Below, one piece after another: positions 1-64,000 of a stretch of 64,000 nt of DNA. The translations under genes and the position numbers were made by a program. The notes under the pieces were generated by a model. That model worked only from the letters and a program-made list of their open reading frames with translations, searched no databases and was not told the origin of the DNA. How positions within the stretch are numbered: position 1 is the first letter of the stretch; every line of letters begins with the position of its first letter. Source of the DNA: Bacteroidaceae bacterium (lineage in GTDB: Bacteria > Bacteroidota > Bacteroidia > Bacteroidales > Bacteroidaceae); NCBI GenBank assembly GCA_024398785.1, contig JAKSIO010000004.1:8331-72330 (forward strand), given 5' to 3'.

Positions 1-300
1 GTTGAAACAATAGGAAATGATGGTGAATCTACAACTACTGTTGTTGACAATCCGCAGTTGCAGATGAGATTCAATGCTCTGTATGTTTCCGGTTATGTGA
101 TTACTCCTATCCTGTCAACAACCGGAATTCAAATAGTTGAAGAAGATATGTTTGACAGCGAACTTGGTATGCCACTCAGGACTGTTTACATCAGTCCAGA
201 AGGAATGGAATCTGATGCGCCGTTTGATGGAGTCAATATAGTGAAGTACATTTTTAAAGACAATATTACAAAAATAGAAAAACAAATTCTCAAAAGATGA
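1..300 (+). CDS. 3' end of a CDS cut by the window edge; product unknown
   Basis: Frame 1 is open from nt 1 to the TGA at 298-300; the ORF track only lists the internal Met at 58. The stop overlaps the next ATG (ATGA at 297-300). No motif I can name. Confidence 0.45.
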   Translation, partial: VETIGNDGESTTTVVDNPQLQMRFNALYVSGYVITPILSTTGIQIVEEDMFDSELGMPLRTVYISPEGMESDAPFDGVNIVKYIFKDNITKIEKQILKR

Positions 301-1532
301 AAACTCTGAAGATTGGGCTTATTTCTTTATTTGCGGGCGTATTTCTTGCACCTGCAGTTTGTTTGGCAAAATCTGTAACAGCCGATTTTTACGGCTTTAT
401 CAGTACTCAGTTCTATTATCAGAACCGTGAGAGTGTTGAAAGCGCCGAAGGGTTGTTTTATCTTTTCCCTAAAGACCGTGTTCTGGATGCTGACGGAAAA
501 GATTTGAATGAAAGTGGAAGAGCCGGTTTTTTTGCTTTTGCATCGCGCCTTGGAGCTCAGTTCTATGGACCTGAAATTTTTGGAGCAAAGACCAACGGTG
601 TTCTGGAAGCTGACTTCTCAGGAGGAGGCAGTTCTTCATTTATGTTCCTGTTACGTCAGGCTTACCTGCGGTTTGACTGGGAAAAGAGTAACCTTACGCT
701 GGGACAGGCATGGCATCCTATGACAGAAGTTTATCCTGAAACCAACAATATCAGCCTTGGTACTCCGTATGCGCTTAACAGCCGTATTCCTATGGTCAAG
801 TATGAGTATGCCTTTGGCGACAATCGTGATTACGTTCTTACCGGAGCTTTAATGTATCAGCTTACCCATGCTTCTATTGGACCGAATGGCCGTTCTTCTC
901 TGTATCAGCGTTATTGCGGTCTGCCGCAGTTTATGCTTCTTGCTGAAGGCAATTGGGGCAATTTCCATGTTGGTCTTGGAGGTGATTATGTAAAAGTTGC
1001 TCCACGGACTCAGAACGCCACAGGAAAGAAACTTGAGAAGGAGTATACTGAATCATTGGTAGGACTGTTCCGTGTATGGTACAAGTCCAGCAAATTTACT
1101 GCAAAGGGTGCTGTAAGCTATGGAGCTGATATGTCGCGTTTCGGTTCAATGTCCGGCTATGCGGCAACAGGTACCCGTAGCGACGGTTCATTTACCTATA
1201 CTCCTGTACGCAGCCTTGATTCATGGGTGTTCTTCAAGTATGGTTCCCAATGGAAAGTAGGACTTATGGCAGGTATGCATAAGAACCTTGGTCTTAAGGA
1301 TGGTAAATCTATTCTGAGTACAGATATGGTATATATGACAGGCGGTGCAATTGATACTTCTTTCCGTATTGCTCCACATATTGCGTATACTGTTCAGAAT
1401 CTTACTTTGGCTATTGAATATGAATGTACTATGGTAAATTACGGTTCATTTGAAAATAATGCCACTGTTTCAGATACTCATCTGATTACAAACCACAGAC
1501 CGATATTCTCTTTGCTTTACACATTCTTCTGA
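297..1532 (+). CDS. outer-membrane beta-barrel porin-like protein (DcaP/OprO-like)
   Basis: N-terminal signal peptide (...AVCLA-KS). Y/G/F-rich alternating strand pattern. The aromatic C-terminus ...LLYTFF is typical of BAM substrates. Family resemblance is from memory only. Confidence 0.6.
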   Translation: MKTLKIGLISLFAGVFLAPAVCLAKSVTADFYGFISTQFYYQNRESVESAEGLFYLFPKDRVLDADGKDLNESGRAGFFAFASRLGAQFYGPEIFGAKTNGVLEADFSGGGSSSFMFLLRQAYLRFDWEKSNLTLGQAWHPMTEVYPETNNISLGTPYALNSRIPMVKYEYAFGDNRDYVLTGALMYQLTHASIGPNGRSSLYQRYCGLPQFMLLAEGNWGNFHVGLGGDYVKVAPRTQNATGKKLEKEYTESLVGLFRVWYKSSKFTAKGAVSYGADMSRFGSMSGYAATGTRSDGSFTYTPVRSLDSWVFFKYGSQWKVGLMAGMHKNLGLKDGKSILSTDMVYMTGGAIDTSFRIAPHIAYTVQNLTLAIEYECTMVNYGSFENNATVSDTHLITNHRPIFSLLYTFF

Positions 1533-1545
1533 TTGAAAATGATAT

Positions 1546-1584
1546 AAAAAATGGCAGCCTCACATCCGAGGCTGCCATTTTTTA
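1546..1584. terminator. bidirectional intrinsic terminator between the convergent porin and GH8 genes
   Basis: 11-bp perfect stem atggcagcctc (1551-1561) / gaggctgccat (1568-1578) with a 6-nt loop. Flanked by an A-run (1546-1550) and a T-run (1579-1583). Confidence 0.8.
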
Positions 1585-1602
1585 TTTGGGGTATTCTTAC
1601 GT

Positions 1603-2859
1603 TTACCAGTCCATGCGGTAGTTGCCGCTCAAGTGGAGCAATGAGAACAGGGTAACAAGTCCGTCATAGTAAACATCGTAGTAACCGTCCTCGTAAGGCT
1701 CAAGTTTCATCTCCATAAGGTGACGTACCAGATCACGGCTGTACTCGTTGTCGGTAACAAGACTGAGCGATGCCGTTGTTGCTACAAGTCCTATTGAGTG
1801 ACGCAGTTTTGTTGCTCTGTATTTGCCCATTCCAGCGCTCATTACGTATGCTGGTTTGCCTCCGTCAAGAGAGAACTGGTCAACAAACTCCTTGATGCCC
1901 TGACTTGCCATGGTTCTCTGGAACTTGTCTGCAAACTCTTTCTGCCATTTGGCATCTTTGTGATACCAGTAATAGTCCATTGCAATGTTCATAGGTGTAC
2001 GCCATGAATCGTAGTGGAATTCTGAACCGCGGTTAGGTGTTCCGTCAAACTGACACTGGTCAGGACAGATACCTGTCTGTTCATTGCAAGCCTTGTGAAG
2101 GAACTGGCGGCTGTTCTCAGCGCATTCGCGGTAAAACTCTTCACGACCGTCCTGAGCTGTCTCTGCCCATATCTCAAAGAATGCAGGCAGGTGATATGAC
2201 GGGTCAGTCCACTGGTTTGAACGGGTGTCAGGACAGAAGTTTATAAGTTTGTATTCCATGTTGATAATGTTGGTAACACCATCGGAACCATCCTTTGAGA
2301 ACAAAACATCAAGCAGAGTCTGTGCCTCTTTAAGGTAGTTGATGGCTCCGTCATTACCCCAGCGACGTGAAGCGAGCAACAGGTCTGTAATAAAGTAGAA
2401 CTCTCCGTCACTGGCGCTTCCGCGTGCACGGCGGCTTACACCATCAGGATTGATACTCCAGTCTATCAGACCTTTGCGTGGACCGTCTTTCACCATCATG
2501 TATTCTTTTGTCCAGCGCCATATACGGTCAAAAATGTCCTGCTTGTTCATTTGAACAGCAACCATCATTCCGTATGACTGACCTTCGGTGCGGACGTCAA
2601 TGTTTTTGACATCGGAAACGTAACCCATAGAGTCGCCTACATTCTGATATGCACGGCGCTCGCTCTCAAAAATCTCGTAATAGGTATCGGCAATTTTCTT
2701 GTCTATCTCTTCCTGCGAATAGCCAAGTTCAGCAAGATAGTTTCTGTATTTGCCGGTTTGTACAACGCCTTTCTTATAAGACTTTACTTTAACCTTTGCC
2801 TCAACAAATGTTGGGCTGACAAGTAAAAATGAAAGGACCAGTAATAATAATTTCTTCAT
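1603..2859 (-). CDS. glycoside hydrolase family 8 (exo-oligoxylanase/endoglucanase-like), secreted
   Basis: Signal peptide present. VRTEGQSYGMM matches the catalytic-Glu motif of GH8. SASDGEFYFITDLLLASRRWG matches the second conserved acidic block. Confidence 0.8.
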   Translation of the reverse strand: MKKLLLLVLSFLLVSPTFVEAKVKVKSYKKGVVQTGKYRNYLAELGYSQEEIDKKIADTYYEIFESERRAYQNVGDSMGYVSDVKNIDVRTEGQSYGMMVAVQMNKQDIFDRIWRWTKEYMMVKDGPRKGLIDWSINPDGVSRRARGSASDGEFYFITDLLLASRRWGNDGAINYLKEAQTLLDVLFSKDGSDGVTNIINMEYKLINFCPDTRSNQWTDPSYHLPAFFEIWAETAQDGREEFYRECAENSRQFLHKACNEQTGICPDQCQFDGTPNRGSEFHYDSWRTPMNIAMDYYWYHKDAKWQKEFADKFQRTMASQGIKEFVDQFSLDGGKPAYVMSAGMGKYRATKLRHSIGLVATTASLSLVTDNEYSRDLVRHLMEMKLEPYEDGYYDVYYDGLVTLFSLLHLSGNYRMDW

Positions 2860-2874
2860 ATATCAGAGTTTTGG

Positions 2875-4347
2875 TTAGATACGGGATTTCCAGAGGTTGT
2901 AAGCGTCTTCATAAGCGTGCATGTCTGCGGCTTTCGGCTCAATAACCTTGATTTTCTGCAGTGATGCAAAGGCCTCGTTGTGATCCTTGTACATTCCAAC
3001 ACCCATACCGGCGCCTTTTGCAGCACCAATTGAACCGTCGGTGTCGTAAAGTTCAATGGTTGCTCCTGATACACCTGCAAGTGTGTCGCGGAACAGCGGA
3101 CTCAGGAACATATTGGCATTTCCTGCGTGAATTTTGTTGATTGACATACCCATTTCTTCCATAATTTCAATGCCGTACATAAAAGAGAAGACAATGCCTT
3201 CCTGGGCTGCACGCAACAGGTGTGAACGGTTGTGGATGTTGAAGTTGATGCCATGGAAACTGCATCCTACTTCTTTGTTCTCAAGAACACGTTCAGCTCC
3301 GTTACCGAACGGCAGTACAGATACTCCGGCAGCACCGATAGGAGCCTGTGATGCAAGAATGTTCATGTCATTGTAGCTGAGTCCCTCAGGAACAATGTTG
3401 CGTTTTGTCCATGCGTTCAGAATACCTGTTCCGTTGATGCACAGAAGGATACCAAGGCGTGTCTGGTCTTTTGTATGATTTACGTGTGCAAATGTGTTGA
3501 CACGTGATTTAGGATCGTAGCTCATTTCTCCGTTCACGCCGTAAACTACTCCGGAGGTGCCTGCTGTTGCAGCTATTTCTCCCGGTTCGAATACGTTAAG
3601 CGAAAGGGCATTGTTAGGCTGGTCACCACCACGGTATGTAACAGGAATACCGGCTACAAGACCAAGCTCTTTGGCGGCTTTTTCAGTTACGCGGCCCTGC
3701 TCAGAGAAAGTAGGCTTGATTTCAGGAATCATGCTTTCAGGAATTCCATAGTAATCAAGCAGGAATTTTGCCGGCTGGTTGTTCTGGAAATCCCAGAACA
3801 TTCCTTCTGACAGACCCGATATTGTGGTGGAGATGACATCGGTCAGACGCATGGCAATATAATCGCCAGGCAGCATTATATGGTCAATCTTTTCAAACAG
3901 TGCGGGTTCGTTTTCCTTGACCCATGCAAGTTTTGAGGCCGTAAAGTTTCCGGGGCCGTTCAACAGATGTGTAAGACACTGGCTTTTGCCAAGTTCCTGC
4001 AGTGCTTTGTTGCCGTAAGGTACTGCACGTGAATCACACCAGATGATGGCAGGACGCAATACTTTTTTGTTTTTGTCAACGCAAACAAGTCCGTGCATCT
4101 GATAAGAGATTCCTATTGCGGCGATATCTTTCGGATTTGCCTTAGAAGCAGCCATAATATCGCTTGTGGCCTGTTTCAGATAAGACCACCAGTCTTCAGG
4201 ATTCTGTTCGGCCCATCCTGGTTTGAGAGCCATAATCGGAGCCTCACTCTTTGGGGCAAAACTTGTTGCAACACATGCGCCGCTCTGGGCGTCTACAAGG
4301 CTGGCCTTCACCGAAGAACTGCCTATGTCATAACCTAATAGATACAT
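2875..4347 (-). CDS. xylB: xylulokinase (FGGY carbohydrate kinase)
   Basis: The N-terminus MYLLGYDIGSSSVKA is the FGGY ATPase phosphate-1 motif. Length is about 490 aa. The ORF-track ORF runs on to 4683, but that extension crosses the divergent promoter region, so ATG 4345-4347 is chosen. Confidence 0.8.
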   Translation of the reverse strand: MYLLGYDIGSSSVKASLVDAQSGACVATSFAPKSEAPIMALKPGWAEQNPEDWWSYLKQATSDIMAASKANPKDIAAIGISYQMHGLVCVDKNKKVLRPAIIWCDSRAVPYGNKALQELGKSQCLTHLLNGPGNFTASKLAWVKENEPALFEKIDHIMLPGDYIAMRLTDVISTTISGLSEGMFWDFQNNQPAKFLLDYYGIPESMIPEIKPTFSEQGRVTEKAAKELGLVAGIPVTYRGGDQPNNALSLNVFEPGEIAATAGTSGVVYGVNGEMSYDPKSRVNTFAHVNHTKDQTRLGILLCINGTGILNAWTKRNIVPEGLSYNDMNILASQAPIGAAGVSVLPFGNGAERVLENKEVGCSFHGINFNIHNRSHLLRAAQEGIVFSFMYGIEIMEEMGMSINKIHAGNANMFLSPLFRDTLAGVSGATIELYDTDGSIGAAKGAGMGVGMYKDHNEAFASLQKIKVIEPKAADMHAYEDAYNLWKSRI

Positions 4348-4443
4348 TTTATAATATGGTTTAAGTATGTTTTTTATTTTACAAAGTACAAAGATAGGAA
4401 TTTTTTTAAGAAAACATATTTCTTTTTCTATCTTTGCGTTGTT

Positions 4444-5373
4444 ATGAAAGATATGATTATTGTTGATGCCCACGCGCATCTTTGGAAAAAACAGGATGCG
4501 GTTGTAGAGGGAAAGAAAATATTGTCTCTTGAAAACGGTAAATCCATGTTTATGGGTGAGGTACGCCAGATGATGCCGGCATATATGACTGACGGTTTCA
4601 ATTCGGCGGAACGTTTTCTTGCAAATATGGATTATGCACGGGTAAGTGCGGCGGTGATTACGCAGGAATACATTGACGGACAACAGAATGGCTATCTCTC
4701 AGAGGTGAAAGAGCGGTTTCCTGACCGGCTGTTCTGCTGCGGTATGGTGGAGATGCGCCGTGACAGCGGTTTCCTGCAGGAGGCGCAGAATCTGTGCGCT
4801 CAAGGTTTCAAGGCTATCAAAATCCCGGCCCAGCGTCTGCGTATTCCGTCTCACACATGGATGCTGACATCGGCCGAATCAATGGAGATGTTCAAGTTTA
4901 TGGAACGCAACGGAATGATTCTGTCTATTGATCTTGCTCCGGGTACAACTCAGGTTGCAGAGATGGAAGAGATAATAGCGGAATGTCCGGATCTGAAAAT
5001 TGCCGTCGGGCATTTTGGAATGGTTACCGTTGACGGTTGGGAAGAGCAGATAAAACTTGCACGCCATAAGAATGTGATGATTGAAAGCGGTGGCATTACA
5101 TGGCTTTTCAACGCTGAATTCTATCCTTTCACAGGGGCTGTAAAGGCAATCAGACGTGCTGCAGATCTGGTAGGAATGGACCACCTTATGTGGGGTTCAG
5201 ACTATCCGCGTACCATGGTGGCTGTCACGTATAGAATGTCTTATGATTTTGTTCTGAAAAGTGACTTTCTGACAGAACAGGAAAAGTCTATGTTTCTTGG
5301 GCAGAATGCGGAAAAATTCTACGGATTCAGAAATCTGACAGTTCCGCCATACATAAAAAACATGGTTGAATAA
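4444..5373 (+). CDS. Amidohydro_2-family metal-dependent hydrolase (sugar-lactonase-like)
   Basis: The N-terminal DAHAHLW (HxH metal ligands) and the C-terminal GSDYPR block are typical of the amidohydrolase-2 (TIM-barrel) family. Confidence 0.7.
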   Translation: MKDMIIVDAHAHLWKKQDAVVEGKKILSLENGKSMFMGEVRQMMPAYMTDGFNSAERFLANMDYARVSAAVITQEYIDGQQNGYLSEVKERFPDRLFCCGMVEMRRDSGFLQEAQNLCAQGFKAIKIPAQRLRIPSHTWMLTSAESMEMFKFMERNGMILSIDLAPGTTQVAEMEEIIAECPDLKIAVGHFGMVTVDGWEEQIKLARHKNVMIESGGITWLFNAEFYPFTGAVKAIRRAADLVGMDHLMWGSDYPRTMVAVTYRMSYDFVLKSDFLTEQEKSMFLGQNAEKFYGFRNLTVPPYIKNMVE

Positions 5374-5389
5374 CGTAAACACAAGTTAT

Positions 5390-7720
5390 ATGAAATCAAT
5401 TATTAGAACACTACTTTTATTATGCGCAGTATCTTGCGGTGTTACTGTTTATGCCGGAGAACTTAAACTATGGTACAATCAGGTCCCGAACCAGTGGGAG
5501 GCAGCACTGCCGATAGGTAACGGACGTCTTGGAGCTATGGTTTATGGAAATCCTGTAAACGAGGAATTCCAGCTTAACGAAGAAACTATCTGGGGCGGCG
5601 GTCCGCACAACAATACAAATCCGCGTGCCAAGGAGGGGTTGGCAGAGATACGTCAGTTGCTTTTTGACGACAGGAACAGCGAGGCTCAGGCTCTTTGTGA
5701 CGAGTATATTTCCAAAGGACCTCATGGAATGCCATATCAGACAGCCGGTTCGTTGAAACTTGCGTTCAAGGGTGTGGAATCTTATTCAAATCTTTATCGA
5801 GAACTGGATCTGAATAACGCTTTGGCTACAACTACTTTTCAAGCCGGCGGAGTAGAGTACAAGCGTGAGGCATTTGCTTCTTTCACCGATAATCTTATCA
5901 TTATCCGTCTGACGGCATCGGAAAAAGGGAAAATCAGTTTCAATGCAAGTCTTACGTCACCGTTCCGCAATCAGGAACCGGTTGTGGCGCAAGGTAATGA
6001 GATGCGTCAGTCGCAACTTTGCAATGACCATGAAGGTATTGCAGGTGTAGTACGTTTTACCAGAATAGCCAAGATTGTTCCTGAAGGTGGAACTATTGAG
6101 GCCCAGTCTGACGGCACTATCAATGTTGACAATGCAGACCAGGTTCTGATTTTTGTTTCAATAGGAACAAACTTTGTGAATTACAAAGATGTTTCTGCCA
6201 ATTCTGTTCAAGAGGCTGAAAAGTTTATGAACGCTTCAAAGAACGCCATAAAGAATTATGACAAAGCGCTTGGTGCACATATTGAAGCATACCGCAAGCA
6301 GTTTGCACGCGTTTCTCTTGACCTTGGAACCAATGATCAGGCAAAACTTCCTACTGATGAGCGTGTGCGCCAGTTCCGCAATACATTCGATCCGCAGATG
6401 GTTGAACTCTATTTCCAGTACGGACGTTATCTGCTTATCTGCAGTTCACAGCCTGGCGGTCAGGCAGCAAACCTGCAGGGTATATGGAACCAGTCCCTGT
6501 CAGCTCCATGGGATGGAAAATATACTACAAACATCAATCTTGAAATGAATTACTGGCCGTCTGATATCTGCAATCTCCCTGAAAGTTATCAGGCATTCGT
6601 CAAGTTTGCAAAAGAGGTTGCCGAACATGGCGTTGAAAGTGCCCAGATGTATGGCTGCCGCGGTTGGACATTGCACCACAATACGGATATATGGCGTTCT
6701 ACCGGAGTGGTTGATGGTGCCGGAAACGGAATGTGGCCTACAGGTAATGCGTGGTTGTGCCAGCAGTTGTGGGATTCTTATCTCTATACACAGGATATGG
6801 ACTATCTGAAAGATATATATCCTCTGATGAAAGGTGCCTGTGAATTCTTTATTGATTTTCTTGTGCCTGAGCCTGAAAACGGATACCTGGTGGTTTCTCC
6901 GTCATATTCACCTGAGAATCCTCCTTATGTAACTGACCGTAAGGGCGGGTTTACCACAAGTTACGGTGTTGCAATGGATAATGAACTTCTGTACGATTTG
7001 TTTGGCAACACTATCCGTGCTGCAGCAATTATGAAAGAAAATAAGTTGTTTGTTGATACTCTTATTGATATCAAGAACCGTCTTTGTCCTCTGAAAATTG
7101 GCCGTTGGGGTCAGTTGCAGGAATGGTTTGACGATTGGGATAATCCGCGTGACAATCACCGTCATGTTTCACATCTGTGGGCTTTGTATCCCGGCCGTCA
7201 GATAACAAAAGATACTCCTGAGCTGTTCAAAGCTGCCCGTACATCCCTGGAGGCACGTGGTGATGAATCAACAGGATGGTCAATGGGTTGGAAGGTCTGC
7301 TTGTGGGCAAGACTTCTGGACGGAAATCATGCATACAAGCTTATTACTGATCAGATAAAGCCTGCCGGTGGTCGCGGATTCGGCGGCAGTGGCGGTACCT
7401 ATCCTAATCTGTTTGACGCACATCCGCCATTCCAGATTGACGGAAACTTTGGCTGTACGGCAGGTATTGCTGAAATGTTTGTCCAAAGCCATACCGGAGA
7501 AATTGTAATTCTGCCGGCACTTCCTGACGTATGGAAACCGCAAGGTACAGTAAAAGGTCTGCATGCCCGTGGAGGTTTTGAGATTGTGGAACTTACGTGG
7601 AAAGACGGAATAGTAACAAATCTTGTAATCAAGTCTCTTGCAGGAAAAACATTGTCTGTAAGAGTTAACGGAGAGTTGAAGACTCTTGATACCAAAACAG
7701 GTAAATCCTATAAATTGTGA
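5390..7720 (+). CDS. glycoside hydrolase family 95 (alpha-L-fucosidase/alpha-L-galactosidase)
   Basis: LWYNQ..W..ALPIGNGRLGAMVYG...EETIWGGGP N-terminal signature and about 775 aa. The start is moved from 5366 to ATG 5390, which gives the signal peptide MKSIIRTLLLLCAVSC. Confidence 0.85.
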   Translation: MKSIIRTLLLLCAVSCGVTVYAGELKLWYNQVPNQWEAALPIGNGRLGAMVYGNPVNEEFQLNEETIWGGGPHNNTNPRAKEGLAEIRQLLFDDRNSEAQALCDEYISKGPHGMPYQTAGSLKLAFKGVESYSNLYRELDLNNALATTTFQAGGVEYKREAFASFTDNLIIIRLTASEKGKISFNASLTSPFRNQEPVVAQGNEMRQSQLCNDHEGIAGVVRFTRIAKIVPEGGTIEAQSDGTINVDNADQVLIFVSIGTNFVNYKDVSANSVQEAEKFMNASKNAIKNYDKALGAHIEAYRKQFARVSLDLGTNDQAKLPTDERVRQFRNTFDPQMVELYFQYGRYLLICSSQPGGQAANLQGIWNQSLSAPWDGKYTTNINLEMNYWPSDICNLPESYQAFVKFAKEVAEHGVESAQMYGCRGWTLHHNTDIWRSTGVVDGAGNGMWPTGNAWLCQQLWDSYLYTQDMDYLKDIYPLMKGACEFFIDFLVPEPENGYLVVSPSYSPENPPYVTDRKGGFTTSYGVAMDNELLYDLFGNTIRAAAIMKENKLFVDTLIDIKNRLCPLKIGRWGQLQEWFDDWDNPRDNHRHVSHLWALYPGRQITKDTPELFKAARTSLEARGDESTGWSMGWKVCLWARLLDGNHAYKLITDQIKPAGGRGFGGSGGTYPNLFDAHPPFQIDGNFGCTAGIAEMFVQSHTGEIVILPALPDVWKPQGTVKGLHARGGFEIVELTWKDGIVTNLVIKSLAGKTLSVRVNGELKTLDTKTGKSYKL

Positions 7721-7736
7721 AATAAATTGAAATAGA

Positions 7737-7768
7737 TTTGTTTTATATTGAAAGAAGGTTTATTTTTG
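7737..7768 (+). promoter_or_regulatory. Bacteroidota sigma-A type promoter (-33 TTTG / -7 TATTTTTG)
   Basis: TTTG at 7737-7740, exactly 20 nt spacer, then TATTTTTG at 7761-7768 (perfect TAnnTTTG). It lies 17 nt after the GH95 stop and 19 nt before the leader ATG. Confidence 0.6.
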
Positions 7769-7786
7769 TGAGTCATTTTAACAGAA

Positions 7787-7852
7787 ATGAAATTTATTAA
7801 GAATTTATACGCTTATTATTACTACTATTATCGCACTGAACTGGTGGGGTAA
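7787..7852 (+). CDS. candidate Tyr-rich leader peptide MKFIKNLYAYYYYYYRTELVG (21 aa, not in the ORF track)
   Basis: ATG 7787, TAA 7850-7852. Seven Tyr codons, six of them consecutive (7814-7831, TAT/TAC). Positioned between a consensus promoter and an intrinsic terminator upstream of paaK. Confidence 0.45.
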   Translation: MKFIKNLYAYYYYYYRTELVG

Positions 7853-7893
7853 TCTTAAGTGTGTACATATAAAAAACTGAAGACCTGCCCCAC
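7844..7893 (+). promoter_or_regulatory. candidate antiterminator helix
   Basis: GUGGGGUA (7844-7851, the end of the leader ORF including part of the stop) pairs with UGCCCCAC (7886-7893). That is 8 bp with one G.U. The second strand overlaps the top of the terminator 5' arm and its loop, so the two structures exclude each other. Confidence 0.35.
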
Positions 7894-7910
7894 AAAGCAG
7901 GTCTTTTTTG
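7879..7910 (+). terminator. intrinsic terminator / attenuator upstream of paaK
   Basis: Stem 7879-7888 (gaagacctgc) pairs with 7897-7906 (gcaggtcttt), 10 bp including one G.U. The loop is cccacaaa and the T-tract runs 7904-7909. It sits 31 nt before the paaK ATG. Confidence 0.8.
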
Positions 7911-7941
7911 TGCAAAAGGAAATATAAAAATTACAATATAT

Positions 7942-9243
7942 ATGACTAAAGATTTTTGGCAGGAAGAAATTGAAACAATGCCACGCAAACAGTTGGAGCA
8001 ACTGCAGGTGGAAAGACTAAAAAAAACAGTAGAGATAGCAATGAATTCTCCGTTTTACGGCCCTATGTTCAAGGAGCGCGGAATTACCCCGGAGAGTATC
8101 AAAAGTGTAGAGGATATACGCCGTTTCCCGTTTACGACAAAACAGGATTTGCGTGACAATTATCCGTTCGGTCTTGCAAGCGTTCCTTTGGAGAAGGTGG
8201 TCCGTCTGCACTCTTCAAGCGGTACAACAGGCAAACCTACTGTTATTCTGCATACCAAGAAAGATATTGAGCAGTGGGCCGATGCCATGGCACGCAGTAT
8301 GTACTGCATAGGTCTGCGCAGCACTGATGTTATTCAGAATACATCCGGATACGGTATGTTTACCGGTGGTCTTGGTATTCAGTATGCCGCAGAGCGTTTG
8401 GGCGCACTGACTGTTCCTGCTGGAGCCGGAAACAGTCTGCGTCACCTCAAATTCATTCAGGATTTCGGCACTACGGCCTTGCATTGTATTCCTTCTTACG
8501 CTACACGTCTGGCTACTGTTCTTAATGAAAACGGCGTTGATCCACGTGAAACAAAAATCCACACTCTGATTATCGGTGCAGAACCTCATTCAGAAGCACA
8601 ACGCAAACGTATTGAAGAAATTTGGGGAGCCAAAGCCTACAATAATTTTGGAATGAGTGAAATGTGCGGCCCGGGTGTTGCAATAGAATGTAAGGAACAG
8701 AACGGTATGCACATATGGGAAGACAACTATATTGTTGAAATTGTTGATCCGCAGACTCTTGAGCCTGTTAAGGAGGGCGAACTTGGCGAATTGGTTCTTA
8801 CCACTCTTAACCGTGAAGCTATGCCTTTGTTCCGTTACCGTACACGTGACCTGACCCGTATTCTTCCGGGTGATTGTCCTTGCGGTCGTACTCATAAACG
8901 TCTTGCCCGTTTCCAGGGTCGTTCGGACGATATGATGATTGTGAAAGGTGTCAATATCTATCCTATACAGATTGAGAAGGTAATAATGGAGTATCCTGAA
9001 CTGACCAGCGATTATCTGATAACACTTGACACTATTGGTGATAACGACGAGATGACCCTTGAGGTTGAATTGGTTCAGCTTGTTGATGATTATGCTTATC
9101 TGCAGAATCTCAATAAGGAACTGTCACGCAGGATCAAGGATGAGATTCTTATTACTCCGCGTATCAAGTTCGTACCCAAGGGCTCTATTCCGCAGTCCGA
9201 AGGCAAGGCCGTACGTGTGAAAGATAACCGGCAGAATCATTAA
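7942..9243 (+). CDS. paaK: phenylacetate-CoA ligase family (aryl-acetate-CoA ligase)
   Basis: SSGTTGKPT AMP-binding motif, YRTRD block, 433 aa. Size and motif order are typical of PaaK-type ligases. Confidence 0.85.
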   Translation: MTKDFWQEEIETMPRKQLEQLQVERLKKTVEIAMNSPFYGPMFKERGITPESIKSVEDIRRFPFTTKQDLRDNYPFGLASVPLEKVVRLHSSSGTTGKPTVILHTKKDIEQWADAMARSMYCIGLRSTDVIQNTSGYGMFTGGLGIQYAAERLGALTVPAGAGNSLRHLKFIQDFGTTALHCIPSYATRLATVLNENGVDPRETKIHTLIIGAEPHSEAQRKRIEEIWGAKAYNNFGMSEMCGPGVAIECKEQNGMHIWEDNYIVEIVDPQTLEPVKEGELGELVLTTLNREAMPLFRYRTRDLTRILPGDCPCGRTHKRLARFQGRSDDMMIVKGVNIYPIQIEKVIMEYPELTSDYLITLDTIGDNDEMTLEVELVQLVDDYAYLQNLNKELSRRIKDEILITPRIKFVPKGSIPQSEGKAVRVKDNRQNH

Positions 9244-9261
9244 CCGTTAAAATTTAAGATT

Positions 9262-9687
9262 ATGTTTTCAATTAAAAGAATAAAACAGCTGTCTGTTTTT
9301 TTGGAAAATAAGGAAGGTGCAACAGCACAGGTTTTCAATATTCTTAAAGATGCCGGAATATCGGTAAGCGGTGCATCACTTTCCGATACGGCAGATTATG
9401 CGCTTATGCGTATGCTTGTTTCCGATTCGCAGAAAGCCCAGCAGGTATTGTTTGCAAACGGAATCAATTGTGTTGAATCTGTTGTTGTAGGATACAAATT
9501 GGATTCTCTTGAAGAGGTTACTGTAGTTCTTAATGAACTTGCAAGAAAGAAATTCAGTATAAACTACATGTATATAACCAGCCTTGGCAGTGGTAATGCA
9601 CATTATATGGTATTCCGTCTGTCAGATACCGACAAGTTCTTTGAACAGGCTGCGCGGGCTGAAATTGTTGTTGAAGATTTCAATTGA
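9262..9687 (+). CDS. ACT domain-containing (amino-acid-binding) protein
   Basis: 141 aa, with two ACT-like repeats (LSVFLENKEGATAQVFNILKDAGISV... and ...EVTVVLNELARKKFSINYMY...). This is the usual small partner gene after paaK in anaerobes. Confidence 0.55.
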   Translation: MFSIKRIKQLSVFLENKEGATAQVFNILKDAGISVSGASLSDTADYALMRMLVSDSQKAQQVLFANGINCVESVVVGYKLDSLEEVTVVLNELARKKFSINYMYITSLGSGNAHYMVFRLSDTDKFFEQAARAEIVVEDFN

Positions 9688-9696
9688 TATCATATT

Positions 9697-11247
9697 ATGA
9701 GACTTGCTATTCTTATTACAGTTCTTGTATTGTACTTTGCTCTCCTTATAGGTGTTGGTATGCACTATAAGAAGAAAACTACCGATGTCAACGGCTTTGT
9801 TCTTGGCGGCCGCAGTGTTGGCGCATGGCTTTCCGCATTCACATTCGGTACATCTTACTTTTCTGCAGTGATTTTTATTGGTTTTGCCGGCCAGTTCGGT
9901 TGGAAATATGGTGTTTCCGCCACATGGATCGGTATTGGCAATGCTGTTATCGGTTCATTGCTGGCATGGAAGATTCTTGGACGCCGTACGCGTCTTATGA
10001 GCCAGCAGCTGAATTCTGCAACCATGCCGCAGTTTTTCGGACGCCGTTTTGACAGCAATGCCCTTAAGGTTGTTGCCAGTGTGATAATATTTGTTTTCCT
10101 GATACCATATACCGCATCTTTGTACAACGGTCTGTCAAGATTGTTTACAATGGCGTTCGGTATTGACTATATTGTATGTATCATAGTCATGGCTGTTATT
10201 ACTGCAATTTATGTCACTGCGGGCGGATATAAGGCTGCTGCTACAAACGACTTTATCCAGGGTATGATCATGCTGGTGGGCATTGTAGCCGTTGTTGCTG
10301 CCGTCCTCAAGTCGAAAGGCGGTTTCCAGGAGTCTTTGAACGGTCTTGCCGCTGTGCGGGATGCTACCATAGAGAATGGAACCGTCCCCGGCATATTCGC
10401 CTCGTTCTTCGGACCTGCCCCGCTGGCTTTGATGTTTGTAGTCATTCTAACATCGCTTGGTACATGGGGACTGCCGCAGATGGTCCAGAAATTCTATGCT
10501 ATCAAAGATGAGAGTGCCATAAAGCGCGGAACTGTAATTTCAACCTTCTTTGCCATTATTGTTGCGGGCGGCAGTTATTTCCTTGGTGGATTCGGCCGTC
10601 TGTTCTCAGATAAGGTGGATGTTGCAAAGGACGGATATGACTGTATTGTTCCTACAATGCTTGAAGAACTTAGTCCGGTTCTGATTGCGCTTGTTGTAGT
10701 ATTGGTGCTTGCGGCAAGTATGAGTACGCTTTCATCGCTTGTCATGGCATCGTCTTCAACTCTTACAATTGACTTTCTTAAAGGTACATTCATGAAAAAT
10801 ATGAATGACCGCAAGCAGTTGTTCATTATCCGTATTCTGATTGTAGTGTTTGTGGTTATCTCTGCCGCTATCGCTATGGTTCAGTATAAGAGCAAGGTTA
10901 CTTTCATTGCCCAGCTTATGGGTATCAGCTGGGGTGCACTTGCAGGTGCTTTCCTTGCTCCGTTCCTTTATGCTTTGTACTGGAAGCGTACTACAAAAGC
11001 TGCCTGTTGGACAAGTTTCGCCATGGGTGTAGGTCTTATGCTTATTGTAATGCTGCACAAGACATGGCTGCCGGCTTTCATGCAGAACCCTATTGCCTGC
11101 GGTGCAATGACCATGCTGCTTGGCCTGGTGGTTGTTCCTGTTGTGAGCTGGTTCACTACACCGGTAAAGCAGGAACTTGTTGATAATGCGTTCAGCTGCT
11201 ATGAACAGAAAACCGTTGTTGAGCAGAAGACAGCATTAGGAGATTGA
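9697..11247 (+). CDS. sodium:solute symporter family transporter
   Basis: 516 aa polytopic membrane protein. GGRSVGAWLSAFTFGTSYFSAVIFIGFAG and the later helices match the SSF (PanF/PutP-like) pattern. Confidence 0.8.
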   Translation: MRLAILITVLVLYFALLIGVGMHYKKKTTDVNGFVLGGRSVGAWLSAFTFGTSYFSAVIFIGFAGQFGWKYGVSATWIGIGNAVIGSLLAWKILGRRTRLMSQQLNSATMPQFFGRRFDSNALKVVASVIIFVFLIPYTASLYNGLSRLFTMAFGIDYIVCIIVMAVITAIYVTAGGYKAAATNDFIQGMIMLVGIVAVVAAVLKSKGGFQESLNGLAAVRDATIENGTVPGIFASFFGPAPLALMFVVILTSLGTWGLPQMVQKFYAIKDESAIKRGTVISTFFAIIVAGGSYFLGGFGRLFSDKVDVAKDGYDCIVPTMLEELSPVLIALVVVLVLAASMSTLSSLVMASSSTLTIDFLKGTFMKNMNDRKQLFIIRILIVVFVVISAAIAMVQYKSKVTFIAQLMGISWGALAGAFLAPFLYALYWKRTTKAACWTSFAMGVGLMLIVMLHKTWLPAFMQNPIACGAMTMLLGLVVVPVVSWFTTPVKQELVDNAFSCYEQKTVVEQKTALGD

Positions 11248-11271
11248 CCTTTTCTCATATTAGACTGTAAT

Positions 11272-13020
11272 ATGGCAGTAAGGCAGTTCCAGATTTTATT
11301 GATTTCAGGATTATTCTCAGTTTCAATAACCTATGCGGCACAGAAAATAAGTTTTTCAATGCCGCACGGGTTGTACTCAGACCCCGTTGAAGTCAGCCTT
11401 TCTGCTGACAACCCGGTTGGTACTTCAATACATTACACAACTGACGGACGTGTTCCATGTCCGTCAGATTCTGTATATAACGGACCTGTTACAATCAATG
11501 AAACAACCATACTGAGGGCTGCAATATATGCGGATGGTATATCGGACGGCAATAATGCTGCGCCGGTATCTGATGTCGCTACAGCGTCTTACCTGTTTGT
11601 TTCAAGTATCCTTTCGCAATCTGAACACCCCCAAGGATATCCTTCCGTATGGGGACCGTTCATTTGTATTCCCGGAAACGCACCTGCCGATTACGGAATG
11701 GATCAGGAACTTCTGTCTGACAGTACTTTTTGTCTGCGTGCAAGCCAAGGGCTTTATCAGTTGCCCATTGTCTCTGTTGTGACGGATCCCGACTGTCTGT
11801 TCAGTCATGATATGGATGAGCAGAAGGGCGGAATATACATATACACCGGGTCTGAAAAGAGTGATGGTTACGGACGCGGATGGGAGAGACCCGCTTCAAT
11901 TGAAATTTTTGGCACCTTGTCGGACTCTGATGTTCAGGCCGATTGCGGAATCAGAATTCATGGCGGATGCAGCCGGGTTCCGGAAAAGAATCCAAAACAT
12001 AGTTTCAGAATTGTTTTCCGCAGTGAATACGGACCGGGTAAAGTGCAGATGCAATTGTTTGGCAATGAAACCATGCAACCGTACAACAGTCTTGTTCTGC
12101 GCACATTTTCAAACAATTCATGGCAGCATTTCAAACCAAATCGCGGGAAAGCACAGTATATGCGTGAAATGTGGGCGCGTGAAACCCAACGGCAAATGGG
12201 ACACGGATATATCCGGGCACAGTATGTCCATCTGTTTCTTAACGGTATGTACTGGGGAATGTATCTCCTTTCTGAAAGACCGGATGACAAGTGGTGCAGC
12301 AGTGTTTTTGGAGGTAAATCCCAAGATTACGACATATATAAGGACGGTATACTTTTCAAAGGATCTGACGACCGTTGGAATACTATGGTGGCAACCGTTG
12401 ACAGTATAAGGCGGTATTCACTGTTGGGACTCCGAAAAAAATCTGACAGGATTCTGGACAGGCTGGAACTGTTGTTGGATGTAGACAGTTTCATAGACTA
12501 CATGCTATTGAACTTTTATGCCGGAAATACTGATTGGGACACTAATTGGGCCGCTTATGCCAACCGCAAGGAAAAATCAGGCTTCAGGTTTCTCTGTTGG
12601 GATTCGGAATTGGTTTTCGGATCTATGGGAACTGTCAGTATATTGTCAAGAGGCGGTGTCCATAGACAGATATTCCACAAACTGATGTATAATCGGACTT
12701 TCCGTAAACGCTTCAAGGAACGGGTATACCTGAATTGTTACAACAACGGACCTCTTACTCCGGAAAGTGTAATGCGTACTTGGAATGAGCTTTACAGCAG
12801 AATTAACCTTGCATTGTACACAGAATCAGCCCGTTGGGGCGACTACCGCCGTGACGTCCATCCGTATGTGGAAAATACGGACCAGTTGTACACTCCAGAC
12901 AATCAGTTCGCAGCTGAATATTCCAGGCTTATGGATGAATATTTCCCGCATCGTACTGAAAAATTGATAAAACAGTTACGTCTGTTGGGCATTTTCTGTA
13001 AACGCAGTTATTCTAAATAA
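11272..13020 (+). CDS. secreted CotH kinase-family protein with an N-terminal chitobiase/hexosaminidase-C-like domain
   Basis: Signal peptide present. IHYTTDGRVP....YNGPVTINETTILRAAIY matches the CHB_HEX_C-like domain. HGGCSRVPEKNPKHSFRIVFR....YVHLFLNGMYWGMYLLSERPDDKW matches the CotH core. Confidence 0.7.
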   Translation: MAVRQFQILLISGLFSVSITYAAQKISFSMPHGLYSDPVEVSLSADNPVGTSIHYTTDGRVPCPSDSVYNGPVTINETTILRAAIYADGISDGNNAAPVSDVATASYLFVSSILSQSEHPQGYPSVWGPFICIPGNAPADYGMDQELLSDSTFCLRASQGLYQLPIVSVVTDPDCLFSHDMDEQKGGIYIYTGSEKSDGYGRGWERPASIEIFGTLSDSDVQADCGIRIHGGCSRVPEKNPKHSFRIVFRSEYGPGKVQMQLFGNETMQPYNSLVLRTFSNNSWQHFKPNRGKAQYMREMWARETQRQMGHGYIRAQYVHLFLNGMYWGMYLLSERPDDKWCSSVFGGKSQDYDIYKDGILFKGSDDRWNTMVATVDSIRRYSLLGLRKKSDRILDRLELLLDVDSFIDYMLLNFYAGNTDWDTNWAAYANRKEKSGFRFLCWDSELVFGSMGTVSILSRGGVHRQIFHKLMYNRTFRKRFKERVYLNCYNNGPLTPESVMRTWNELYSRINLALYTESARWGDYRRDVHPYVENTDQLYTPDNQFAAEYSRLMDEYFPHRTEKLIKQLRLLGIFCKRSYSK

Positions 13021-13050
13021 ATTATTGGAGATATAAAAAAACTGTCAGTT

Positions 13051-14343
13051 ATGGATTTGAAAGGTATTTTAGGTTTTGACTCTGCTACCATGAACCTTAA
13101 AAAAGAGGTTGTAGGCGGTGTTACCACATTCCTTACAATGGCGTATATTCTGGCCGTCAATCCGTTGATTCTGGCCGATGCCGGCATGGATCAGGGTGCG
13201 GTTTTTACCGCAACGGCGCTGGCATCGATTATTGCCACGCTGTTGATGGCCTTTCTTGCAAAACTGCCGTTTGCTCTTGCTCCAGCAATGGGACTTAACG
13301 CCTTTTTTGCATATACGGTTGTAATTGGTATGGGACAGACATGGCAGTTTGCGCTGACTGCTGTCCTCATAGAAGGTCTTCTCTTTATACTGCTTACACT
13401 TACCGGACTCAGAAATCTGATTGTGATGTCCATACCGCTTGAGATGCGGCGGGCCATTTCTGCCGGAATAGGACTGTTCATTGCTTATATAGGTCTCAGT
13501 AATGCAAATATCATAACATCGGGTAACGGAACGTTGCTTGCGCTGGGCAATTTTACCAGTCCGTCCGTTCTGCTGTCTCTTGCAGGAATTGTTCTGTGTG
13601 CCGTTCTTCTGGTACGCAAGGTTACAGGTGCGCTTATGATAGGAATTATGGTAATCTCTCTTGCAGGGATTCCGCTTGGCGTTACCCATTTGAACGGTAT
13701 AGTAAACACTCCTCCCAGTCTTGCACCCACGTTCTGTAAGTTCGAATGGTCAAGCATTCTGTCCGGCAATATGTTCATCAGTGTGTTTACACTGTTGTTC
13801 TTTGATATGTTTGATACTATAGGAACGCTGATAGGTGTGAGCAGTCAGGCTGGTATGTTGGATAAAGACGGCAATGTGCCGCGCATGAAGCAGGCTTTTC
13901 TTGCCGATGCCGTAGGTACAACTGTAGGAGCGGTTCTGGGCACTTCTACAGTGAGTTCCTTTGTTGAAAGCGCATCGGGAGTGAATGCCGGTGGGAAGAG
14001 CGGTTTGACATCGGTTTTTACAGCATTGTGTTTTCTGCTGGCCATGTTTTTCGCTCCGCTTTTCCTTGCCATTCCGTCAGAGGCTACTGCTCCGGTACTG
14101 GTTATTGTGGGTGTTATGATGATGGCCGAGGCCGGAAAAATTGACTATGGTCATTATCTTACGTCTATTCCGGCATTTGTATGTATGGTTATGATGCCTT
14201 TGTCAGGCAGCATATCGGACGGCCTGATGATGGGCGTTATAGCCTATGTGCTTATTCACATTTTCTCCGGCAACTGGCGCAATGTGAACATTGGTGCATA
14301 CGTTCTTGCCGCTCTTTTCATCCTTAAATACGCATTCCTGTAA
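13051..14343 (+). CDS. NCS2/AzgA-family purine (adenine/guanine/hypoxanthine) permease
   Basis: 430 aa polytopic protein. EVVGGVTTFLTMAYILAVNP and the later FVESASGV.AGG blocks are typical of AzgA-type permeases. Confidence 0.85.
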   Translation: MDLKGILGFDSATMNLKKEVVGGVTTFLTMAYILAVNPLILADAGMDQGAVFTATALASIIATLLMAFLAKLPFALAPAMGLNAFFAYTVVIGMGQTWQFALTAVLIEGLLFILLTLTGLRNLIVMSIPLEMRRAISAGIGLFIAYIGLSNANIITSGNGTLLALGNFTSPSVLLSLAGIVLCAVLLVRKVTGALMIGIMVISLAGIPLGVTHLNGIVNTPPSLAPTFCKFEWSSILSGNMFISVFTLLFFDMFDTIGTLIGVSSQAGMLDKDGNVPRMKQAFLADAVGTTVGAVLGTSTVSSFVESASGVNAGGKSGLTSVFTALCFLLAMFFAPLFLAIPSEATAPVLVIVGVMMMAEAGKIDYGHYLTSIPAFVCMVMMPLSGSISDGLMMGVIAYVLIHIFSGNWRNVNIGAYVLAALFILKYAFL

Positions 14344-14383
14344 TTTTTCAGATGCCCAATGACATAAGTCACGTGTGTATTTC

Positions 14384-14461
14384 GATATATGCATATCGGG
14401 CGCTTGCTTCGCCTCCCGTTCACCTCAGAACGGGTACTGATGGCCCTCTATCGCATATATC
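14384..14461. repeat. nested inverted-repeat element (possible structured RNA/terminator)
   Basis: Outer arms gatatatgc (14384-14392) / gcatatatc (14453-14461). Inner hairpin cccgttc (14415-14421) / gaacggg (14428-14434). An additional gggc/gccc pairing lies between them. Confidence 0.4.
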
Positions 14462-14705
14462 CAAATACAAATACAGCCTGCAATAAAGCTGATTGAGAAT
14501 GTTCTTTATACATATATAGAGAATAGTGTGCAAAAAACTCAAGAGTTTTGTACTATAAAAAGTACTGTTTTCAATGAATTATTGATGACTATTTCAAAAT
14601 TCTATATGCAAATAAAAATAGTAAAATTTGTATAATTTTTTGATCTATTGAAAATAATTATTTATTATTGTAAAAAAATCATGTTGTAGATTATATTGAT
14701 GAAAG

Positions 14706-15269
14706 GTGAAAACTATTTATCTTCAATTATTTCTCTTTGTATTATTTTGTAGTTTGTTGTCCTCTTGTATAAGTAATAAAAAGAGGATTGTATCAGAGAT
14801 TACAAGTCTTTATGGCAGAACGATAGATTTTCCTGCAATTTTGGATTGTGTTACGCAGGATTCCGTTATTTATTGTGCTCAAATTGATAGTTTGGTTGAT
14901 TTTTCAAGAACAACTATAGTGACATATCTTGACAGTTCCAATTGTAAAAAGTGTGCTTTGACAATATTGGAATACTGGCATAACGTTTTGCTTAACAATG
15001 ATATTTTTGATAAAACAAATTTTATTGTAGTGGTTCATTCAACAAATCCGAATATTTTACGAACAATTTATAAAGAGTTAGATCTTCCTTATAAACTATT
15101 TGTAGATCAGTTGGATACATTTATGTTAATAAATGAAATTAGCGATTGTCTTGAGCAAAACAGAACCTTTTTGATTGATGCGGAACGTAAAGTGCATCTT
15201 GTTGGCACTCCATTAAGAAACAAATCTCTAATTGAATTGTATAAAAAAGAAATTGAGGCCTCAATGTAA
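14706..15269 (+). CDS. thioredoxin-fold (TlpA-like) lipoprotein with a CKKC redox motif
   Basis: GTG start immediately after an in-frame TGA. Lipobox LLSS-C. IVTYLDSSNCKKCALTILEYW is a CxxC motif in the position seen in Bacteroidales thioredoxin-like lipoproteins. Low-GC gene. Confidence 0.55.
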   Translation: MKTIYLQLFLFVLFCSLLSSCISNKKRIVSEITSLYGRTIDFPAILDCVTQDSVIYCAQIDSLVDFSRTTIVTYLDSSNCKKCALTILEYWHNVLLNNDIFDKTNFIVVVHSTNPNILRTIYKELDLPYKLFVDQLDTFMLINEISDCLEQNRTFLIDAERKVHLVGTPLRNKSLIELYKKEIEASM

Positions 15270-15300
15270 ATATTTTATTGTTAACTAAAAATGATGATTT

Positions 15301-15768
15301 ATGAGCAAAAAAATTTTATCAAAACAAAAACTATTATTGATTGCAATAATTGCAATTGTTGCGAGTGTAGGTTTAGGTGTTAAGTCTTATTGTTTTACTA
15401 ATAAATTAATGGTTTGTGGACTTTTGGAAGCAAATATAAAAGCTGCTACTGAAGACGTTGATACGTGGACGCCAATTCGTTTTCATGACAATAATACTAG
15501 TTGGCCTGTTTATCCTAATACAAAACCTAAGTTTAAAACCAAAAGAAGTATTGAAATCTCAGGTGAGTGGTCTGCTGCTTCAAATATTGCAAATGGCACT
15601 ATAAAGTTTTGTCCTGTTGCAACTTTTTGTTATTGTAAACATAATAGAAGAAGTTATGAATGTGATACCTATTACAATGGGTGGTATGATCACAAGGCGT
15701 CCAGTTCTGATCTTGGCAATCAGTCAGGCTTAGAAGAAGGTGATGAAAATGAAAGTGTTAATGATTGA
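15301..15768 (+). CDS. small membrane-anchored/secreted Cys-rich protein with a degenerate NVEALA-like motif
   Basis: Basic N-terminus plus a hydrophobic helix (LLLIAIIAIVASVGLGV). GLLEANIKAATED resembles the L-x-L-x-NVEALA-x-x-E motif of the NVEALA family. The C-terminal part has 4 Cys (KFCPVATFCYCKHNRRSYEC) and an acidic tail. Confidence 0.45.
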   Translation: MSKKILSKQKLLLIAIIAIVASVGLGVKSYCFTNKLMVCGLLEANIKAATEDVDTWTPIRFHDNNTSWPVYPNTKPKFKTKRSIEISGEWSAASNIANGTIKFCPVATFCYCKHNRRSYECDTYYNGWYDHKASSSDLGNQSGLEEGDENESVND

Positions 15769-16967
15769 TTTTGATTTGTATGACTAAATTTCAGTGTGTG
15801 TTTGTTGTTCTGGTGTTGTTGTACTCATGCAGGCAGAGTGTTATTGTGGACAATAATGCTATTACAATGATAAATACAGAAATTGAGCCGGATGACAGTA
15901 CATTCATTAATAATATTGAGTCTATCTCAGTTCTCCCATTGGAGAGAACTGAGAATAGTACTCGTCTGATTTGCCCTTTGTTTCTGAAAATGGGCAGAAA
16001 TTTCGCCTTGTTTGATCTGGAGGAGTGTTATTTGCAGACAAATTTTGAAGATTGCAGTTTGGCATCGTCACGTGTTCTAAAGGGAAGAGGGCATGGAGAG
16101 TTTTTGTATCCCGGTTCCGCTTATACAATGGGTGACAGTCTGATATATATTTATGATAGTTCGTCAAAAGGCTATGTCTATAATCTCTATGGTGAATTAA
16201 AGGAATCTTTTGACTGGTATGACGGCAATGAAGATTTTGATGAACTTTATAAGCAGGGGGATTATTTAATTGCCATTTCTTTGAACGGTGATTATTCTGA
16301 GCATCCAAAGAATCATTTTCACTCATACAATTTATTGGACAGCAAGCATGGCAGTGCGTATCATATTTCCAATTTATCGCCTTGGCATGCTTCCAAGGAG
16401 CAAGGTTCATATAATTATATGTTTGGAGATTCGTTGAGAATTATTATGCCGTATGACTTTTCAATTTATGCATTTGATAACGGTTCCTTTGTAAAAAGAT
16501 TCTCAATGGTTAATTCAAATCAGATTCCGCCCAAGTATTTCAAGAATATTAAAGGTTCGGCATATGATATTTATGTATGTGGTTTGGATGGCAGATTTTA
16601 TGAGGGCTTGGGTGAAGTGGCTGAAACGCAACGTTACTTGTTTTTCAATTATTCCTATACTACTGATTTTACCGGTTTCTATCTGTATGACAAGATAAAC
16701 AATACCTTGACGGAATTGTCAAGAAACAGTGACCCCAAAAAGAACCTTGCTGAAAGTATTCTGTTTTACTTTTCATATTTCTGTTCTGCTGACAGCAATA
16801 GCATATATGGCTATTTGCGCAGTAGGTTTGTTGATGAAATGGAAAAAGGAAAGAATGCGGACAGTAAGCATATCCGCCAGTTTATAAAAGATGCGAAAGA
16901 ATATATTGGCAAATATCGTCTTGATGAAACCGATCTGGTGTTTTATAAGATTCAATTAAAGGATTAA
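15765..16967 (+). CDS. 6-bladed beta-propeller lipoprotein (BF3164-like family)
   Basis: ATGA overlap with the previous gene. Lipobox LLYS-C. The KGRGHGEF motif, the repeated Y/F-rich blades and the ~400 aa size match the Bacteroidales propeller lipoprotein family that co-occurs with NVEALA genes. Confidence 0.55.
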   Translation: MILICMTKFQCVFVVLVLLYSCRQSVIVDNNAITMINTEIEPDDSTFINNIESISVLPLERTENSTRLICPLFLKMGRNFALFDLEECYLQTNFEDCSLASSRVLKGRGHGEFLYPGSAYTMGDSLIYIYDSSSKGYVYNLYGELKESFDWYDGNEDFDELYKQGDYLIAISLNGDYSEHPKNHFHSYNLLDSKHGSAYHISNLSPWHASKEQGSYNYMFGDSLRIIMPYDFSIYAFDNGSFVKRFSMVNSNQIPPKYFKNIKGSAYDIYVCGLDGRFYEGLGEVAETQRYLFFNYSYTTDFTGFYLYDKINNTLTELSRNSDPKKNLAESILFYFSYFCSADSNSIYGYLRSRFVDEMEKGKNADSKHIRQFIKDAKEYIGKYRLDETDLVFYKIQLKD

Positions 16968-16970
16968 GTT

Positions 16971-18245
16971 ATGGTAGAGACCATGAAAAAATGGTGTTGT
17001 CTGGCTGTAATGCTGCCGGTTATTGCAGGAAACTCTTTGGCATCAGGAAAACGTGTGCAACGGGATTCTGTCATCATGGAGTCTGTTGTTTTGGAACAGA
17101 TAGACATTTGTGATTTTTCGCTTGCAACTCTAATAAGGCGCACAATGTCCAATTTACCGCAAAAACATTATGATTTGCCGTCTTTCCTATATGGGAATGG
17201 ACAACTGACTCAGATAGTCAGGCGTAATGGCATCCCAATACAATTGAGCCGTCAATACGGATGGTATGTGACACCTGATTGTGCATTCAGATCAAAGGAA
17301 CTGAATGCTATGCTGACCATGGGTATTGAGTTTTTCCCGGTCTATAACGCCCGCAGTTTGGCGTATGAGAAACCGGGTGTGCTGTTAAGTGATTTTTCAA
17401 CTGCACATAATTATACATTCCAGTACTTGTATCTGCTAACCCATTATATGCCGTTGTTCTGTCCAAGCAAAGATTATGAATACCATATATTGGATCAGAA
17501 CGGTTATTTATACACAATATCTTTTGTTTCATCAAAGCGTTATCCCAAGAAAAATCCTTTGTATGCAACAGGCACAATGGTAATTGATGCTGAAAGTATG
17601 CGATTGGTGTCAATGACAATAGATAGGATGGAGTGTGTTTTAGCGTGGGATTGGGAAAGTTCCAGGTTGGTAAAGCAATCTGCAGAATTGCAAAGGTATA
17701 TTGACAAAGTCCAGCATACAAAAGAATCTGCATATCTGCATTTTGCAGATAACGGTCAGGTTGATGAGTGTATGCTTGATATCGAGTGGGATAATAAAAA
17801 ACGTTATGCTGACCATCCGTTATTGATCCGTCCTTTTGAAAAGGATTCTATTTTGTCTGTAACGGAATTCTGGAAGGCAGAGAGCTGCTCTATGATGAAA
17901 TTTAAAGATTATTATTCTATAATCGGGTTTGAATTTGATCCGTTCAGTCCGCATGCAGGGTATCAGAATTTTGTTGCTGCATGGTACGCTCCGTTGAAAA
18001 GCGTGTATGATAAAGAAAAGATTGATAATGTTGATTGGTATGGTGATTATTCCGTTGTTGAAAAGGAAATCAGCAATTACCGTCCTATAGAAGAACAATA
18101 TGAGTTGATGAGTGATTATGACTGTAAAAGGCAACAGGAACGTGATTCAATGCTTGAAAACAGTCTAAATTTCAAATATGTTCCCATTGCTATGTCAGAA
18201 GAAATGTATTCCAATATCAGGCAGTCAATGTTCGTGGAACCGTAG
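16971..18245 (+). CDS. secreted protein of unknown function
   Basis: Starts 3 nt after the previous stop. Signal peptide MKKWCCLAVMLPVIAGNSLA-SG; the start could be 16971 or 16983. No motif recognised. Confidence 0.5.
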   Translation: MVETMKKWCCLAVMLPVIAGNSLASGKRVQRDSVIMESVVLEQIDICDFSLATLIRRTMSNLPQKHYDLPSFLYGNGQLTQIVRRNGIPIQLSRQYGWYVTPDCAFRSKELNAMLTMGIEFFPVYNARSLAYEKPGVLLSDFSTAHNYTFQYLYLLTHYMPLFCPSKDYEYHILDQNGYLYTISFVSSKRYPKKNPLYATGTMVIDAESMRLVSMTIDRMECVLAWDWESSRLVKQSAELQRYIDKVQHTKESAYLHFADNGQVDECMLDIEWDNKKRYADHPLLIRPFEKDSILSVTEFWKAESCSMMKFKDYYSIIGFEFDPFSPHAGYQNFVAAWYAPLKSVYDKEKIDNVDWYGDYSVVEKEISNYRPIEEQYELMSDYDCKRQQERDSMLENSLNFKYVPIAMSEEMYSNIRQSMFVEP

Positions 18246-18253
18246 CGGCGGCA

Positions 18254-20569
18254 TCAGGCAAGGGCGTGAACTGCGGCCAATGCGTCTTTGGCGTAATATG
18301 TGGCTCCTATGTTCAAAGCAATTTCTTCTGTAAGGACGGCACCACCTGCAATAATTGGGCATGTTATGCCGTTACTGCGAAGGAATGCTATTGTCTCTTT
18401 CATTGAATCTACGGTAGTGGTCATAAGTGCGCTCAGTCCTACAGCGTAGGGCTTTGATTCAAGACAACATTTCAGAATTTCTTCTTTTGAAATATCTTTG
18501 CCAAGGTCAGTAACGGCAAAGCCATGGCTCTGTAGAACCACTTTGACAATGTTCTTGCCAATATCGTGGACATCACCCTTTACTGTAGCCAATACTACGT
18601 TTCTTATGTTTTGCGCTGTTTGTGCGGTATTGTCCGCAGCGAACTTTTCTGAAAGAATTCCAAATGCGGTCTTTGCTGCTTGAGCCGAGCGGATTAGCTG
18701 CGGCAGGAACATTTTTCCTTTTTCAAACTGCTCTCCGACCATAGTAAGTGCAGGTATCAGAATGTTATTGATAATCTGCATGCGGTCTTTGCTCTCAAGT
18801 TCGGTCTCTATATATGAACTTATGCCATCCTGCAGTCCGTGAATTATGGCGTATGTAAGGTCATGTACCTGGGTGTCTTCCTCCTGATCTCCGTTGAATG
18901 CAATGTATTCCGTGCAGTCTTTGTCAAGACCGGCTAAAGCCATGTAAGCTTTTGCAGTGGCCATTGTTTCTTTATCCAGAGGATTCATGATTGGCATATC
19001 AAGACCTGCCTGAAAGGCAAGAGCAAGGAATGTGCGGTTCAGGATTGGGCGCTGGGGCAGACCAAAGGATACGTTTGAAAGTCCTATCGTTGTAAGAACT
19101 CCTTTCTTTTTGAGTCCTGCAAGGGTTTCAAGTGTAATTACGCCATGACTGGTGTCTGATGATATGGTCATGACCAGGGCATCGCATACAAGTTGTGACG
19201 GTGCAATGTCAAATCTGGCGGCACGTTCTATTATGTGATCCGCAATTTCCAAACGTCCCTGGCTGGTCTCCGGTACACCTTGGTCGTTCAGCGTGAGCGT
19301 TACTGCAGGAGTTCCGAATTTCTGCATTACCGGCAACAGTCTGTCAAGTACGGCATCGGCTCCGTTTATGGAGTTTATCATTGGAACGCCGTTGTAAACG
19401 CGTATTCCTTTTTCAAGTGCGTCTGCGTTTGAACTGTCAAGCTGCAGTGGCAACTGGCATACTTTCTGAACCTCTTTAACCGCACTGCAAAGCAATTCGG
19501 ATTCGTTGCAATCAGGAATACCTACGTTCAAATCAAGGTAATCCGCTCCGGCTTCGGTTTGAGACAGGGCTTCAGACTGCAGATATGACCAGTCCTGTGA
19601 CTGCAGTGCAGCGCGCAGTTTCTTTTTACCTGTAGGGTTTAGACGTTCTCCACAAACTATACCTTTGCCTAATTTTACCAGTTTGGTGGACGAACATATA
19701 TATGTGCCGTTTATCGGCTCGGGATCTGCGGCATTATACTGTTTGAGATTCTGCATGGCCGCAATTGTGGATGGAGTTGTACCGCAGCAGCCACCAATTA
19801 TTGATGCCCCTGCCTGAACAAGTTTTTCTGCATTTTCCGCAAACAACAGGTCAGAATAGGGGTATTCCACCTTTCCGTTTTTCATTACCGGCAGACCCTT
19901 GTTGGGCTGCACCAGAACGGGAACCTTTGCAAAGGGACGCATGCGGCGGATTATGTTCTCAAAGTTCTCAGGACCGCTTGAGCAGTTGGCTCCAAGTGCG
20001 TCAACTCCTAAAGAAGAGAGTGTGACCGCTACAATTTCGGGACTTGAGCCGGTCAGTGTAAGATGGTCCGCATTGAATGTCATTGTGGCGAACACAGTCT
20101 TTGAACAGTGTTCTTTTGCAGCAAGCACTGCTGCCTTTATTTCATATAGGTCAGAGAATGTTTCAAGAATATAACCGTCAACTTTGTCTGCCGTATAGTC
20201 AACCAGTTCCGAATAATTGGCGTAGGCCTGCTCAAACGTATATTGTCCTATAGGTTCCATGAGCTTGCCGGTAGAGGTTATGTCAAACATAACTTTTACC
20301 GATGTCCCCTGTACTGCGCAGCGGGCATTGCTTATGGCGGCATCGGCTGCCTGCTGCCAGGTAACCTGCTGATTGTCCCACTTTGCCGGGTTTATACTGA
20401 AACTGTTTACGGTGATGTACTGCGCACCGGCTTGAACGTATGCCTTGTGCAGGTCAATAACGGCTTGCGGATTGCTGATATTAAGATCTTCAACCAAACC
20501 TGCATTGCTCAGCAGCGGAGTAAGGTTTGTTCCTATTGCTCCGTCAAATAGTTGTATTTTTTTACTCAT
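18254..20569 (-). CDS. metH: cobalamin-dependent methionine synthase, short form (Hcy-MT + pterin-binding + B12-binding domains, no reactivation domain)
   Basis: Zn ligands GANCSSGP and GGCCGTTP mark the homocysteine S-methyltransferase domain, followed by a pterin-binding barrel. GDVHDIGKNIV (DxHxxG), SALMTTT and GGA are B12-binding motifs. The ORF ends right after the B12 domain at 771 aa. Confidence 0.85.
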   Translation of the reverse strand: MSKKIQLFDGAIGTNLTPLLSNAGLVEDLNISNPQAVIDLHKAYVQAGAQYITVNSFSINPAKWDNQQVTWQQAADAAISNARCAVQGTSVKVMFDITSTGKLMEPIGQYTFEQAYANYSELVDYTADKVDGYILETFSDLYEIKAAVLAAKEHCSKTVFATMTFNADHLTLTGSSPEIVAVTLSSLGVDALGANCSSGPENFENIIRRMRPFAKVPVLVQPNKGLPVMKNGKVEYPYSDLLFAENAEKLVQAGASIIGGCCGTTPSTIAAMQNLKQYNAADPEPINGTYICSSTKLVKLGKGIVCGERLNPTGKKKLRAALQSQDWSYLQSEALSQTEAGADYLDLNVGIPDCNESELLCSAVKEVQKVCQLPLQLDSSNADALEKGIRVYNGVPMINSINGADAVLDRLLPVMQKFGTPAVTLTLNDQGVPETSQGRLEIADHIIERAARFDIAPSQLVCDALVMTISSDTSHGVITLETLAGLKKKGVLTTIGLSNVSFGLPQRPILNRTFLALAFQAGLDMPIMNPLDKETMATAKAYMALAGLDKDCTEYIAFNGDQEEDTQVHDLTYAIIHGLQDGISSYIETELESKDRMQIINNILIPALTMVGEQFEKGKMFLPQLIRSAQAAKTAFGILSEKFAADNTAQTAQNIRNVVLATVKGDVHDIGKNIVKVVLQSHGFAVTDLGKDISKEEILKCCLESKPYAVGLSALMTTTVDSMKETIAFLRSNGITCPIIAGGAVLTEEIALNIGATYYAKDALAAVHALA

Positions 20570-20572
20570 TGC

Positions 20573-21469
20573 TTATTTCTGTACTGGTGCAAAGAAACGT
20601 GATGCCACGTAACCGATATTCTGCATAAGCTGTGTAATGAACGTACTTTTGTTCATGGAATACAAGTGAATGCCGTCAACATCGTGGGCCATCAGGTCAA
20701 GAATCTGATAGCTTGTAAAAATGATACCTATTTCCTGCAGTGCGGCTTTGTCGTTTTTGTACAGGTCAAAATAGTTGCGCAGTTGCAGTGGAACAGCGCA
20801 GTGAGTAACCTGAATCATGCGGTCAAGCTGATTGTAGTTGGTTACAGGCATTATTCCAGGTATGATAGGTATTGTAATTCCGGCCTTGCGTGCGGCAAGA
20901 AGGAACTGGTAGAAAACCTGATTGTCAAAAAACAGCTGGGTAGTGAAGAACTCCATTCCTGCATCCTGTTTTTTCTTCAGGTTTTCAATATCCTGACGCA
21001 TTGATTCGGCTTGTGGGTGCATTTCAGGGTAGCAGGCACCGGCTGTCATAAAACAACCCGGCCTGGATGTGTGTATATATTGCGACAGATCTGACGCATG
21101 CGTGAAATCCGAGAAGAGCGGAGTAGTGATATTCTGCGGAATGTCACCGCGTAAGGTCAGTATGTTCTCAATCCCGTTTTGCTGCAGGTTGTCAAGAACC
21201 ATGTCAATATCATGCTTTGTAGAAGATACGCATGTCAGGTGAGCCAACGGCTGCGCCTTGGTGTTATCTTTTATATGCTTTGCAATACCTACAGTATTGC
21301 TTAACGTATTGCCCAAAGCACCATATGTGACACTGATAAAGTCCGGAGACAAGGCATCCATTTTTGATATGGTGTCAGTAACCAGAGCTAATGTCTCATC
21401 TTCTCTTTTTGGCGGAAATATCTCAAAAGAAAGTGTCTTTTTTGTCTTGAACAGTTCCGAAATTTTCAT
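20573..21469 (-). CDS. metF: methylenetetrahydrofolate reductase
   Basis: LSFEIFPPK.., ISVTYGA.G, LAHLTC and the ~298 aa length fit. The start is set at ATG 21467-21469, because the longer ORF-track start (21613) lies upstream of the mapped promoter. Confidence 0.85.
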   Translation of the reverse strand: MKISELFKTKKTLSFEIFPPKREDETLALVTDTISKMDALSPDFISVTYGALGNTLSNTVGIAKHIKDNTKAQPLAHLTCVSSTKHDIDMVLDNLQQNGIENILTLRGDIPQNITTPLFSDFTHASDLSQYIHTSRPGCFMTAGACYPEMHPQAESMRQDIENLKKKQDAGMEFFTTQLFFDNQVFYQFLLAARKAGITIPIIPGIMPVTNYNQLDRMIQVTHCAVPLQLRNYFDLYKNDKAALQEIGIIFTSYQILDLMAHDVDGIHLYSMNKSTFITQLMQNIGYVASRFFAPVQK

Positions 21470-21501
21470 ACAATATATGCTCGTCTTAATATATAATGTG
21501 G

Positions 21502-21533
21502 CAAAGTTACTTATTATTCTTCTTATTGGCAAA
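21502..21533 (-). promoter_or_regulatory. metF-metH promoter (-33 TTTG / -7 TAACTTTG)
   Basis: On the minus strand: TTTG (21530-21533), 20-nt spacer, TAACTTTG (21502-21509). It lies about 33 nt upstream of the metF ATG. Confidence 0.6.
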
Positions 21534-22015
21534 AATGGTATGTGTTTGTAATGTTTGCCATTTGTTAAAAAACAGTAATTGTATTTGTTAACGATATTGT
21601 TGTATTTAACCAAAATACCGGAAAAACTGACCTTGCAATATGCTGGAAGTGATATTGCTGCCGATAGGCCTCAAATGTACCAAATAATGTTTTTTTGAAT
21701 AAAAGTGAAAAAAATGTTCGTAAAAATAAAAATTGTAACATAAAAAGTGTTATCTTAACATCTTGAAAGTTTGAGTTCAAGTGGAAAAGTGTTGATTTTG
21801 ACAGGATTTGTTTTGTAAACGTCTTGTTATCAGTATTTTGCGCTTGGGATTGAGGCAGTTTGTTTCTGCAGTTGGCATTTCCCCCGCTATTATGGAATGC
21901 AGCTATGCAGGACAGCCACTCCAAACGAAAGACGTTTTTATCCTTTGGGGATAATTGTGTCTGGTGTGTTTTGCTCATACTTGTTGTTTTGATAATATTA
22001 AAATACTAAAATTAT

Positions 22016-24085
22016 ATGAATGTTAACAAGAAAAATCAGAAAGGACTGAAAGGTATTCTCAGTGCCGCTGTGATTTGCGGTGCACTTTCTCTGTTTCAGG
22101 TAAGTTGTCTCAGTGAGTATGCTCCGGGACAGTACTACACTTTTTCCGGTGAAACAGTTGCCACTTTCCTAGAGAACAACTCAGAGGATTTCAGTAACTT
22201 TATTTATGTGCTTAAGAATGCTGAACATCCGTTGTGGGGTGAAATGCAGACCTATGGTACTTACACATGTTTTGCTCCGGTCAACTCAGGTTGGGACAGT
22301 ATTTTCAAACAGTATAAGGTATCAAGCGTAGATCAGCTTACTCCAATACAGTGTGACTCAATAGCAATGACACACATTGTTGACAAGTTGTGCTACACAT
22401 CGGAACTTAATTCAGGTGATGCATTGCCTTACAGCAACAAGTTGGATCAGTCTCTGCTCTATTCATGTGTTATGGATACACTTTATCCAGGTACAGATTC
22501 TGCACGTGTAAAGCCTTTCTACCAGATTAATAACATGTCCGGTCTGATTGCTCTTGATGATACTGTTCAGAATGGTGTTGTTCATGTTGTAAACAAGGTA
22601 ATTCTCCCAAGTAACGAGTTCCTTCCGATTGCAATGAAGAGCGATTCCACCATCAGAATCTTCCTTAGTGCTCTTGAAATGACAAAGTTGAATCAGGATC
22701 TGCTTAAGTTCCAGGATGACTCTTACCAGTGGACTGCTTCTGCAAGATTGGATTCTTGTATAAAGGGTGTCACTTACTCAACCGGTTCAGAGACGGAAAC
22801 AGCTTACTGGCCTGAGAAACGTTTGTTCAAGTTTACTGTTTTCGCAGAAAAAGACGCAGTCTTCCAGAAGAATAATATCAACAGTGTTGAAGACCTGATT
22901 GAGTATGCCAAGGGTGTATACGGAAGCGGTGAAGGTGTGGCAGATGATGACTATTCAAATCCTCAGCATCCTCTTTATAAGTTTGTTGCATACCATATTC
23001 TTCCTGAGCAAATGGCTTACAATGAATTTAATGTTTCACAGGAGGATATTGTGGCCAACTTTGTTGCAAGAGATTATCTTGACATTGAAGATTTCTTTGA
23101 GACATTGTTGCCTCACTCAATTCTCCGCATCAGCTCTCCTAAAGATCCTGATGCCGATTCAACAATGGGCGTGTTTATCAACCGTAAGGGTGTTCTTCCT
23201 AACCTTGAGTTCAGGGGCATAGAAATAGAACGCGGAACAGCTCATACTTCAAAGAACGGTATCTACCATTACATTGATGATATTCTAAAATATGATGATG
23301 AGACGCGCAATGAGGTTCTTAATTGCCGTATCAGAATTGATGCTATGACTTTGTCTCCTGATTTTATTAATTGCAAGAATGCTAACGGAGGTCGTGGAGT
23401 ATTGCATCAGGATGGTACAAGAACTTCAATGGGTATGCGCAGGGGCTATATTACAAACTTTGTTACCGGTCAGAGTACGGCCGTATATGTGCGCAAGAGA
23501 GATAAATATTTCTCTAGTTATCAAGGTGATGACCTTTCAATGAAGGGAATTTATGATCTTACATTCAAACTGCCACCTGTACCAAAGAGTGGTACTTATG
23601 AGGTTCGTTTGGGTTTCTTTGCAATGAAATCACGTGGTGTTATCCAGTTGTTCTTTGGTGAAGCAGTTCCTGGTCAGGAAATTGATCCGAACGATCTTAA
23701 TCCTGTAGGTATTCCTCTTGATATGAGAATTATTCCTACAGATCCTAAGATTGGCCATATAAAAGATAGCGAATTGAACGATGATCCTGAGCAGATCAGT
23801 GCTTATGACAAGGCTATGCGTAGTCGTGGATATATGAAAGGTATTGCTTGCTATGCCAGCAGTGGTACTACATTGCGTGACCAGAATGAGGTTCAGCAGG
23901 GGGACGGTTCATTAAGTGGTGAGATTCGTCGTATTCTTGTTACCCAGTATTTGAACTGCAACCAGGACTATTATATCCGTGCACGTCAGATTCTTGATAA
24001 TCCGAATGCTGAGTTCCAGTTTGACTATATGGAACTTGTTCCTAAGAATATTTATGCAGGCGCAATTCCTGAGGATATTTATTAA
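22016..24085 (+). CDS. fasciclin (FAS1) domain-containing lipoprotein
   Basis: Lipobox (FQVS-C). YTCFAPVNSGW..., ...MTHIV... and VQNGVVHVVNKVILP are FAS1 H1/H2-like boxes, followed by a long C-terminal beta-rich region. Confidence 0.6.
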   Translation: MNVNKKNQKGLKGILSAAVICGALSLFQVSCLSEYAPGQYYTFSGETVATFLENNSEDFSNFIYVLKNAEHPLWGEMQTYGTYTCFAPVNSGWDSIFKQYKVSSVDQLTPIQCDSIAMTHIVDKLCYTSELNSGDALPYSNKLDQSLLYSCVMDTLYPGTDSARVKPFYQINNMSGLIALDDTVQNGVVHVVNKVILPSNEFLPIAMKSDSTIRIFLSALEMTKLNQDLLKFQDDSYQWTASARLDSCIKGVTYSTGSETETAYWPEKRLFKFTVFAEKDAVFQKNNINSVEDLIEYAKGVYGSGEGVADDDYSNPQHPLYKFVAYHILPEQMAYNEFNVSQEDIVANFVARDYLDIEDFFETLLPHSILRISSPKDPDADSTMGVFINRKGVLPNLEFRGIEIERGTAHTSKNGIYHYIDDILKYDDETRNEVLNCRIRIDAMTLSPDFINCKNANGGRGVLHQDGTRTSMGMRRGYITNFVTGQSTAVYVRKRDKYFSSYQGDDLSMKGIYDLTFKLPPVPKSGTYEVRLGFFAMKSRGVIQLFFGEAVPGQEIDPNDLNPVGIPLDMRIIPTDPKIGHIKDSELNDDPEQISAYDKAMRSRGYMKGIACYASSGTTLRDQNEVQQGDGSLSGEIRRILVTQYLNCNQDYYIRARQILDNPNAEFQFDYMELVPKNIYAGAIPEDIY

Positions 24086-24114
24086 TTTTGATCTGATATA
24101 TTGTTAATCAAACG

Positions 24115-24147
24115 GAGGGTCACCTGGCGTGACCCTCTGTTTTTTTT
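24115..24147 (+). terminator. intrinsic terminator after the fasciclin gene
   Basis: 9-bp GC-rich stem gagggtcac (24115-24123) / gtgaccctc (24129-24137), then tg plus T8 (24140-24147). Confidence 0.85.
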
Positions 24148-24171
24148 GATATTTATTACTAATTTTGCAGC

Positions 24172-25149
24172 ATGAATATTGGCAGTATAGAATTAGGGAA
24201 CAGACCGGTGTTTCTTGCGCCTATGGAAGACGTTACAGACATTGCTTTCCGTTTGTTGTGCAAGTCTTTCGGTGCGGACATGGTATATTCTGAGTTTGTA
24301 AGTGCTGATGCCTTGATAAGGTATGTGAATAAAAGCATGAACAAACTGACTCTATGTGAGCAGGAGCGTCCGGTTGCCATTCAGATATACGGCCGCGATG
24401 TTGATTCCATGGTGAATGCTGCTAAGATTGTTCAAGAGGCAAAACCAGATGTTCTTGACTTAAACTTTGGCTGTCCCGTCAAAAAGGTGGCAGGAAAAGG
24501 CGGAGGTGCCGGACTGTTGCAGAACATCCCTCTTATGCTTGAAATTACCAGGGCAGTTGTAAAAGCCGTTGACATACCTGTTACAGTCAAGACGCGTCTG
24601 GGCTGGAACGATGAATCCAAAATAATAGTTGAACTTGCAGAACAACTGCAGGATTGCGGTATTGCGGCTCTTACTGTTCATGGACGTACACGTGCCCAGA
24701 TGTACACCGGAGAGGCCGATTGGACTTTGATAGGAAAGGTAAAGGAGAATCCTCGCATGCGTATCCCAATAATAGGTAATGGTGATATAACTACACCTGA
24801 ACGTGCAAAGGAGTGTTTTGACCGATATGGTGTTGATGCCATTATGATAGGGCGTGCAAGTTTTGGCCGTCCGTGGATATTCAAAGAGGTGAAACACTAT
24901 ATTGAAACAGGAGAACTTTTGGACGGCATTACTCCGCAATGGCAGATAGATGTGCTTAAAAAACAGGCTGAACAGAGTATAGAGCGTTTGGGAGAACACG
25001 GTGGTATTCTGCATATACGCCGTCATCTGGCTGCCAGTCCTGTTTTTAAGGGTATCCCCGATTTTCGCCGCACCCGTATTGAGATGCTGCGTGCTGAGCA
25101 TAAAGATGAACTTTTTGAGATATTGGATAAAATAGGTGCAATGTTATAA
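24172..25149 (+). CDS. dusB: tRNA-dihydrouridine synthase
   Basis: LAPMEDVTD..FR, D.NFGCP..KV and VTVKTRLGW are Dus-family FMN/active-site motifs. Confidence 0.9.
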   Translation: MNIGSIELGNRPVFLAPMEDVTDIAFRLLCKSFGADMVYSEFVSADALIRYVNKSMNKLTLCEQERPVAIQIYGRDVDSMVNAAKIVQEAKPDVLDLNFGCPVKKVAGKGGGAGLLQNIPLMLEITRAVVKAVDIPVTVKTRLGWNDESKIIVELAEQLQDCGIAALTVHGRTRAQMYTGEADWTLIGKVKENPRMRIPIIGNGDITTPERAKECFDRYGVDAIMIGRASFGRPWIFKEVKHYIETGELLDGITPQWQIDVLKKQAEQSIERLGEHGGILHIRRHLAASPVFKGIPDFRRTRIEMLRAEHKDELFEILDKIGAML

Positions 25150-25159
25150 GTATTGAATA

Positions 25160-26398
25160 ATGCAAAGGTCCGATTTTGAAATAATGGCTCCTGTAGGAAG
25201 TTGGGAGTCTTTGGCGGCTGCTTTTAATGCAGGTGCCAATTCAATATATTTTGGAGTAGAGCAGTTGAATATGCGTTCACGCTCGGCAAACCATTTTACA
25301 TTGGACGATTTGCGCAATATAGCAACTCAGTGCAATGAACATGGTGTAAAGAGTTATCTTACCCTGAATACAGTTATGTATGGAGAAGATATTCCTTTGA
25401 TTCATGAAATAGTTGATGCGGCCCTTAATGCCGGTATCTCTGCAATCATTGCCTGCGACATTGCTGTTATGACATACTGCAACAAGGTGGGAATGGAGGT
25501 CCACCTGAGCACCCAGCTTAACATCAGTAATATTGAAGCTCTTAAGTTCTATGCTCAGTTTGCCGATGTTGTTGTACTTGCGCGTGAACTCAATCTTAAT
25601 CAGGTAAGTGAAATATACAGGCAGATTATTGAACAGAATATTTGCGGTCCAAAGGGAAATCTTATAAGAATTGAGATGTTCTGTCATGGCGCTTTGTGCA
25701 TGGCTATAAGCGGCAAATGCTACTTGAGCCTTAACCAACTTGGTGCAAGTGCCAATCGTGGAGCTTGCATGCAGGTGTGCAGGCGCGGGTATATTGTTCA
25801 TGACAAAGAGAGTGATATAGAACTTGAAGTGGATAACCAGTATATTATGTCTCCAAAGGACCTTAAGACTATACGTTTTATGGACCGTATGATTGAGGCC
25901 GGTGTACGTGTTTTCAAGATTGAAGGCCGTGCCCGCAGTGCCGAGTATGTTAAAACCGTTGTTGAGTGTTATAATCAGGCCATTCTCTGTTATCTTGACG
26001 GAACAATTTCCGACGAAAAGAAAGACTATTGGGATGAACGTCTTGCCACTGTCTTCAATCGTGGCTTCTGGGATGGTTACTACCTTGGACAACGTCTTGG
26101 AGAGTGGAATAAAAAATACGGGTCATCTGCAACTGAGGTCAAGGTGTATGCAGGTCGTTGTACCGATTACTTTTCCAATCTTGGTGTGGGTGAATTTCTT
26201 ATTGAGGCTGCTGAGATTGAGCAGGGAGACAAACTGCTTGTTATGGGCCCCACAACCGGTGCCGAGTTCTTTTCTTTGGACGATGCCCGTGTTGACCTGA
26301 AAACAGTACAGAGAGTTCCGAAAGGTGTCAAAGTCTCTTTCAAAACTCCCTGTAAGGTCCGTCGTTCGGACAAGCTCTATAAAATAGTCAAGTCCTGA
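25160..26398 (+). CDS. peptidase U32 family protein (YegQ/TrhP-like)
   Basis: EIMAPVGSWESLAAAFNAGANSIYFG at the N-terminus and the Cys-rich central block (CHGALCMAISGKCYLS...C..C.R) are typical of U32. Confidence 0.85.
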   Translation: MQRSDFEIMAPVGSWESLAAAFNAGANSIYFGVEQLNMRSRSANHFTLDDLRNIATQCNEHGVKSYLTLNTVMYGEDIPLIHEIVDAALNAGISAIIACDIAVMTYCNKVGMEVHLSTQLNISNIEALKFYAQFADVVVLARELNLNQVSEIYRQIIEQNICGPKGNLIRIEMFCHGALCMAISGKCYLSLNQLGASANRGACMQVCRRGYIVHDKESDIELEVDNQYIMSPKDLKTIRFMDRMIEAGVRVFKIEGRARSAEYVKTVVECYNQAILCYLDGTISDEKKDYWDERLATVFNRGFWDGYYLGQRLGEWNKKYGSSATEVKVYAGRCTDYFSNLGVGEFLIEAAEIEQGDKLLVMGPTTGAEFFSLDDARVDLKTVQRVPKGVKVSFKTPCKVRRSDKLYKIVKS

Positions 26399-26401
26399 GT
26401 T

Positions 26402-27730
26402 TTATTTTGAGTGATCCTGGTTGAACTGTTTGAGACGTTCTTCCAGAATTGGGAACTGGTCGTTACGGATGTTTGATGAGCATCCGCGTATACCCTGGCG
26501 TGTTGAGCCGGTAGTTGACAATACAATTCCGCTAATTCCGTAGTACAGCAGTTCATGCAGGAATTCTCCGCCTTCCATATCTTCTCCATTTGGAAGCTTG
26601 TAGCCGAATGTAAAGAAGAAACCGTCGCTTACCGGTTCATCAAGATCCTTGTCATAAGTGATGTGGAATCCGTTTTCAAGCATAAGCTTTTTGATGATAT
26701 TGGTGCGTCGTGCATATTCACGTATCTCTTCACGGAAATTGAATGCTCCATCGCTTGCAGCTTTCATCATGGCTGCCATGGCGCACTGAGCGGAGTGTGT
26801 AACACCGGAAGACATGGTGTACAGCATGTTGTATGCGTAGCATGCACCGAAACGTGATATGCTGTAGCGCTTCTGAAGAGTTTCATAACTGCGCTTGAAC
26901 AGTTTGTCAGCAATGCATGCAATAGCAATACGTTCGCCGGCATAACTGAATATCTTTGACGCGCTGAGCATCATTATATAGTTGTCTGTATAGCGCGATA
27001 CTGTTACCGGGTAAGGGGCTGCGAACGGTGTGCCAAGTCCGTCGCGGCGGAAGTCCATTGTAAGGTATGCAAGGTCTTCAATAACGATGACATCGTATTT
27101 TGTGGCAAGCTCACCTATTGTCTTGAGTTCACTGTCAGTAAGACACATCCAACTTGGATTGTTTGGGTTAGAATATATCATACAGGCAATGTTGCCCTGA
27201 GCAAAATAGCTTTCAAGTTTCGGACCCAGTTTTTCTGCGCGGTAGTCGCTCAAATCAAATGAGGCCTGTTTGGCACCTATGACCTGTGCCTGCATTTTCT
27301 GAACCGGAAATCCTGGGTCAACATACAGAATGGTATCCTTTTTGGAATCAAGCTGTGTGCAGAGCAGGAAGGATGCAAACGTACCCTGCATTGCACCGCT
27401 GGTTGGAATGCAGTTTTTTGCAGGAATATCGGTGTTGAGGAACGCCTTTACAAAACGCGATGCCTCAGTCTTCAGGTCCGTAATACCTTCTATGTTCGGA
27501 TATTTGGCAGCAACGCCTTTCTGCAAGGCTGCACATTGTGCCTCAATACCTACTTTTGCGGGAGGAATACCCGGAATACCCATTTCAAAGTGGATGAACT
27601 CTTTGCCTGTTTCCTTTTCGGCATTTGCCACTACAGCACCAACCTGACGGATTGACGCTTTGTTAAGGTCTGTTATTTCAAGTTCTGCAAGAGTCTTGTC
27701 AATTATGTTTTTGTCAATAGGTGTATTCAT
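26402..27730 (-). CDS. class I/II PLP-dependent aminotransferase
   Basis: 442 aa. SASKIFSYAGERI carries the PLP-lysine motif. YSNPNNPS block is present. It is the last gene of the iorA-iorB operon. Confidence 0.8.
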   Translation of the reverse strand: MNTPIDKNIIDKTLAELEITDLNKASIRQVGAVVANAEKETGKEFIHFEMGIPGIPPAKVGIEAQCAALQKGVAAKYPNIEGITDLKTEASRFVKAFLNTDIPAKNCIPTSGAMQGTFASFLLCTQLDSKKDTILYVDPGFPVQKMQAQVIGAKQASFDLSDYRAEKLGPKLESYFAQGNIACMIYSNPNNPSWMCLTDSELKTIGELATKYDVIVIEDLAYLTMDFRRDGLGTPFAAPYPVTVSRYTDNYIMMLSASKIFSYAGERIAIACIADKLFKRSYETLQKRYSISRFGACYAYNMLYTMSSGVTHSAQCAMAAMMKAASDGAFNFREEIREYARRTNIIKKLMLENGFHITYDKDLDEPVSDGFFFTFGYKLPNGEDMEGGEFLHELLYYGISGIVLSTTGSTRQGIRGCSSNIRNDQFPILEERLKQFNQDHSK

Positions 27731-27732
27731 AA

Positions 27733-28305
27733 TTATTTGCAGTTTCTTCCAAGTTCAAGGGCTTTGATGTTCATTGCGACAATATCTTCTCCCTTGCGTC
27801 CGAAAATGGTTTTTACGCTTTCACATAATTTCTCAAAACTGATGCTCTTGAGCGCTTTCGATGCTGCACCAAGAAGAATCATGTTTACGGAGCGTGACAG
27901 GTTGTTCTCTTTTCCTACGGCATCGGTGTCGATAAGAATAAGGTTGCTTACCTGTTTCAATTCGTTGATGATACTCTCTTCCTGCGGATAGTTGGAAATG
28001 TTGATGAACGGATTGGAAGAAGTTATAATCCAACCGTCTTTTGCAAGGAATTCCTTGTAGCGCAATGCTTCCATGGGTTCCATTGCTATGATAATGTCGG
28101 CCCCGCCCTGCGGAATAAGATCGCTTGCTATTTCAGTATCGGAAATTCTGAGGTTTGACTGCACATCGCCGCCGCGCTGACTCATTCCGTGTACTTCTGC
28201 CTGTTTGATATACAGCCCTTCTTCAAGAGCTGCCTGACCTATAATAGTGGCAATGGAAAGTATTCCCTGACCACCTACTCCTGCCAAAATTATATCTGTT
28301 TTCAT
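27733..28305 (-). CDS. iorB: indolepyruvate ferredoxin oxidoreductase, beta subunit
   Basis: 190 aa. The N-terminus ILAGVGGQGILS is typical of the gamma-type domain of 2-oxoacid:ferredoxin oxidoreductases. There is a 4-nt overlap with iorA. Confidence 0.85.
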   Translation of the reverse strand: MKTDIILAGVGGQGILSIATIIGQAALEEGLYIKQAEVHGMSQRGGDVQSNLRISDTEIASDLIPQGGADIIIAMEPMEALRYKEFLAKDGWIITSSNPFINISNYPQEESIINELKQVSNLILIDTDAVGKENNLSRSVNMILLGAASKALKSISFEKLCESVKTIFGRKGEDIVAMNIKALELGRNCK

Positions 28306-29894
28306 TTCTTTGCTTTTGCTTTACGTTTCAATGTTTGAATACACTCTCTGCGCGGAATAATTACAGACAAACCTTTGTATGCAATCTCAGTGCGCAGTAT
28401 GTTTGTAATTTCTTCCATATTCTGTGGAAGCGGAACAACAACTTTCAGATGTTCCGGATTAACTCCTATACCCTGACAGATAGCTTCAAATTTGCCGGTA
28501 CCCTGTGAATCCTGACCTCCGGTCATACCGGTTGTAAGGTTGTCTGAAATGATTACTGTAATGGGCGAATTCGCATTTACAGCATCAAGCAGACCTGTCA
28601 TACCGGAGTGGGTGAATGTACTGTCGCCTATAATGGCAATTGCAGGGAACAGACCTGCATCTGCGGCTCCTTTTGCCATTGTGATAGATGCACCCATATC
28701 TACTGTACTGTCAAGTGCCTTATATGGCGGCAGAGCACCAAGAGTGTAGCAACCTATATCACCGAATACCTTGGCATCGGGAAATTCTTTTACTACAATG
28801 TTGATAGCCTCGTAAACACTGCGGTGACCGCAACCCTGACACAAGGCAGGCGGACGGTTGACTACTGTTTCGGCTTTCTCAAGGTGTGGAAGCTGCTCCA
28901 TTCTGAGAGCGGCTTTTACAATATCCGGGTTCAGTTCTCCCGTACGCGGAAGAGCTCCGCTCAAACGGCCGGTTACATTGCATTCTATCGGTAAAATACC
29001 CTTGATCTGCTCTTCAACGAATGGCTGTCCGTCTTCAATGACCAGAATGGTTGAGCACTGTTGTGCTATCTGTCTTACTGTATTGGCCGGAATAGGGTAT
29101 TGCGACAGTTTCAAAACCGGAAAATCTATGCCGTCAGGATAACATTCCTGCAGGTAATTGTATGTGTTGCCGCAGGCAATGACACCCATTTTGAACTTGT
29201 CCTGGCATTGAGTGTATTTGTTGAACGGTGAGTTTACGGCTTTGTCCATTATAATATCCTGTTTCTCAATGAGGCTTGCATAACGGCGACGGGCTATTGC
29301 CGGCAGAAGCACCCAGTCTTTGGTTCCATTGACAGGGTTTAATTTGTTCTGAGGACGTACGGTTCCAAGTTCAACAACCGCGCGTGAGTGTGCCAGACGG
29401 GTAACAGTGCGCATAAGTACAGGCAACTTGAGTTCTTCTGACAAATCGTATGCATAACCCATCATTGCATAAGCTTCCTGTTGGGTACTTGGCTCAAGAA
29501 CGGGAAGAAGTGCAAATTTGCCGTAGAAACGTGAGTCCTGCTCATCCTGTGATGAGTGCATTGAAGGATCGTCGGCTACCAGGACAACAATTCCGCCGTT
29601 TACACCTGTGATTGATGAGTTGATGAACGGATCGGCAGCAACGTTCAGGCCCACATGTTTCATACATACCAATGCACGCTTGCCGGCAAACGACATTCCA
29701 AGAGCAGCTTCCATGGCTGTCTTTTCGTTTGTGCACCAGTGATTGTGAATTTTTTCTCCAGTACTTTTGCAGTAACCCTGTATATACTCGGTAATTTCTG
29801 TAGAAGGTGTTCCAGGGTAAGCGTATACTCCGCTTAAACCTGCATCCAGGGCTCCTTGAGCTATTGCTTCATCGCCCAGTAAAAGTTTCTTCAT
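28302..29894 (-). CDS. iorA: indolepyruvate ferredoxin oxidoreductase, alpha subunit
   Basis: 530 aa. LLGDEAIAQGALDAGL..YPGTPSTEI at the N-terminus, the TPP-binding block GDIGCYTLG...GDSTF.HSG and the CQGCGHR motif are present. Confidence 0.85.
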   Translation of the reverse strand: MKKLLLGDEAIAQGALDAGLSGVYAYPGTPSTEITEYIQGYCKSTGEKIHNHWCTNEKTAMEAALGMSFAGKRALVCMKHVGLNVAADPFINSSITGVNGGIVVLVADDPSMHSSQDEQDSRFYGKFALLPVLEPSTQQEAYAMMGYAYDLSEELKLPVLMRTVTRLAHSRAVVELGTVRPQNKLNPVNGTKDWVLLPAIARRRYASLIEKQDIIMDKAVNSPFNKYTQCQDKFKMGVIACGNTYNYLQECYPDGIDFPVLKLSQYPIPANTVRQIAQQCSTILVIEDGQPFVEEQIKGILPIECNVTGRLSGALPRTGELNPDIVKAALRMEQLPHLEKAETVVNRPPALCQGCGHRSVYEAINIVVKEFPDAKVFGDIGCYTLGALPPYKALDSTVDMGASITMAKGAADAGLFPAIAIIGDSTFTHSGMTGLLDAVNANSPITVIISDNLTTGMTGGQDSQGTGKFEAICQGIGVNPEHLKVVVPLPQNMEEITNILRTEIAYKGLSVIIPRRECIQTLKRKAKAKK

Positions 29895-29928
29895 GTTAAG
29901 TTATTTCCTTTTTTTTAATATGTGTCCG

Positions 29929-29960
29929 CAAAGTTAATGCAATACTTTTCAATAACCAAA
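29929..29960 (-). promoter_or_regulatory. iorA operon promoter (-33 TTTG / -7 TAACTTTG)
   Basis: On the minus strand: TTTG (29957-29960), 20-nt spacer, TAACTTTG (29929-29936). It lies about 34 nt upstream of the iorA ATG. Confidence 0.6.
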
Positions 29961-30036
29961 TCTATATTCTCTTTTTACCCTGACGTTATTTGTCAGCAAA
30001 AAAATTATTAACTTTACGGCACAAATACTGAGAGCT

Positions 30037-32292
30037 ATGGCAAATGACAATCTGTTTTCGCCTGAAGAGGAAAAACGCATTGACGAGGCTTTTGAAACCT
30101 TGGTGAAAACCTATTTACAAAGTCCGCATCGTAAGAAAGTTGATTTAATTACAAAGGCATTTAATTTTGCCCGTCAGGCACATCATGGCGTACGCCGTCA
30201 CTCAGGCGAGCCTTATATTATGCATCCGCTGGCTGTGGCTCAGATTGTTAGCGGAGAAATAGGCCTGGGCTCAACTTCCATTTGTGCCGCTCTTTTGCAT
30301 GATGTTGTAGAAGATACTGATTACACGACCGATGACATAAAAGTTGTGTTTGGTCCTAAAATCGCTCAGATTGTTGACGGTCTGACAAAGATTGCCGGCG
30401 GTATTTTCGGTGAAAAGGCAAGTGCGCAGGCTGAAAACTTCAAAAAACTTCTCCTTACCATGTCAGACGATATCCGTGTTATTCTGGTAAAGATTGCGGA
30501 CCGTCTGCACAATATGCGCACTTTGGAGTATATGCAGGAGAGAAAACAGTATAAGATAGCAGGCGAGACCCTATACCTGTATGCACCGTTGGCATATCGT
30601 CTGGGACTGAACAATATCAAAACTGAACTTGAAGATCTGGCTTTCCGTTATGAACATCCGGTAGAGTATAAGGAAATAACAGAACAGCTGGAGGTTACAA
30701 GGGCGCAGCGTGACAAGATGTTTGATCAGTTTACAAAACCAATTGTCAACAAACTTAAGGCAATGGGTATTGAATTCAATATTACCAGCCGTACAAAGGA
30801 ACCATATTCAATCTGGAAGAAAATGAATGCTCAGGGAGTGCGTTTTGATGAAGTCTACGACATTCTTGCAGTCCGGATTATTTACAAACCTTTGACTCCT
30901 GAAAGCGAACTTACTGATTGTTTTAATATCTATCTGGCTCTTACCGAACTCTATAAATCTCATCCTGACCGTTTGCGTGACTGGGTTACCTTACCGAAAG
31001 CCAACGGATATCAGGCTCTTCACGTTACGCTGATGAGTTCTTTCGGTTATTGGGTTGAGGTTCAGATACGCAGTGAACGTATGGACGATATTGCTGAACA
31101 TGGAATTGCAGCGCATTGGAAATATAAAAACGGGAATAAAGATGATTATGAGGATAAGGATTCCCAACTTGGAAAATGGCTTGAAACAATTAAAGAGATT
31201 CTTGAGGACCCCCAGCCGGATTCGATGGACTTTCTGGACACCATCAAGCTGAATCTTTATTCTACCGAGATATTTATTTTTACTCCGAAAGGAGAAATTA
31301 TTACAATGCCTCAGGGCAGTACGGTTCTTGATTTTGCATTCGTTATCCATTCCTTCCTTGGAAACCATTGTATAGGAGCCAAGGTTAATCACAAACTGGA
31401 ATCTCTCAACTACGAGTTGAATAGCGGTGATCAGGTAGAGATACTTACGTCAAAAAATCAGAACATACGGCCGGAATGGGTGGAATATGTAACTACTGCC
31501 AAAGCAAAGAGCAAAATTCAGAGTGCATTGCGTAAAGAGGCCCGTACAAATCGCAGGTTCGGTGAGGCTCTGTTCAATGAGTTTCTGCAGAAAGAGGATT
31601 TGAAGATAACTGATGCCCTGATGCAGAAAATAATTGATGCGCATCATCTTCCTGACCGTGACAGTTATATGATGGCTGTAGGTCAGAAGCAAATAATATT
31701 GGGATCCATTGAGAAGGATATCATCAAGGACTCAACGTCCAGCGGTTTCAGCCGTTTCTGGAAACAGGTCCGTGGAGGTGATTCGCAGAAGGAAGAACAG
31801 AAAGCAACCCAGATTACACCTCAGTTTTCTGATACCATCAACATTAAGAAGGGTCTGGTAATAACCGATGCCAACGTTTCCCAATGCATACTGTCTGACT
31901 GTTGTATGCCTGTTCCTGGCGATGATTGCATGGCGTTTATTGATGATAAGAAGAATATCTGCATTCACCGTCGCACATGTGCCGAAGCTACAAAGATTCA
32001 AAGCGGTAAGGGGAATAGCATCACTACGGTCAAATGGGACATCCTTACAACCCTGTTCCCTACAAAGATTACAGTTGAAGGTGTGGATGGTATAGCAACG
32101 TTACACAAAATGACACATATTATCAGCGAGAAACATGGACTCAACATTATCAAGTTGTCCATTGAAACTGCGAAAGGTATGTTCAAAAGTGAAATTCAGA
32201 TGCTGGTAAAGGACAAAAACAGTATTACCAAGGTTATGAATGACCTTAAGAAACTGGAAAACGTCAAAATGGTTGCCCGTTTGGAGAAATAG
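30037..32292 (+). CDS. bifunctional (p)ppGpp synthetase/hydrolase, RelA/SpoT family
   Basis: HD hydrolase domain (HSGEPYIMHPLAVA...LLHDVVEDT), then the RelA_SpoT synthetase block (YKSHPDRLRDWVTLPKANGYQALHVT), then TGS and ACT-like C-terminal domains. Confidence 0.9.
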   Translation: MANDNLFSPEEEKRIDEAFETLVKTYLQSPHRKKVDLITKAFNFARQAHHGVRRHSGEPYIMHPLAVAQIVSGEIGLGSTSICAALLHDVVEDTDYTTDDIKVVFGPKIAQIVDGLTKIAGGIFGEKASAQAENFKKLLLTMSDDIRVILVKIADRLHNMRTLEYMQERKQYKIAGETLYLYAPLAYRLGLNNIKTELEDLAFRYEHPVEYKEITEQLEVTRAQRDKMFDQFTKPIVNKLKAMGIEFNITSRTKEPYSIWKKMNAQGVRFDEVYDILAVRIIYKPLTPESELTDCFNIYLALTELYKSHPDRLRDWVTLPKANGYQALHVTLMSSFGYWVEVQIRSERMDDIAEHGIAAHWKYKNGNKDDYEDKDSQLGKWLETIKEILEDPQPDSMDFLDTIKLNLYSTEIFIFTPKGEIITMPQGSTVLDFAFVIHSFLGNHCIGAKVNHKLESLNYELNSGDQVEILTSKNQNIRPEWVEYVTTAKAKSKIQSALRKEARTNRRFGEALFNEFLQKEDLKITDALMQKIIDAHHLPDRDSYMMAVGQKQIILGSIEKDIIKDSTSSGFSRFWKQVRGGDSQKEEQKATQITPQFSDTINIKKGLVITDANVSQCILSDCCMPVPGDDCMAFIDDKKNICIHRRTCAEATKIQSGKGNSITTVKWDILTTLFPTKITVEGVDGIATLHKMTHIISEKHGLNIIKLSIETAKGMFKSEIQMLVKDKNSITKVMNDLKKLENVKMVARLEK

Positions 32293-32629
32293 CGTCGAGC
32301 GCTTTTTGCAGTTCCTCCAGTTGGGAGCGGATATTTGCAAGACGTTCGGCGACAGATGTTGTTTTTGTGGCGGCACTGGGCTTTTCCTTAATCAGTTTGG
32401 CTGCTCCGGAAAGTGTCATTTTCTGCTCAACAACATAGTATACTATCAACTTGATAAGATCCAAATCTTTCTGCGTGTACAATCTTACCCCGCGGTTGTT
32501 AGTCTTGGGTTTCAAATCAGGAAACACTGTTTCCCAATAACGCAGTTTGGAAGCCGGTTGCTGAAATAATTCAGAAACTTCGGTAATAGAGTAGTATCGT
32601 TTGATTTCTTTTTCTGCGTCAAGTGCCAT
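32264..32629 (-). CDS. MerR-family transcriptional regulator
   Basis: YYSITEVSELFQQPASKLRYWETVF...GVRLYTQKDLDLIKLI is a MerR HTH. Its 3' end overlaps the relA/spoT 3' end by 29 bp. Confidence 0.75.
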   Translation of the reverse strand: MALDAEKEIKRYYSITEVSELFQQPASKLRYWETVFPDLKPKTNNRGVRLYTQKDLDLIKLIVYYVVEQKMTLSGAAKLIKEKPSAATKTTSVAERLANIRSQLEELQKALDAISPNGQPF

Positions 32630-32646
32630 ATGCTTGGAAATATTGA

Positions 32647-33618
32647 TTAGTCGAAAACTTTTGTATTGTTGTCGGCAAGGCGCATCAGTTCAAGATACTG
32701 ATCTGCATCCAGATCCTTAAAGAAGTAGTTTGCAGGATTGTCGTTCTTGCCGTTTATCAACACTTCGTAATGAAGGTGCGGTCCGGTACTCTTACCTGTT
32801 GAACCTGACAGGGCAATGACCTGTCCGCGTACCACCTTGTCTCCTTTTTGCACCTTGAATGAATCAAGATGGGCATATCTTGTTGTGTAACCATACCCGT
32901 GATCAATAACAATCAGGTTTCCGAAACTGCCGCGTTCCGCAGCCCAGGTTACGGTGCCGTTTCCTGTGGCATAGACAGGGGTCTTCTTTGGAACCGCAAA
33001 ATCAATTCCTGCATGGAACTTCTGTGTATGGTAGATAGGATCAATACGGTAACCGTATCCGGAAGGTTGCCAGATAAAATTCTTGTTATACAGAGGCTGT
33101 ATGGCGGGAATTGAAGCAAGACGGTCTTCATTTTTCTTTATCAGTTCAGCCAGTTCTGCAAAAGAATTGGACTGAATGTACAATTGACCCTCAAGTTCCT
33201 GACTGTGCTTTTTTAGCATTTCAATAAGTTCCCTGTTGCTTTGGGTGAGAAATTCCTGATATGACGGCAAAGTGTCAGATTCAGAAATAATCTGAAATGA
33301 CCTGTCTGCGGGTTTTGTTCCCATCAGAACACGATACATATTGTCATCATGATGCTGTATGTCATTCAGAACGGAGAATGCATTGTTGATTCGTTTTTCA
33401 AGAATGGAATACTGCATTGAAAGTTCTTTGTTTTCGCGTTGCAGATCTTTTACCTTGGGTCTGTTTGCGATAAGAATGTATATTCCTGTAAAAACTCCAC
33501 CTATAAGGACACAGTAGATAAAGTTTCTGATATATGTCTTTACTCTCTGCCTGTATGTTGGGTATACACGTCTGTAAAGATGATGGGCCGGATCGTATTG
33601 ATAATAAACTTTATGCAC
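32647..33618 (-). CDS. M23-family peptidoglycan metalloendopeptidase
   Basis: N-terminal TM anchor plus coiled coil. HAGIDFA.... and GSTGKSTGPHLHYEV are the M23 Zn-ligand motifs. Confidence 0.85.
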   Translation of the reverse strand: MHKVYYQYDPAHHLYRRVYPTYRQRVKTYIRNFIYCVLIGGVFTGIYILIANRPKVKDLQRENKELSMQYSILEKRINNAFSVLNDIQHHDDNMYRVLMGTKPADRSFQIISESDTLPSYQEFLTQSNRELIEMLKKHSQELEGQLYIQSNSFAELAELIKKNEDRLASIPAIQPLYNKNFIWQPSGYGYRIDPIYHTQKFHAGIDFAVPKKTPVYATGNGTVTWAAERGSFGNLIVIDHGYGYTTRYAHLDSFKVQKGDKVVRGQVIALSGSTGKSTGPHLHYEVLINGKNDNPANYFFKDLDADQYLELMRLADNNTKVFD

Positions 33619-33637
33619 TGTATTTTGCTTTTTTCTC

Positions 33638-33669
33638 TTTGCAAATGTACTGAAATAGAATTATCTTTG
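33638..33669 (+). promoter_or_regulatory. alaS promoter (-33 TTTG / -7 TATCTTTG)
   Basis: TTTG 33638-33641, 20-nt spacer, TATCTTTG 33662-33669. It lies 28 nt before the alaS ATG. Confidence 0.6.
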
Positions 33670-33697
33670 CAAACAATTTTATTCAAATATCAAAACG

Positions 33698-36310
33698 ATG
33701 ATGACAGCAAAAGAAATCCGTCAGTCTTTCAAGGATTTTTTTGAAAGTAAAGGCCATTTGATTGTGCCCTCGGCTCCTATGGTAGTGAAAGGAGACCCTA
33801 CACTTATGTTTACCAATGCAGGTATGAACCAGTTCAAGGATGTGATCCTTGGTAATGCGGCGGCAAAATCTAAGCGTGTGGCGGATTCACAGAAGTGTCT
33901 GCGCGTAAGCGGCAAGCACAATGATCTTGAAGAGGTTGGTCACGATACATACCATCATACAATGTTTGAGATGCTGGGCAACTGGTCTTTTGGCGATTAT
34001 TTCAAGAAAGAGGCTATTGACTGGGCATGGGAGTATCTGGTGGATGTTCTCAAACTGGACCCTAAGAACCTGTATGCTACAGTATTTGAGGGCAGTGAGG
34101 AAGAGGGCATCGCACGTGATGATGAAGCTGCTTCCTATTGGGAGAAACATCTTCCCAAAGACCATATCATAAATGGAAACAAGCATGACAATTTCTGGGA
34201 AATGGGCGATACCGGTCCATGTGGTCCGTGCTCTGAAATCCATGTTGATTCCCGTTCAGAACAGGAAAAAGCCCAGATTCCGGGCCGTGATCTTGTAAAC
34301 AAGGACCATCCGCAGGTTATAGAAATCTGGAACCTTGTGTTCATGCAGTACAACCGTAAGGCAGACCATTCACTTGAACCGCTTCCTGCCAAGGTTATTG
34401 ATACCGGTATGGGATTCGAGCGTCTGGTGCGCACACTGCAGGGAAAACAGTCCAATTATGATACAGATGTTTTCCAGCCAATGATTGCCGCAATAGGTAA
34501 TTTGTCTGGAAAGAAATATGGTGTTGACAAGGACGTTGACGTTGCAATGCGTGTTATTGCGGACCATATCCGTACAATATCCTTTGCAATCACAGACGGT
34601 CAGTTGCCGTCCAATGCAAAGGCAGGTTATGTTATTCGCCGTATTTTGCGCCGTGCAGTACGTTATGCATATACGTTCCTTGGTCAGAAAGATGCTTTTC
34701 TGTACAAACTGCTTCCTACTTTGATAGAAAGTATGGGTGATGCCTATCCTGAACTTGAGGCTCAGAAAGTTCTTGTTGAGAAAGTAATTATTGAAGAGGA
34801 AGAAGCCTTCCTGCGTACTCTTGAAACAGGTATGCGTCTTTTGGACAAGGTTATAGCCGATGCCAAATCTGCCAAAACTACTGTAGTAAGCGGTGTATCA
34901 GCCTTTACTCTTTACGATACTTTCGGTTTCCCGTTGGATCTTACACAACTTATTCTGCGTGAGAACGGCCTTACTGTAGATACAGCTCAGTTTGACGTTG
35001 AAATGGGCAAACAGAAAGAACGCGCACGCAATGCCGCAGCTACTGAGAACGGCGATTGGATTACCATCAAGGAGGGTGAAAGCCGCTTTGTCGGTTATGA
35101 TGTTACTGAACATGACTGTTCTGTTCTGCGTTACCGTTCTGTAAAGCAGAAAGATAAAACACAGTACCAGTTGGTGCTTGATTACACTCCTTTCTATGCT
35201 GAAATGGGTGGTCAGTTGGGAGACAACGGTGTTCTTGTAAGCGAATTTGAAACAATTGACATTGTTGATACAAAGAAAGAAAACGGTCTTGCAATACATA
35301 TCTGCAACAAACTACCGGAGCATATAGATGCGCCTATGATGGCATGCGTCAACGTAGATGATCGCCGTGCTTCAGAATCAAACCATACGGCAACCCACCT
35401 TTTGGACGAGGCTCTGCGTGAAGTACTTGGAACACATATCGAACAGAAGGGTTCTATGGTTTCTTCTAAGATGTTGCGTTTTGATTTCAGTCATTTCCAG
35501 AAAGTGACAGATCAGGAACTGCGTCAGGTAGAGGCTATGGTAAATGAAAAGATCAGAGAAAACATACCTCTTACCGAGTACCGCGACTATCCTATAGAGA
35601 AAGCCCGTCAGCTTGGTGCTATTGCTCTTTTCGGTGAAAAATACGGAGACAAGGTACGTGTTGTCCAATTCGGTCAGTCAATAGAGTTCTGCGGTGGTGT
35701 ACATGCACATTCAACAGGACAGATAGGAATGTTCAGAATTCTGTCAGAGAGTTCAATCTCGGCAGGAGTCCGTCGTATTGAGGCTATTACAGGTAAAGCT
35801 GTAGAAGATGCATTCAATGATATGAGCGATACTCTTGCTGCAATCAAGGGAATGTTCAACAATGTTCCGGATGTTCAGGGTGCTATTTCCAAATTCATTG
35901 CAGAGAACAGCGACCTTAAGAAACAATGTGAGGAACTTCTTGCAGAGAAGAGCAAGATTGTTAAGGATTCTCTTACAGCAAACTCTTCTGCCAAGGGCGA
36001 TATAAAGATTATCAAGGGTGTTGTCAATATGCCGGCCGATGTCATCCGCAATATGGCATTCCAGTTGCGTGCCGAGAATGCGGCAAATACGGCAATAATT
36101 ATTGGAAGTGCCCAGGCAGGCCGTCCGCAGATTACAATTGCTTTGAGCGATGATTTGGTCAAAGCCGGTAAGAATGCAGGTCAGTTGATCCGTTCCGCAG
36201 CCAAGCATATTCAGGGTGGCGGAGGCGGTCAGCCTCATTTTGCAAGTGCCGGAGGTAAAGATGCATCCGGGCTTGAACGTGCATTGGAACAGGTTATTCA
36301 GGATCTATAG
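33698..36310 (+). CDS. alaS: alanine-tRNA ligase
   Basis: 870 aa. [28 protein letters not shown] and the editing-domain HTATHLL...H motif are present. Confidence 0.95.
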
Positions 36311-37748
36311 AATCAGCGGGGCAGTTTACCAGGTAAACCTGCCCCGTTGCTCTTGTAAGGGCGGTATAGAGCCAACGGTAATAATCCATATCCGGTGTGG
36401 CATCGGGAGCAAGGTAACCCTGATCAATAAATACACTGTTCCACTGTCCGCCTTGTGCCTTGTGACAGGTTATGGCATATCCGTATTTGACCTGCAAAGC
36501 ATTGAAATACTTATTCTCTCTTATTTTCTTGTATCGTTCAGCTTTGCGTTTTATTCCGGAGTAGTCTTCCATCACGTTGCGGAACAGCTCTTCGCTTCTT
36601 TCCTGTGTCAGTGACGGTGACGGAGAAGAAAGTGTTTCCAGCAGGATGTTTACGTCCATTTCATAATTGTCATAATACGGAATTTCAATGGTAATCTTTG
36701 CAAACCTGAATCCGTACAGCTCAGTTTCACCGCGTACTTTCCGTACTCTGACCAGCTCTCCGTTGGCAATGAAATTGCATGGAACGTCGGCATCGGGCCC
36801 GATTGATTCTGTCCAGTAGTAGTTGTTTTTGGCAACCATCAATAAATCTCCGGCCGAGAGTTTCTCCTCACGTCCCAGTATAGAATTCCTTATGCCGTTA
36901 TTGTATATCCATGCACGTTTGTTTGAGCGGCATATTACAACAGTCTGGTCAATACCGTAACGGGAATATGATGATGAAATGGTTTCAATCAGATCTGCAG
37001 AACTTACTACACTGATGTCATTGAATCCTTTCAGTTTGTACTTGAATGAGGGTATGTTTACATCTTCATTGCTGAATCCGGTGATAATCTCTCTGATATT
37101 TGTGGCATTGTATAGTATTCCAGATTGCTGTTCCTGCCGCATAACCTGTGTCAATGTGAACTGCATCACTTTGCGGAACATGTCTTTCTCAAGAAATGCA
37201 GCATTGAGTGCAGGTGACTCTGTCTGACCTACAGGCGGAAGCTGCGCACTGTCACCAATCAGCATCAGGCGACATCCTTGTCCGTTATACACATATTCCA
37301 TCAAATCATCAAGAAGCGAGCCGGAACCGAATTCAGCTCCGGAAGAACCTGAAACGTAAATCATTGACGCCTCGTCCACAATGAACAGGGTGTTTTTGCT
37401 TTCGTTGTTTCCCAAAACAAAACATGTAGGGTCTGTTATGGATTTCTGCCTGTATATTCTTTTGTGAATGGTGGTGGCGCTGTGCCCGCTGTATGATTGC
37501 ATTACGTTTGAGGCACGTCCTGTCGGAGCCAGAAGGACTGCATGCATGCCTATTTTCCGCAATGATTTTACCAATGTCCCCACAATTGTTGTCTTACCAG
37601 TTCCGGCATAGCCTTTCAATACGAAGATGGCATCGTTTTCTGCACAAATGAATTCTGCAAGTTCTTCAAATAATGAACTTTGCTGCAAAGTGGGCGTAAA
37701 TGGAAAATTATTCTGTAAACTGTTGCAAAATACTTCTTTGCCAATCAT
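36294..37748 (-). CDS. RecD-like (AAA_30/UvrD_C_2) DNA helicase
   Basis: Walker [15 protein letters not shown] (Walker B), and C-terminal [17 protein letters not shown]. Its 3' end overlaps the alaS 3' end by 17 bp. Confidence 0.8.
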
Positions 37749-37802
37749 AAATGTGCAATATTTAAGAAATTTTTTGAATTGCTTTGGTAATTATTTTCTA
37801 TT

Positions 37803-37834
37803 TTTGCAAAAAATAGGCTTATACTTTATTTTTG
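37803..37834 (+). promoter_or_regulatory. promoter of the 37867 gene (-33 TTTG / -7 TATTTTTG)
   Basis: TTTG 37803-37806, 20-nt spacer, TATTTTTG 37827-37834. It lies 32 nt before the ATG at 37867. A second TATTTTTG sits at 37799-37806. Confidence 0.55.
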
Positions 37835-37866
37835 AGTCGCTAAAGTAATAAAAATAAACAACAATA

Positions 37867-38607
37867 ATGAAGAAAATTATCAACATCATTTTGGGAGTTT
37901 GTATAGCAGGTCTGGTGTATATTCTGGTAGAAAGCATTATGGCTCCGATCAGGTTCGATGAACTTAAAACCGCCAGAGACAATGCTGTTATCAATCGTCT
38001 TATTGATATCCGTTCTGCTCAGATTGAGTATGCAAATCAGCATAAGTCGCAATATACTGCAGACTTTGATGAACTGATTGAATTTGTCAAGGTTGCCAAG
38101 TTGCCGCTTGTAAGCAAGGTAGGTGAACTTACTGATGCTCAGCTTGATGATGAGTGGACAACACCTAAAGTAATGGAACTCTATTATAACGCAAAGCATG
38201 CTGCATCCAAGAAAGAGGCTGACAAACTGTGGAAAGAGGCTGAGGAAGCCGGTCTGGTCAAGATTCTTGACAATGGTGAGATAGAGTATTACTTTAACCG
38301 TGATACTACATGGGTTGATATGATTGATTCCGTTTATAAAAGAGATAATTTCTGTCCGGATTCTTTGCGCTATGTTCCGTTCACTGACGGTATAGAGTTT
38401 GAAATGGCAACCGGTACAGATACCACAAAATCAGGTACAGTCCTGTATCTGTTCGAGGCAAAGACTTTGTATAAGAACTATCTGAAGGGTCTTGACAAGC
38501 AGGAAGTAATCAACCTGATTGATGAATGCGAACAGCTTGACCGCTATCCTGGAATGAAAGTGGGTAGTATAGAAGGCAGTAACAACAACGCTGGTAACTG
38601 GGAATAA
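37867..38607 (+). CDS. membrane-anchored hypothetical protein
   Basis: Single N-terminal TM helix (IINIILGVCIAGLVYILV), then a helical region with a pilin-like flavour (...IRSAQIEYAN...). No catalytic motif. Confidence 0.5.
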   Translation: MKKIINIILGVCIAGLVYILVESIMAPIRFDELKTARDNAVINRLIDIRSAQIEYANQHKSQYTADFDELIEFVKVAKLPLVSKVGELTDAQLDDEWTTPKVMELYYNAKHAASKKEADKLWKEAEEAGLVKILDNGEIEYYFNRDTTWVDMIDSVYKRDNFCPDSLRYVPFTDGIEFEMATGTDTTKSGTVLYLFEAKTLYKNYLKGLDKQEVINLIDECEQLDRYPGMKVGSIEGSNNNAGNWE

Positions 38608-38619
38608 TACTTATCTCTT

Positions 38620-39192
38620 TTGAGAGTAATTGCCGGTAAATATAAGCATCGCCATTTTGCGGTGCCGGCAAATTTCAAAGCTCGTCCTACAACAGACTTT
38701 GCGAAGGAAAATTTGTTCAATGTGCTGACAAACCTTATTGATTTTGAGGGAGTCAGCGCATTGGATCTTTTTGCGGGTACGGGAAGCATTTCGCTTGAGC
38801 TTCTTTCGCGCGGTGCAGCAAGTGTTGTCAGTGTGGAACTGAATTCAATGCACTATAACTTTATCAGAAAAGTAATGGAGAGTGTTGGCGATAAGGGTAG
38901 TATTGTGATTCACAGTGATGTATTCAAATTCCTTTCCCATCAGAAGACTCCGTATGATTTTATTTTTGCCGATCCCCCGTATGCTTTGAAGGAGATAGCC
39001 CAGATTCCTGATATTATTCTGAGCAAAGGACTTCTTGCACCGGATGGGTTGTTTGTCCTGGAACACGGTGAAAATCTTGATTTCAGCAGCCATCCGTCTT
39101 TTTTACAGCATCGCGAATACGGCAGCGTTAATTTTTCCTTCTTTGGCAATATTACAGAAGAGGTGAAAGCAGACGCAGAACCGACTCTTTGA
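38620..39192 (+). CDS. rsmD: 16S rRNA (guanine966-N2)-methyltransferase
   Basis: TTG start (38620-38622). RVIAGKYK...RPTTDFAKENLFN, DLFAGTGSISLE (SAM motif I) and DPPY are present. Confidence 0.85.
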   Translation: MRVIAGKYKHRHFAVPANFKARPTTDFAKENLFNVLTNLIDFEGVSALDLFAGTGSISLELLSRGAASVVSVELNSMHYNFIRKVMESVGDKGSIVIHSDVFKFLSHQKTPYDFIFADPPYALKEIAQIPDIILSKGLLAPDGLFVLEHGENLDFSSHPSFLQHREYGSVNFSFFGNITEEVKADAEPTL

Positions 39193-40588
39193 ATTTGCGC
39201 CAGTGACTGCGCTTTTTCCAATGGCGTGTATAAAGCCGTTCAGATAACCCCTGGTCTTTAATAAACTGGTGATGTGCCTCCGCAGCTATTTTTCTGTCAT
39301 ATATGAATGCGTTGATTTCAAAATTGTTTTCAAAGCTGCGACAGTCAATATTTGTTGATCCTATTGATACAAAGTCTCCGTCCATAACCAGTAGCTTGGA
39401 ATGTAGAAAACCTGGCTTGTAACTATAGACCTTAACTCCGGCATCCATAAAATCCTGCAGGTAGGATTGTGATACAGCGTGTACAAAACGTGTGTCACTG
39501 TGTTTTGGAATAATCAGTCTTACATCACATCCGGCAAGGGCTACATTACATATTGTGCTGCGGATAGATTCTGTAGGAATAAAATACGGTGTCTCTATAT
39601 AGAGGTATTCTTTACATTGTGCGAACAGATGCATATACCCCTGCATCATCTCACGCCAGGCTCCAACCGGTCCTGTTGTTGCAATTTGCAGCATTATGTT
39701 GTCATTTGCAGCATTATGACTGTGTTCCGGGTATGTGAACTCGGTTCTGATCTCCTTTTTTCCCGGTTTGGCAAAACACCAGTCTGTAAGGAAAGACATC
39801 TCAAGACCATATACACCATGACCTTCAATGCGGACATTTGTGTCTCTCCAGGTGCCCCATTTAACTCCCTTCAGATAGCGTTTGGCAATGTTCATTCCTC
39901 CCAAATATCCAATATGTCCGTCAATGATTACCAGTTTTCTGTGATTGCGGTAATTGACGTGGCGCGCCAGTCTTGGAAAACGTACAGGCAGGTAGCTCTC
40001 AACATCGATGCCGGCATTCTGCATTCTTTTGAAGAATGATTTCTTTACATTCCAGCATCCCATACTGTCATAGAGAACCTTGATTTTTATTCCCTGTGAT
40101 GCCTTTTCTATCAGAACGTCACTGACTAATCTGCCCAGAGCGTCATCCAGAAATATGTAGAACTGTATGTTGATGTATTGTTTTGCCTGAGAGATGTCTT
40201 TTAATAAGTCCAGAAAGAATTCTGAACCGCTCGACTCGATACGTATGTTGTTTGCTCCGAAAAGGGAAGCTGAAGGCGAAAGTGTTGACATCAGATTTAT
40301 TACCGAGGCGTATTTTTCAGGATAATCCTTTTTGTCTATTTTTACACTGGACGGAACCGGATGTTCAACAATGCGTTTCAGAGAACGTTTGCTGATCAGG
40401 CGGACTTTACGGTTGTCCTGTCCGAAGAACAGGTAAAGAATCAGTCCTATTACCGGTAAAAAGACTACAATAATCACCCATGCAAGCGTTTTGTGTACGC
40501 TGCGGTTGCTCAGTATCGTAGCAAGTGCTACTCCGATTACAATAAGAGCATAGGCAATTTCTATTCCGGTAATTAACCAATCAGGCAT
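39152..40588 (-). CDS. cls: cardiolipin synthase
   Basis: Two N-terminal TM helices and two PLD HKD motifs (NHRKLVIIDG.., LHSKLLVMDG..). Its 3' end overlaps the rsmD 3' end by 41 bp. Confidence 0.9.
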   Translation of the reverse strand: MPDWLITGIEIAYALIVIGVALATILSNRSVHKTLAWVIIVVFLPVIGLILYLFFGQDNRKVRLISKRSLKRIVEHPVPSSVKIDKKDYPEKYASVINLMSTLSPSASLFGANNIRIESSGSEFFLDLLKDISQAKQYINIQFYIFLDDALGRLVSDVLIEKASQGIKIKVLYDSMGCWNVKKSFFKRMQNAGIDVESYLPVRFPRLARHVNYRNHRKLVIIDGHIGYLGGMNIAKRYLKGVKWGTWRDTNVRIEGHGVYGLEMSFLTDWCFAKPGKKEIRTEFTYPEHSHNAANDNIMLQIATTGPVGAWREMMQGYMHLFAQCKEYLYIETPYFIPTESIRSTICNVALAGCDVRLIIPKHSDTRFVHAVSQSYLQDFMDAGVKVYSYKPGFLHSKLLVMDGDFVSIGSTNIDCRSFENNFEINAFIYDRKIAAEAHHQFIKDQGLSERLYTRHWKKRSHWRKFKESVLRLLSPLL

Positions 40589-40595
40589 AACGATA

Positions 40596-40626
40596 CAAAC
40601 TTACAAAGAAATTGTGGGTATTCAAA
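40596..40626 (-). promoter_or_regulatory. cls promoter (-33 TTTG / -7 TAAGTTTG), near-leaderless
   Basis: On the minus strand: TTTG (40623-40626), 19-nt spacer, TAAGTTTG (40596-40603). Only 7 nt separate the -7 box from the cls ATG. Confidence 0.5.
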
Positions 40627-40627
40627 A

Positions 40628-43600
40628 TCAGCGGCGCTGGGCACCCATTCCGCCCATTCTTGGTCCTCCGCCTCCTCCCATTGGTGCACCGCCTCCCATA
40701 GGTCTTCCTCCCTGACCCATCATTTGACCGCGTCCCGGTTGCTGTTGTCCGGGATTCTCTTTTTCAAGACGCATTTGCCTTCTGGCTTCTTTGTTACCCC
40801 AGATATTCACGTTAAGTGTGAAATGAACCATAAAGTAGCGATGTACATTTAGAGAACGTGTATCGCTGCGGCCGATATTGGATACATTGCGGTTAACTTC
40901 GTCCTGCTGGCGAAGAATATCAAAAACTTCAACCATCAGTGTTCCGGCGTTTTCCCTGAAGAAGCTCATTGATGCGGAAGCATTCCATATTAGTTCATCG
41001 GTGTTGTTTGCCGCATTGTCATATCCGCGGCGGCTGCGCATGGTAATGTCTGTGGCGATGTTAAGGTTATGCCAGTCAAAGTCACAGTTTCCGTCAATGC
41101 CATAATTGAATGTGTAAACATCCATATTGCGGTCAGGCTGCTGGTTGTTGCGTGATGGATTATACTGTATCTGACCGTTTACAGTGAGAAAAAGCCACTT
41201 GTGTGAATAGGTCAGTCTCAAACGTTCTGTCATGTTTGATGTGTTGGTTGCACTGAGCACGCTTTCATTAACGCTTGTACCGCGGGAACGCAGGTAACTT
41301 GAACTGTGGTTGAACGAATACTGTGTCTGTGAGTTGATACGCAGATGGATTTTCTGGATTTGAATGTTGTATGTCAGATTGGCGCGTGCATTCCAGTTGC
41401 TCCAGAAACCTTTCATGTTGATAGGCTGTGTAACGGTAACACCTGTTGTCTCGTCGTACACAGTGCGGTTTGTAATTCTGCGTAATGTGTTACCCCAACT
41501 GGCATTTGCATTGAGTGTGCGCTGGTTGGCTTCCTTGAAATCCTGGAATTCAATATTCAGCGTATTGCTGAACGTTGGCAACAGATTCGGGTTACCCATT
41601 GAGATGTTCAACGGGTTACTGTTGTCAGTGATATCCCGCAATTGGTCAATTGAAGGCTGTCCGGTGTTGCCGCTGAAATTTGCCTGCAACGAACGCTGTC
41701 TGGTAAAGCGGTATCGGTAACGGAATGTAGGTGACCAGTCCAATACATTCCTTACAATATCCTGATGCTTGCCCAAATAATCCTGTATCATGGTTGTGTG
41801 CTGGGGACGCAATGTGGCACCTATGTTCAGATTACCTTTTGCTCCGTTTCGGGAGAACTGGAGCTGTATGTTCTGTTCAAGATACTGGTAATGGGAAAAA
41901 TTACTCAAACTGTCATCCAGGTACAAACTTTCAAGTTCCTGGTAAGAAGGCTCGTACCATCCATCGCTCCATTCCTGATACTTGTCTCCATGCGAGGGCA
42001 GAGTGTAGGTTTTGCGTTTGCTGTCGTTGTTTCTGTATTGTATCTGGTAGGTGAGGGATGCGTTCCATACGGAATCAATAGGCTCTGTCCATGCAACTCT
42101 TGCAGATACATTGTCATTTATTGAAGGCTGACTGTTCAGTCTGTTCATGATAGTATCGGACGAACTCTGGTAATACACTATGTTTGAGTGGGAATAGTTT
42201 TTGTTGTTTCCACGCTGTATTGTGAAGTTTGTCTGAAGGGTAAGGTTCCTGCCTCGTTTTTCAAAACGGCGTGTATAGGTCAGCTGACCTCCTACATTAT
42301 AGTTCTGATTATGTCCCATAGAACCCCTCTTGTTGCTGTTGACACCATATTCAGGATGCAGTGCAAGAGAGTCCCGGTATTGTGCCAGAACATCGGTCCA
42401 TCCCATTTCATCGGGACTTTGATTAAGGGTTACAGATTCGCTTGAACTGCTGTTGTTTGATTCCGATAAACTGAAATTGGGTCTGAAACGCAACATTCTG
42501 AGTGTGTCTATATTCCATTCCAGATTGATGTCGGCATTTATGCTGCGGTTGTTGTTGCGGTTGCCTGATCTGCTGTTTGAGAAGGTGTTGTTGGTAAATT
42601 GGGATGTAAAGGTTTCTGAATATGACTCGCTTGCAGAACTGGTTTTTGAGGTGTTTGCACGGACGTTTCCGTTAATACTCAACGGATATGTACGCCTTCT
42701 GATGGGTTCTCCGATTTTCTGGTTGAAGTTAAAACCTCCGCTGGCATTTTGCGATACGCCGCCACGAATACTGTTCTGCGCATTTCCGGTGAGTGTGTAG
42801 TTGTTGTCGTGCTGAAAGCGCATAACGTTAAGGCGCGCGTTATACAGATATTTGAGAACATCCGTGTAGTCATTGTCATCAAGCGGATATCCGGCGGCAA
42901 CGTCCAGGTTGTTGATCCAACCCACACGCATGTCAGCCTTTACCGACAGGTCCATGACAGTTTCCTCTTCACCGTCATCAATACCGCTCATTTCAGCCAT
43001 ATCACTTTTCTTCTGATATGTCTTTATCTTTTTTATCATCTTAGCCGGCAGATTCTTGATTGCGACTGACATGTCGTTCCCAAAGAACTCTTCTCCCTCA
43101 ACAAGTATTCTTGAAACGCGTTTGCCGTTTACATACAGAGATCCGTCAGACTGGTCATAGTCTACTCCAGGCATTCTTTTGAGCAAATCTTCAAGTAAAG
43201 CACCTTCTTTTACATGGAAGGCATCGGTGTTGTACATAAGGGTATCGTCAACTACCTGGGTTTCAGGAAGCTCGGCTTCAATCACAGCTTCGGCCAGTTC
43301 AATGGCACCCGGGTATATCAGAATGTTGCCCAGATCATTCTGTCTTATCCCTTTCTTGAGTGTGAAATTCTTGTCTGCAGTTGTATATCCAAGAAATGAA
43401 AACCGTGCCAGATAATGTCCTTCGTTCATTTTCTGGATGCTGAATATTCCATCCTTGTCGGTTGTAACACCTGTTACGTATGTGGAATCAGGAAGAGAAT
43501 AGATCTGAATGGCAACCTGTTGGACGGTTTCCTGTGTTTCGGCATCGAAAACCTTTCCGTTGATATTGAGGTTACCTGTTTTTTTTGCAATTGTTGCTGT

Positions 43601-43696
43601 GTCTGTCTTTTCCTGTGCGTTCAAAGTACCAACTCCTGCAAAAAGAATAAATAACAGAAGAGTATACAGACGTGTAAGTTTTTTATTGAAATGCAT
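40628..43696 (-). CDS. large outer-membrane beta-barrel protein with an N-terminal carboxypeptidase-regulatory-like domain and plug-like region
   Basis: Signal peptide present. GKVFDAETQETVQQVAIQIY... is CarboxypepD_reg-like. ...VDDTLMYNTDAF..GALLEDLLKRMPGV is plug/TonB-receptor-like. A long N/S/Y-rich barrel follows, then a 42-aa Gly/Met/Pro/Gln tail. Confidence 0.75.
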   Translation of the reverse strand: MHFNKKLTRLYTLLLFILFAGVGTLNAQEKTDTATIAKKTGNLNINGKVFDAETQETVQQVAIQIYSLPDSTYVTGVTTDKDGIFSIQKMNEGHYLARFSFLGYTTADKNFTLKKGIRQNDLGNILIYPGAIELAEAVIEAELPETQVVDDTLMYNTDAFHVKEGALLEDLLKRMPGVDYDQSDGSLYVNGKRVSRILVEGEEFFGNDMSVAIKNLPAKMIKKIKTYQKKSDMAEMSGIDDGEEETVMDLSVKADMRVGWINNLDVAAGYPLDDNDYTDVLKYLYNARLNVMRFQHDNNYTLTGNAQNSIRGGVSQNASGGFNFNQKIGEPIRRRTYPLSINGNVRANTSKTSSASESYSETFTSQFTNNTFSNSRSGNRNNNRSINADINLEWNIDTLRMLRFRPNFSLSESNNSSSSESVTLNQSPDEMGWTDVLAQYRDSLALHPEYGVNSNKRGSMGHNQNYNVGGQLTYTRRFEKRGRNLTLQTNFTIQRGNNKNYSHSNIVYYQSSSDTIMNRLNSQPSINDNVSARVAWTEPIDSVWNASLTYQIQYRNNDSKRKTYTLPSHGDKYQEWSDGWYEPSYQELESLYLDDSLSNFSHYQYLEQNIQLQFSRNGAKGNLNIGATLRPQHTTMIQDYLGKHQDIVRNVLDWSPTFRYRYRFTRQRSLQANFSGNTGQPSIDQLRDITDNSNPLNISMGNPNLLPTFSNTLNIEFQDFKEANQRTLNANASWGNTLRRITNRTVYDETTGVTVTQPINMKGFWSNWNARANLTYNIQIQKIHLRINSQTQYSFNHSSSYLRSRGTSVNESVLSATNTSNMTERLRLTYSHKWLFLTVNGQIQYNPSRNNQQPDRNMDVYTFNYGIDGNCDFDWHNLNIATDITMRSRRGYDNAANNTDELIWNASASMSFFRENAGTLMVEVFDILRQQDEVNRNVSNIGRSDTRSLNVHRYFMVHFTLNVNIWGNKEARRQMRLEKENPGQQQPGRGQMMGQGGRPMGGGAPMGGGGGPRMGGMGAQRR

Positions 43697-43758
43697 AACA
43701 AACCATTGACAAAAAAAATCCGGATTAGTTTAACCGGGTATAAAAAATAGGACAAATA

Positions 43759-43790
43759 TTTGGCGATTTTCCATATACTGCCTATATTTG
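43759..43790 (+). promoter_or_regulatory. promoter of the lipoprotein-ABC-cysS string (-33 TTTG / -7 TATATTTG)
   Basis: TTTG 43759-43762, 20-nt spacer, TATATTTG 43783-43790. It lies 35 nt before the ATG at 43826. Confidence 0.6.
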
Positions 43791-43825
43791 CGCTACTAAG
43801 TTGCAAATATAATATAAATTAGAAT

Positions 43826-44674
43826 ATGAAACACATTTCTTTAGTTGCTGGTTTGGCTGTTGCTTTAATATTGATGCCAGCTTGTAAAAATGGTCAGAAT
43901 AAGGCCTCAGTTCCTTTTAAGGGCAATGCTACTGAGATAGTTGACTCTATCAAGGTTCAAGCAATGGATTTGTTCAAGGCCATCCGTGCAGAACAAAGTA
44001 AGATGATACAGGGTGCTACATTGCTTCCTGAAAACATCCGTGTTGTCCCTTCACGTTTCTTCATGCCTCTTGATGCGTCAAAAAATGCTGTAACATTGGC
44101 ACAGCAGTGTGCGTTGATAGGTGTTTATTCCGTAGACAACCAATATGACAAATTGTGCTATGGTACAACCGATGTCAAGCTCCGTAACAATGAGCTGGTA
44201 AAACTTTCCGCCCAGGCCAATCTTCAGGGTGATGCCCAAAGTGAAGTTGAGCGCCTTAACGGAATGAGCCAGGAGGATTTCAATGCTGAGGTTGACAAGA
44301 TGGCCATTGAAAAATTCGAGCAGGCATTGGAAGATAATGATGCAGACTGCTACCTGATCATTCTTCTTTATTCAGTAGTTGAATCTGCTCTTGATCAGGA
44401 AGCTGTTTTTGAAGCTAAAAACGGTTACATTGACGATGAACAGATAGTTTCTGATATTGCTCCTATGTATCCTACTTTCAGTAATGTTATCCAGTTGGTT
44501 GAGATTCTCAAGCCGTACTATTCAACTTTGAACATTATTGCTCCTATGGTTGACAAGTTGAAGGCTGTAATCAATGCAGACACTCCTGAAAACAAGTCTA
44601 TCGCAACTCTGAATGCATTCGACTACGCAAAGGAGATGCGTGGCAGACTGAATGTTTCAGTTAATGCTGACTAA
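43826..44674 (+). CDS. lipoprotein of unknown function (predicted all-helical)
   Basis: Lipobox LMPA-C. No recognisable motif. It sits 12 nt upstream of the ABC gene. Confidence 0.55.
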   Translation: MKHISLVAGLAVALILMPACKNGQNKASVPFKGNATEIVDSIKVQAMDLFKAIRAEQSKMIQGATLLPENIRVVPSRFFMPLDASKNAVTLAQQCALIGVYSVDNQYDKLCYGTTDVKLRNNELVKLSAQANLQGDAQSEVERLNGMSQEDFNAEVDKMAIEKFEQALEDNDADCYLIILLYSVVESALDQEAVFEAKNGYIDDEQIVSDIAPMYPTFSNVIQLVEILKPYYSTLNIIAPMVDKLKAVINADTPENKSIATLNAFDYAKEMRGRLNVSVNAD

Positions 44675-44686
44675 AAAAACAGTATT

Positions 44687-47614
44687 TTGAACGATTTAGT
44701 AATAGCTGCACTGCTGAACCTGTTTGCACTGTTCAGCAGTGTGTCACATATCAAAAGAGACAAAGCCAGGGAGTTGGTATATAACTACCTGGTTTGTTTT
44801 TATGGTATCCACAATGTTGACGAATATCTTTCTCTGTTTGACAATCTGAGCGATGTCTACAGTACGGAAGATTTGGATACGGAGACCATACTTACAACCG
44901 TATGCTCCAAACTGCAGCAGAAGATTCCTGTTCAGGAACAGGCTCTGCTGGTATTGCGCTTTATGGAGTTTTCGGCTGTAAATCCCGAGTCTTACAAAGA
45001 GAATTTCAAATTGTTTGAATTCGCCGCCGGCAAACTTGGTGTTTCCGACAGTATGTTCAAGGACTTTGCCATGTATATTGATGGAGTCCCTGGAGAACAT
45101 ATTGCCGTTTCCGCATGCCAGGGCATTGAGGGTTTCATCAAGATTCTGCGCGTAAACGAATTCAACAAGACTCTGCTTACATATACCGGTCCGGAACAGT
45201 TGTATCTGAGCGAAATGCCAATACGCAGCGGAGTTTATGTTATCTGGGAAAAGAACGGTATCATAAAGAGTCATAAGATTGCTCCTGTTTATTACAGTTT
45301 TGCCGATACGCTACTTGGAAAGGTGAATCAGGACAAAGAGGTTACACTCTGCGGCCGTAATGTTGATTACCGTTTCTCCAATAATCCCAAGATGGGACTG
45401 CACAATTTTACCTTTGACCTTCACAGCGGTGAGCTTGTTGCTGTCATGGGTGGCAGTGGAGTAGGCAAATCCACTTTGTTGGGCATTCTGAATGGAACAC
45501 AACCGCCTGCAAGCGGAGAAATACTTGTCAACGGACATTCTTTGTACGGTGAACAGGATAAAGTCAAGCATCTTATAGGTTTTGTTCCCCAGGACGATCT
45601 CCTCATTGAGGAACTGACAGTAAGAGATAACCTTCTCTATACGGCCCGTTTCTGTTTTGACGGTATGTCAGACAAGGAACTTTCCGCCAGGGTGGAGAAA
45701 ATTCTTTCTGATCTGGATCTGCTGTATATTGCAGACTTAAAGGTGGGTTCCCCATTAAACAAGACTATCAGCGGCGGTCAGCGCAAGCGTTTGAACATTG
45801 CGCTGGAACTTATTCGCGAACCGGCAATACTTTTCCTTGACGAACCTACCAGCGGTTTGTCTTCTGCCGATTCTGAAAAGGTTATTCACCTGCTTAAGGA
45901 ACAGACTTTCCTTGGCAGACTGATCATTGTCAACATACATCAGCCATCAAGCGATATCTACAAAATGTTTGACCGTCTGTGGCTGTTGGACAAAGGCGGC
46001 TATCCTATCTATGACGGTAACCCTATTGAGGCTGTTTCCACATTCAAGAAAGCTGCCAACTATGCCGATGCCGATGTGAGTCTGTGCAAGGCTTGCGGAA
46101 ATATAAATCCTGAAACAATTCTTGATATTGTCGATGCAAAGGCTCTCAATAACAACGGTGAAATTACTACAGAACGCAAAATATCTCCAGAGGAATGGAA
46201 CCGTATGTATATGGACCGTGCTGAAAAATTCCAGTCTCCGGAGGTTATCGATATCCCGACAACGGAACAGAAAAGGCCGAATGCATTCAGGCAGTTTGTC
46301 ATTTATCTGAGCCGTGCAATAAAAACCAAACTGACTGACCGTCAGTTCCTGCTTGTTGCTCTGCTTGAGGCCCCCGCACTTGCGGTGATATCGGCAGTTC
46401 TTACCCATTACAAAGGAGACAACGGATATACTCTTCTTGAAAACAAGAATCTGCTGTCTTACTTCTTTATGGCTATAATTGTTGCCATATTCATGGGTAT
46501 GAGCATAACTGCAGAGGAGATATTCAAGGACCGCGCACTGCTCAAGCGTGAAAAGTTCCTGTGCTTGAGTTACGGCAGTTACATCTCTTCAAAAATTGTT
46601 CTTACCGCAATAATTGCCGCAGTCCAGACATTGCTGTTCATTCTTGTGGGCAATGCTCTTGCCGGCATTCATGACCTGTTCTGGGTATGGTGGCTGATAT
46701 TGTTTACAAGTGCATTCCTTGCCGGATTGACCGGGTTGTTCCTGTCTCAGGCTTTGGGATCCATCGTAACAATATACATTACCATTCCGCTGTTGCTTAT
46801 TCCACAGATTCTTTTGTGCGGACTTGTAGTGCCGTTCAGCGATCTGAACCAGCATTCAAAAACGAACAATGTGCCCATAATCGGTGATCTTATTCCGTCA
46901 CGCTGGTCATACGAAGCGCTGGCGGTGACATCGTACACAAACAATAAATATAATGCAAAGTTCTTTGACTACGAACGTGGTCAGTATGTGCTGCAGATGG
47001 AAAATGCCGGTGTATTGCATCAGGTAAAGGTTTCCCTGAACCAGGCATACCAGAGCAAACGTATGAAAGAGCAGGATTATGATAAGGATTTTGCAATGAT
47101 TAAAAACGAAATCGGACGTATTGTGGACAGATGGGAACTTGAACCATGTACAGGTCTTGACAAACTTACTGCTGCCGATTTTGATACGGTTGTTTACAGT
47201 AACATTTCAGATTGGATAGAAAAAACTGGCCGTACTTTGAACCGTATGAGCCGTCAGTGGACAAAGGCGCTTGATGCTGAAAAAACGGCTTATCTTGAAG
47301 AATACGGTTCTGAAATACTTGTAAAAGAACAAAGCAGGTATTGCAATACAAAACTGCAGGAGACTGTCCTCAATATGGGACAGGACAATATGGTCAAGGT
47401 GGAGCAGGGTGTTATTGTACCGCAGGTTGGTGCAATATATCTTGATCCTGTTTCCAAAAACGGACGTGCTCCGTTCTATAGCCATATCAAGCAGATAGGT
47501 AACATTCAGATACCTACATTATGGTTCAATATGGGAATATTATGGCTCATGGCTGTAATAGTTGCGGTTCTGCTCTATACAGACCGTCCTGCAAGATATA
47601 TGAGAGGAAAATAA
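44687..47614 (+). CDS. ABC transporter, fused ATPase + ABC-2 permease, with an N-terminal TerB-like domain
   Basis: TTG start. The first ~130 aa look TerB-like (…EQALLVLRFMEFSAV…AAGKLGVSDSMFKDF). Walker A GGSGVGKST, signature SGGQRKR, Walker B LFLDEPT. The C-terminal half has 6 TM helices with a long loop. Confidence 0.8.
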   Translation: MNDLVIAALLNLFALFSSVSHIKRDKARELVYNYLVCFYGIHNVDEYLSLFDNLSDVYSTEDLDTETILTTVCSKLQQKIPVQEQALLVLRFMEFSAVNPESYKENFKLFEFAAGKLGVSDSMFKDFAMYIDGVPGEHIAVSACQGIEGFIKILRVNEFNKTLLTYTGPEQLYLSEMPIRSGVYVIWEKNGIIKSHKIAPVYYSFADTLLGKVNQDKEVTLCGRNVDYRFSNNPKMGLHNFTFDLHSGELVAVMGGSGVGKSTLLGILNGTQPPASGEILVNGHSLYGEQDKVKHLIGFVPQDDLLIEELTVRDNLLYTARFCFDGMSDKELSARVEKILSDLDLLYIADLKVGSPLNKTISGGQRKRLNIALELIREPAILFLDEPTSGLSSADSEKVIHLLKEQTFLGRLIIVNIHQPSSDIYKMFDRLWLLDKGGYPIYDGNPIEAVSTFKKAANYADADVSLCKACGNINPETILDIVDAKALNNNGEITTERKISPEEWNRMYMDRAEKFQSPEVIDIPTTEQKRPNAFRQFVIYLSRAIKTKLTDRQFLLVALLEAPALAVISAVLTHYKGDNGYTLLENKNLLSYFFMAIIVAIFMGMSITAEEIFKDRALLKREKFLCLSYGSYISSKIVLTAIIAAVQTLLFILVGNALAGIHDLFWVWWLILFTSAFLAGLTGLFLSQALGSIVTIYITIPLLLIPQILLCGLVVPFSDLNQHSKTNNVPIIGDLIPSRWSYEALAVTSYTNNKYNAKFFDYERGQYVLQMENAGVLHQVKVSLNQAYQSKRMKEQDYDKDFAMIKNEIGRIVDRWELEPCTGLDKLTAADFDTVVYSNISDWIEKTGRTLNRMSRQWTKALDAEKTAYLEEYGSEILVKEQSRYCNTKLQETVLNMGQDNMVKVEQGVIVPQVGAIYLDPVSKNGRAPFYSHIKQIGNIQIPTLWFNMGILWLMAVIVAVLLYTDRPARYMRGK

Positions 47615-49141
47615 ATGATAGATATGGAAAATAAACTGAGTATATACAACACTCTTACCAGAAGAAAGGAATTGTTCCGTCCGCTGCACTCACCAAATGT
47701 GGGACTGTATGTGTGCGGTCCTACTGTATATGGAGATCCGCATCTGGGTCATGCGCGTCCGGCAATTACGTTTGACATACTATTCCGTTACCTGCAGCAT
47801 CTGGGCTACAAGGTGCGCTATGTGCGCAACATTACCGATGTTGGTCATTTGGAGCACGATGCCGATGAGGGTGAGGACAAGATAGCAAAGAAGGCCCGTC
47901 TGGAGCAGCTGGAACCTATGGAGGTTGTGCAGTACTATACTCTGCGCTATCATAAAGCAATGGAGGCTCTGAATGTTCTTCCTCCATCAATCGAACCGCA
48001 TGCATCCGGACATATCATTGAACAGATACAGCTTGTTCAGGAGATACTGGACAATGGTTTTGCATACGAAAGCCAGGGCTCCATCTATTTTGATGTTGAA
48101 AAATACAACAGGAAATACCATTACGGCAAACTATCCGGCCGCAATCTTGACGATGTACTCAACACAACGCGCGCTCTTGACGGTCAGGAAGAGAAACATA
48201 ATCCTGCAGACTTTGCGCTGTGGAAGAAAGCGCAACCGGAGCATATAATGCGCTGGCCTTCACCATGGAGTGACGGTTTCCCCGGTTGGCACTGCGAGTG
48301 TACAGCTATGGGACGCAAATATCTGGGCTCCCAGTTTGACATACACGGCGGTGGAATGGATCTTATTTTCCCGCATCATGAGTGTGAGATTGCTCAGGCC
48401 GTAGCAGCTCAGGGTACGGAAATGGTCAAGTATTGGATGCACAACAATCTGCTTACCATTAACGGAACCAAAATGGGCAAGTCCCTTGGAAACTTTATTA
48501 CCCTGAATGAATTTTTCAACGGAAGTCATAAGAACAACAAAGGAGAGGAGATGCTTGCACAGCCGTACAGCGGTATGACAATACGTTTCTTTATTCTTAT
48601 GGCACATTATCGTGGAACGGTCGATTTCAGCAACGAAGCGCTGCAGGCTGCAGAGAAGGCACTTGCCAGACTTACCGATGCCTACGCTTCTCTTGACCGG
48701 ATACAGCCGTCGGCTCAGGGCGGATGCCAGACTGATATTGACGCTATTAAAGACAAGTGTTATCAGGCTATGAACGATGACCTGAATACACCTATTGTAA
48801 TAAGCAATCTGTTTGATGCTGCCAAGATGATCAATCAGGCTTTGGATGGTAAACTGTCTATGAGTTCTCAGGAAATTGATTCAATGCGTGCATTGTTCGA
48901 TACTTTCCTGTTTGAGATACTTGGTATAAACAGAAATATTGTTGCCGGAGGTGCCGGTCAGGACAATGCAGGCCGTGAACAGGCATTTGCCCGTGTGGTT
49001 GATATGCTGCTTGAGCAGCGTGCAAAGGCCAAAGCCAATAAAGACTGGGCTACCAGCGATATGATCCGCAACGAACTTACCGCTTTAGGCTTTGAAATCA
49101 AGGATACCAAAGACGGAGCAACCTGGAAACTGAATAAATGA
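47615..49141 (+). CDS. cysS: cysteine-tRNA ligase
   Basis: HLGHARP (HIGH), KMGKSLGN (KMSKS) and Zn-binding CGPT/ HCEC motifs. The ATG follows the ABC stop with no gap; Met at 47624 is an alternative start. Confidence 0.95.
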
Positions 49142-50145
49142 ACCGATTAGGAAAGACAGCGCTGCTGTTTGCTATAGCTTTAATGACTCTCCCGTCCTGC
49201 AAGGGCAGGAGAGTTGTTTCAATAAGTACTGCCGGAACAGTAAATGCCGTTAACTCTGCGTATGTGTTCAATGCCGACAGCGCTTACAGTTATATCGCTG
49301 CGCAGACTGCATTCGGTCCGCGTGTACCGGGTACCCGGGCACAGCTTGACTGCCGTGACTGGCTGGTGAATACACTGAAACGTTTAGGTGCAGAGGTGAG
49401 TGTTCATACGTTTGACTGCCAGACATTTGACAAAAAGAATCTGAAAGGTTATAATGTTATTGGCAGAATCAATCCTGAACTGGGAGACCGCATAATGCTT
49501 TGTTCGCATTGGGACAGCCGTCCGTGGGCCGATAATGATTCCAACAAGGAAAACTGGTCTAAGCCGATAGACGGGGCGAATGACGGAGCAAGCGGCGTGG
49601 GAGTCATTCTTGAGATATTCCGTATTCTTGCCTCAAACCCCAATGTTGGTATTGATTGCGTGTTCTTTGATGTTGAGGACTGGGGACCTGGTCCTGATTA
49701 TGAAGAGGAAGACAGTAAACAACTGTATTGGTGTCTTGGTTCGCAAGCTTGGTCATACATGGCCAGAAACAATGGCTACAAGGCGCGTTATGCAGTGCTT
49801 CTTGATATGGTAGGTGCATCTGATGCCACCTTCTATAAAGAGGGTGTATCTATGAAATATGCAGCTTCTGTTGTGGATAAGTACTGGAAAGCGGCGACAG
49901 ATATGGGATACGGAAAGATTTTCGTTAACAAAGACGGCGGTGCAGTTATCGATGACCATTATCCTGTCAACGCCATTACAGGCATACCTGCAATAGATAT
50001 TATACCATATTCCAAATCATTGCTTGGCAGCAGTTTCGGTTCCACGTGGCACACCCTTGATGACAATCTGCAGCATATAGACAAGGCAACGTTAAACGCA
50101 GTTGGCACTGTGCTGACAAATGTTATTATTAAAGATTTTGAATGA
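49138..50145 (+). CDS. M28-family lipoprotein, glutaminyl-peptide cyclotransferase-like
   Basis: Lipobox [30 protein letters not shown] and FFDVEDWG are M28/QC metal-site blocks. ATGA overlap with cysS. Confidence 0.7.
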
Positions 50146-50567
50146 TTATGGCAACTATTGACGATATTCAGCAGGAAATTATTGAAGAATTCAGCGTTTT
50201 TGACGACTGGATGGACCGCTATCAGCTTATTATTGATATGTCAGCAGATTTACCTCTGATAGATGCTGAGCATAAGACCGATAAGTATATTATTGACGGA
50301 TGCCAGAGCAAGGTTTGGTTGTATGCTGAACTAAAAGACGGGCGTGTATGGCTTACTGCAGACAGCGATGCCATTATTACTAAAGGACTTGTGTGGTTGC
50401 TGGTGCGTATCTGGAACGGTCAGACTCCGGCCGATATCCTGGCATCGGATCCCTATTTCATTCAGGAAATTGGACTTTCACAGCATCTTTCCCCTACACG
50501 CAGCAACGGCCTGCTTGCCATGATCAGACAGATCAGACTCTACGCTGCCGCCTTCTCCCGCCTGTAA
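50142..50567 (+). CDS. sufE: SufE-family sulfur acceptor protein
   Basis: 141 aa. DDWMDRYQLIID and the active-site block IIDGCQSKVWL are present. ATGA overlap with the previous gene. Confidence 0.8.
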   Translation: MIMATIDDIQQEIIEEFSVFDDWMDRYQLIIDMSADLPLIDAEHKTDKYIIDGCQSKVWLYAELKDGRVWLTADSDAIITKGLVWLLVRIWNGQTPADILASDPYFIQEIGLSQHLSPTRSNGLLAMIRQIRLYAAAFSRL

Positions 50568-50596
50568 GTGACGGTTGCACGTCAAAATCATACTTG

Positions 50597-50785
50597 TTAA
50601 AGGAAACAAGCCAAATATTTGTTGCCGGAAGCGGTGAGCATCTGAGCAATAACGTTCTCATATAGATATCCGAGATTTGTCGATAGCTTGTCATTAAGCA
50701 GTTTTTCGTAAATGACATTTTCAGTAAAAGCCTTGTCCTTGAAGAAGTTGAGCGCAAACTGAACGAAAGGCCGAGGAAGAGGCAC
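50597..50785 (-). pseudogene. remnant of an AAA+ ATPase gene with a DUF4143-type C-terminus
   Basis: FKDKAFTENVIYEKLLNDKLSTNLGYLYENVIAQMLTASGNKYL matches the C-terminal region of ~400-aa DUF4143 ATPases common in Bacteroidales. Only about 60 codons are in frame, with stops on both sides. Confidence 0.55.
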
Positions 50786-50872
50786 GGATTCCTCTCACCC
50801 AATCAAGTGTTCAGCAAATCGACCGGGCTGGATGCAGGGGCGTTCGTATAAATCGGTCACCGGATATCATCG

Positions 50873-50904
50873 CAAAAAAGAACTCAGCACCTTTTGATGC
50901 TGAG
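50873..50904 (-). terminator. intrinsic terminator of the lipocalin-like gene
   Basis: On the minus strand: ctcagca / tgctgag 7-bp stem (50883-50889 / 50898-50904) followed by TTCTTTTTTG. Confidence 0.65.
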
Positions 50905-50947
50905 CCCATTATTTATCGTGTCTTCTGACACCCAAAGGATAAGATCA

Positions 50948-52444
50948 TTATTGCAACTGAACTTTCTTCCAAGTGATGGTTGTGGTGTAACGAGTGCCAT
51001 CCTCTTTTTCACGGAGTGCGGACCACTTCATCGTGCCGTCTTTGATTTCGTCAATGTCCCACCACTCGTATTCGTAGTCAGCACCTGCAGTAGGACGCCA
51101 CCTTGTTGCGAGCCAATCACCGTCAATATTGTATTCATTATCCACATTCTCGCTCGGAACCCAATTCTCCCCGACCTTATCGTAGTATGTAAAAGTTCCG
51201 TCAGCCTTATACTCAATGCGGTGGTTGGCATCACCATAGGTCTCGCCACCCGTCATCTCAACACCTTCCCACATACCGATGATGGCTTCGGAGTAGTCGG
51301 CGGTGACTTTGGAGTATTCCCCTATATGATTTTCTTTTACATCAACACCATGGGAAATGACTTTTGTCACATGCATTGTTATCTGGTTGTCATTAATGGA
51401 AGGAATGGCGATTGTATGTTCTACGTTAGTTGAAACGCTGTGAACAATATTTCCTTGTATGGAGTATTGAATTGAAACTTTATTATCCCAAATAAACGTT
51501 TTGTCACCTTCTTTATAATCAGCGAACGACTGAGTTCCTTTGCCGTCATTATTGAAAGACCATATTGTTCTTTTGTTCGTTACTGCATCCTTGCCATCGT
51601 GCTTCATTTTTTTCCACTTTCCTATAATCTTCGCTTCGATTTCTTCCTGTGTCGGAAGATTGACTTTCTTCCAAGTGAATGTCGTGGTATAACGTGTGCC
51701 GTCCTCTTTTTCACGGAGGGCAGACCATTTCATAGTGCCGTCCTTGATTTCGACGATGTCCCACCATTCGTATTCGTAGTCAGCACCTTCGGTAGGCTGC
51801 CAGCGTGTGGCAAGCCAGTCACCGTCAACGTTGTATTCGTTACCTGCATTCTTGCTCGGCACCCAACTGTCTCCGACCTTGTCGTAGTATGTGTATGTTC
51901 CGTCAGCCTTGTACTCAATGCGGTGATTTGCGTCTCCGTAGGTCTCATCGCCCGTCATCTCAACGCCTTCCCACATACCGATGATGTCCTGGGAGTAGTC
52001 GGCAGTGACTTTCTGGAATGTAGCATTAGTATTTTCACTTAATTCCTTACCCTCTGGCGTAATGCGTTTGTAAACATTTTCATCCAACTTGGTTTCGTCA
52101 ATAAATGTAACCTTTGCAAATACTTTTACCATGCCCGTATAACTTTCACAAATATCATTCCCTTTTATCTCACATTCAAACGGAATCTTATTGGACCATC
52201 TATATTTGCCGTCGAAATAACGGGACATGGACATGGAATGGTTACCTCCTTGATTAGATACGAAAGTTTTTACTATTCTATTATTGGTTAGTGCGTCTTT
52301 CCCATTTATTGAGGCTTCTTTCCACTTCCCGATAATCTTCGTCTCAATATCCTTCTGTGACGGAACGTCCTCGTTCTTTGAGCACGATGAGAATGCAGCG
52401 ATTGCCGCGATGCCGAAAACGGCAAGTTTGAGTATTCTTTTCAT
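50948..52444 (-). CDS. lipocalin-like-domain lipoprotein made of two tandem 234-aa units
   Basis: Start chosen at MKRILKLAVFGIAAIAAFSS-C (lipobox). IIGKWK motifs are typical of bacterial lipocalin-like domains. The protein is 30 aa of signal/linker plus 2 x 234 aa. Confidence 0.6.
   Translation of the reverse strand: MKRILKLAVFGIAAIAAFSSCSKNEDVPSQKDIETKIIGKWKEASINGKDALTNNRIVKTFVSNQGGNHSMSMSRYFDGKYRWSNKIPFECEIKGNDICESYTGMVKVFAKVTFIDETKLDENVYKRITPEGKELSENTNATFQKVTADYSQDIIGMWEGVEMTGDETYGDANHRIEYKADGTYTYYDKVGDSWVPSKNAGNEYNVDGDWLATRWQPTEGADYEYEWWDIVEIKDGTMKWSALREKEDGTRYTTTFTWKKVNLPTQEEIEAKIIGKWKKMKHDGKDAVTNKRTIWSFNNDGKGTQSFADYKEGDKTFIWDNKVSIQYSIQGNIVHSVSTNVEHTIAIPSINDNQITMHVTKVISHGVDVKENHIGEYSKVTADYSEAIIGMWEGVEMTGGETYGDANHRIEYKADGTFTYYDKVGENWVPSENVDNEYNIDGDWLATRWRPTAGADYEYEWWDIDEIKDGTMKWSALREKEDGTRYTTTITWKKVQLQ
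50951..52354 (-). repeat. intragenic tandem duplication, period 702 bp
   Basis: ttcttccaagtga... at 50964 recurs at 51666. The 3' ~360 bp of each unit are highly similar at DNA level. The 5' halves are similar mainly at protein level. Confidence 0.85.
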
Positions 52445-52647
52445 AATCAGTACTAATTGATACGCGAAGTTAGCAATATTTTCCACAGGAAGGAAACATA
52501 TCGGGGAAATGTCCTATCTTCGTGTCATAAACAATCGGCAAAGCCGCCCGGCTCAAATTCTTCTCCCCGATTGCGTTTCGTGCTTGAACTCAGGTGGGTG
52601 GTGGACAAAATCAATGGCAAGTACAATTATTTCGATTAAGCTTTTAT

Positions 52648-52714
52648 TGCCTAATTCATTCGGTTTATGCCTAAAGAATGTCAAATAATAGGCAGAAAAG
52701 TGTTGGATTAGGCA
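52648..52714. promoter_or_regulatory. phased dyad array of four TGCCTA half-sites
   Basis: TGCCTAA at 52648 and 52668. TAGGCA at 52689-52694 and 52709-52714. The spacing is 20 bp within each pair, and both pairs are symmetric about ~52681. Confidence 0.5.
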
Positions 52715-52866
52715 GAAAAAGAGTATTTTTGAAACTGAGACTGCCAGGCCGATTAAAGATTTTGAAACATAGTATATTTCGTTTCAGGAATGTAAGGGCC
52801 AACGGATTCTTTCTCTAATCCCATTGGGCCCTGATTATTTATTCTGCTGATTCTCAGAATAGCGGG

Positions 52867-52940
52867 TGGAGCATACGAGACTCGAACTCGTCACCTCTTG
52901 ACTGCCAGTCAAACGCTCTAGCCAGATGAGCTAATGCCCC
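52867..52940 (-). tRNA. tRNA-Ala (anticodon GGC)
   Basis: Hand-folded cloverleaf: acceptor GGGGCAT/ATGCTCC with the G3:U70 Ala identity pair, D arm GCTC/GAGC, anticodon loop CTGGCAG, T arm ACGAG-TTCGAGT-CTCGT, discriminator A. CCA is not encoded. Confidence 0.9.
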
Positions 52941-52957
52941 TTTGTCAAATTCTGCAG

Positions 52958-52965
52958 CAAAGGTA
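52958..52965 (-). promoter_or_regulatory. -7 box (TACCTTTG) in front of tRNA-Ala
   Basis: Perfect TAnnTTTG on the minus strand, 17 nt upstream of the tRNA 5' end. The -33 element is only TTG. Confidence 0.4.
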
Positions 52966-52982
52966 ATTATTTTTTTGAATCT

Positions 52983-53402
52983 TCAATGACTGGAGGCAAA
53001 AGAAATCTCACGAATACGTGACAGTATGCGTCTTATGCCCTGATTCAGATATGGTGACAGATTGGAAGTGATTCCAGTCCTGTCAAGAACGGTAAGTCTG
53101 CTTTCCTTGATTTCATCGGGGGTTCTTCCGTTCAGAATGCGGAACAACAGTACAAGAATACCGCTTGCAATTACGCTTTGGCTATAGCCCCAGTAGTGCA
53201 TCGTGCCGTTACGGCATATGCCGTATATCCAGACATCGTTCTGGCACCCTTCTATAAGATTGTCCTGAGTCTTGTATTCGGCAGGCATTGGCGGAAGTGT
53301 TTTGGCCAGTCCAATAAGGTAACTGTAGCGTTCCCACCAGTCTCCTTTTGCGGCAAATTCCGCAACAATGAGCTGTTGTGCGGCTTCTATTGCTGGTTTC
53401 AT
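52983..53402 (-). CDS. second SufE-family protein
   Basis: 139 aa. GDWWERYSYLIG and the active-site block LIEGCQNDVWIYG align with SufE at 50142. The ATG overlaps the stop of the upstream ABC gene (ATGA). Confidence 0.7.
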   Translation of the reverse strand: MKPAIEAAQQLIVAEFAAKGDWWERYSYLIGLAKTLPPMPAEYKTQDNLIEGCQNDVWIYGICRNGTMHYWGYSQSVIASGILVLLFRILNGRTPDEIKESRLTVLDRTGITSNLSPYLNQGIRRILSRIREISFASSH

Positions 53403-56104
53403 CGGCAGATACGTATGTTGATTACGCCGTCTTTCTCTTCCACTGAACTGCTGAATCCTTTGATCATGTCTATGCTGAGGCTGTCCTCGCGCCCATGGTC
53501 TGTAAGTACAGCAGGCAAATTGCTGTCAAATTCCAGCCCGATTGTGATTTCTCTGTCATGTTCGTTGTAGTTGACAGAGAGTTCGGCTCCGGAACTCTTG
53601 CGTTCTTTGCTTCCGTTTCCTGTACTGAATAACTGCATGAGTTCTTCTACAACCGATGTGCCGCTTGTTACAAGTCTTGCAGGTATAATATGGCGTGTCA
53701 TGAACTGTTCCAGTTTGTTGTACAGTTCGTAGAAGTCATATCCCTGAACAATGGAGTATTTGAATGTGCGTATTCCGCGTATGAATTTCTGTGTAAGTTC
53801 CCTACGCGGATTTTCAAATATCTGTGCCGATGTTCCCTGCTCATATATGCCGCGCTGGTCCATGTAGAATACACGGGAACTGATTTTCTTGGCAAACTTC
53901 ATCTCGTGAGTGACAACCAGCATGGTCATGCCGCGATCCGCCAGTTCCCGTATTACGGCAAGAACCTCGGAAACCATTGTGGGGTCAAGGGCCGATGTGG
54001 GCTCGTCAAACAGTATTATTTCCGGATCCATGGAAAGGCAGCGGGCTATTGCCACACGCTGCTTCTGTCCGCCTGACAACTGGCATGGCATATTGGTTGC
54101 CTTATTCTCAAGACCGACCATGGCCAGTAGCTGCATACCGCGGATTTCGGCCTTTTCACGGCTGATTCCTTTGATTTTCATGGGGCCTACGCACAGGTTC
54201 TCCAGAACTGTCAGGTGCTCGAACAGATTGAAAGACTGGAATACCATACCCATGCGGCGGCGCAGGGCGGTGACATCGGCTTTCTTTTTGGACAGGTCAA
54301 AGCCGTCCATGGTAATGTTGCCGGCGGTCAGCGTCTCAAGCTGGTTGAGACAACGCAGGAATGTACTCTTCCCTGTACCGGAGGGTCCTATTATGGATAT
54401 TACCTCGCCGCGGTTGATGGTAGCGGATACACCATCAAGAACGGTGAGCGTGTTGTCAAAGACCTTCTTCAGATTTTCAACTTTAAGTATAGGCTCGCCT
54501 TTCCTGCCCTGCTGTGCGGAGCGGGTGGCAGAGACATCTTCTTCTGGTGCAATGTTGCTGATGTCCGGAACTGTTCTGCTTCCACTCTTTGGAAGAGTGT
54601 ATTTCAAAAGCAGTTCCAAGAGATAGACAAACAGCCATGTCAGTATGAAATAGATCACTGCTGCGGCTATCAGCGGGAAGAAGGCATCGAATGTGCGTGA
54701 ACGTACAATGTCCATGCATTTGGTAAGATCGGTAACTGCTATGTAGCCTACTATTGAAGTCCCCTTTATCAATGTGATTATCTGCCCGTTGTATATGGAA
54801 AGGGAGTTCTTGACGGCCTGGGGCAGAATGATATAATTGAAGGTTCTTGTTTTTGAAAGACCAAGGGCGTAGCCGGCCTCCCATTGTCCGCGGTCTATGC
54901 TTTGTATGGCCATGCGGAAAATCTCTCCGGCGTATGCTGCAAAGTTCAGGGCAAATGTGACTATTGAAACGGTTATGCCGTCCATACCTATCGGGGCACA
55001 GACAACATAGTACATTATCATAAGGAATATCAGTATGGGCAGGCTGCGCATGAACGATACATAGAATGCTCCTATTTTGCGTATCCCTTTTCTGCGGCTC
55101 ATGTTGATGGCGCAGATGCCGCATGCCAGCAGTGTGCCCAGCAATATGCTGAAGAATGATATTATGGTTGTTACACCAAAACCTTTGAGCACAAGAAGAT
55201 AACGTTTCTCTGCTATGAAGTTGTTTTTGAAACTGAGTGCTATTCCACTCAGCAGTCCATTTTTTTCAAGTCTGATGCCTGCTTCCTTGCATTGCTGTTC
55301 CGCCAGTTCCTTGCTGTAACCTATTATGACATGGACGGCATTTGTGTACGGATTTGAAAAATTCACCTCTTTTGCGCGTTCCGGGGTGATGGAGAACATT
55401 GACACGCCCATATCCAATTGTCCCGTTGCTACTGCTACCAATATGCTCAACTGGGGCATGTTCAACAATTCTACAGGCCGGTTTATATACTTTGCAAAAT
55501 TGTATATTATGTCTATGTCAGTGCCTGACGGTTCACCTTCAAGAATATAAGATGTCCCCTGAACGGCTATGTTGCTTGCAACCCTGATTGGCTTGCCTTC
55601 TGTTGGCCATTCGTAGTGCCTTGGCTCAGGATCAGGAGCGCCGAAAGGCCTCATCCAATAGTCAAAGGATTCCTTGATCTGCTTTTGTGTTTCCGGCATG
55701 GCAAGCCATACGTTGAACTGGTCACGCAATTCTTTCTGTTCTTTATTGAATATGGCGGCCTGCTTGCTGACAATGACGGAATCGAATGCGATATAATACC
55801 CTGGTTTTTGGTGCATGGTGGCATAAAAATCGGGGAGATGGGCAGTGGAGTAGCTGACCTGTCCAACTTCCATGGCATGCAGAAGACCGGCATAATCGCT
55901 TTGATAAACTACCTGGTATCCATACTCTTTGGCGTGGTCTGACAGATAAATTTCTATGCTGGTTCCTTGCATTGCAGAGACTTTCAATCCGCGCAAGTCT
56001 TCAAGAGATGTTATCTTTTTGACTGGGACTTCCTGTTTGCAACTGCAGAATAGGGAGATTGTAACAGCAAGACAGAAATATAATATAGGTTTGAATTTTT
56101 TCAT
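53399..56104 (-). CDS. single-polypeptide amino-acid-type ABC importer: lipoprotein SBP + permease + ATPase + C-terminal extension
   Basis: Lipobox (SLFCS-C). SBP_bac_3-like segments are present. The permease carries the EAA-like loop (EAGYALGLSKTRTFNYIILPQA). Walker A GPSGTGKST, LSGGQKQRVAIAR, ILFDEPTSALD. A further ~130 aa are unassigned. The start is set at 56104, downstream of the -7 box TACATTTG (56136-56143). Confidence 0.85.
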   Translation of the reverse strand: MKKFKPILYFCLAVTISLFCSCKQEVPVKKITSLEDLRGLKVSAMQGTSIEIYLSDHAKEYGYQVVYQSDYAGLLHAMEVGQVSYSTAHLPDFYATMHQKPGYYIAFDSVIVSKQAAIFNKEQKELRDQFNVWLAMPETQKQIKESFDYWMRPFGAPDPEPRHYEWPTEGKPIRVASNIAVQGTSYILEGEPSGTDIDIIYNFAKYINRPVELLNMPQLSILVAVATGQLDMGVSMFSITPERAKEVNFSNPYTNAVHVIIGYSKELAEQQCKEAGIRLEKNGLLSGIALSFKNNFIAEKRYLLVLKGFGVTTIISFFSILLGTLLACGICAINMSRRKGIRKIGAFYVSFMRSLPILIFLMIMYYVVCAPIGMDGITVSIVTFALNFAAYAGEIFRMAIQSIDRGQWEAGYALGLSKTRTFNYIILPQAVKNSLSIYNGQIITLIKGTSIVGYIAVTDLTKCMDIVRSRTFDAFFPLIAAAVIYFILTWLFVYLLELLLKYTLPKSGSRTVPDISNIAPEEDVSATRSAQQGRKGEPILKVENLKKVFDNTLTVLDGVSATINRGEVISIIGPSGTGKSTFLRCLNQLETLTAGNITMDGFDLSKKKADVTALRRRMGMVFQSFNLFEHLTVLENLCVGPMKIKGISREKAEIRGMQLLAMVGLENKATNMPCQLSGGQKQRVAIARCLSMDPEIILFDEPTSALDPTMVSEVLAVIRELADRGMTMLVVTHEMKFAKKISSRVFYMDQRGIYEQGTSAQIFENPRRELTQKFIRGIRTFKYSIVQGYDFYELYNKLEQFMTRHIIPARLVTSGTSVVEELMQLFSTGNGSKERKSSGAELSVNYNEHDREITIGLEFDSNLPAVLTDHGREDSLSIDMIKGFSSSVEEKDGVINIRICR

Positions 56105-56195
56105 CCTTTTTGCATGCTTACGGAATTGTTTAGTACAAATGTAGAGAAAAAACGGCATATTTATATTATCTTCGTGACCTAAATTCTTTTATTGT

Positions 56196-57179
56196 ATGAA
56201 CAAGAACCTGTCCAAAGTACTTCAGATTGTAATTCCGCTGGCGATTTCTGCCGTTATTCTATATTTTCTATACAGAGATTTTAATTTTCCGGAGTTCTGG
56301 CAGGGGTTGAGCGACATACGTCTTGGATGGTTGTTGTTTGCTCTCTTATTCAGTCAGATAGGACCGCTTTTGCGCGGTATGCGCTGGAAACAGCTGCTTT
56401 ATCCGCTTGGATACACCAATGTTCCCATGAAGAATATGGTATTGTCCGTCTATACGGGTTATGCCATGAATATCCTTATTCCCCGGTTCGGAGAGATTTG
56501 CCGTTGCGCCTTGCTGGAGCGTTATAACAAGGTTCCGTTCGGAAAGAGCCTGGGCTCGATGGTTGCTGAACGTGTTGTGGATTTTGTGCTTCTGGTACTG
56601 ATTTGCGCAAGTATTGTCCTTGCGCAGCTGGGCAATTTCATCAAACTTATGACTCCGGCCGATGTGCAGAACGTTGAGGAGGTTGCAAAGTCCCATACCG
56701 GTTTATGGATCACCATTGGAGTGATTGCGGTTTGTCTGATTGTTTTCTTTATGTTTAAGGACAAACTGATGAATGCGGTCAAGGATTTTGTTTCCGGTTT
56801 CTGGCAAGGCTTTCTTTCATTGAAACAGGTTGAGAACTTACCGCTGTTCCTTGCGTATTCAGTAGGTATCTGGGTGAGTTATTTCTTTGAGCTTTATCTG
56901 GCTTTCTATGCTTTCAACTTTACGGCGGAACTTGGAATAAGCGTTGGTCTGCTTGCTTTTGCAGGTTGCAGTCTTGCTGTCCTGATTCCCACTCCTAACG
57001 GTGCTGGCCCATGGCACGGCGCTATTATTGCTGTCCTGTGCATGTTCGGTGTAACCGATGTCGACGCCCGTACATTCGCTCTGGTTGTTCACACATCGCA
57101 GACGTTCATATACCTGTTCGGCGGTTTGGTTGGCTGGGTTCTTATGCTGGCTTTGAATAAAGAAAAGAAAAATTTTTAA
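56196..57179 (+). CDS. UPF0104 / lysylphosphatidylglycerol-synthase-TM-domain family membrane protein
   Basis: 327 aa with about 8 TM helices. The pattern LR..RW..LL, ...PRFGEI.R is typical of the flippase-like LPG_synthase_TM family. Confidence 0.65.
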   Translation: MNKNLSKVLQIVIPLAISAVILYFLYRDFNFPEFWQGLSDIRLGWLLFALLFSQIGPLLRGMRWKQLLYPLGYTNVPMKNMVLSVYTGYAMNILIPRFGEICRCALLERYNKVPFGKSLGSMVAERVVDFVLLVLICASIVLAQLGNFIKLMTPADVQNVEEVAKSHTGLWITIGVIAVCLIVFFMFKDKLMNAVKDFVSGFWQGFLSLKQVENLPLFLAYSVGIWVSYFFELYLAFYAFNFTAELGISVGLLAFAGCSLAVLIPTPNGAGPWHGAIIAVLCMFGVTDVDARTFALVVHTSQTFIYLFGGLVGWVLMLALNKEKKNF

Positions 57180-57197
57180 GAAAAATGCACTGAAAAA

Positions 57198-57227
57198 GTT
57201 GCAAGTAAAAAAAAAGAAGTATCTTTG
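57198..57227 (+). promoter_or_regulatory. tRNA-Gln promoter (-7 TATCTTTG)
   Basis: Perfect TAnnTTTG at 57220-57227, 16 nt before the tRNA 5' end. The -33 is imperfect (GTTG at 57198-57201, 18-nt spacer). Confidence 0.45.
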
Positions 57228-57243
57228 CACCGCAAATAAGAAT

Positions 57244-57314
57244 TGGGCTATGGTGTAATGGTAACACTGCAGATTCTGGTCCTGCCTTTCCTGGTTCGAG
57301 TCCGGGTAGCCCAG
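57244..57314 (+). tRNA. tRNA-Gln (anticodon CTG)
   Basis: Hand-folded: acceptor TGGGCTA/TAGCCCA (U1:A72, discriminator G as in bacterial tRNA-Gln), D arm GTGT/ACAC, anticodon loop TTCTGGT, T arm CCTGG-TTCGAGT-CCGGG. There is one A:C mismatch at the base of the anticodon stem. Confidence 0.8.
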
Positions 57315-57317
57315 CTC

Positions 57318-57352
57318 AAAAAAGAGGTTCTTGAAAAAGAGCCTCTTTTTTG
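57318..57352. terminator. bidirectional terminator between tRNA-Gln and the MATE gene
   Basis: Stem agaggttc (57323-57330) / gagcctct (57339-57346), 8 bp with one G.U. An A-run lies upstream and a T-run downstream. Confidence 0.7.
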
Positions 57353-57357
57353 TTTAT

Positions 57358-58767
57358 TTATACTGGATCTTGGGCGTGCTTCACATTCATCTCGCGGATG
57401 ATTTTTATGCAGTACGGCAATGCAAGGAAGAATGTGCCCACATCGGCCAGAGCCATGGTCAGCATAACACCATTCAGACCGATGAACAGCGGAAGAATAA
57501 TTATTATCGGAAAGAAAAATATTCCCTGACGGCCCATTGCAAGCAGTGTGGCAGGTCCTGTTCTGCGGATTGTCTGGTATAACATGTTAGTAGGTGTGGT
57601 AATACCGACAAGCGGGAAAGAGATGCACTGATAACGCAGCACTTTTGCGCCGACACTGATCAGCAACAGATCTTCCGGGCGGAAAAATGCTACAATAGGG
57701 GTAGCGAAAATAAAACCTACCACTGATAGAATAAGAATGCAGATAGTAGTAAGCTGCATTGTGAATATGTAGGCTTTTTTTACTCTGCTGAACAGCGATG
57801 CTCCCCAGTTGAATCCGCAAACGGGCTGGAATCCCTGCCCAATGCCAAGGAATATGGTCATGGCAAACATCATTATTCGGTTTACAATTGCAAATGCCGC
57901 AATTGTTGATTCTTCGGAACCTGGAATAGAATAGAATTTTGCCATGTGGTTAAGCGTGATGGCGGCAACGCAACCTAAAGACTGTCTTAACAATGAAGGA
58001 AGACCTCCGGCTATTATTTCCTTATACCAGTACCAAGAAGGCTTGAATTCTGCAAATTTTATATGGACATTGCCTCCACGCCCTGTTCCGTAAATCAGTA
58101 TGCACCATGAAATGAACTGGCTTAAGAATGTTGCCAGTGAAGCTCCGGCTACACCCATATCGAATACAAAAATCAACAGGGGGTCCAATGCGCAGTTTAT
58201 TACCGCACCGCTTACCAGTCCTACCATGGCAAACATGGAATTGCCCTGCAGGCGCAACTGATTGTTCAGTACAGCCTGTGAAATCATGAATGGAGTAGCA
58301 ATCAGAACGTACAGCAGATAGTCATTTGACTGTTCCAGCATTCTGTCTGTTGCTCCCAGCAGATAGGACAGCGGAGTGAGAAATATCAGGCAGCATGCAC
58401 TGATAATAAGTCCCAGAATGAAAGATGAAAAGAATCCTACCGATGCCATAGTTTCCGCGTTGCGGTAGTCTTTCAATCCCAAAGCGCGTGATATGTAATT
58501 GCCGCTTCCATGGCCGAAACCGAATCCCAATGCCTGTACAAGTGACTGATAGGCAAACGCCAGACCCACTGCGGCAGTAGCTTCAGTACTGATTTTGCCC
58601 ACAAAGTAGGCATCAACAAGGTTGTACAGACCTGTTACAACCATACTGAGTATTGTAGGGATGGCCATTTTAATGATAAGGCGACGCACCGGCGTTGTGG
58701 TCATCATATCAAAACGCGCCAACATTTTATCTATGTCTTTGGTTTTGCTCTGCATTCCAAAGTACAA
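57358..58767 (-). CDS. MATE-family efflux transporter
   Basis: 469 aa with 12 TM helices. The N-terminus ...PVRRLIIKMAIPTILSMVV..LYNLVDAYFVG is the typical MatE repeat start. Confidence 0.9.
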   Translation of the reverse strand: MYFGMQSKTKDIDKMLARFDMMTTTPVRRLIIKMAIPTILSMVVTGLYNLVDAYFVGKISTEATAAVGLAFAYQSLVQALGFGFGHGSGNYISRALGLKDYRNAETMASVGFFSSFILGLIISACCLIFLTPLSYLLGATDRMLEQSNDYLLYVLIATPFMISQAVLNNQLRLQGNSMFAMVGLVSGAVINCALDPLLIFVFDMGVAGASLATFLSQFISWCILIYGTGRGGNVHIKFAEFKPSWYWYKEIIAGGLPSLLRQSLGCVAAITLNHMAKFYSIPGSEESTIAAFAIVNRIMMFAMTIFLGIGQGFQPVCGFNWGASLFSRVKKAYIFTMQLTTICILILSVVGFIFATPIVAFFRPEDLLLISVGAKVLRYQCISFPLVGITTPTNMLYQTIRRTGPATLLAMGRQGIFFFPIIIILPLFIGLNGVMLTMALADVGTFFLALPYCIKIIREMNVKHAQDPV

Positions 58768-58776
58768 AGATAATAA

Positions 58777-59250
58777 TTATTTTTCAAGAAGAGCTACTGC
58801 GAGAGCGGCCATACCTTCACCGCGGCCAACAAATCCAAGACCTTCGGTTGTGGTGGCTTTGATTGAAACGCAATCTTGCGGAATACCCATTATTCCGGAA
58901 AGAACGCTGCACATGGCTGGAATATGCGGGTTGATTTTGGGTTGCTGGGCCATTATGGTTATATCAACATTGTTTATTTTGAATCCGCTTTCTGTTACCA
59001 GTCTTACAGTTTCGGCAAGCAGTATCTTGCTGTCTATACCCTTATAGCGGGGATCTGTATCAGGAAAATGAAATCCTATGTCACGCAGGGCTGCGGCACC
59101 CAGGAGGGCATCGCAAAGAGCATGGATAAGAACGTCGGCATCGGAATGTCCCAACAAACCTTTTTCATAAGGAATCTTAATGCCGCCAAGCCATAATTCA
59201 CGGTCTTCTACAAGCCGATGTACATCATATCCCTGTCCAATACGTATCAT
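58777..59250 (-). CDS. ispF: 2-C-methyl-D-erythritol 2,4-cyclodiphosphate synthase
   Basis: [13 protein letters not shown]...[16 protein letters not shown] is the IspF signature; 157 aa. Confidence 0.95.
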
Positions 59251-59255
59251 AATGT

Positions 59256-60449
59256 TTATCTTTTGTTTTTGCTTTTGAAACTGTCAAGATTGAACGCAAG
59301 AGAGAAACGCAATGTCTTGTCCAACGGGTTGCTCTGTGTTGTTGAAATGAGGTATGCGGCATCAATCTGGAATACGTTCATTCTGAATCCTGCTCCCAGG
59401 GCAAAGTACTTACGGTTGCCTTTGTTCTGGTGTTCATAGTGATAACCTCCGCGAACAAAGAACTGATCATTATAACAGTATTCAACGCCTAATCCCCAAT
59501 ATATTTCCTGCAATTCTTCCTTGAAACCGTTAGGTGCATCACTGAATGATTTGAACATTCCGGAAATTGAACCTATATCGTTGTATCCGGTTGATTCAAG
59601 CCAGGAGGCGTATTCGGATGTGTACTGGTATGTGCTCTCCTTTTCGTCGGGATGCATCTGTTCCATGAACTGAGCGTATGTAGGACGTGTGGGTACCAGC
59701 ATTTTGTTTGCATCAAAATTGAATGATATGGAGTTGTATTCATCAATAGGTACCAGCAGAGATAATCCCAGACGCATGTTTGTAGGAATGAACTGTTGTG
59801 TACGTCCCCCGTCGTAAGATATTTTTGTACCGATATTTGAAATGTTCAATCCGAATCCGAACATACAGTCACGGCGGCCGATGCCTACATAGTTGTTGTA
59901 AAACAGAGCGATATCTGCGGCAAAAGCATTGCCTGGAGTAACTTCGTCATCGTAGTTGTATTGCAGGTCGGAACGGATATAACGCAATGCTACTGCAGCT
60001 GACAGATTGTTCCCCAACAGACGTGAGTAGGCAAAATCCAATCCCATTTCATATGGACGGATTGTTCCCAGACTGGCTATAACTTCTCCCAGAGAAAAAT
60101 ATGTGAGCGATGCGCTCAGTGCCGAATAACTGTCCAGACGCCAGAAACCGTTCACGTTGGCCAGGTCAATGTCCTTGACCAGTTGTCTCAGCCACGGGGT
60201 GTAGTTGAGCGAAACACCTGCTTTGTTTTTTGAGAAGGGGTATTTTGCCGGATTCCAGTATTGATTGTTTGTATCGTAATATGGATCTGTTGCGCAGCCT
60301 ACGTCTCCAAGAGCAGCCGCACGGGCATCAGGTGCAATTGAAAGAGAAGTGACTCCGGTATGTATCGGGTTAAACAAATCTTTCTGTGCCTGTATGGTTG
60401 TGGATACTGCAAGCGTCAGTAAGAGAAATATGTATATGCGTGATTTCAT
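59256..60449 (-). CDS. porV: type IX secretion system outer-membrane channel protein PorV (LptO)
   Basis: Signal peptide. [30 protein letters not shown]....WNPAKYPF matches the conserved PorV N-terminal block. About 390-aa FadL-like barrel. Confidence 0.8.
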
Positions 60450-60534
60450 TATATGGCTTTTTTGCGGTTTACTGATTTATTTAACTGCAAAAATAGCAAA
60501 TTATTGTACTAAAAGATGTAATTTTGCAATTACG

Positions 60535-62436
60535 ATGGAGCAGAGGCTGATAGATAATATTAATTCTCCAAAGGACCTGAAGGCTCTTTCGGTCAAGCAG
60601 TTGCCGCAGGTTTGTTCTGAACTCAGACAGATGCTTGTTGACGAATTGTCTCGGAATCCGGGACATCTGGCATCCAGTTTGGGTACTATCGAACTTACTG
60701 TGGCTTTGCACTATGTCTATGATTTACCCCAGGATAAAATTGTTTGGGACGTGGGACATCAGGCTTATGCTCACAAAATTTTGTCCGGACGCAGAAACAG
60801 ATTCAAAACCAACCGTATGTTCGGTGGTCTCAAACCGTTCCCTTCTCCAAGCGAAAGCGAATATGATGCCTTCACTGCAGGACATGCTTCCAATTCCATT
60901 TCAGCAGGACTTGGTATGTCTGTGGCGGAGTGTATGCTGAATGGTGATAACCAACACAGAATAGTTTCAGTTATCGGTGACGGAGCCATGAGCGGCGGTC
61001 TGGCTTTTGAAGGCTTGAACAACGTATCCAGCTGTCACAGCAACATGCTCATAATATTGAACGACAACAATATGAGCATCTCACGCAGTGTAGGCGGCAT
61101 GCGCACATATCTTACCCATCTGCAGACTTCAAAACAGTATAATTCACTGCGTTATCTGGGAGCAAGATTCCTTACAGCGCTCGGACTGCTGACCGAGGAA
61201 AAACGCAAGCGTCTTATACGTTTCAACAATAAGATAAAGATGCGTCTTCTGCGCCAGCAGAATATGTTCGAAGGTATGGATATCCGCTATTTCGGAATTA
61301 TTGACGGTCACGATGTGCAGAATCTTGTGCGTGTTCTTACCAACATACGCGACATGAAAGGTCCAAAGATGATGCATATCAGAACAGTCAAAGGCAAAGG
61401 ATATGAGCCGGCCGAGAAAGAGGCCTCAATCTGGCATGCTCCCGGAATGTTCGATACTGTTACAGGTAAGCGAATTATCAAGAAAAAAGCCGGTGAAGCA
61501 CCTTTGTATCAGGAGGTTTTCGGAAAAACTCTGGTTGAACTGATGCGCAGTAATCCGAAAATAGTAGGTGTGACGCCAGCCATGCCTTTAGGGTGTTCAA
61601 TGGATATTGCCATGAGAGAATTCCCGAACCGTTGTTTTGATGTCGGTATTGCCGAAGGACATGCTGTCACATTCAGTGCCGGTATGGCAATTCAGGGACT
61701 TACCCCGTTCTGCAATATATATTCTTCTTTCCTGCAGCGTGCATACGACAATATTATTCACGATGTGGCTATTGAACGGTTGAATGTGGTCTTTTGTATT
61801 GACCGTGCCGGAATTGTAGGAGAAGACGGACCTACTCATCACGGGGCTTTTGACCTGGCATATCTGAGACCAATCCCGAATCTGATTATCTCGGCACCAT
61901 ATAATGAGCAGGAACTGCGCAATCTTATGTACACAGCTCAGCTTCCGGATCAGGGACCCTTCGTAATACGTTATCCCCGTGGCAGAGGATTGGAAAGTGA
62001 TTATGAGGCTCCGTTCTTACCGGTTACCATAGGAACCGGCCGGAAATTGAGGTCCGGTAACGATCTGGCCATTCTTTCTTTGGGCGCTATCGGTAATTTT
62101 GCAAATATGGCTATTGAACGGTGGGAAAAATCCAATCCAGGAAAAAGCATTGCATTGTATGATATGCGTTTTCTCAAGCCGATTGATGAAACTATTCTGC
62201 ATAATGTTGCTGAAAATTTCAAAAATGTGATAACTTTGGAAAATGGTACCAAAGTGGGTGGTCTTGGAAGTGCCGTTACTGAATTTATGAACAATAACGG
62301 ATACCGGACAAAGGTTCATATCATGGGACTTCCTGATGCGTTTGTTGAACATGGTGCCGTTCCATTGCTGTTGCGCAAGTATGGTCTGGATGCCGATGGC
62401 GTGATAGCACAAATTGATAAAATTTTGAAGTCATGA
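60535..62436 (+). CDS. dxs: 1-deoxy-D-xylulose-5-phosphate synthase
   Basis: [37 protein letters not shown] and [16 protein letters not shown] (TPP motif) are present. The start is set at ATG 60535, because the ORF-track extension to 60349 overlaps porV. Confidence 0.95.
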
Positions 62437-63770
62437 AAATTGTAATAGCAGGAGCCGGATCTGTAGGTACCCATTTGGCCACGCTCCTTTCGGGCGAAGC
62501 TCAGGATATCATTCTTTTGGACGAAAGTGAAGAAAGGCTGAGTTCTCTGGAGTCAAACTTTGATTTGTTGACTATGGTGGCATCGCCTACTTCTCTGAAA
62601 GATCTTGAAACCGCTCAGGTTGGATCGGCAGACTTGTTTGTTGCTGTTACTCCCAATGAAAGCCGCAATATCCTGGCCTGCCAGCTGGCCCACTATCTGG
62701 GTGCAAAGAAAACGGTAGCCCGTGTTGACCATTATGAACTTCAGACAATGAAAAGCCGGGATATGTTCAAGACTATGGGCATAGATTCATTGATTTATCC
62801 GGAATTGCTGGCTGCAATGGAAATATTGAACTGTCTCAAGTTCAGTTGGGTGCGTCAGTGGTGGGATTTCAGTGAAGGAGCTTTGGTTCTGATAGGCGTT
62901 AAAATCAGGGAAAATGCAGAATTGTGCAATATCCCGTTGTGTCATCTTGGAACTGATATTCCGTATCATATTGTTGCCATCAAAAGGGAAAATGAAACTC
63001 TGATTCCTTCCGGAAGTGATTCTATTGAACCCGGAGACATTGTCTATTTCATGACAACGCGGGATCAGATTCCATATATCCAGAAGATTGCCGGTAAAGA
63101 TCAGCACCGCGATATAAAGAATGTAATCATTATGGGAGGTAGTCCTATTGCGGTCTGCACTGCACTGGAACTTCCGTCAACTATGGGACTTAAAATTATA
63201 GAGATTAATCGTGACAGATGTTTTGAACTCACTGAAAAACTTGATGACGATGTCATGATTATCAATGGTGACGGTCGTGATCTCAGCCTTCTGTCTGCCG
63301 AGGGATTGTCCAACAGCAGTGCGTTTATAGCCCTGTCACAGAACTCAGAAACCAATATTCTGGCATGTCTTGCGGCAAAACGCTTTGGTGTTCCAAAGAC
63401 TATTGCCCAGGTTGAAAATCTGGACTATATCAATATGGCAGAACGTCTGGATATCAGTGGTGTGATAAATAAAAAGAAGATTGCTGCAAGCCATATATAC
63501 CAGATGATGCTTAATGCTGACGTTTCCAATGTGAAGTGTCTGACTTTTGCAAATGCGGATGTTGCAGAGTTTCATGTTGCAGAGGGTGCAAAAATTACTA
63601 AGAACCAGATAAAAGATGTGCGTTTGCCTCACGGAATTACCATTGGTGGTCTTATAAGAGGCGGGGTTGGTATGCTGGTTACAGGAAATACACGTATCCA
63701 GGCCGGCGATAATGTAGTGGTGTTCTGCCTTGGAGGTATGATAAAGGGTATAGAAAGATATTTCACTTGA
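62433..63770 (+). CDS. trkA: Trk potassium uptake system, NAD-binding subunit
   Basis: [16 protein letters not shown] (Rossmann GxGxxG), a second TrkA-N repeat ([10 protein letters not shown]) and two TrkA-C domains. ATGA overlap with dxs. Confidence 0.9.
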
Positions 63771-64000
63771 TTCACTATAAGGCTATATATAAGATTCTGG
63801 GTGTGCTGCTGCTTGCCGAAGCGTGCGTACTTCTATGTTGCGGATTAATCCCGCTTTTTTGCAGGGAGAGTGATCTGTTTGCCTTTATATGCTCTGCATT
63901 GTGTACCGCTTGCGGTGCTATGGTCTTTCTTACTTTTGGCAAGGGCGCAAAAAAACAGCTTACCCGTAGGGACGGTTATATTGTAGTGTCTTTTTCGTGG
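63767..64000 (+). CDS. trkH: Trk potassium transporter membrane subunit, 5' part (cut by the window end)
   Basis: The frame is open from TTG 63767, overlapping the trkA stop. The translation ..YKAIYKILGVLLLAEACVLLCCGLIPLF...RRDGYIVVSFSW matches the TrkH N-terminus. The start codon is uncertain. Confidence 0.6.
   Translation, partial: MIHYKAIYKILGVLLLAEACVLLCCGLIPLFCRESDLFAFICSALCTACGAMVFLTFGKGAKKQLTRRDGYIVVSFSW

Follow-up and report, generated by a model that had tools for sequence, protein, structure and literature searches.

Organization of the locus

The window, i.e., the whole stretch of 64,000 nucleotides that was analysed, contains an operon of three genes preceded by a short leader with a promoter and a short ORF (sORF) of its own. 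The features of this region are as follows.

7737..7740, plus strand: TTTG, the -33 element of a Bacteroidota-type promoter, read from the sequence
7761..7768, plus strand: TATTTTTG (TAnnTTTG), the -7 element, separated from TTTG by a 20-nt spacer
7787..7852, plus strand: leader ORF of 21 codons, MKFIKNLYAYYYYYYRTELVG*, from the sequence and its translation
7814..7831, plus strand: six consecutive Tyr codons (a seventh Tyr codon is located at 7808-7810)
7942..9243, plus strand: first gene, PaaK-type aryl-acetate (phenylacetate)-CoA ligase (Pfam AMP-binding and AMP-binding_C_2)
9262..9687, plus strand: second gene, protein with a pair of ACT domains (Pfam ACT_8 and ACT)
9697..11247, plus strand: third gene, sodium:solute symporter of the SSF family (Pfam SSF)

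In a preliminary description of this DNA, the two promoter elements with their 20-nt spacer, the 21-codon ORF and its seven Tyr codons, six of them consecutive, had been placed at these same positions, and reading the sequence again yields the identical result. The gene calls made there for GH95, the PaaK-type ligase, the ACT protein, the SSF symporter, iorA, iorB and the aminotransferase hold at the family level. The arrangement TTTG-N17-22-TAnnTTTG occurs 13 times in the window versus 2.6 occurrences expected, and transcription is predicted to start at ~7773-7778, about 10 nt 5' of the leader ORF. Across the 64 kb, on both strands, this ORF is the sole intergenic sORF in a leader position that contains an aromatic run of at least four codons; neither a Phe-run or Trp-run leader nor a second paaK was found in the window.

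The best NCBIfam match of the ligase is TIGR02155 (PaaK), over the full length but with a score of 468 bits, below the equivalog cut-off of 646, so that the protein is described here only as a PaaK-like aryl-acetate ligase with a putative substrate. Nearly all related loci have the ACT gene co-linear with paaK, and the symporter gene is kept after the paaK-ACT pair throughout the closely related clade.

RNA structures of the leader

Folding of the window leader (z-score of -3.7 for the whole leader) yields three helices of comparable strength, which involve four regions of the RNA.

7806..7832, plus strand: region 1, the 5' strand of the anti-antiterminator (1:2) hairpin, overlapping the Tyr codons (MFE and centroid structures)
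7838..7865, plus strand: region 2, partner of region 1 or region 3, with the core GUGGGG at 7844-7849
7844..7893, plus strand: antiterminator (2:3) hairpin, 7844-7860 paired with 7876-7893 (-17.8 kcal/mol, z -2.8)
7879..7909, plus strand: intrinsic terminator (3:4), stem 7879-7888/7897-7906 (-15.3 kcal/mol, z -4.4)

Helix 1:2 (7806-7832 with 7838-7865, -18.6 kcal/mol, z -3.0) encloses the Tyr run: region 1 consists of the Tyr codons and CCGCAC, and region 2 of GUGGGG and the bases that follow it. Region 2 also contains the stop codon of the leader (TAA, 7850-7852). The antiterminator pairs include UCUU:AAGA and GUGGGGUA:UGCCCCAC, where GUGGGGUA (7844-7851) starts with the two final sense codons and extends two bases into the stop codon, and UGCCCCAC is located at 7886-7893. 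The terminator has its loop at 7889-7896 and a T-run (T6) at 7904-7909.

The 8-bp complementarity between GUGGGGUA and UGCCCCAC, from which an antiterminator incompatible with the terminator had been proposed, is present where it was originally seen. Mutual exclusion of the two structures stands; the proposed extent of 8 bp does not, as the antiterminator takes up the entire 5' arm of the terminator. The terminator stem and the end of its T-run are likewise as originally described, except that 32 nt, not 31, separate the T-run from the paaK ATG. The proposed logic of attenuation is retained as well but was incomplete, given that helix 1:2 had been missed; it is the addition of this helix that turns the leader into a four-region attenuator.

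Conservation in related genomes

The leader unit is found 5' of paaK in 23 of the 52 related species-level genomes, with an additional, contig-truncated copy in the genome L042, and also in extra metagenome lineages (L201-L208). A Tyr-run ORF, a stop codon on or near the antiterminator strand and a terminator co-occur in the 23 species genomes, in L042 and in four further metagenome loci, which is the joint occurrence that the preliminary description had proposed to look for upstream of paaK orthologues. A covariance model of the leader (R1) matches upstream of paaK in the window, in the 23 GTDB species loci and at the truncated copy in L042; on the leader strand, it matches nowhere else in the window and nowhere among L051-L080, 30 paaK loci that are more distant and contain no leader, and the sole other match is a weak minus-strand one (22.3 bits, E 0.41) over the terminator of L023. 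The leader is lost in about half of the clade and appears to be a dispensable, sometimes degraded element. Sampling by protein look-up added new lineages with identical core motifs and no new compensatory changes in the antiterminator core. The carriers are all uncultured, metagenome-assembled genomes.

The gene that precedes the leader in the window encodes GH95 and ends with the stop codon at 7718-7720. The preliminary description had kept as a fallback that the hairpin is simply the GH95 terminator, in which case the Tyr-run ORF would be a chance frame in an AT-rich spacer. The hairpin is indeed located about 160 nt past the GH95 stop codon, and a simple consensus scan gives only a generic terminator-like site, on the minus strand. 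However, GH95 is the upstream neighbor of the leader only in the window and in its near-identical relative L001, whereas across the relatives the leader and terminator are found behind at least nine unrelated gene groups, some of them divergently oriented on the opposite strand, and the Tyr run, the ORF and the promoter are kept with synonymous variation. Because these upstream genes are unrelated, the leader belongs to paaK and not to GH95, and the fallback is ruled out for all practical purposes.

The distance from the leader to paaK is always 26-54 nt (230 nt in L047), in the same orientation. A TAnnTTTG box between the terminator and paaK is absent in 23 of the 24 listed leader entries, and in the window there is no -7 box within the 32 nt from the terminator to the paaK ATG; the exception is L038, where such a box ends 3 nt before the ATG. 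In leaderless relatives, TAAATTTG is located 26-38 nt before paaK. Given the lack of an intervening promoter box, paaK expression downstream of the leader depends on read-through. As for the promoter of the leader itself, in all 22 tabulated leaders (a table of -7 boxes and stop positions that leaves out L038 and L047), the -7 box is located 11-28 nt before the ATG of the sORF, with the variant TACTTTTA in L012 versus TAnnTTTG in the others.

A unit with its own promoter and terminator could also be an independent trans-acting sRNA of ~135 nt, in which the ORF is incidental or dual-function and the control of paaK is not the main role. Trans-acting sRNAs derived from attenuators are known, e.g., rnTrpL in Sinorhizobium (PMC6614838), and the leader has a weak, sub-threshold match to GibS (24 bits vs the gathering score of 115). 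Nevertheless, the close and co-oriented position before paaK, without a promoter box in between, the codon-type conservation of the Tyr run, which points to translation, and the stop codon placement on region 2 that is kept through three different ORF endings (see below) make this a very unlikely account of the unit. Moreover, a role in trans could add to attenuation but would not replace it.

Two further ORFs were considered as paaK leaders and rejected: MLKQIKTYALAYSKS belongs to a larger upstream gene (SufE-like by eye), of which it is the C-terminal part, and the ~50-aa ORF ‘MP..YYVGLSDKG..’ is the end of a larger upstream gene as well. The respective loci lack the leader and have a direct promoter instead. 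A metagenome scan with six TAY codons followed by CGC found no leader homologue among the matches listed, which comprise only microsatellite-like TAC/TAT repeats, mostly on eukaryote-like contigs.

Coding constraint on the Tyr run and placement of the stop codon

All homologous leaders contain an ATG-initiated ORF of 14-21 codons with a Tyr run. Over the six run positions in 21 distinct leaders, 109 of the 126 codons are TAT or TAC; both codons are seen at every position, TAA and TAG never occur, and the length of the run changes by whole codons (5, 6 or 7). Some leaders have Cys, Phe or His codons within the run, and in L038 the Tyr codons are only scattered. The N-terminal part of the peptide is variable, with the ATG always kept. 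Conservation of the codon type rather than of the nucleotides points to translation of the run.

The position of the stop codon is constrained relative to the RNA structure: in 22 of 22 tabulated leaders, the distance between its first base and that of the region-2 core ranges from 7 nt on the upstream side to 11 nt on the downstream side. Three ORF endings are found, with the stop codon before, overlapping or after GUGGGG, all of which would put a terminating ribosome on region 2. In L047, the ending CGC ACG TAA TC GTGGGG is the same arrangement as that of L043.

Conserved C-termini are common among arrest peptides, and the C-terminal YY-R-T/D is kept at the peptide level in most leaders. The nascent Tyr-rich peptide itself might arrest the ribosome, in the manner of TnaC or SecM, in response to a free small molecule, e.g., tyrosine or 4-hydroxyphenylacetate, without charging of tRNA-Tyr being sensed. 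However, the codons for Arg-Thr (CGC-ACN) take part in helix 1:2 as the CCGCAC strand opposite GUGGGG, so that their conservation is explained at the RNA level, and in the window, L001 and L012 the peptide is longer by 4-5 differing residues with the RNA logic unchanged. Furthermore, with this geometry, arrest at the stop codon would favor termination, not induction, and a run of one repeated codon is the characteristic sign of a charging sensor (PMC3082878 for pheL; PMC11802643). With these observations against it, we regard peptide arrest as a very improbable mechanism for this leader.

Covariation and energetics of the helices

The terminator stem is supported by covariation among the homologues: 93% of the cells are paired, 16 cells are changed on both sides, and none of 500 shuffles reaches the observed score. 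The apex and loop of the terminator, CCCCAC, are conserved more than the base of the stem, a pattern to be expected only where a second strand also pairs with the apex. For the antiterminator, 82.7% of the cells are paired versus 36-50% when the partner strand is slid, whereas its covariation is not significant in the shuffle control (79 of 500 shuffles reach the observed score); covariation is sparse here because the core GUGGGG:CCCCAC is nearly invariant. There are nonetheless compensatory changes, namely U:A to C:G in L032 and L036, with L034 representing the C·A intermediate, and G:C to A:U in L038, along with several changes to G·U.

The region-2 core is nearly invariant in alignment A1, and at least seven different strand sequences are found for helix 1:2 among the homologues: other lineages form an equivalent helix from different strands, e.g., ACCUCC/GGAGGU, CACACC/GGUGUG and ACAACAGACA/UGUCGUUGU. 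The outer part of this helix is found in different registers in different lineages, and the consensus obtained with MAFFT and RNAalifold shows the terminator but only the inner four pairs (CCGC:GUGG) of helix 1:2, which was therefore assessed by per-sequence folding and duplex energies instead of alignment columns. In 21 leaders, the 1:2 duplex has -15 to -25 kcal/mol with a median shuffle p of 0.036 (up to 0.3 for single sequences, i.e., it is not individually significant everywhere), the 2:3 duplex has -14 to -21 kcal/mol with a median shuffle p of 0.013, and the terminator has -14 to -23 kcal/mol.

The most conserved nucleotides of the leader are those of three short G/C-rich motifs, CCGCAC, GUGGGG and CCCCAC, not those that encode the peptide, and the operon encodes an ACT amino-acid-binding protein. 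Both facts could be accommodated by a terminator/antiterminator switch under the control of a protein or ligand, e.g., the ACT protein or another RNA-binding regulator acting on these motifs, with translation of the ORF not being the sensor. The motifs are, however, fully accounted for as the complementary strands of helices 1:2 and 2:3, and such a switch leaves unexplained the in-frame Tyr run with its TAT/TAC exchange and whole-codon indels, as well as the conserved ATG and the conserved position of the stop codon; in addition, at E up to 10 there is no match to a riboswitch or T-box model. We regard such a control as very unlikely.

Ribosome position and the proposed mechanism

The effect of ribosome position was assessed by co-transcriptional simulation, in which the RNA was cut before the 3' arm of the terminator and the ribosome footprint was masked, for 20 distinct leaders. 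With the A site on the Tyr codons, a fraction of 0.45-0.89 of the nucleotides of the 5' arm is paired upstream (20/20 leaders); with the A site on the stop codon, this pairing falls to 0.0-0.41 (20/20 leaders). The footprint-masked folding therefore bears out, in all 20 leaders, the earlier proposal that the antiterminator strand is hidden by a ribosome that has reached the stop codon but stays accessible when the ribosome is stalled on the Tyr run. Folding of the full-length masked RNA at equilibrium gives a clean switch in the window, in L001 and in a few others but not in most homologues, many of which keep the terminator wherever the ribosome is placed. For the full-length window leader, the equilibrium probability of the terminator is 0.01-0.08 only with the A site on Tyr codons 4-5 of the run (leader codons 13-14, 7823-7828). 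Given that equilibrium often favors the terminator, the switch must be kinetic, i.e., co-transcriptional.

We propose, with a probability of roughly 0.85, that the leader is a ribosome-mediated, leader-peptide transcription attenuator that reads charged tRNA-Tyr and controls the paaK-ACT-symporter operon. Like the classical trp, phe and his attenuators, it has a sORF close to the promoter in which codons for one amino acid follow one another, a terminator before the first structural gene without a promoter between them, a 2:3 antiterminator that uses one terminator strand and is incompatible with the terminator, a 1:2 anti-antiterminator that overlaps the regulatory codons, and a stop codon placed such that the terminating, not the stalled, ribosome would occlude region 2. 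We infer from these features of the sequence that the sORF is translated and that the switch responds to tyrosine.

Under the attenuator mechanism, transcription would begin about 10 nt upstream of the 21-codon ORF. When Tyr-tRNA is plentiful, the ribosome would cross the six Tyr codons and reach the stop codon inside region 2 (GUGGGG-UAA); region 2 being covered by the terminating ribosome, region 3 would pair with region 4, and transcription would stop at the terminator, 32 nt before paaK. When Tyr-tRNA is scarce, the ribosome would stall on the Tyr run, with helix 1:2 melted and region 2 free, and the latter would pair with the entire 5' arm of the terminator while the 3' arm has yet to be synthesized, allowing read-through into paaK. 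Finally, if the leader is not translated, helix 1:2 would form first and the terminator would still form.

The operon and its proposed metabolic context

The window also encodes the following proteins that may be relevant to the function of the operon.

28302-29894 and 27733-28305: IorAB
26402-27730: aminotransferase

We infer that the operon imports and activates 4-hydroxyphenylacetate or other aryl-acetates, from which IorAB and the aminotransferase would then make tyrosine. The route from 4-hydroxyphenylacetate to tyrosine is proposed on the basis of the gene families, the regulatory logic and published suggestions. In Bacteroides, an AMP-forming ligase adjacent to IOR has proved to be an aryl-acetate-CoA ligase, with a suggested anabolic role; whether the IOR/ligase system makes or degrades aromatic amino acids has recently been raised as a question (PMC13285125). 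A starvation-induced switch before the ligase, ACT and symporter genes argues for an operon that provides tyrosine and against one that disposes of it. Most likely, this is an operon for aryl-acetate uptake and activation that is switched on by tyrosine shortage in a gut or rumen bacterium of the Bacteroidales.

The broader proposition has, in our estimate, about even odds: that this is the first dedicated tyrosine-codon attenuator, that the PaaK-ACT-symporter operon is a tyrosine-starvation regulon, and that Bacteroidales import 4-hydroxyphenylacetate, convert it to the CoA ester and, via reductive carboxylation by IorAB and transamination, to tyrosine. If true, the IOR/aryl-acetate-ligase pathway of Bacteroidales runs anabolically and is not only a source of fermentation products of the phenylacetate type, and a shortage of tyrosine makes Bacteroidales of the rumen and hindgut take up 4-hydroxyphenylacetate. 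The same pathway is tied to host-relevant metabolites, e.g., phenylacetate and 4-hydroxyphenylacetate.

Comparison with known systems

Attenuation by a leader peptide is a textbook mode of regulation for Trp, Phe, His, Leu, Thr and Ile/Val. To our knowledge, very few cis-regulatory RNAs are known in this phylum; one of these, the Bacteroid-trp motif, contains a Trp-codon leader ORF. No Rfam 15 family is found at threshold in the window leader region, in the whole window or in 8 homologous loci. There are full-length but sub-threshold matches to Phe_leader (RF01859, 25.8 vs the gathering score of 55 bits), Thr_leader (RF00506, 26.8 vs 55 bits), Leu_leader (RF00512, 24.1 vs 50 bits) and Trp_leader (RF00513, 17.4 vs 41 bits), which reflect architectural resemblance and not homology. 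Bacteroid-trp (RF01692) has no match at E up to 10 in 7000-8700 and none at the gathering score in the whole window or in the 8 homologous loci; the T-box (RF00230) is absent among the matches at E up to 10. Neither Rfam 15 nor the literature searched yielded a tyrosine leader or a paaK attenuator, in line with the preliminary description, which had been aware of no Tyr leader for paaK. The tyrosine control that was found in the literature consists only of the T-box (PMC1262725) and a mixed Phe-Tyr-Phe leader (PMC11802643).

Up to now, the RNA mechanism known for tyrosine genes was the T-box: in Firmicutes, such leaders of tyrS and other tyrosine genes also sense the charging of tRNA-Tyr at the RNA level and employ a terminator/antiterminator switch (PMC1262725). 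They bind uncharged tRNA directly, without translation, whereas the leader described here has a codon run that is predicted to be translated in place of a specifier loop. The mixed leader is that of aroR (upstream of aroF) in Corynebacterium glutamicum, which is likewise a leader-peptide attenuator with a Tyr codon and serves aromatic amino-acid control; AroR contains Phe-Tyr-Phe and responds to limitation of Phe, and the availability of Tyr is reported to have no effect on it (Neshat et al., 2014, via PMC11802643). The present leaders have, in contrast, 5-7 Tyr codons and a salvage/uptake operon as the target. The Bacteroid-trp motif (Weinberg et al., 2010; PMC2864571) comes from the same phylum, is cis-regulatory and is associated with aromatic amino-acid genes, but both the amino acid and the regulated genes differ. 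The leaderless poly-cysteine sORF attenuators of mycobacteria (bioRxiv 10.1101/834739) also couple a sORF with a codon run to an amino-acid-responsive operon; they differ in phylum and amino acid, and the leader described here has a clear intrinsic terminator and a short 5' UTR.

The closest parallel is with pheL-pheA and trpL-trpE of E. coli, with which the leader shares a promoter-proximal single-amino-acid sORF, the 1:2, 2:3 and 3:4 helices, the placement of the stop codon over region 2 and a terminator just before the first gene. Here, in contrast, tyrosine would be sensed, the promoter is of the Bacteroidales TTTG/TAnnTTTG type, there is no Shine-Dalgarno sequence, and the target genes, which encode an aryl-acetate-CoA ligase, an ACT protein and a symporter, do not make up a de novo biosynthetic operon. 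A conserved Tyr-only leader would fill a gap among the leader-peptide attenuators, and the covariance model can be used for annotating related genomes.

The tyrosine leader upstream of paaK

The best-supported reading of the region preceding paaK, to which we assign a probability of roughly 0.85, is ribosome-mediated transcription attenuation of the paaK-ACT-symporter operon, sensing Tyr-tRNA. The leader (a promoter, a short ORF (sORF) with a run of Tyr codons and a terminator) is real, conserved and mechanistically coherent. The analysis demonstrates its anatomy and conservation, the coding constraint on the sORF, the mutual exclusion of the helices and the reliance of paaK on readthrough; we infer the transcription start site, the translation of the sORF and the response in vivo. 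Its elements in the window are:

7737-7740, plus strand: -33 element TTTG, read from the sequence and followed by a 20-nt spacer
7761-7768, plus strand: -7 element TATTTTTG, read from the sequence
ATG at 7787, TAA at 7850-7852, plus strand: leader sORF of 21 codons, MKFIKNLYAYYYYYYRTELVG
7814-7831, plus strand: six consecutive Tyr codons
7806-7832 with 7838-7865, plus strand: 1:2 hairpin (-18.6 kcal/mol, z -3.0)
7844-7851 and 7886-7893, plus strand: antiterminator core strands, GUGGGGUA and UGCCCCAC
7844-7860 with 7876-7893, plus strand: 2:3 antiterminator (-17.8 kcal/mol, z -2.8)
7879-7888 with 7897-7906, then T6 ending at 7909, plus strand: terminator hairpin, 3:4 (-15.3 kcal/mol, z -4.4)

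The preliminary description had placed the promoter, sORF, Tyr run, complementary strands and hairpin correctly, as re-reading of the sequence confirms, except that the gap between hairpin and paaK is 32 nt (T-run end at 7909, ATG at 7942), not 31. The 8-bp antiterminator is present where claimed, but the helix is longer: the GUGGGGUA:UGCCCCAC pairing is extended by UCUU:AAGA and three further pairs, and takes up the whole of the terminator's 5' arm. Furthermore, the minimum-energy fold contains, besides the terminator, a second large hairpin (1:2) that carries the Tyr codons within its 5' strand and GUGGGG with the stop codon within its 3' strand. Region 1 contains CCGCAC, encoded by the codons UAC-CGC-ACN, which resembles CCCCAC of region 3, and GUGGGG of region 2 is complementary to both. 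This third helix, together with the longer 2:3 pairing, completes the four-region layout of a classical attenuator, in which the three mutually exclusive helices (1:2, 2:3 and 3:4) are similar in strength. The Bacteroidota promoter pattern has 13 matches in the window vs 2.6 expected, no other such Tyr-run sORF occupies a leader position within the 64 kb, and the 141-nt leader has a folding z of -3.7, showing that the feature is more than chance.

An A-run (7871-7876) precedes the terminator hairpin and a T-run follows it (7871-7909), and a simple terminator scan reported the hairpin only for the minus strand, as 11 pairs that include G·T. The hairpin could be bidirectional, though no minus-strand gene converges there.

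Distribution and loss of the leader

With the PaaK protein as query, GTDB species genomes yielded 80 loci (64-98% identity), and the paaK-ACT-symporter operon is conserved across the closely related clade. The first 20 leaders served to build a covariance model, which places the element directly before paaK in the window as well as in 23 loci, with a contig-truncated copy in L042; the Tyr-run sORF and the terminator recur upstream of these orthologues, in agreement with the attenuator proposed from the window. Neither the window nor the 30 more distant loci contain another match on the leader strand, and the model's only other match is a weak one on the minus strand over the terminator of locus L023. 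More metagenome lineages that have the leader came from look-ups by protein, among them MNLCHTNSYFYYYYYRS* in L201/L203 and an L012-type leader whose run has 7 Tyr.

The upstream neighbor varies by lineage, with at least nine unrelated genes, some of them divergent, and is GH95 in the window and L001 only; given this variety, the leader unit belongs to paaK. In the PaaK tree, every deep branch of the clade sharing at least 78% identity includes leader-bearing loci, and a derived leaderless subclade is nested among these. This topology fits an ancestral leader that was probably lost later in some lineages.

Among closely related species, roughly half have lost the leader. The leaderless loci (L002, L007, L009, L013-L016, L020-L022, L024, L026-L031, L037, L039, L045, L060, L062) correspond on the tree to the derived subclade plus L037. 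Where checked, most have a TAAATTTG -7 box 26-38 nt ahead of paaK, immediately following a different upstream gene; this box was not seen before paaK in L028, L037, L039 and L045. The pattern suggests that attenuation may have been repeatedly replaced by a plain promoter. No -7 box lies between terminator and paaK in 23 of the 24 leader entries, so that paaK expression in leader-bearing loci must traverse the terminator. In one species (L047:3771-4000), terminator and paaK are separated by 230 nt (26-54 nt elsewhere), and this spacer contains no TAnnTTTG box.

Constraint on the ORF and on the RNA helices

Across 21 distinct leaders, Tyr occupies 109 of 126 codons at the six positions before the Arg codon. 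Both TAT and TAC are found at each position (e.g., 10 TAC and 9 TAT at one of them), TAA and TAG never, and the non-Tyr codons are single-base neighbors of Tyr codons (Cys, Phe, His and similar). The run is 5, 6 or 7 long, differing by whole codons; the residues preceding it are highly variable, and the ATG-initiated frame is kept in every leader. The -7 box (TAnnTTTG; TACTTTTA in L012) lies 11-28 nt upstream of the sORF start in all 22 leaders tabulated.

For the terminator stem, 93% of the alignment cells are paired and 16 are changed on both sides, which none of 500 shuffles reaches. For the antiterminator, 82.7% are paired, vs 36-50% with the partner strand slid; its shuffle statistics are not significant because the core is nearly invariant. 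The few informative changes are all consistent, namely U:A to C:G in L032 and L036 with a C·A intermediate in L034, several G:C to G·U, and U·G in L047. The terminator apex and loop, CCCCAC, vary less than the covarying base of the stem. Such a pattern is not usual in a plain terminator and is what a second partner of the apex would lead one to expect. Per sequence, duplex 2:3 has -14 to -21 kcal/mol (median shuffle p 0.013), duplex 1:2 has -15 to -25 kcal/mol (median shuffle p 0.036) and the terminator -14 to -23 kcal/mol. The sequence of helix 1:2 differs by lineage (e.g., ACCUCC/GGAGGU, CACACC/GGUGUG, ACAACAGACA/UGUCGUUGU, AUCGGC/GCCGGU).

One leader, L038:3831-3967, is degenerate: the Tyr run is broken (…YTAYSYCSLT), but the RNA switch is intact, and in the antiterminator core (GUGGAG/UUCCAC) a G:C pair is replaced by A:U through compensatory changes. 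This copy may be decaying or re-specialising.

Ribosome position and terminator formation

It had been proposed that a ribosome stalled on the Tyr run permits readthrough and one at the stop codon permits termination. Folding of truncated RNA, i.e., as present before the terminator 3' arm is made, with masking of a ribosome footprint (-15 to +11 relative to the A site), reproduces this logic in all 20 leaders: with the ribosome on Tyr codons the terminator 5' arm is paired to region 2 (fraction 0.45-0.89), and with the ribosome at the last sense codon or stop it is freed (0.0-0.41). For the full-length window leader at equilibrium, the probability of the terminator is ~1.0 with the ribosome early in the ORF or at its stop codon, and only an A site on the fourth or fifth Tyr codon of the run lowers it to 0.01-0.08. 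At equilibrium the terminator prevails in many homologs, so that the switch must be kinetic, in likeness to the trp paradigm.

The ORF ends in three ways, and in each of them region 2 is covered by the ribosome at termination. In most leaders the stop precedes GUGGGG by 1-4 nt; it overlaps this motif in L041 and follows it in the window, L001 and L012. None of four other explanations accounts for this geometry combined with the codon-level conservation. A hairpin that merely terminates GH95, a leader that acts as an independent sRNA, a switch controlled by a protein or ligand, and a leader product that is an arrest peptide are each much less likely than attenuation.

Gene context and possible physiological role

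Family searches uphold the gene identities proposed earlier:

ends at 7720: GH95 gene, upstream neighbor of the leader
7942-9243: paaK, PaaK-like ligase (best family TIGR02155, score below the equivalog cut-off)
9262-9687: ACT-pair protein
9697-11247: SSF symporter
26402-27730, minus strand: class I/II aminotransferase
27733-28305, minus strand: iorB (above the NCBIfam equivalog cut-off)
28302-29894, minus strand: iorA (IOR_alpha is the best-scoring family, below its cut-off)

The iorA-iorB-aminotransferase operon, 16.5 kb downstream of the last paaK-operon gene, has its own promoter and no leader. Rumen bacteria and methanogens are known to make aromatic amino acids from aryl-acetates. In the route proposed here, 4-hydroxyphenylacetate (the putative substrate) would be taken up and activated, reductively carboxylated and then transaminated to tyrosine. 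In Bacteroides, the AMP-forming ligase adjoining IOR is reported to be an aryl-acetate-CoA ligase, and the IOR/ligase pathway has been suggested to be possibly biosynthetic (PMC13285125). A tyrosine-starvation switch preceding the ligase, ACT and symporter genes would constitute regulatory evidence toward such a role.

Several other features were observed in the window. A full-length RelA/SpoT (p)ppGpp synthetase/hydrolase (30037-32292, plus strand) is divergent from the iorA operon, with which it shares an intergenic region of ~140 bp (29895-30036) containing a promoter match (29929-29960, minus strand); that a stringent-response gene adjoins an amino-acid-related operon could be significant or fortuitous. 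A CotH-kinase-like protein (11272-13020, plus strand), whose N-terminal domains are chitobiase/Fn3-associated, begins 24 nt past the symporter gene and is outside the conserved operon in other species, its match in L001 being only a 39-aa fragment. At 33638-33673, between divergent ORFs (32647-33618, minus strand; 33698-36310, plus strand), promoter-pattern matches on the two strands overlap and give a near-palindrome, TTTGCAAATGTACTGAAATAGAATTATCTTTGCAAA. Two tRNA genes (52867-52940, minus strand; 57244-57314, plus strand) are the sole Rfam gathering-score matches in the 64 kb.

Comparison with known systems

Apart from the two tRNA genes in the window, no Rfam 15 family attains its threshold there or in eight homologous loci, and allowing E up to 10 still gives no match to Bacteroid-trp or T-box. 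The models of the Thr, Phe, Leu and Trp leaders match over their full length at 17-27 bits, far below threshold, which is architectural resemblance, not homology. Tyrosine genes are described as under the control of T-boxes, not attenuators (PMC1262725), and the literature searched for Tyr-codon leaders or paaK attenuators yielded none. The AroR leader of Corynebacterium glutamicum, with a mixed Phe-Tyr-Phe, is unresponsive to Tyr (PMC11802643), whereas the paaK leader has a run of 5-7 Tyr. The paaK leader is outside every described family, and works in like manner to the pheL and trpL attenuators.

Follow-up and report, generated by a model that had tools for sequence, protein, structure and literature searches.

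A low-GC block of four exported-protein genes, apparently exchanged recently among horse-gut Bacteroidaceae, and its resemblance to an uncharacterised Bacteroidales gene trio

In a horse-gut Bacteroidaceae genome, four genes for exported proteins form a low-GC block of 3.9 kb between a purine permease gene and metH, which raises the question of where the block came from and what its products, here called O1 to O4, may do. It was studied within a window of 64 kb, the whole stretch of DNA analysed. According to the ORF calls, O1-O4 occupy 14706-18245, all on the + strand. The features are as follows.

13051-14343, + strand: xanthine/uracil-family permease, left flank (Pfam PF00860, E = 5e-42)
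14303-18262, no strand: exchanged unit, near-identical between diverged genomes
14344-14705, + strand: intergenic leader, 362 bp (GC profile, inverted repeat)
14370-15362, no strand: presence/absence segment, 993 bp, spanning the greater part of the leader, the whole O1 gene and codons 1-20 of O2
14706-15269, + strand: O1, putative lipoprotein, 187 aa, GTG start, CKKC motif
15301-15768, + strand: O2, 155 aa, N-terminal membrane anchor and C-terminal four-Cys cluster
15780-16967 (alternative start 15765), + strand: O3, putative lipoprotein, 395 aa, with DUF5128 relatives
16971-18245, + strand: O4, 424 aa, signal peptide, rare orphan family
18254-20569, - strand: metH, cobalamin-dependent methionine synthase, right flank (Pfam S-methyl_trans, Pterin_bind and B12-binding)

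The metH product is 771 aa long, without the activation domain, and its gene is convergent with O4. The first ~130 bp of the leader are near-normal in GC content, the remainder is extremely AT-rich (23-29% GC), and a 17-nt inverted repeat is present at 14376-14392 / 14453-14469; an exact Bacteroides-type TAnnTTTG motif (the canonical -7 promoter) was not found in the leader upstream of O1. An earlier note on this DNA had given the gaps between the four genes as 31, -4 and 3 bp. The first and the last are right, but the overlap presupposes TTG at 15765 as the start of O3; independent gene calls place that start at ATG 15780, giving a 395-aa product with a normal lipoprotein signal, and an O2-O3 gap of +11 bp is more likely. 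Given the 3-bp gap, O4 is probably co-transcribed with O3. As the same note had described, only 8 bp separate the end of O4 from the metH stop, with no terminator-like site found there, and neither an integrase nor a flanking direct repeat was found at the block. No tRNA was found near it either, and the plasmid, phage, viral and defence collections returned no match for it.

The base composition sets the block apart. In 300-nt windows, GC content is 23-31% across 14400-15449 and 32-43% (mostly 35-40%) across 15300-18299, against 43-50% in the permease and metH; the drop claimed from hand counts is thus real and deeper than those counts suggested. The block is the longest low-GC run of the 64 kb and also its top tetranucleotide outlier (distance 0.33 vs a median of 0.16), as the k-mer check proposed in the earlier note revealed. 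By gene, the GC contents of O1, O2, O3 and O4 are 29.6, 33.1, 36.1 and 39.2% (z = -8.5 to -3.0), for 44.5±1.8% in a set of 36 others. A strong deviation in GC3 is confined to O1 (24%, z about -5) and O2 (20%, z about -6); in O3 and O4, GC3 is 38-39% (z = -1.7 and -1.3), and the synonymous-codon likelihood is not extreme. Since GC3 differs between O1/O2 and O3/O4, the block itself may be a mosaic, in which case the grouping of O1, O2 and O3 could be secondary.

The block (~14303-18262) differs by only 1-3 mismatches from two other assemblies, L093 and L001, whose flanks match the window at 92-99% identity. Against L093, mismatches are dense up to 14302, after which a single one (16386) is found through 16840, where that contig stops, so that it covers only 14303-16840 of the block (2538 bp); the SSF and permease genes beside it are 93.8% and 92.1% identical (dS = 0.27-0.33). 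Against L001, 15363-18262 contains just 3 differences (16386, 17596, 18170) and dense mismatches return from 18263; here the flanking SSF, CotH, permease and metH genes are 95.5%, 97.4%, 98.8% and 97.9% identical. The region 14303-18262 is therefore a discrete low-GC accessory block, near-identical despite diverged flanks, lying exactly between the permease and metH as had been proposed. Because the flanking genes differ by 2-8%, it has recently passed between diverged horse-gut Bacteroidaceae lineages, at one chromosomal site: all three related contigs that reach past the permease carry it at the permease / metH junction. Since no mobility genes lie in the block, it most likely moved through recombination after the transfer of chromosomal DNA. 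The switches in identity, which are defined by two comparison genomes only, fall ~40 bp or less from the permease stop and ~10 bp from the metH stop, and such closeness to the block edges is unusual for plain homologous recombination.

Among the four products, O3 has the most informative relatives. It reached none of the Pfam or NCBIfam models, not even at a cutoff of E = 0.1, and a word-indexed search of 5.8 billion proteins recovered only O3 itself. A full HMMER search found 21 relatives (E = 6e-17 to 4e-4, 22-35% identity, mostly full length), the best-matching one being only about 30% identical. PF17170 (DUF5128) is matched by 16 of the 19 relatives scanned (best E = 5e-37), O3 aligns over its entire length to a leave-one-out profile (211 bits), and the family profile reaches PDB 4RAA at 2e-21 and NHL repeats at 1e-8. 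The lipobox, read by inspection as LYSC, has a Cys that is invariant in 20 relatives. The six-bladed propeller first proposed for O3 is thus borne out by transitive homology through its DUF5128 relatives, which places O3, with strong divergence, in the DUF5128 / NHL-like group of six-bladed beta-propellers.

O1 and O2 are related to proteins encoded beside such propellers. No Pfam or NCBIfam model, thioredoxin models included, matched O1 (lipobox LSSC, by inspection), and BLASTP linked it to genes that follow DUF5128 genes in the neighbourhoods L079, L080 and L088 (E = 2e-12, 9e-11 and 4e-5). A profile made without O1 recovers it as the unique match in the window (E = 4e-14), which points to an unmodelled family of CxxC lipoproteins encoded next to DUF5128 propellers. 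The CxxC noted earlier is present, and the thioredoxin fold is probable from the family profile, if marginally so: its best PDB matches are 2M72, YkuV and ResA (E = 0.006-0.1), and the CxxC aligns in these matches. In O2, residues 11-27 form a hydrophobic anchor (inspection of the translation); the protein also has a juxtamembrane NVEALA-like motif, LLEANIKAATED, and a C-terminal four-Cys cluster. Beyond the motif, the sequence is rich in Cys and varies strongly from one relative to another. Neither Pfam nor NCBIfam matched it. O2 lies directly upstream of a DUF5128-type gene, as do the small proteins of L079, L080, L082 and L088, whose motifs are SNLEALT, SNVEALS, SNIEAIT and NNIEALT, and those of L079 and L080 match Pfam NVEALA below threshold (E = 0.003-0.005). 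A relaxed version of the motif is found a single time in the six-frame ORFs (67,333 aa), and a profile of the small proteins ranks O2 top in the window but at E = 0.08 only. The earlier assignment of O2 to NVEALA is thus favoured by synteny and a degenerate motif and only weakly by the profile, so that we would call O2 NVEALA-like with reserve.

Four independent neighbourhoods of O3 relatives (L079, L080, L082-84 and L088-90) present the same succession of a small NVEALA-like gene, a DUF5128 gene and a CxxC gene. The three families do therefore co-occur in Bacteroidales, as expected, and O1, O2 and O3 appear to be a highly diverged copy of this recurring, uncharacterised trio. Unlike the order found elsewhere, the CxxC gene comes first in the window, which would be expected if the block had been cut from a tandem array of trios; in the tandem array of L088, a CxxC gene remnant directly precedes a DUF5128 gene. 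O4 falls outside the trio. It is unrelated to the propeller family by sequence comparison and, as had been stated, has no recognisable domain (no match in Pfam, NCBIfam or PDB, nor in PADLOC or PHROG). Its five distant relatives (27-31% identity), which with it make up a rare orphan family, lie in neighbourhoods of the type proS / DUF805 / X / esterase / T9SS-plug or X / blaI / blaR1, and the trio was found beside none of them.

The 993-bp segment 14370-15362 is present in L093 and missing from L001, where the junction is clean and shows microhomology of 3-4 bp. Loss of this segment takes away O1 together with the membrane anchor of O2. The same junction is shared by five distinct O2 remnants of 139 aa, all starting MPND[MI]SVGLG, so that the deletion allele is known from five sequence variants and the intact allele from two contigs; O3 and O4 are intact in the deletion-allele contigs, with <=2 amino-acid changes. 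The module is thus dispensable, and since the deletion allele is the commoner, O1 and O2 are arguably not needed in this host. The idea of a self-contained four-gene module does not survive these observations, given the unrelated neighbourhoods of the O4 relatives and the loss of O1 and the O2 anchor from the common allele. We favour instead a composite block made up of the trio and the unrelated O4, an explanation to which, taken as a whole, we give about an even chance.

What such a composite might do can be sketched from domain content. No publication or experiment was found that assigns a function to the O1, O2, O3 or O4 families, and structure predictions gave pLDDT values of 35-38. Export signals are indeed recognisable by inspection on all four translations, namely the lipoboxes of O1 and O3, the anchor of O2 and the signal of O4, which ends SLA|SG, so that all four products would leave the cytoplasm. 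O1 and O3 probably face the periplasm, as they have no acidic surface-export signal of Bacteroidota. O1 would then act on the C-terminal domain of the anchored O2, which is rich in Cys, by forming or reshuffling its disulfides, and O2 would dock on, or be presented by, the propeller lipoprotein O3; this periplasmic model of redox and docking is one that we infer purely from domain content.

Other scenarios may explain the block. That its genes are ancient residents, whose low GC merely reflects amino-acid composition or expression and which would not be accessory, would agree with the constant site in the three contigs, with the GC3 of O3 and O4, which departs from that of the host genes by no more than about 1.5 sd, and with a synonymous-codon likelihood that is not extreme. 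Yet a resident of long standing would have diverged together with its flanks, and the non-coding leader is 100% identical over its 362 bp between the window and L093 next to flanks at 92-94%; in O1 and O2, GC3 lies 5-6 sd under the host value, and neither the permease-metH synteny nor the cassette was found in more distant relatives. The near-identity of the block across genomes with diverged flanks contradicts this scenario, which is highly improbable. Decaying passenger DNA, in which chance recombination would have left two or more unrelated fragments eroding side by side with no function in the host, is an unlikely explanation for which several points speak: the deletion allele outnumbers the intact one in variants, the 139-aa remnants show several amino-acid variants, GC3 jumps between O2 and O3, O4 is foreign to the trio and O1 is not preceded by the canonical promoter motif. 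Nevertheless, all four frames are intact in the window, as are O1, O2 and the 353 covered codons of O3 in L093, O3 and O4 stay intact beside the deletion, and a near-identical block across lineages with 2-8% flank difference suggests a selective advantage rather than neutrality.

Alternatively, as the earlier note suggested, the block could serve antagonism between bacteria, with O2 as a secreted effector or bacteriocin-like peptide that carries disulfide bonds and uses its NVEALA-like region as leader or anchor, O1 as its dedicated oxidoreductase, and O3 and/or O4 in processing, export or immunity. Strain-variable, horizontally spread DNA is typical of competition loci, and the block is of this kind; the variability of the Cys-rich region of O2 would also fit, and L080 has in addition an S26 signal-peptidase-like gene and a Wzy_C/TPR gene that could be processing or modification enzymes. 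Dedicated oxidoreductases have a precedent in the Bacillus subtilis SPbeta sublancin locus, a bacteriocin locus in which sunA is accompanied by the thiol-disulfide oxidoreductases bdbA/bdbB. However, Pfam and NCBIfam revealed no domain of a transporter, peptidase or toxin in the cassette, the defence and phage family libraries gave no match, and by inspection O2 has no Gly-Gly type cleavage site. The commoner allele moreover destroys the supposed effector and oxidoreductase yet keeps O3 and O4, a retention that fits an immunity-only 'orphan' and simple decay equally well. We consider antagonism quite unlikely.

The composite of trio and O4 can finally be set beside known systems. O3 resembles the PF17170 (DUF5128) lipoproteins in its full-length homology, its size of ~400 aa, its invariant lipoprotein Cys and the motifs IESIxxxPLE, GRGxGE and ETxRYL, 4RAA (a 'putative exported protein') being the solved example; it differs from them in reaching no model itself and in its distance from even its best relative. 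With PF14055 (NVEALA), O2 shares an N-terminal hydrophobic anchor followed by N-[IV]-[EK]-A-x-[TS] and then acidic residues, as well as the position directly upstream of a DUF5128 gene. Unlike NVEALA proteins, which measure ~62-83 aa according to the Pfam description, O2 has a roughly 100-aa Cys-containing C-terminal extension, a degenerate motif (ANIKAAT), and neither a Pfam match nor a convincing profile score. As for the TlpA/ResA/YkuV oxidoreductases, to which all the best PDB matches of the O1 family belong, the CxxC lies at the equivalent position after the first beta-strand, the domain is of similar length and, O1 being a predicted lipoprotein, the location is likewise extracytoplasmic; yet these matches are marginal, no thioredoxin model is reached, the first Cys is not preceded by Trp, the dipeptide within the CxxC is variable and no conserved cis-proline, a typical feature of thiol-disulfide oxidoreductases, is seen in the family alignment. 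The sublancin locus, lastly, has no sequence relationship to the cassette, which has neither transporter nor glycosyltransferase and sits in a Gram-negative envelope, but it offers a functional analogy: a Cys-containing exported product is encoded next to a thioredoxin-like oxidoreductase dedicated to it, on DNA acquired horizontally.

The four exported-protein genes found between the purine permease gene and metH (O1 to O4) belong to a block of DNA, at about 14303-18262, whose identity is 99.9-100% within genomes that differ by 2-8% in the surrounding DNA; its edges are sharp and it contains no mobility genes. The genes concerned are arranged as follows:

13051-14343, + strand: xanthine/uracil-family permease (Pfam PF00860, E = 5e-42)
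14706-15269, + strand: O1, 187 aa, GTG start
15301-15768, + strand: O2, 155 aa
15780-16967, + strand: O3, 395 aa, ATG start (the listed ORF begins at TTG 15765)
16971-18245, + strand: O4, 424 aa
18254-20569, - strand: cobalamin-dependent methionine synthase (metH), convergent with O4

Since the independent gene calls of public assemblies give the 395-aa O3 product from the ATG at 15780, the intergenic gaps are 31, +11 (or -4) and 3 bp. The four co-directional ORFs and the 31- and 3-bp gaps described in an earlier note, made from the sequence alone, are therefore retained, but its 4-bp overlap becomes an 11-bp gap if that ATG is used. A distance of 8 bp separates the end of O4 from the metH stop, as stated there, and a terminator scan agrees that the O4/metH junction has no terminator-like site. 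Scans for Sigma-70-type promoters and terminators gave nothing above shuffled expectation, the canonical Bacteroides motif TAnnTTTG was not found in the leader, and no Rfam family was matched within 13500-19000. Past the permease stop, in a stretch of near-normal GC inside the near-identical block, there is a 17-nt inverted repeat (14376-14392 / 14453-14469; 94% complementary, 60 nt apart), and a hairpin at 14474-14491 has a terminator-like score on the minus strand only. The methionine synthase (18254-20569, - strand; 771 aa) has homocysteine, pterin and B12-binding domains and lacks the C-terminal reactivation domain PF02965; L079, a contig with a relative of O3, encodes a separate 227-aa Met_synt_B12 gene.

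Three assemblies cover the same locus: L001 (a Logan contig, run SRR29445147), L002 (the GTDB representative 'Bacteroidaceae bacterium Horse_feces24') and L093 (a contig of ENA assembly ERZ27247118, 98-99% identical to L002). Left of the cassette, the window and L093 share 93.8% identity in the SSF transporter gene and 92.1% in the permease (dS = 0.27-0.33, dN/dS = 0.03-0.05), whereas a single mismatch separates them from 14303 to the contig end at 16840 (2538 bp), a stretch that covers the entire 362-bp non-coding leader, O1, O2 and 89% of O3. The flanks of L001 are closer to those of the window (SSF 95.5%, CotH 97.4%, permease 98.8% and metH 97.9% identity); three mismatches are found over 15363-18262 and dense differences resume from 18263. 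At the divergence of the flanks, roughly 180 differences would be expected with L093 and 60 with L001. Purifying selection cannot explain this identity, because synonymous and non-coding sites are identical too. These lineages had long diverged when the block entered them or swept through them. The coordinates proposed for the cassette in the earlier note match the edges at about 14303 and 18262 given by the identity switches, and the closeness of these switches to the block edges in two comparisons is notable. The sole window difference from L093 in 2.5 kb is at 16386, a position that also differs from L001; the window base gives His in O3 (LSPWHASK) and another allele (P0036) has Tyr.

Several scenarios were weighed for the presence of this block. 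An ancient native locus is contradicted by the near-identity of the block within diverged flanks, and this reading is almost certainly wrong. A chimeric-assembly artefact is very unlikely, as independent assemblies from different samples concur. The accessory status suggested previously is borne out by the near-identity where flanks are 2-8% apart and by distant relatives without the cassette; distant relatives of the permease have neither the cassette nor the permease-metH synteny. ORF and repeat searches agree with the earlier observation that no integrase or flanking direct repeat is visible: the window contains no integrase or transposase ORF, the block no flanking direct repeats, and the closest tRNA lies at a distance of 34 kb. 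Nothing similar to the block DNA was found in plasmid or phage collections, nor any protein relative in viral contigs. Since the block carries no mobility genes, chromosomal DNA transfer followed by recombination seems the likeliest route.

A second presence/absence polymorphism adjoins the cassette. The window (11272-13020) and L001 have a CotH-kinase-like gene separating the SSF transporter gene from the permease; its 582-aa product has Chitobiase C-terminal and Fn3-associated domains. L093 and L002 retain only the last ~39 codons of the gene, which is replaced in L093 (1988-2374) and L002 (9562-9845) by a short array of a ~70-bp repeat (…CAACCTTCGCAAAAA…GCGAAGG…). The L002 contig stops 194 bp past the permease, within an inverted copy of this repeat (11295-11488); this may be an assembly break.

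The composition of the block also sets it apart within the 64 kb, of which it is the top tetranucleotide outlier and the longest low-GC run. The sharp GC drop announced in the earlier note is real and deeper than its hand counts: in 300-nt windows, GC is 23-31% over 14400-15449 and 32-43% (mostly 35-40%) over 15300-18299, against 43-50% in the flanking genes. By gene, GC amounts to 29.6% (O1), 33.1% (O2), 36.1% (O3) and 39.2% (O4), compared with 44.5±1.8% for the 36 other genes. At third positions, O1 (24%) and O2 (20%) are the only strongly deviant pair (z about -5 and -6), with O3 and O4 at 38-39% (z = -1.7 and -1.3), a step from O2 to O3 with which a mosaic origin is compatible too. What is stated on the evolution and composition of the cassette can jointly be held with high confidence. 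Another low-GC stretch, at 21200-22100 (down to 31% in 500-nt and 28% in 300-nt windows), spans the metF start and the intergenic DNA ahead of a 689-aa gene at 22016 and is probably a divergent promoter region.

Two alleles of the cassette circulate. L001 lacks 14370-15362 (993 bp), and with this segment the whole of O1, the start of O2 as far as codon 20 and the greater part of the leader; the junction has 3-4 bp of microhomology. The O2 remnant is called as a 139-aa product that starts MPNDMSVGLG and has no hydrophobic anchor. Five distinct 139-aa variants from five contigs are present in the protein collection with the same junction: a single real deletion, now widespread. The intact 155-aa O2 is on record in two contigs (the longest 101.5 kb, from an NCBI source) and in L093. 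As the anchor is present in all O2 relatives, the short form is derived and disabled. O3 and O4 are intact in the deletion-allele contigs (no more than 2 amino-acid changes), and both O1 and the anchor of O2 are dispensable.

None of the four proteins matched a Pfam or NCBIfam model at E <= 0.1, including O3, for which PF17170 (DUF5128, 'six-bladed beta-propeller') was missed even at this threshold, and PADLOC and PHROGs gave no meaningful match for O1-O4. A word-indexed search of 5.8 billion proteins retrieved only an identical copy of O3. When 1.84 billion cluster representatives were searched exhaustively with HMMER, 21 relatives emerged (E = 6e-17 to 4e-4, 22-35% identity), nearly all of them close to 400 aa and aligned over their full length. 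The lipoprotein cysteine is invariant throughout this family, and a leave-one-out profile of the relatives without O3 aligns with O3 over positions 1-396 (211 bits). Searched against the PDB, the family profile recovers 4RAA (2e-21) and eukaryotic NHL-repeat propellers (1e-8); O3 had no PDB match with phmmer, and its single-sequence AlphaFold2 model (pLDDT 38) was unusable. A sub-alignment scan of metagenome and viral sequences found nothing for O3. O3 appears to be a very divergent DUF5128-type propeller lipoprotein, its propeller fold being visible only via the family profile. The six-bladed propeller proposed at the outset seems right, but only transitively, as PF17170 is matched by 16 of the 19 relatives scanned (best E = 5e-37) and not by O3 itself.

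Genomes of gut and oral Bacteroidales often contain many paralogues of DUF5128-type propeller genes and of NVEALA genes. Around the O3 relatives, four independent neighbourhoods (L079; L080; L082-84; L088-90) share the order NVEALA-like protein, DUF5128 propeller, CxxC lipoprotein, and 4-bp overlaps between these trio genes are frequent. In L078 the start of a lipoprotein gene overlaps the end of the DUF5128 gene, and in L085/86 and L087 the partner genes are absent from the short DNA covered. The window's trio is likewise adjacent and co-directional but has the order CxxC, NVEALA-like, DUF5128. Since a tandem array in L088 puts a CxxC-gene remnant directly ahead of a DUF5128 gene, the window order could come from a piece excised across two adjacent trios. 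O1-O3 are members of this recurrent Bacteroidales trio. In L080 (3630-6222), the trio is continued by a gene for a membrane protein that combines Wzy_C (O-antigen-ligase-like) with TPR and by one for an S26 signal-peptidase-like protein. An expression table for B. thetaiotaomicron lists BT0662 (O-antigen-ligase family) two genes from BT0664 (six-bladed beta-propeller) (PMC10434189). From this spacing and the L080 extension, a wider conserved cluster may exist that is missing from the window's cassette. The literature search returned no paper on NVEALA or DUF5128 and none giving a function; papers naming a '6-bladed beta-propeller' do so only as an entry in expression tables.

Directly downstream of the O3 relatives lie genes for lipoproteins of 180-224 aa that carry the motif IVxWxDSxxCxxC; O1 is homologous to these lipoproteins (BLASTP 2e-12, 9e-11 and 4e-5). 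A profile built without O1 retrieves O1 alone among the 730 six-frame ORFs of the window (4e-14), and the family alignments show no variation at either cysteine of its C80-K-K-C83. This lipoprotein family is without a Pfam or NCBIfam model, O1 had no phmmer match in the PDB, and a word-indexed search with concatenated O1 and O2, which may have cost sensitivity, found nothing. The family profile aligns over most of the domain with 2M72 (E = 0.006), YkuV (0.03) and ResA (0.1), with the CxxC motifs in register. The best PDB matches are of the extracytoplasmic thioredoxin-fold type (all ten listed in one profile search, the top nine of fifteen in another). The cis-proline before beta-strand 3 is not conserved: the family has R, H or K-N at the aligned position (NRTFLI, MHSFLL, FHAFLL), where Pro is found in 2M72 and ResA. 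O1 likely has a thioredoxin-like fold, and its membership in the classical TlpA class is not established. The thioredoxin-fold assignment of the earlier note is therefore marginally favored by the aligned CxxC and the type of the best PDB matches (E = 0.006-0.1), but not by the cis-proline or by a Pfam/NCBIfam model match.

O2 consists of a hydrophobic anchor (residues 11-27), followed by LLEANIKAATED and by a C-terminal part with four cysteines (FCPVATFCYCKHNRRSYEC); residues 44-50 form the motif ANIKAAT. Directly upstream of the O3 relatives are small genes whose products, of 121-166 aa, combine an anchor with SNLEALT, SNVEALS, SNIEAIT or NNIEALT. NVEALA proteins have about 62-83 aa, so that O2, at 155 aa, is about twice this size. 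O2 does not match Pfam NVEALA (PF14055); its equivalents in L079 and L080 reach E = 0.003-0.005 (17-18 bits), below the gathering score of 27. A profile of the small upstream proteins ranks O2 first in the window, yet at E = 0.08, and a relaxed NVEALA motif, written post hoc, has O2 as its sole occurrence in 67,333 aa of six-frame ORFs. The NVEALA-like label for O2 is thus suggested by position, architecture and a degenerate motif but not by statistics; as to the original claim, these three features speak for it and the Pfam search, the small size of NVEALA proteins and the profile significance against it.

O4 has five distant relatives (27-31% identity). Searches for domains (Pfam, NCBIfam), in the PDB and by profile-profile comparison gave no link, in agreement with the first description of a protein with no recognisable domain; the O4 family likewise has no Pfam or NCBIfam model, its profile returned nothing from the PDB, and a model built from 4 sequences (pLDDT 35) was unusable. 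O4 was ruled out as a second propeller (hhalign probability of 1% against the O3 family). In L076, L091 and L092, the O4 relatives are flanked on one side by a DUF805 membrane-protein gene and on the other by esterase / T9SS-plug genes, next to proS; in L076, the upstream protein was rejected as an O3 relative, as it contains a DUF805 domain. Those of L075 (181-5192) and L077 (290-3311), of 517-520 aa, are directly upstream of a BlaI-like repressor gene, which is followed by a gene for a 974-aa BlaR1-like M56 peptidase. DUF5128, NVEALA-like or CxxC genes were found beside none of the five relatives. O4 is an add-on, outside any conserved four-gene unit, and the self-contained module of four genes proposed in the earlier note is contradicted by these trio-free neighbourhoods. 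Overall, the observation made there stands and its interpretation stands in part, as the accessory nature and the propeller are kept, the four-gene unit is not, and the NVEALA assignment is weaker than proposed.

Judging from signal sequences read by eye, all four products are probably exported. In Bacteroidota lipoproteins, acidic residues right after the lipidated cysteine direct surface exposure. Such residues are absent from O1 (CISNKKR) and O3 (CRQSVIV), so both probably face the periplasm. The most economical biochemical model, which is tentative, is that the CxxC lipoprotein would make or reshuffle disulfides in the anchored NVEALA-like protein, within its Cys-containing C-terminal domain, and that this protein would act with the propeller lipoprotein as its binding partner or scaffold. 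That the cassette is functionless, decaying passenger DNA seems unlikely, and an antagonism module made up of effector, maturation and immunity proteins, as envisaged in the earlier note, is a rather improbable reading. The evolutionary account and the model of disulfide handling and propeller partnering, taken together as one explanation, have about an even chance of being correct. A bolder proposal, to which we give little credence, is that the trio is a widespread unrecognised Bacteroidales system that makes and displays or releases hypervariable disulfide-bonded envelope proteins, the cassette sweeping a gut population by recombination alone. If so, the sweep would be driven by a strain-level advantage, e.g. 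antagonism, phage-receptor masking or host interaction; if the function is mundane or absent, the cassette would simply be a well-documented small island of hypothetical genes. Natural alleles are available for comparison: intact, without O1 and the O2 anchor, and in lineages with diverged flanks.

Compared with a classical genomic island or mobile element, the block lacks the integrase or transposase, the direct repeats and the tRNA target, and it bears on how accessory genes sweep gut Bacteroidaceae populations. O1 has in common with TlpA/ResA-type oxidoreductases the CxxC at the start of helix 1, but their cis-proline is missing from its family. The propeller and NVEALA families are already known and have Pfam models, though they are uncharacterised. 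The locus is a divergent, re-ordered and extended version of this known yet unexplained Bacteroidales gene cluster, and it offers a natural experiment both on the trio and on the spread of islands without mobility genes. Through it, the CxxC lipoproteins are also defined as a third partner family, one that has no model, alongside a long NVEALA-like form rich in Cys; with these partners, what was a loose co-occurrence becomes a three-component module open to testing.
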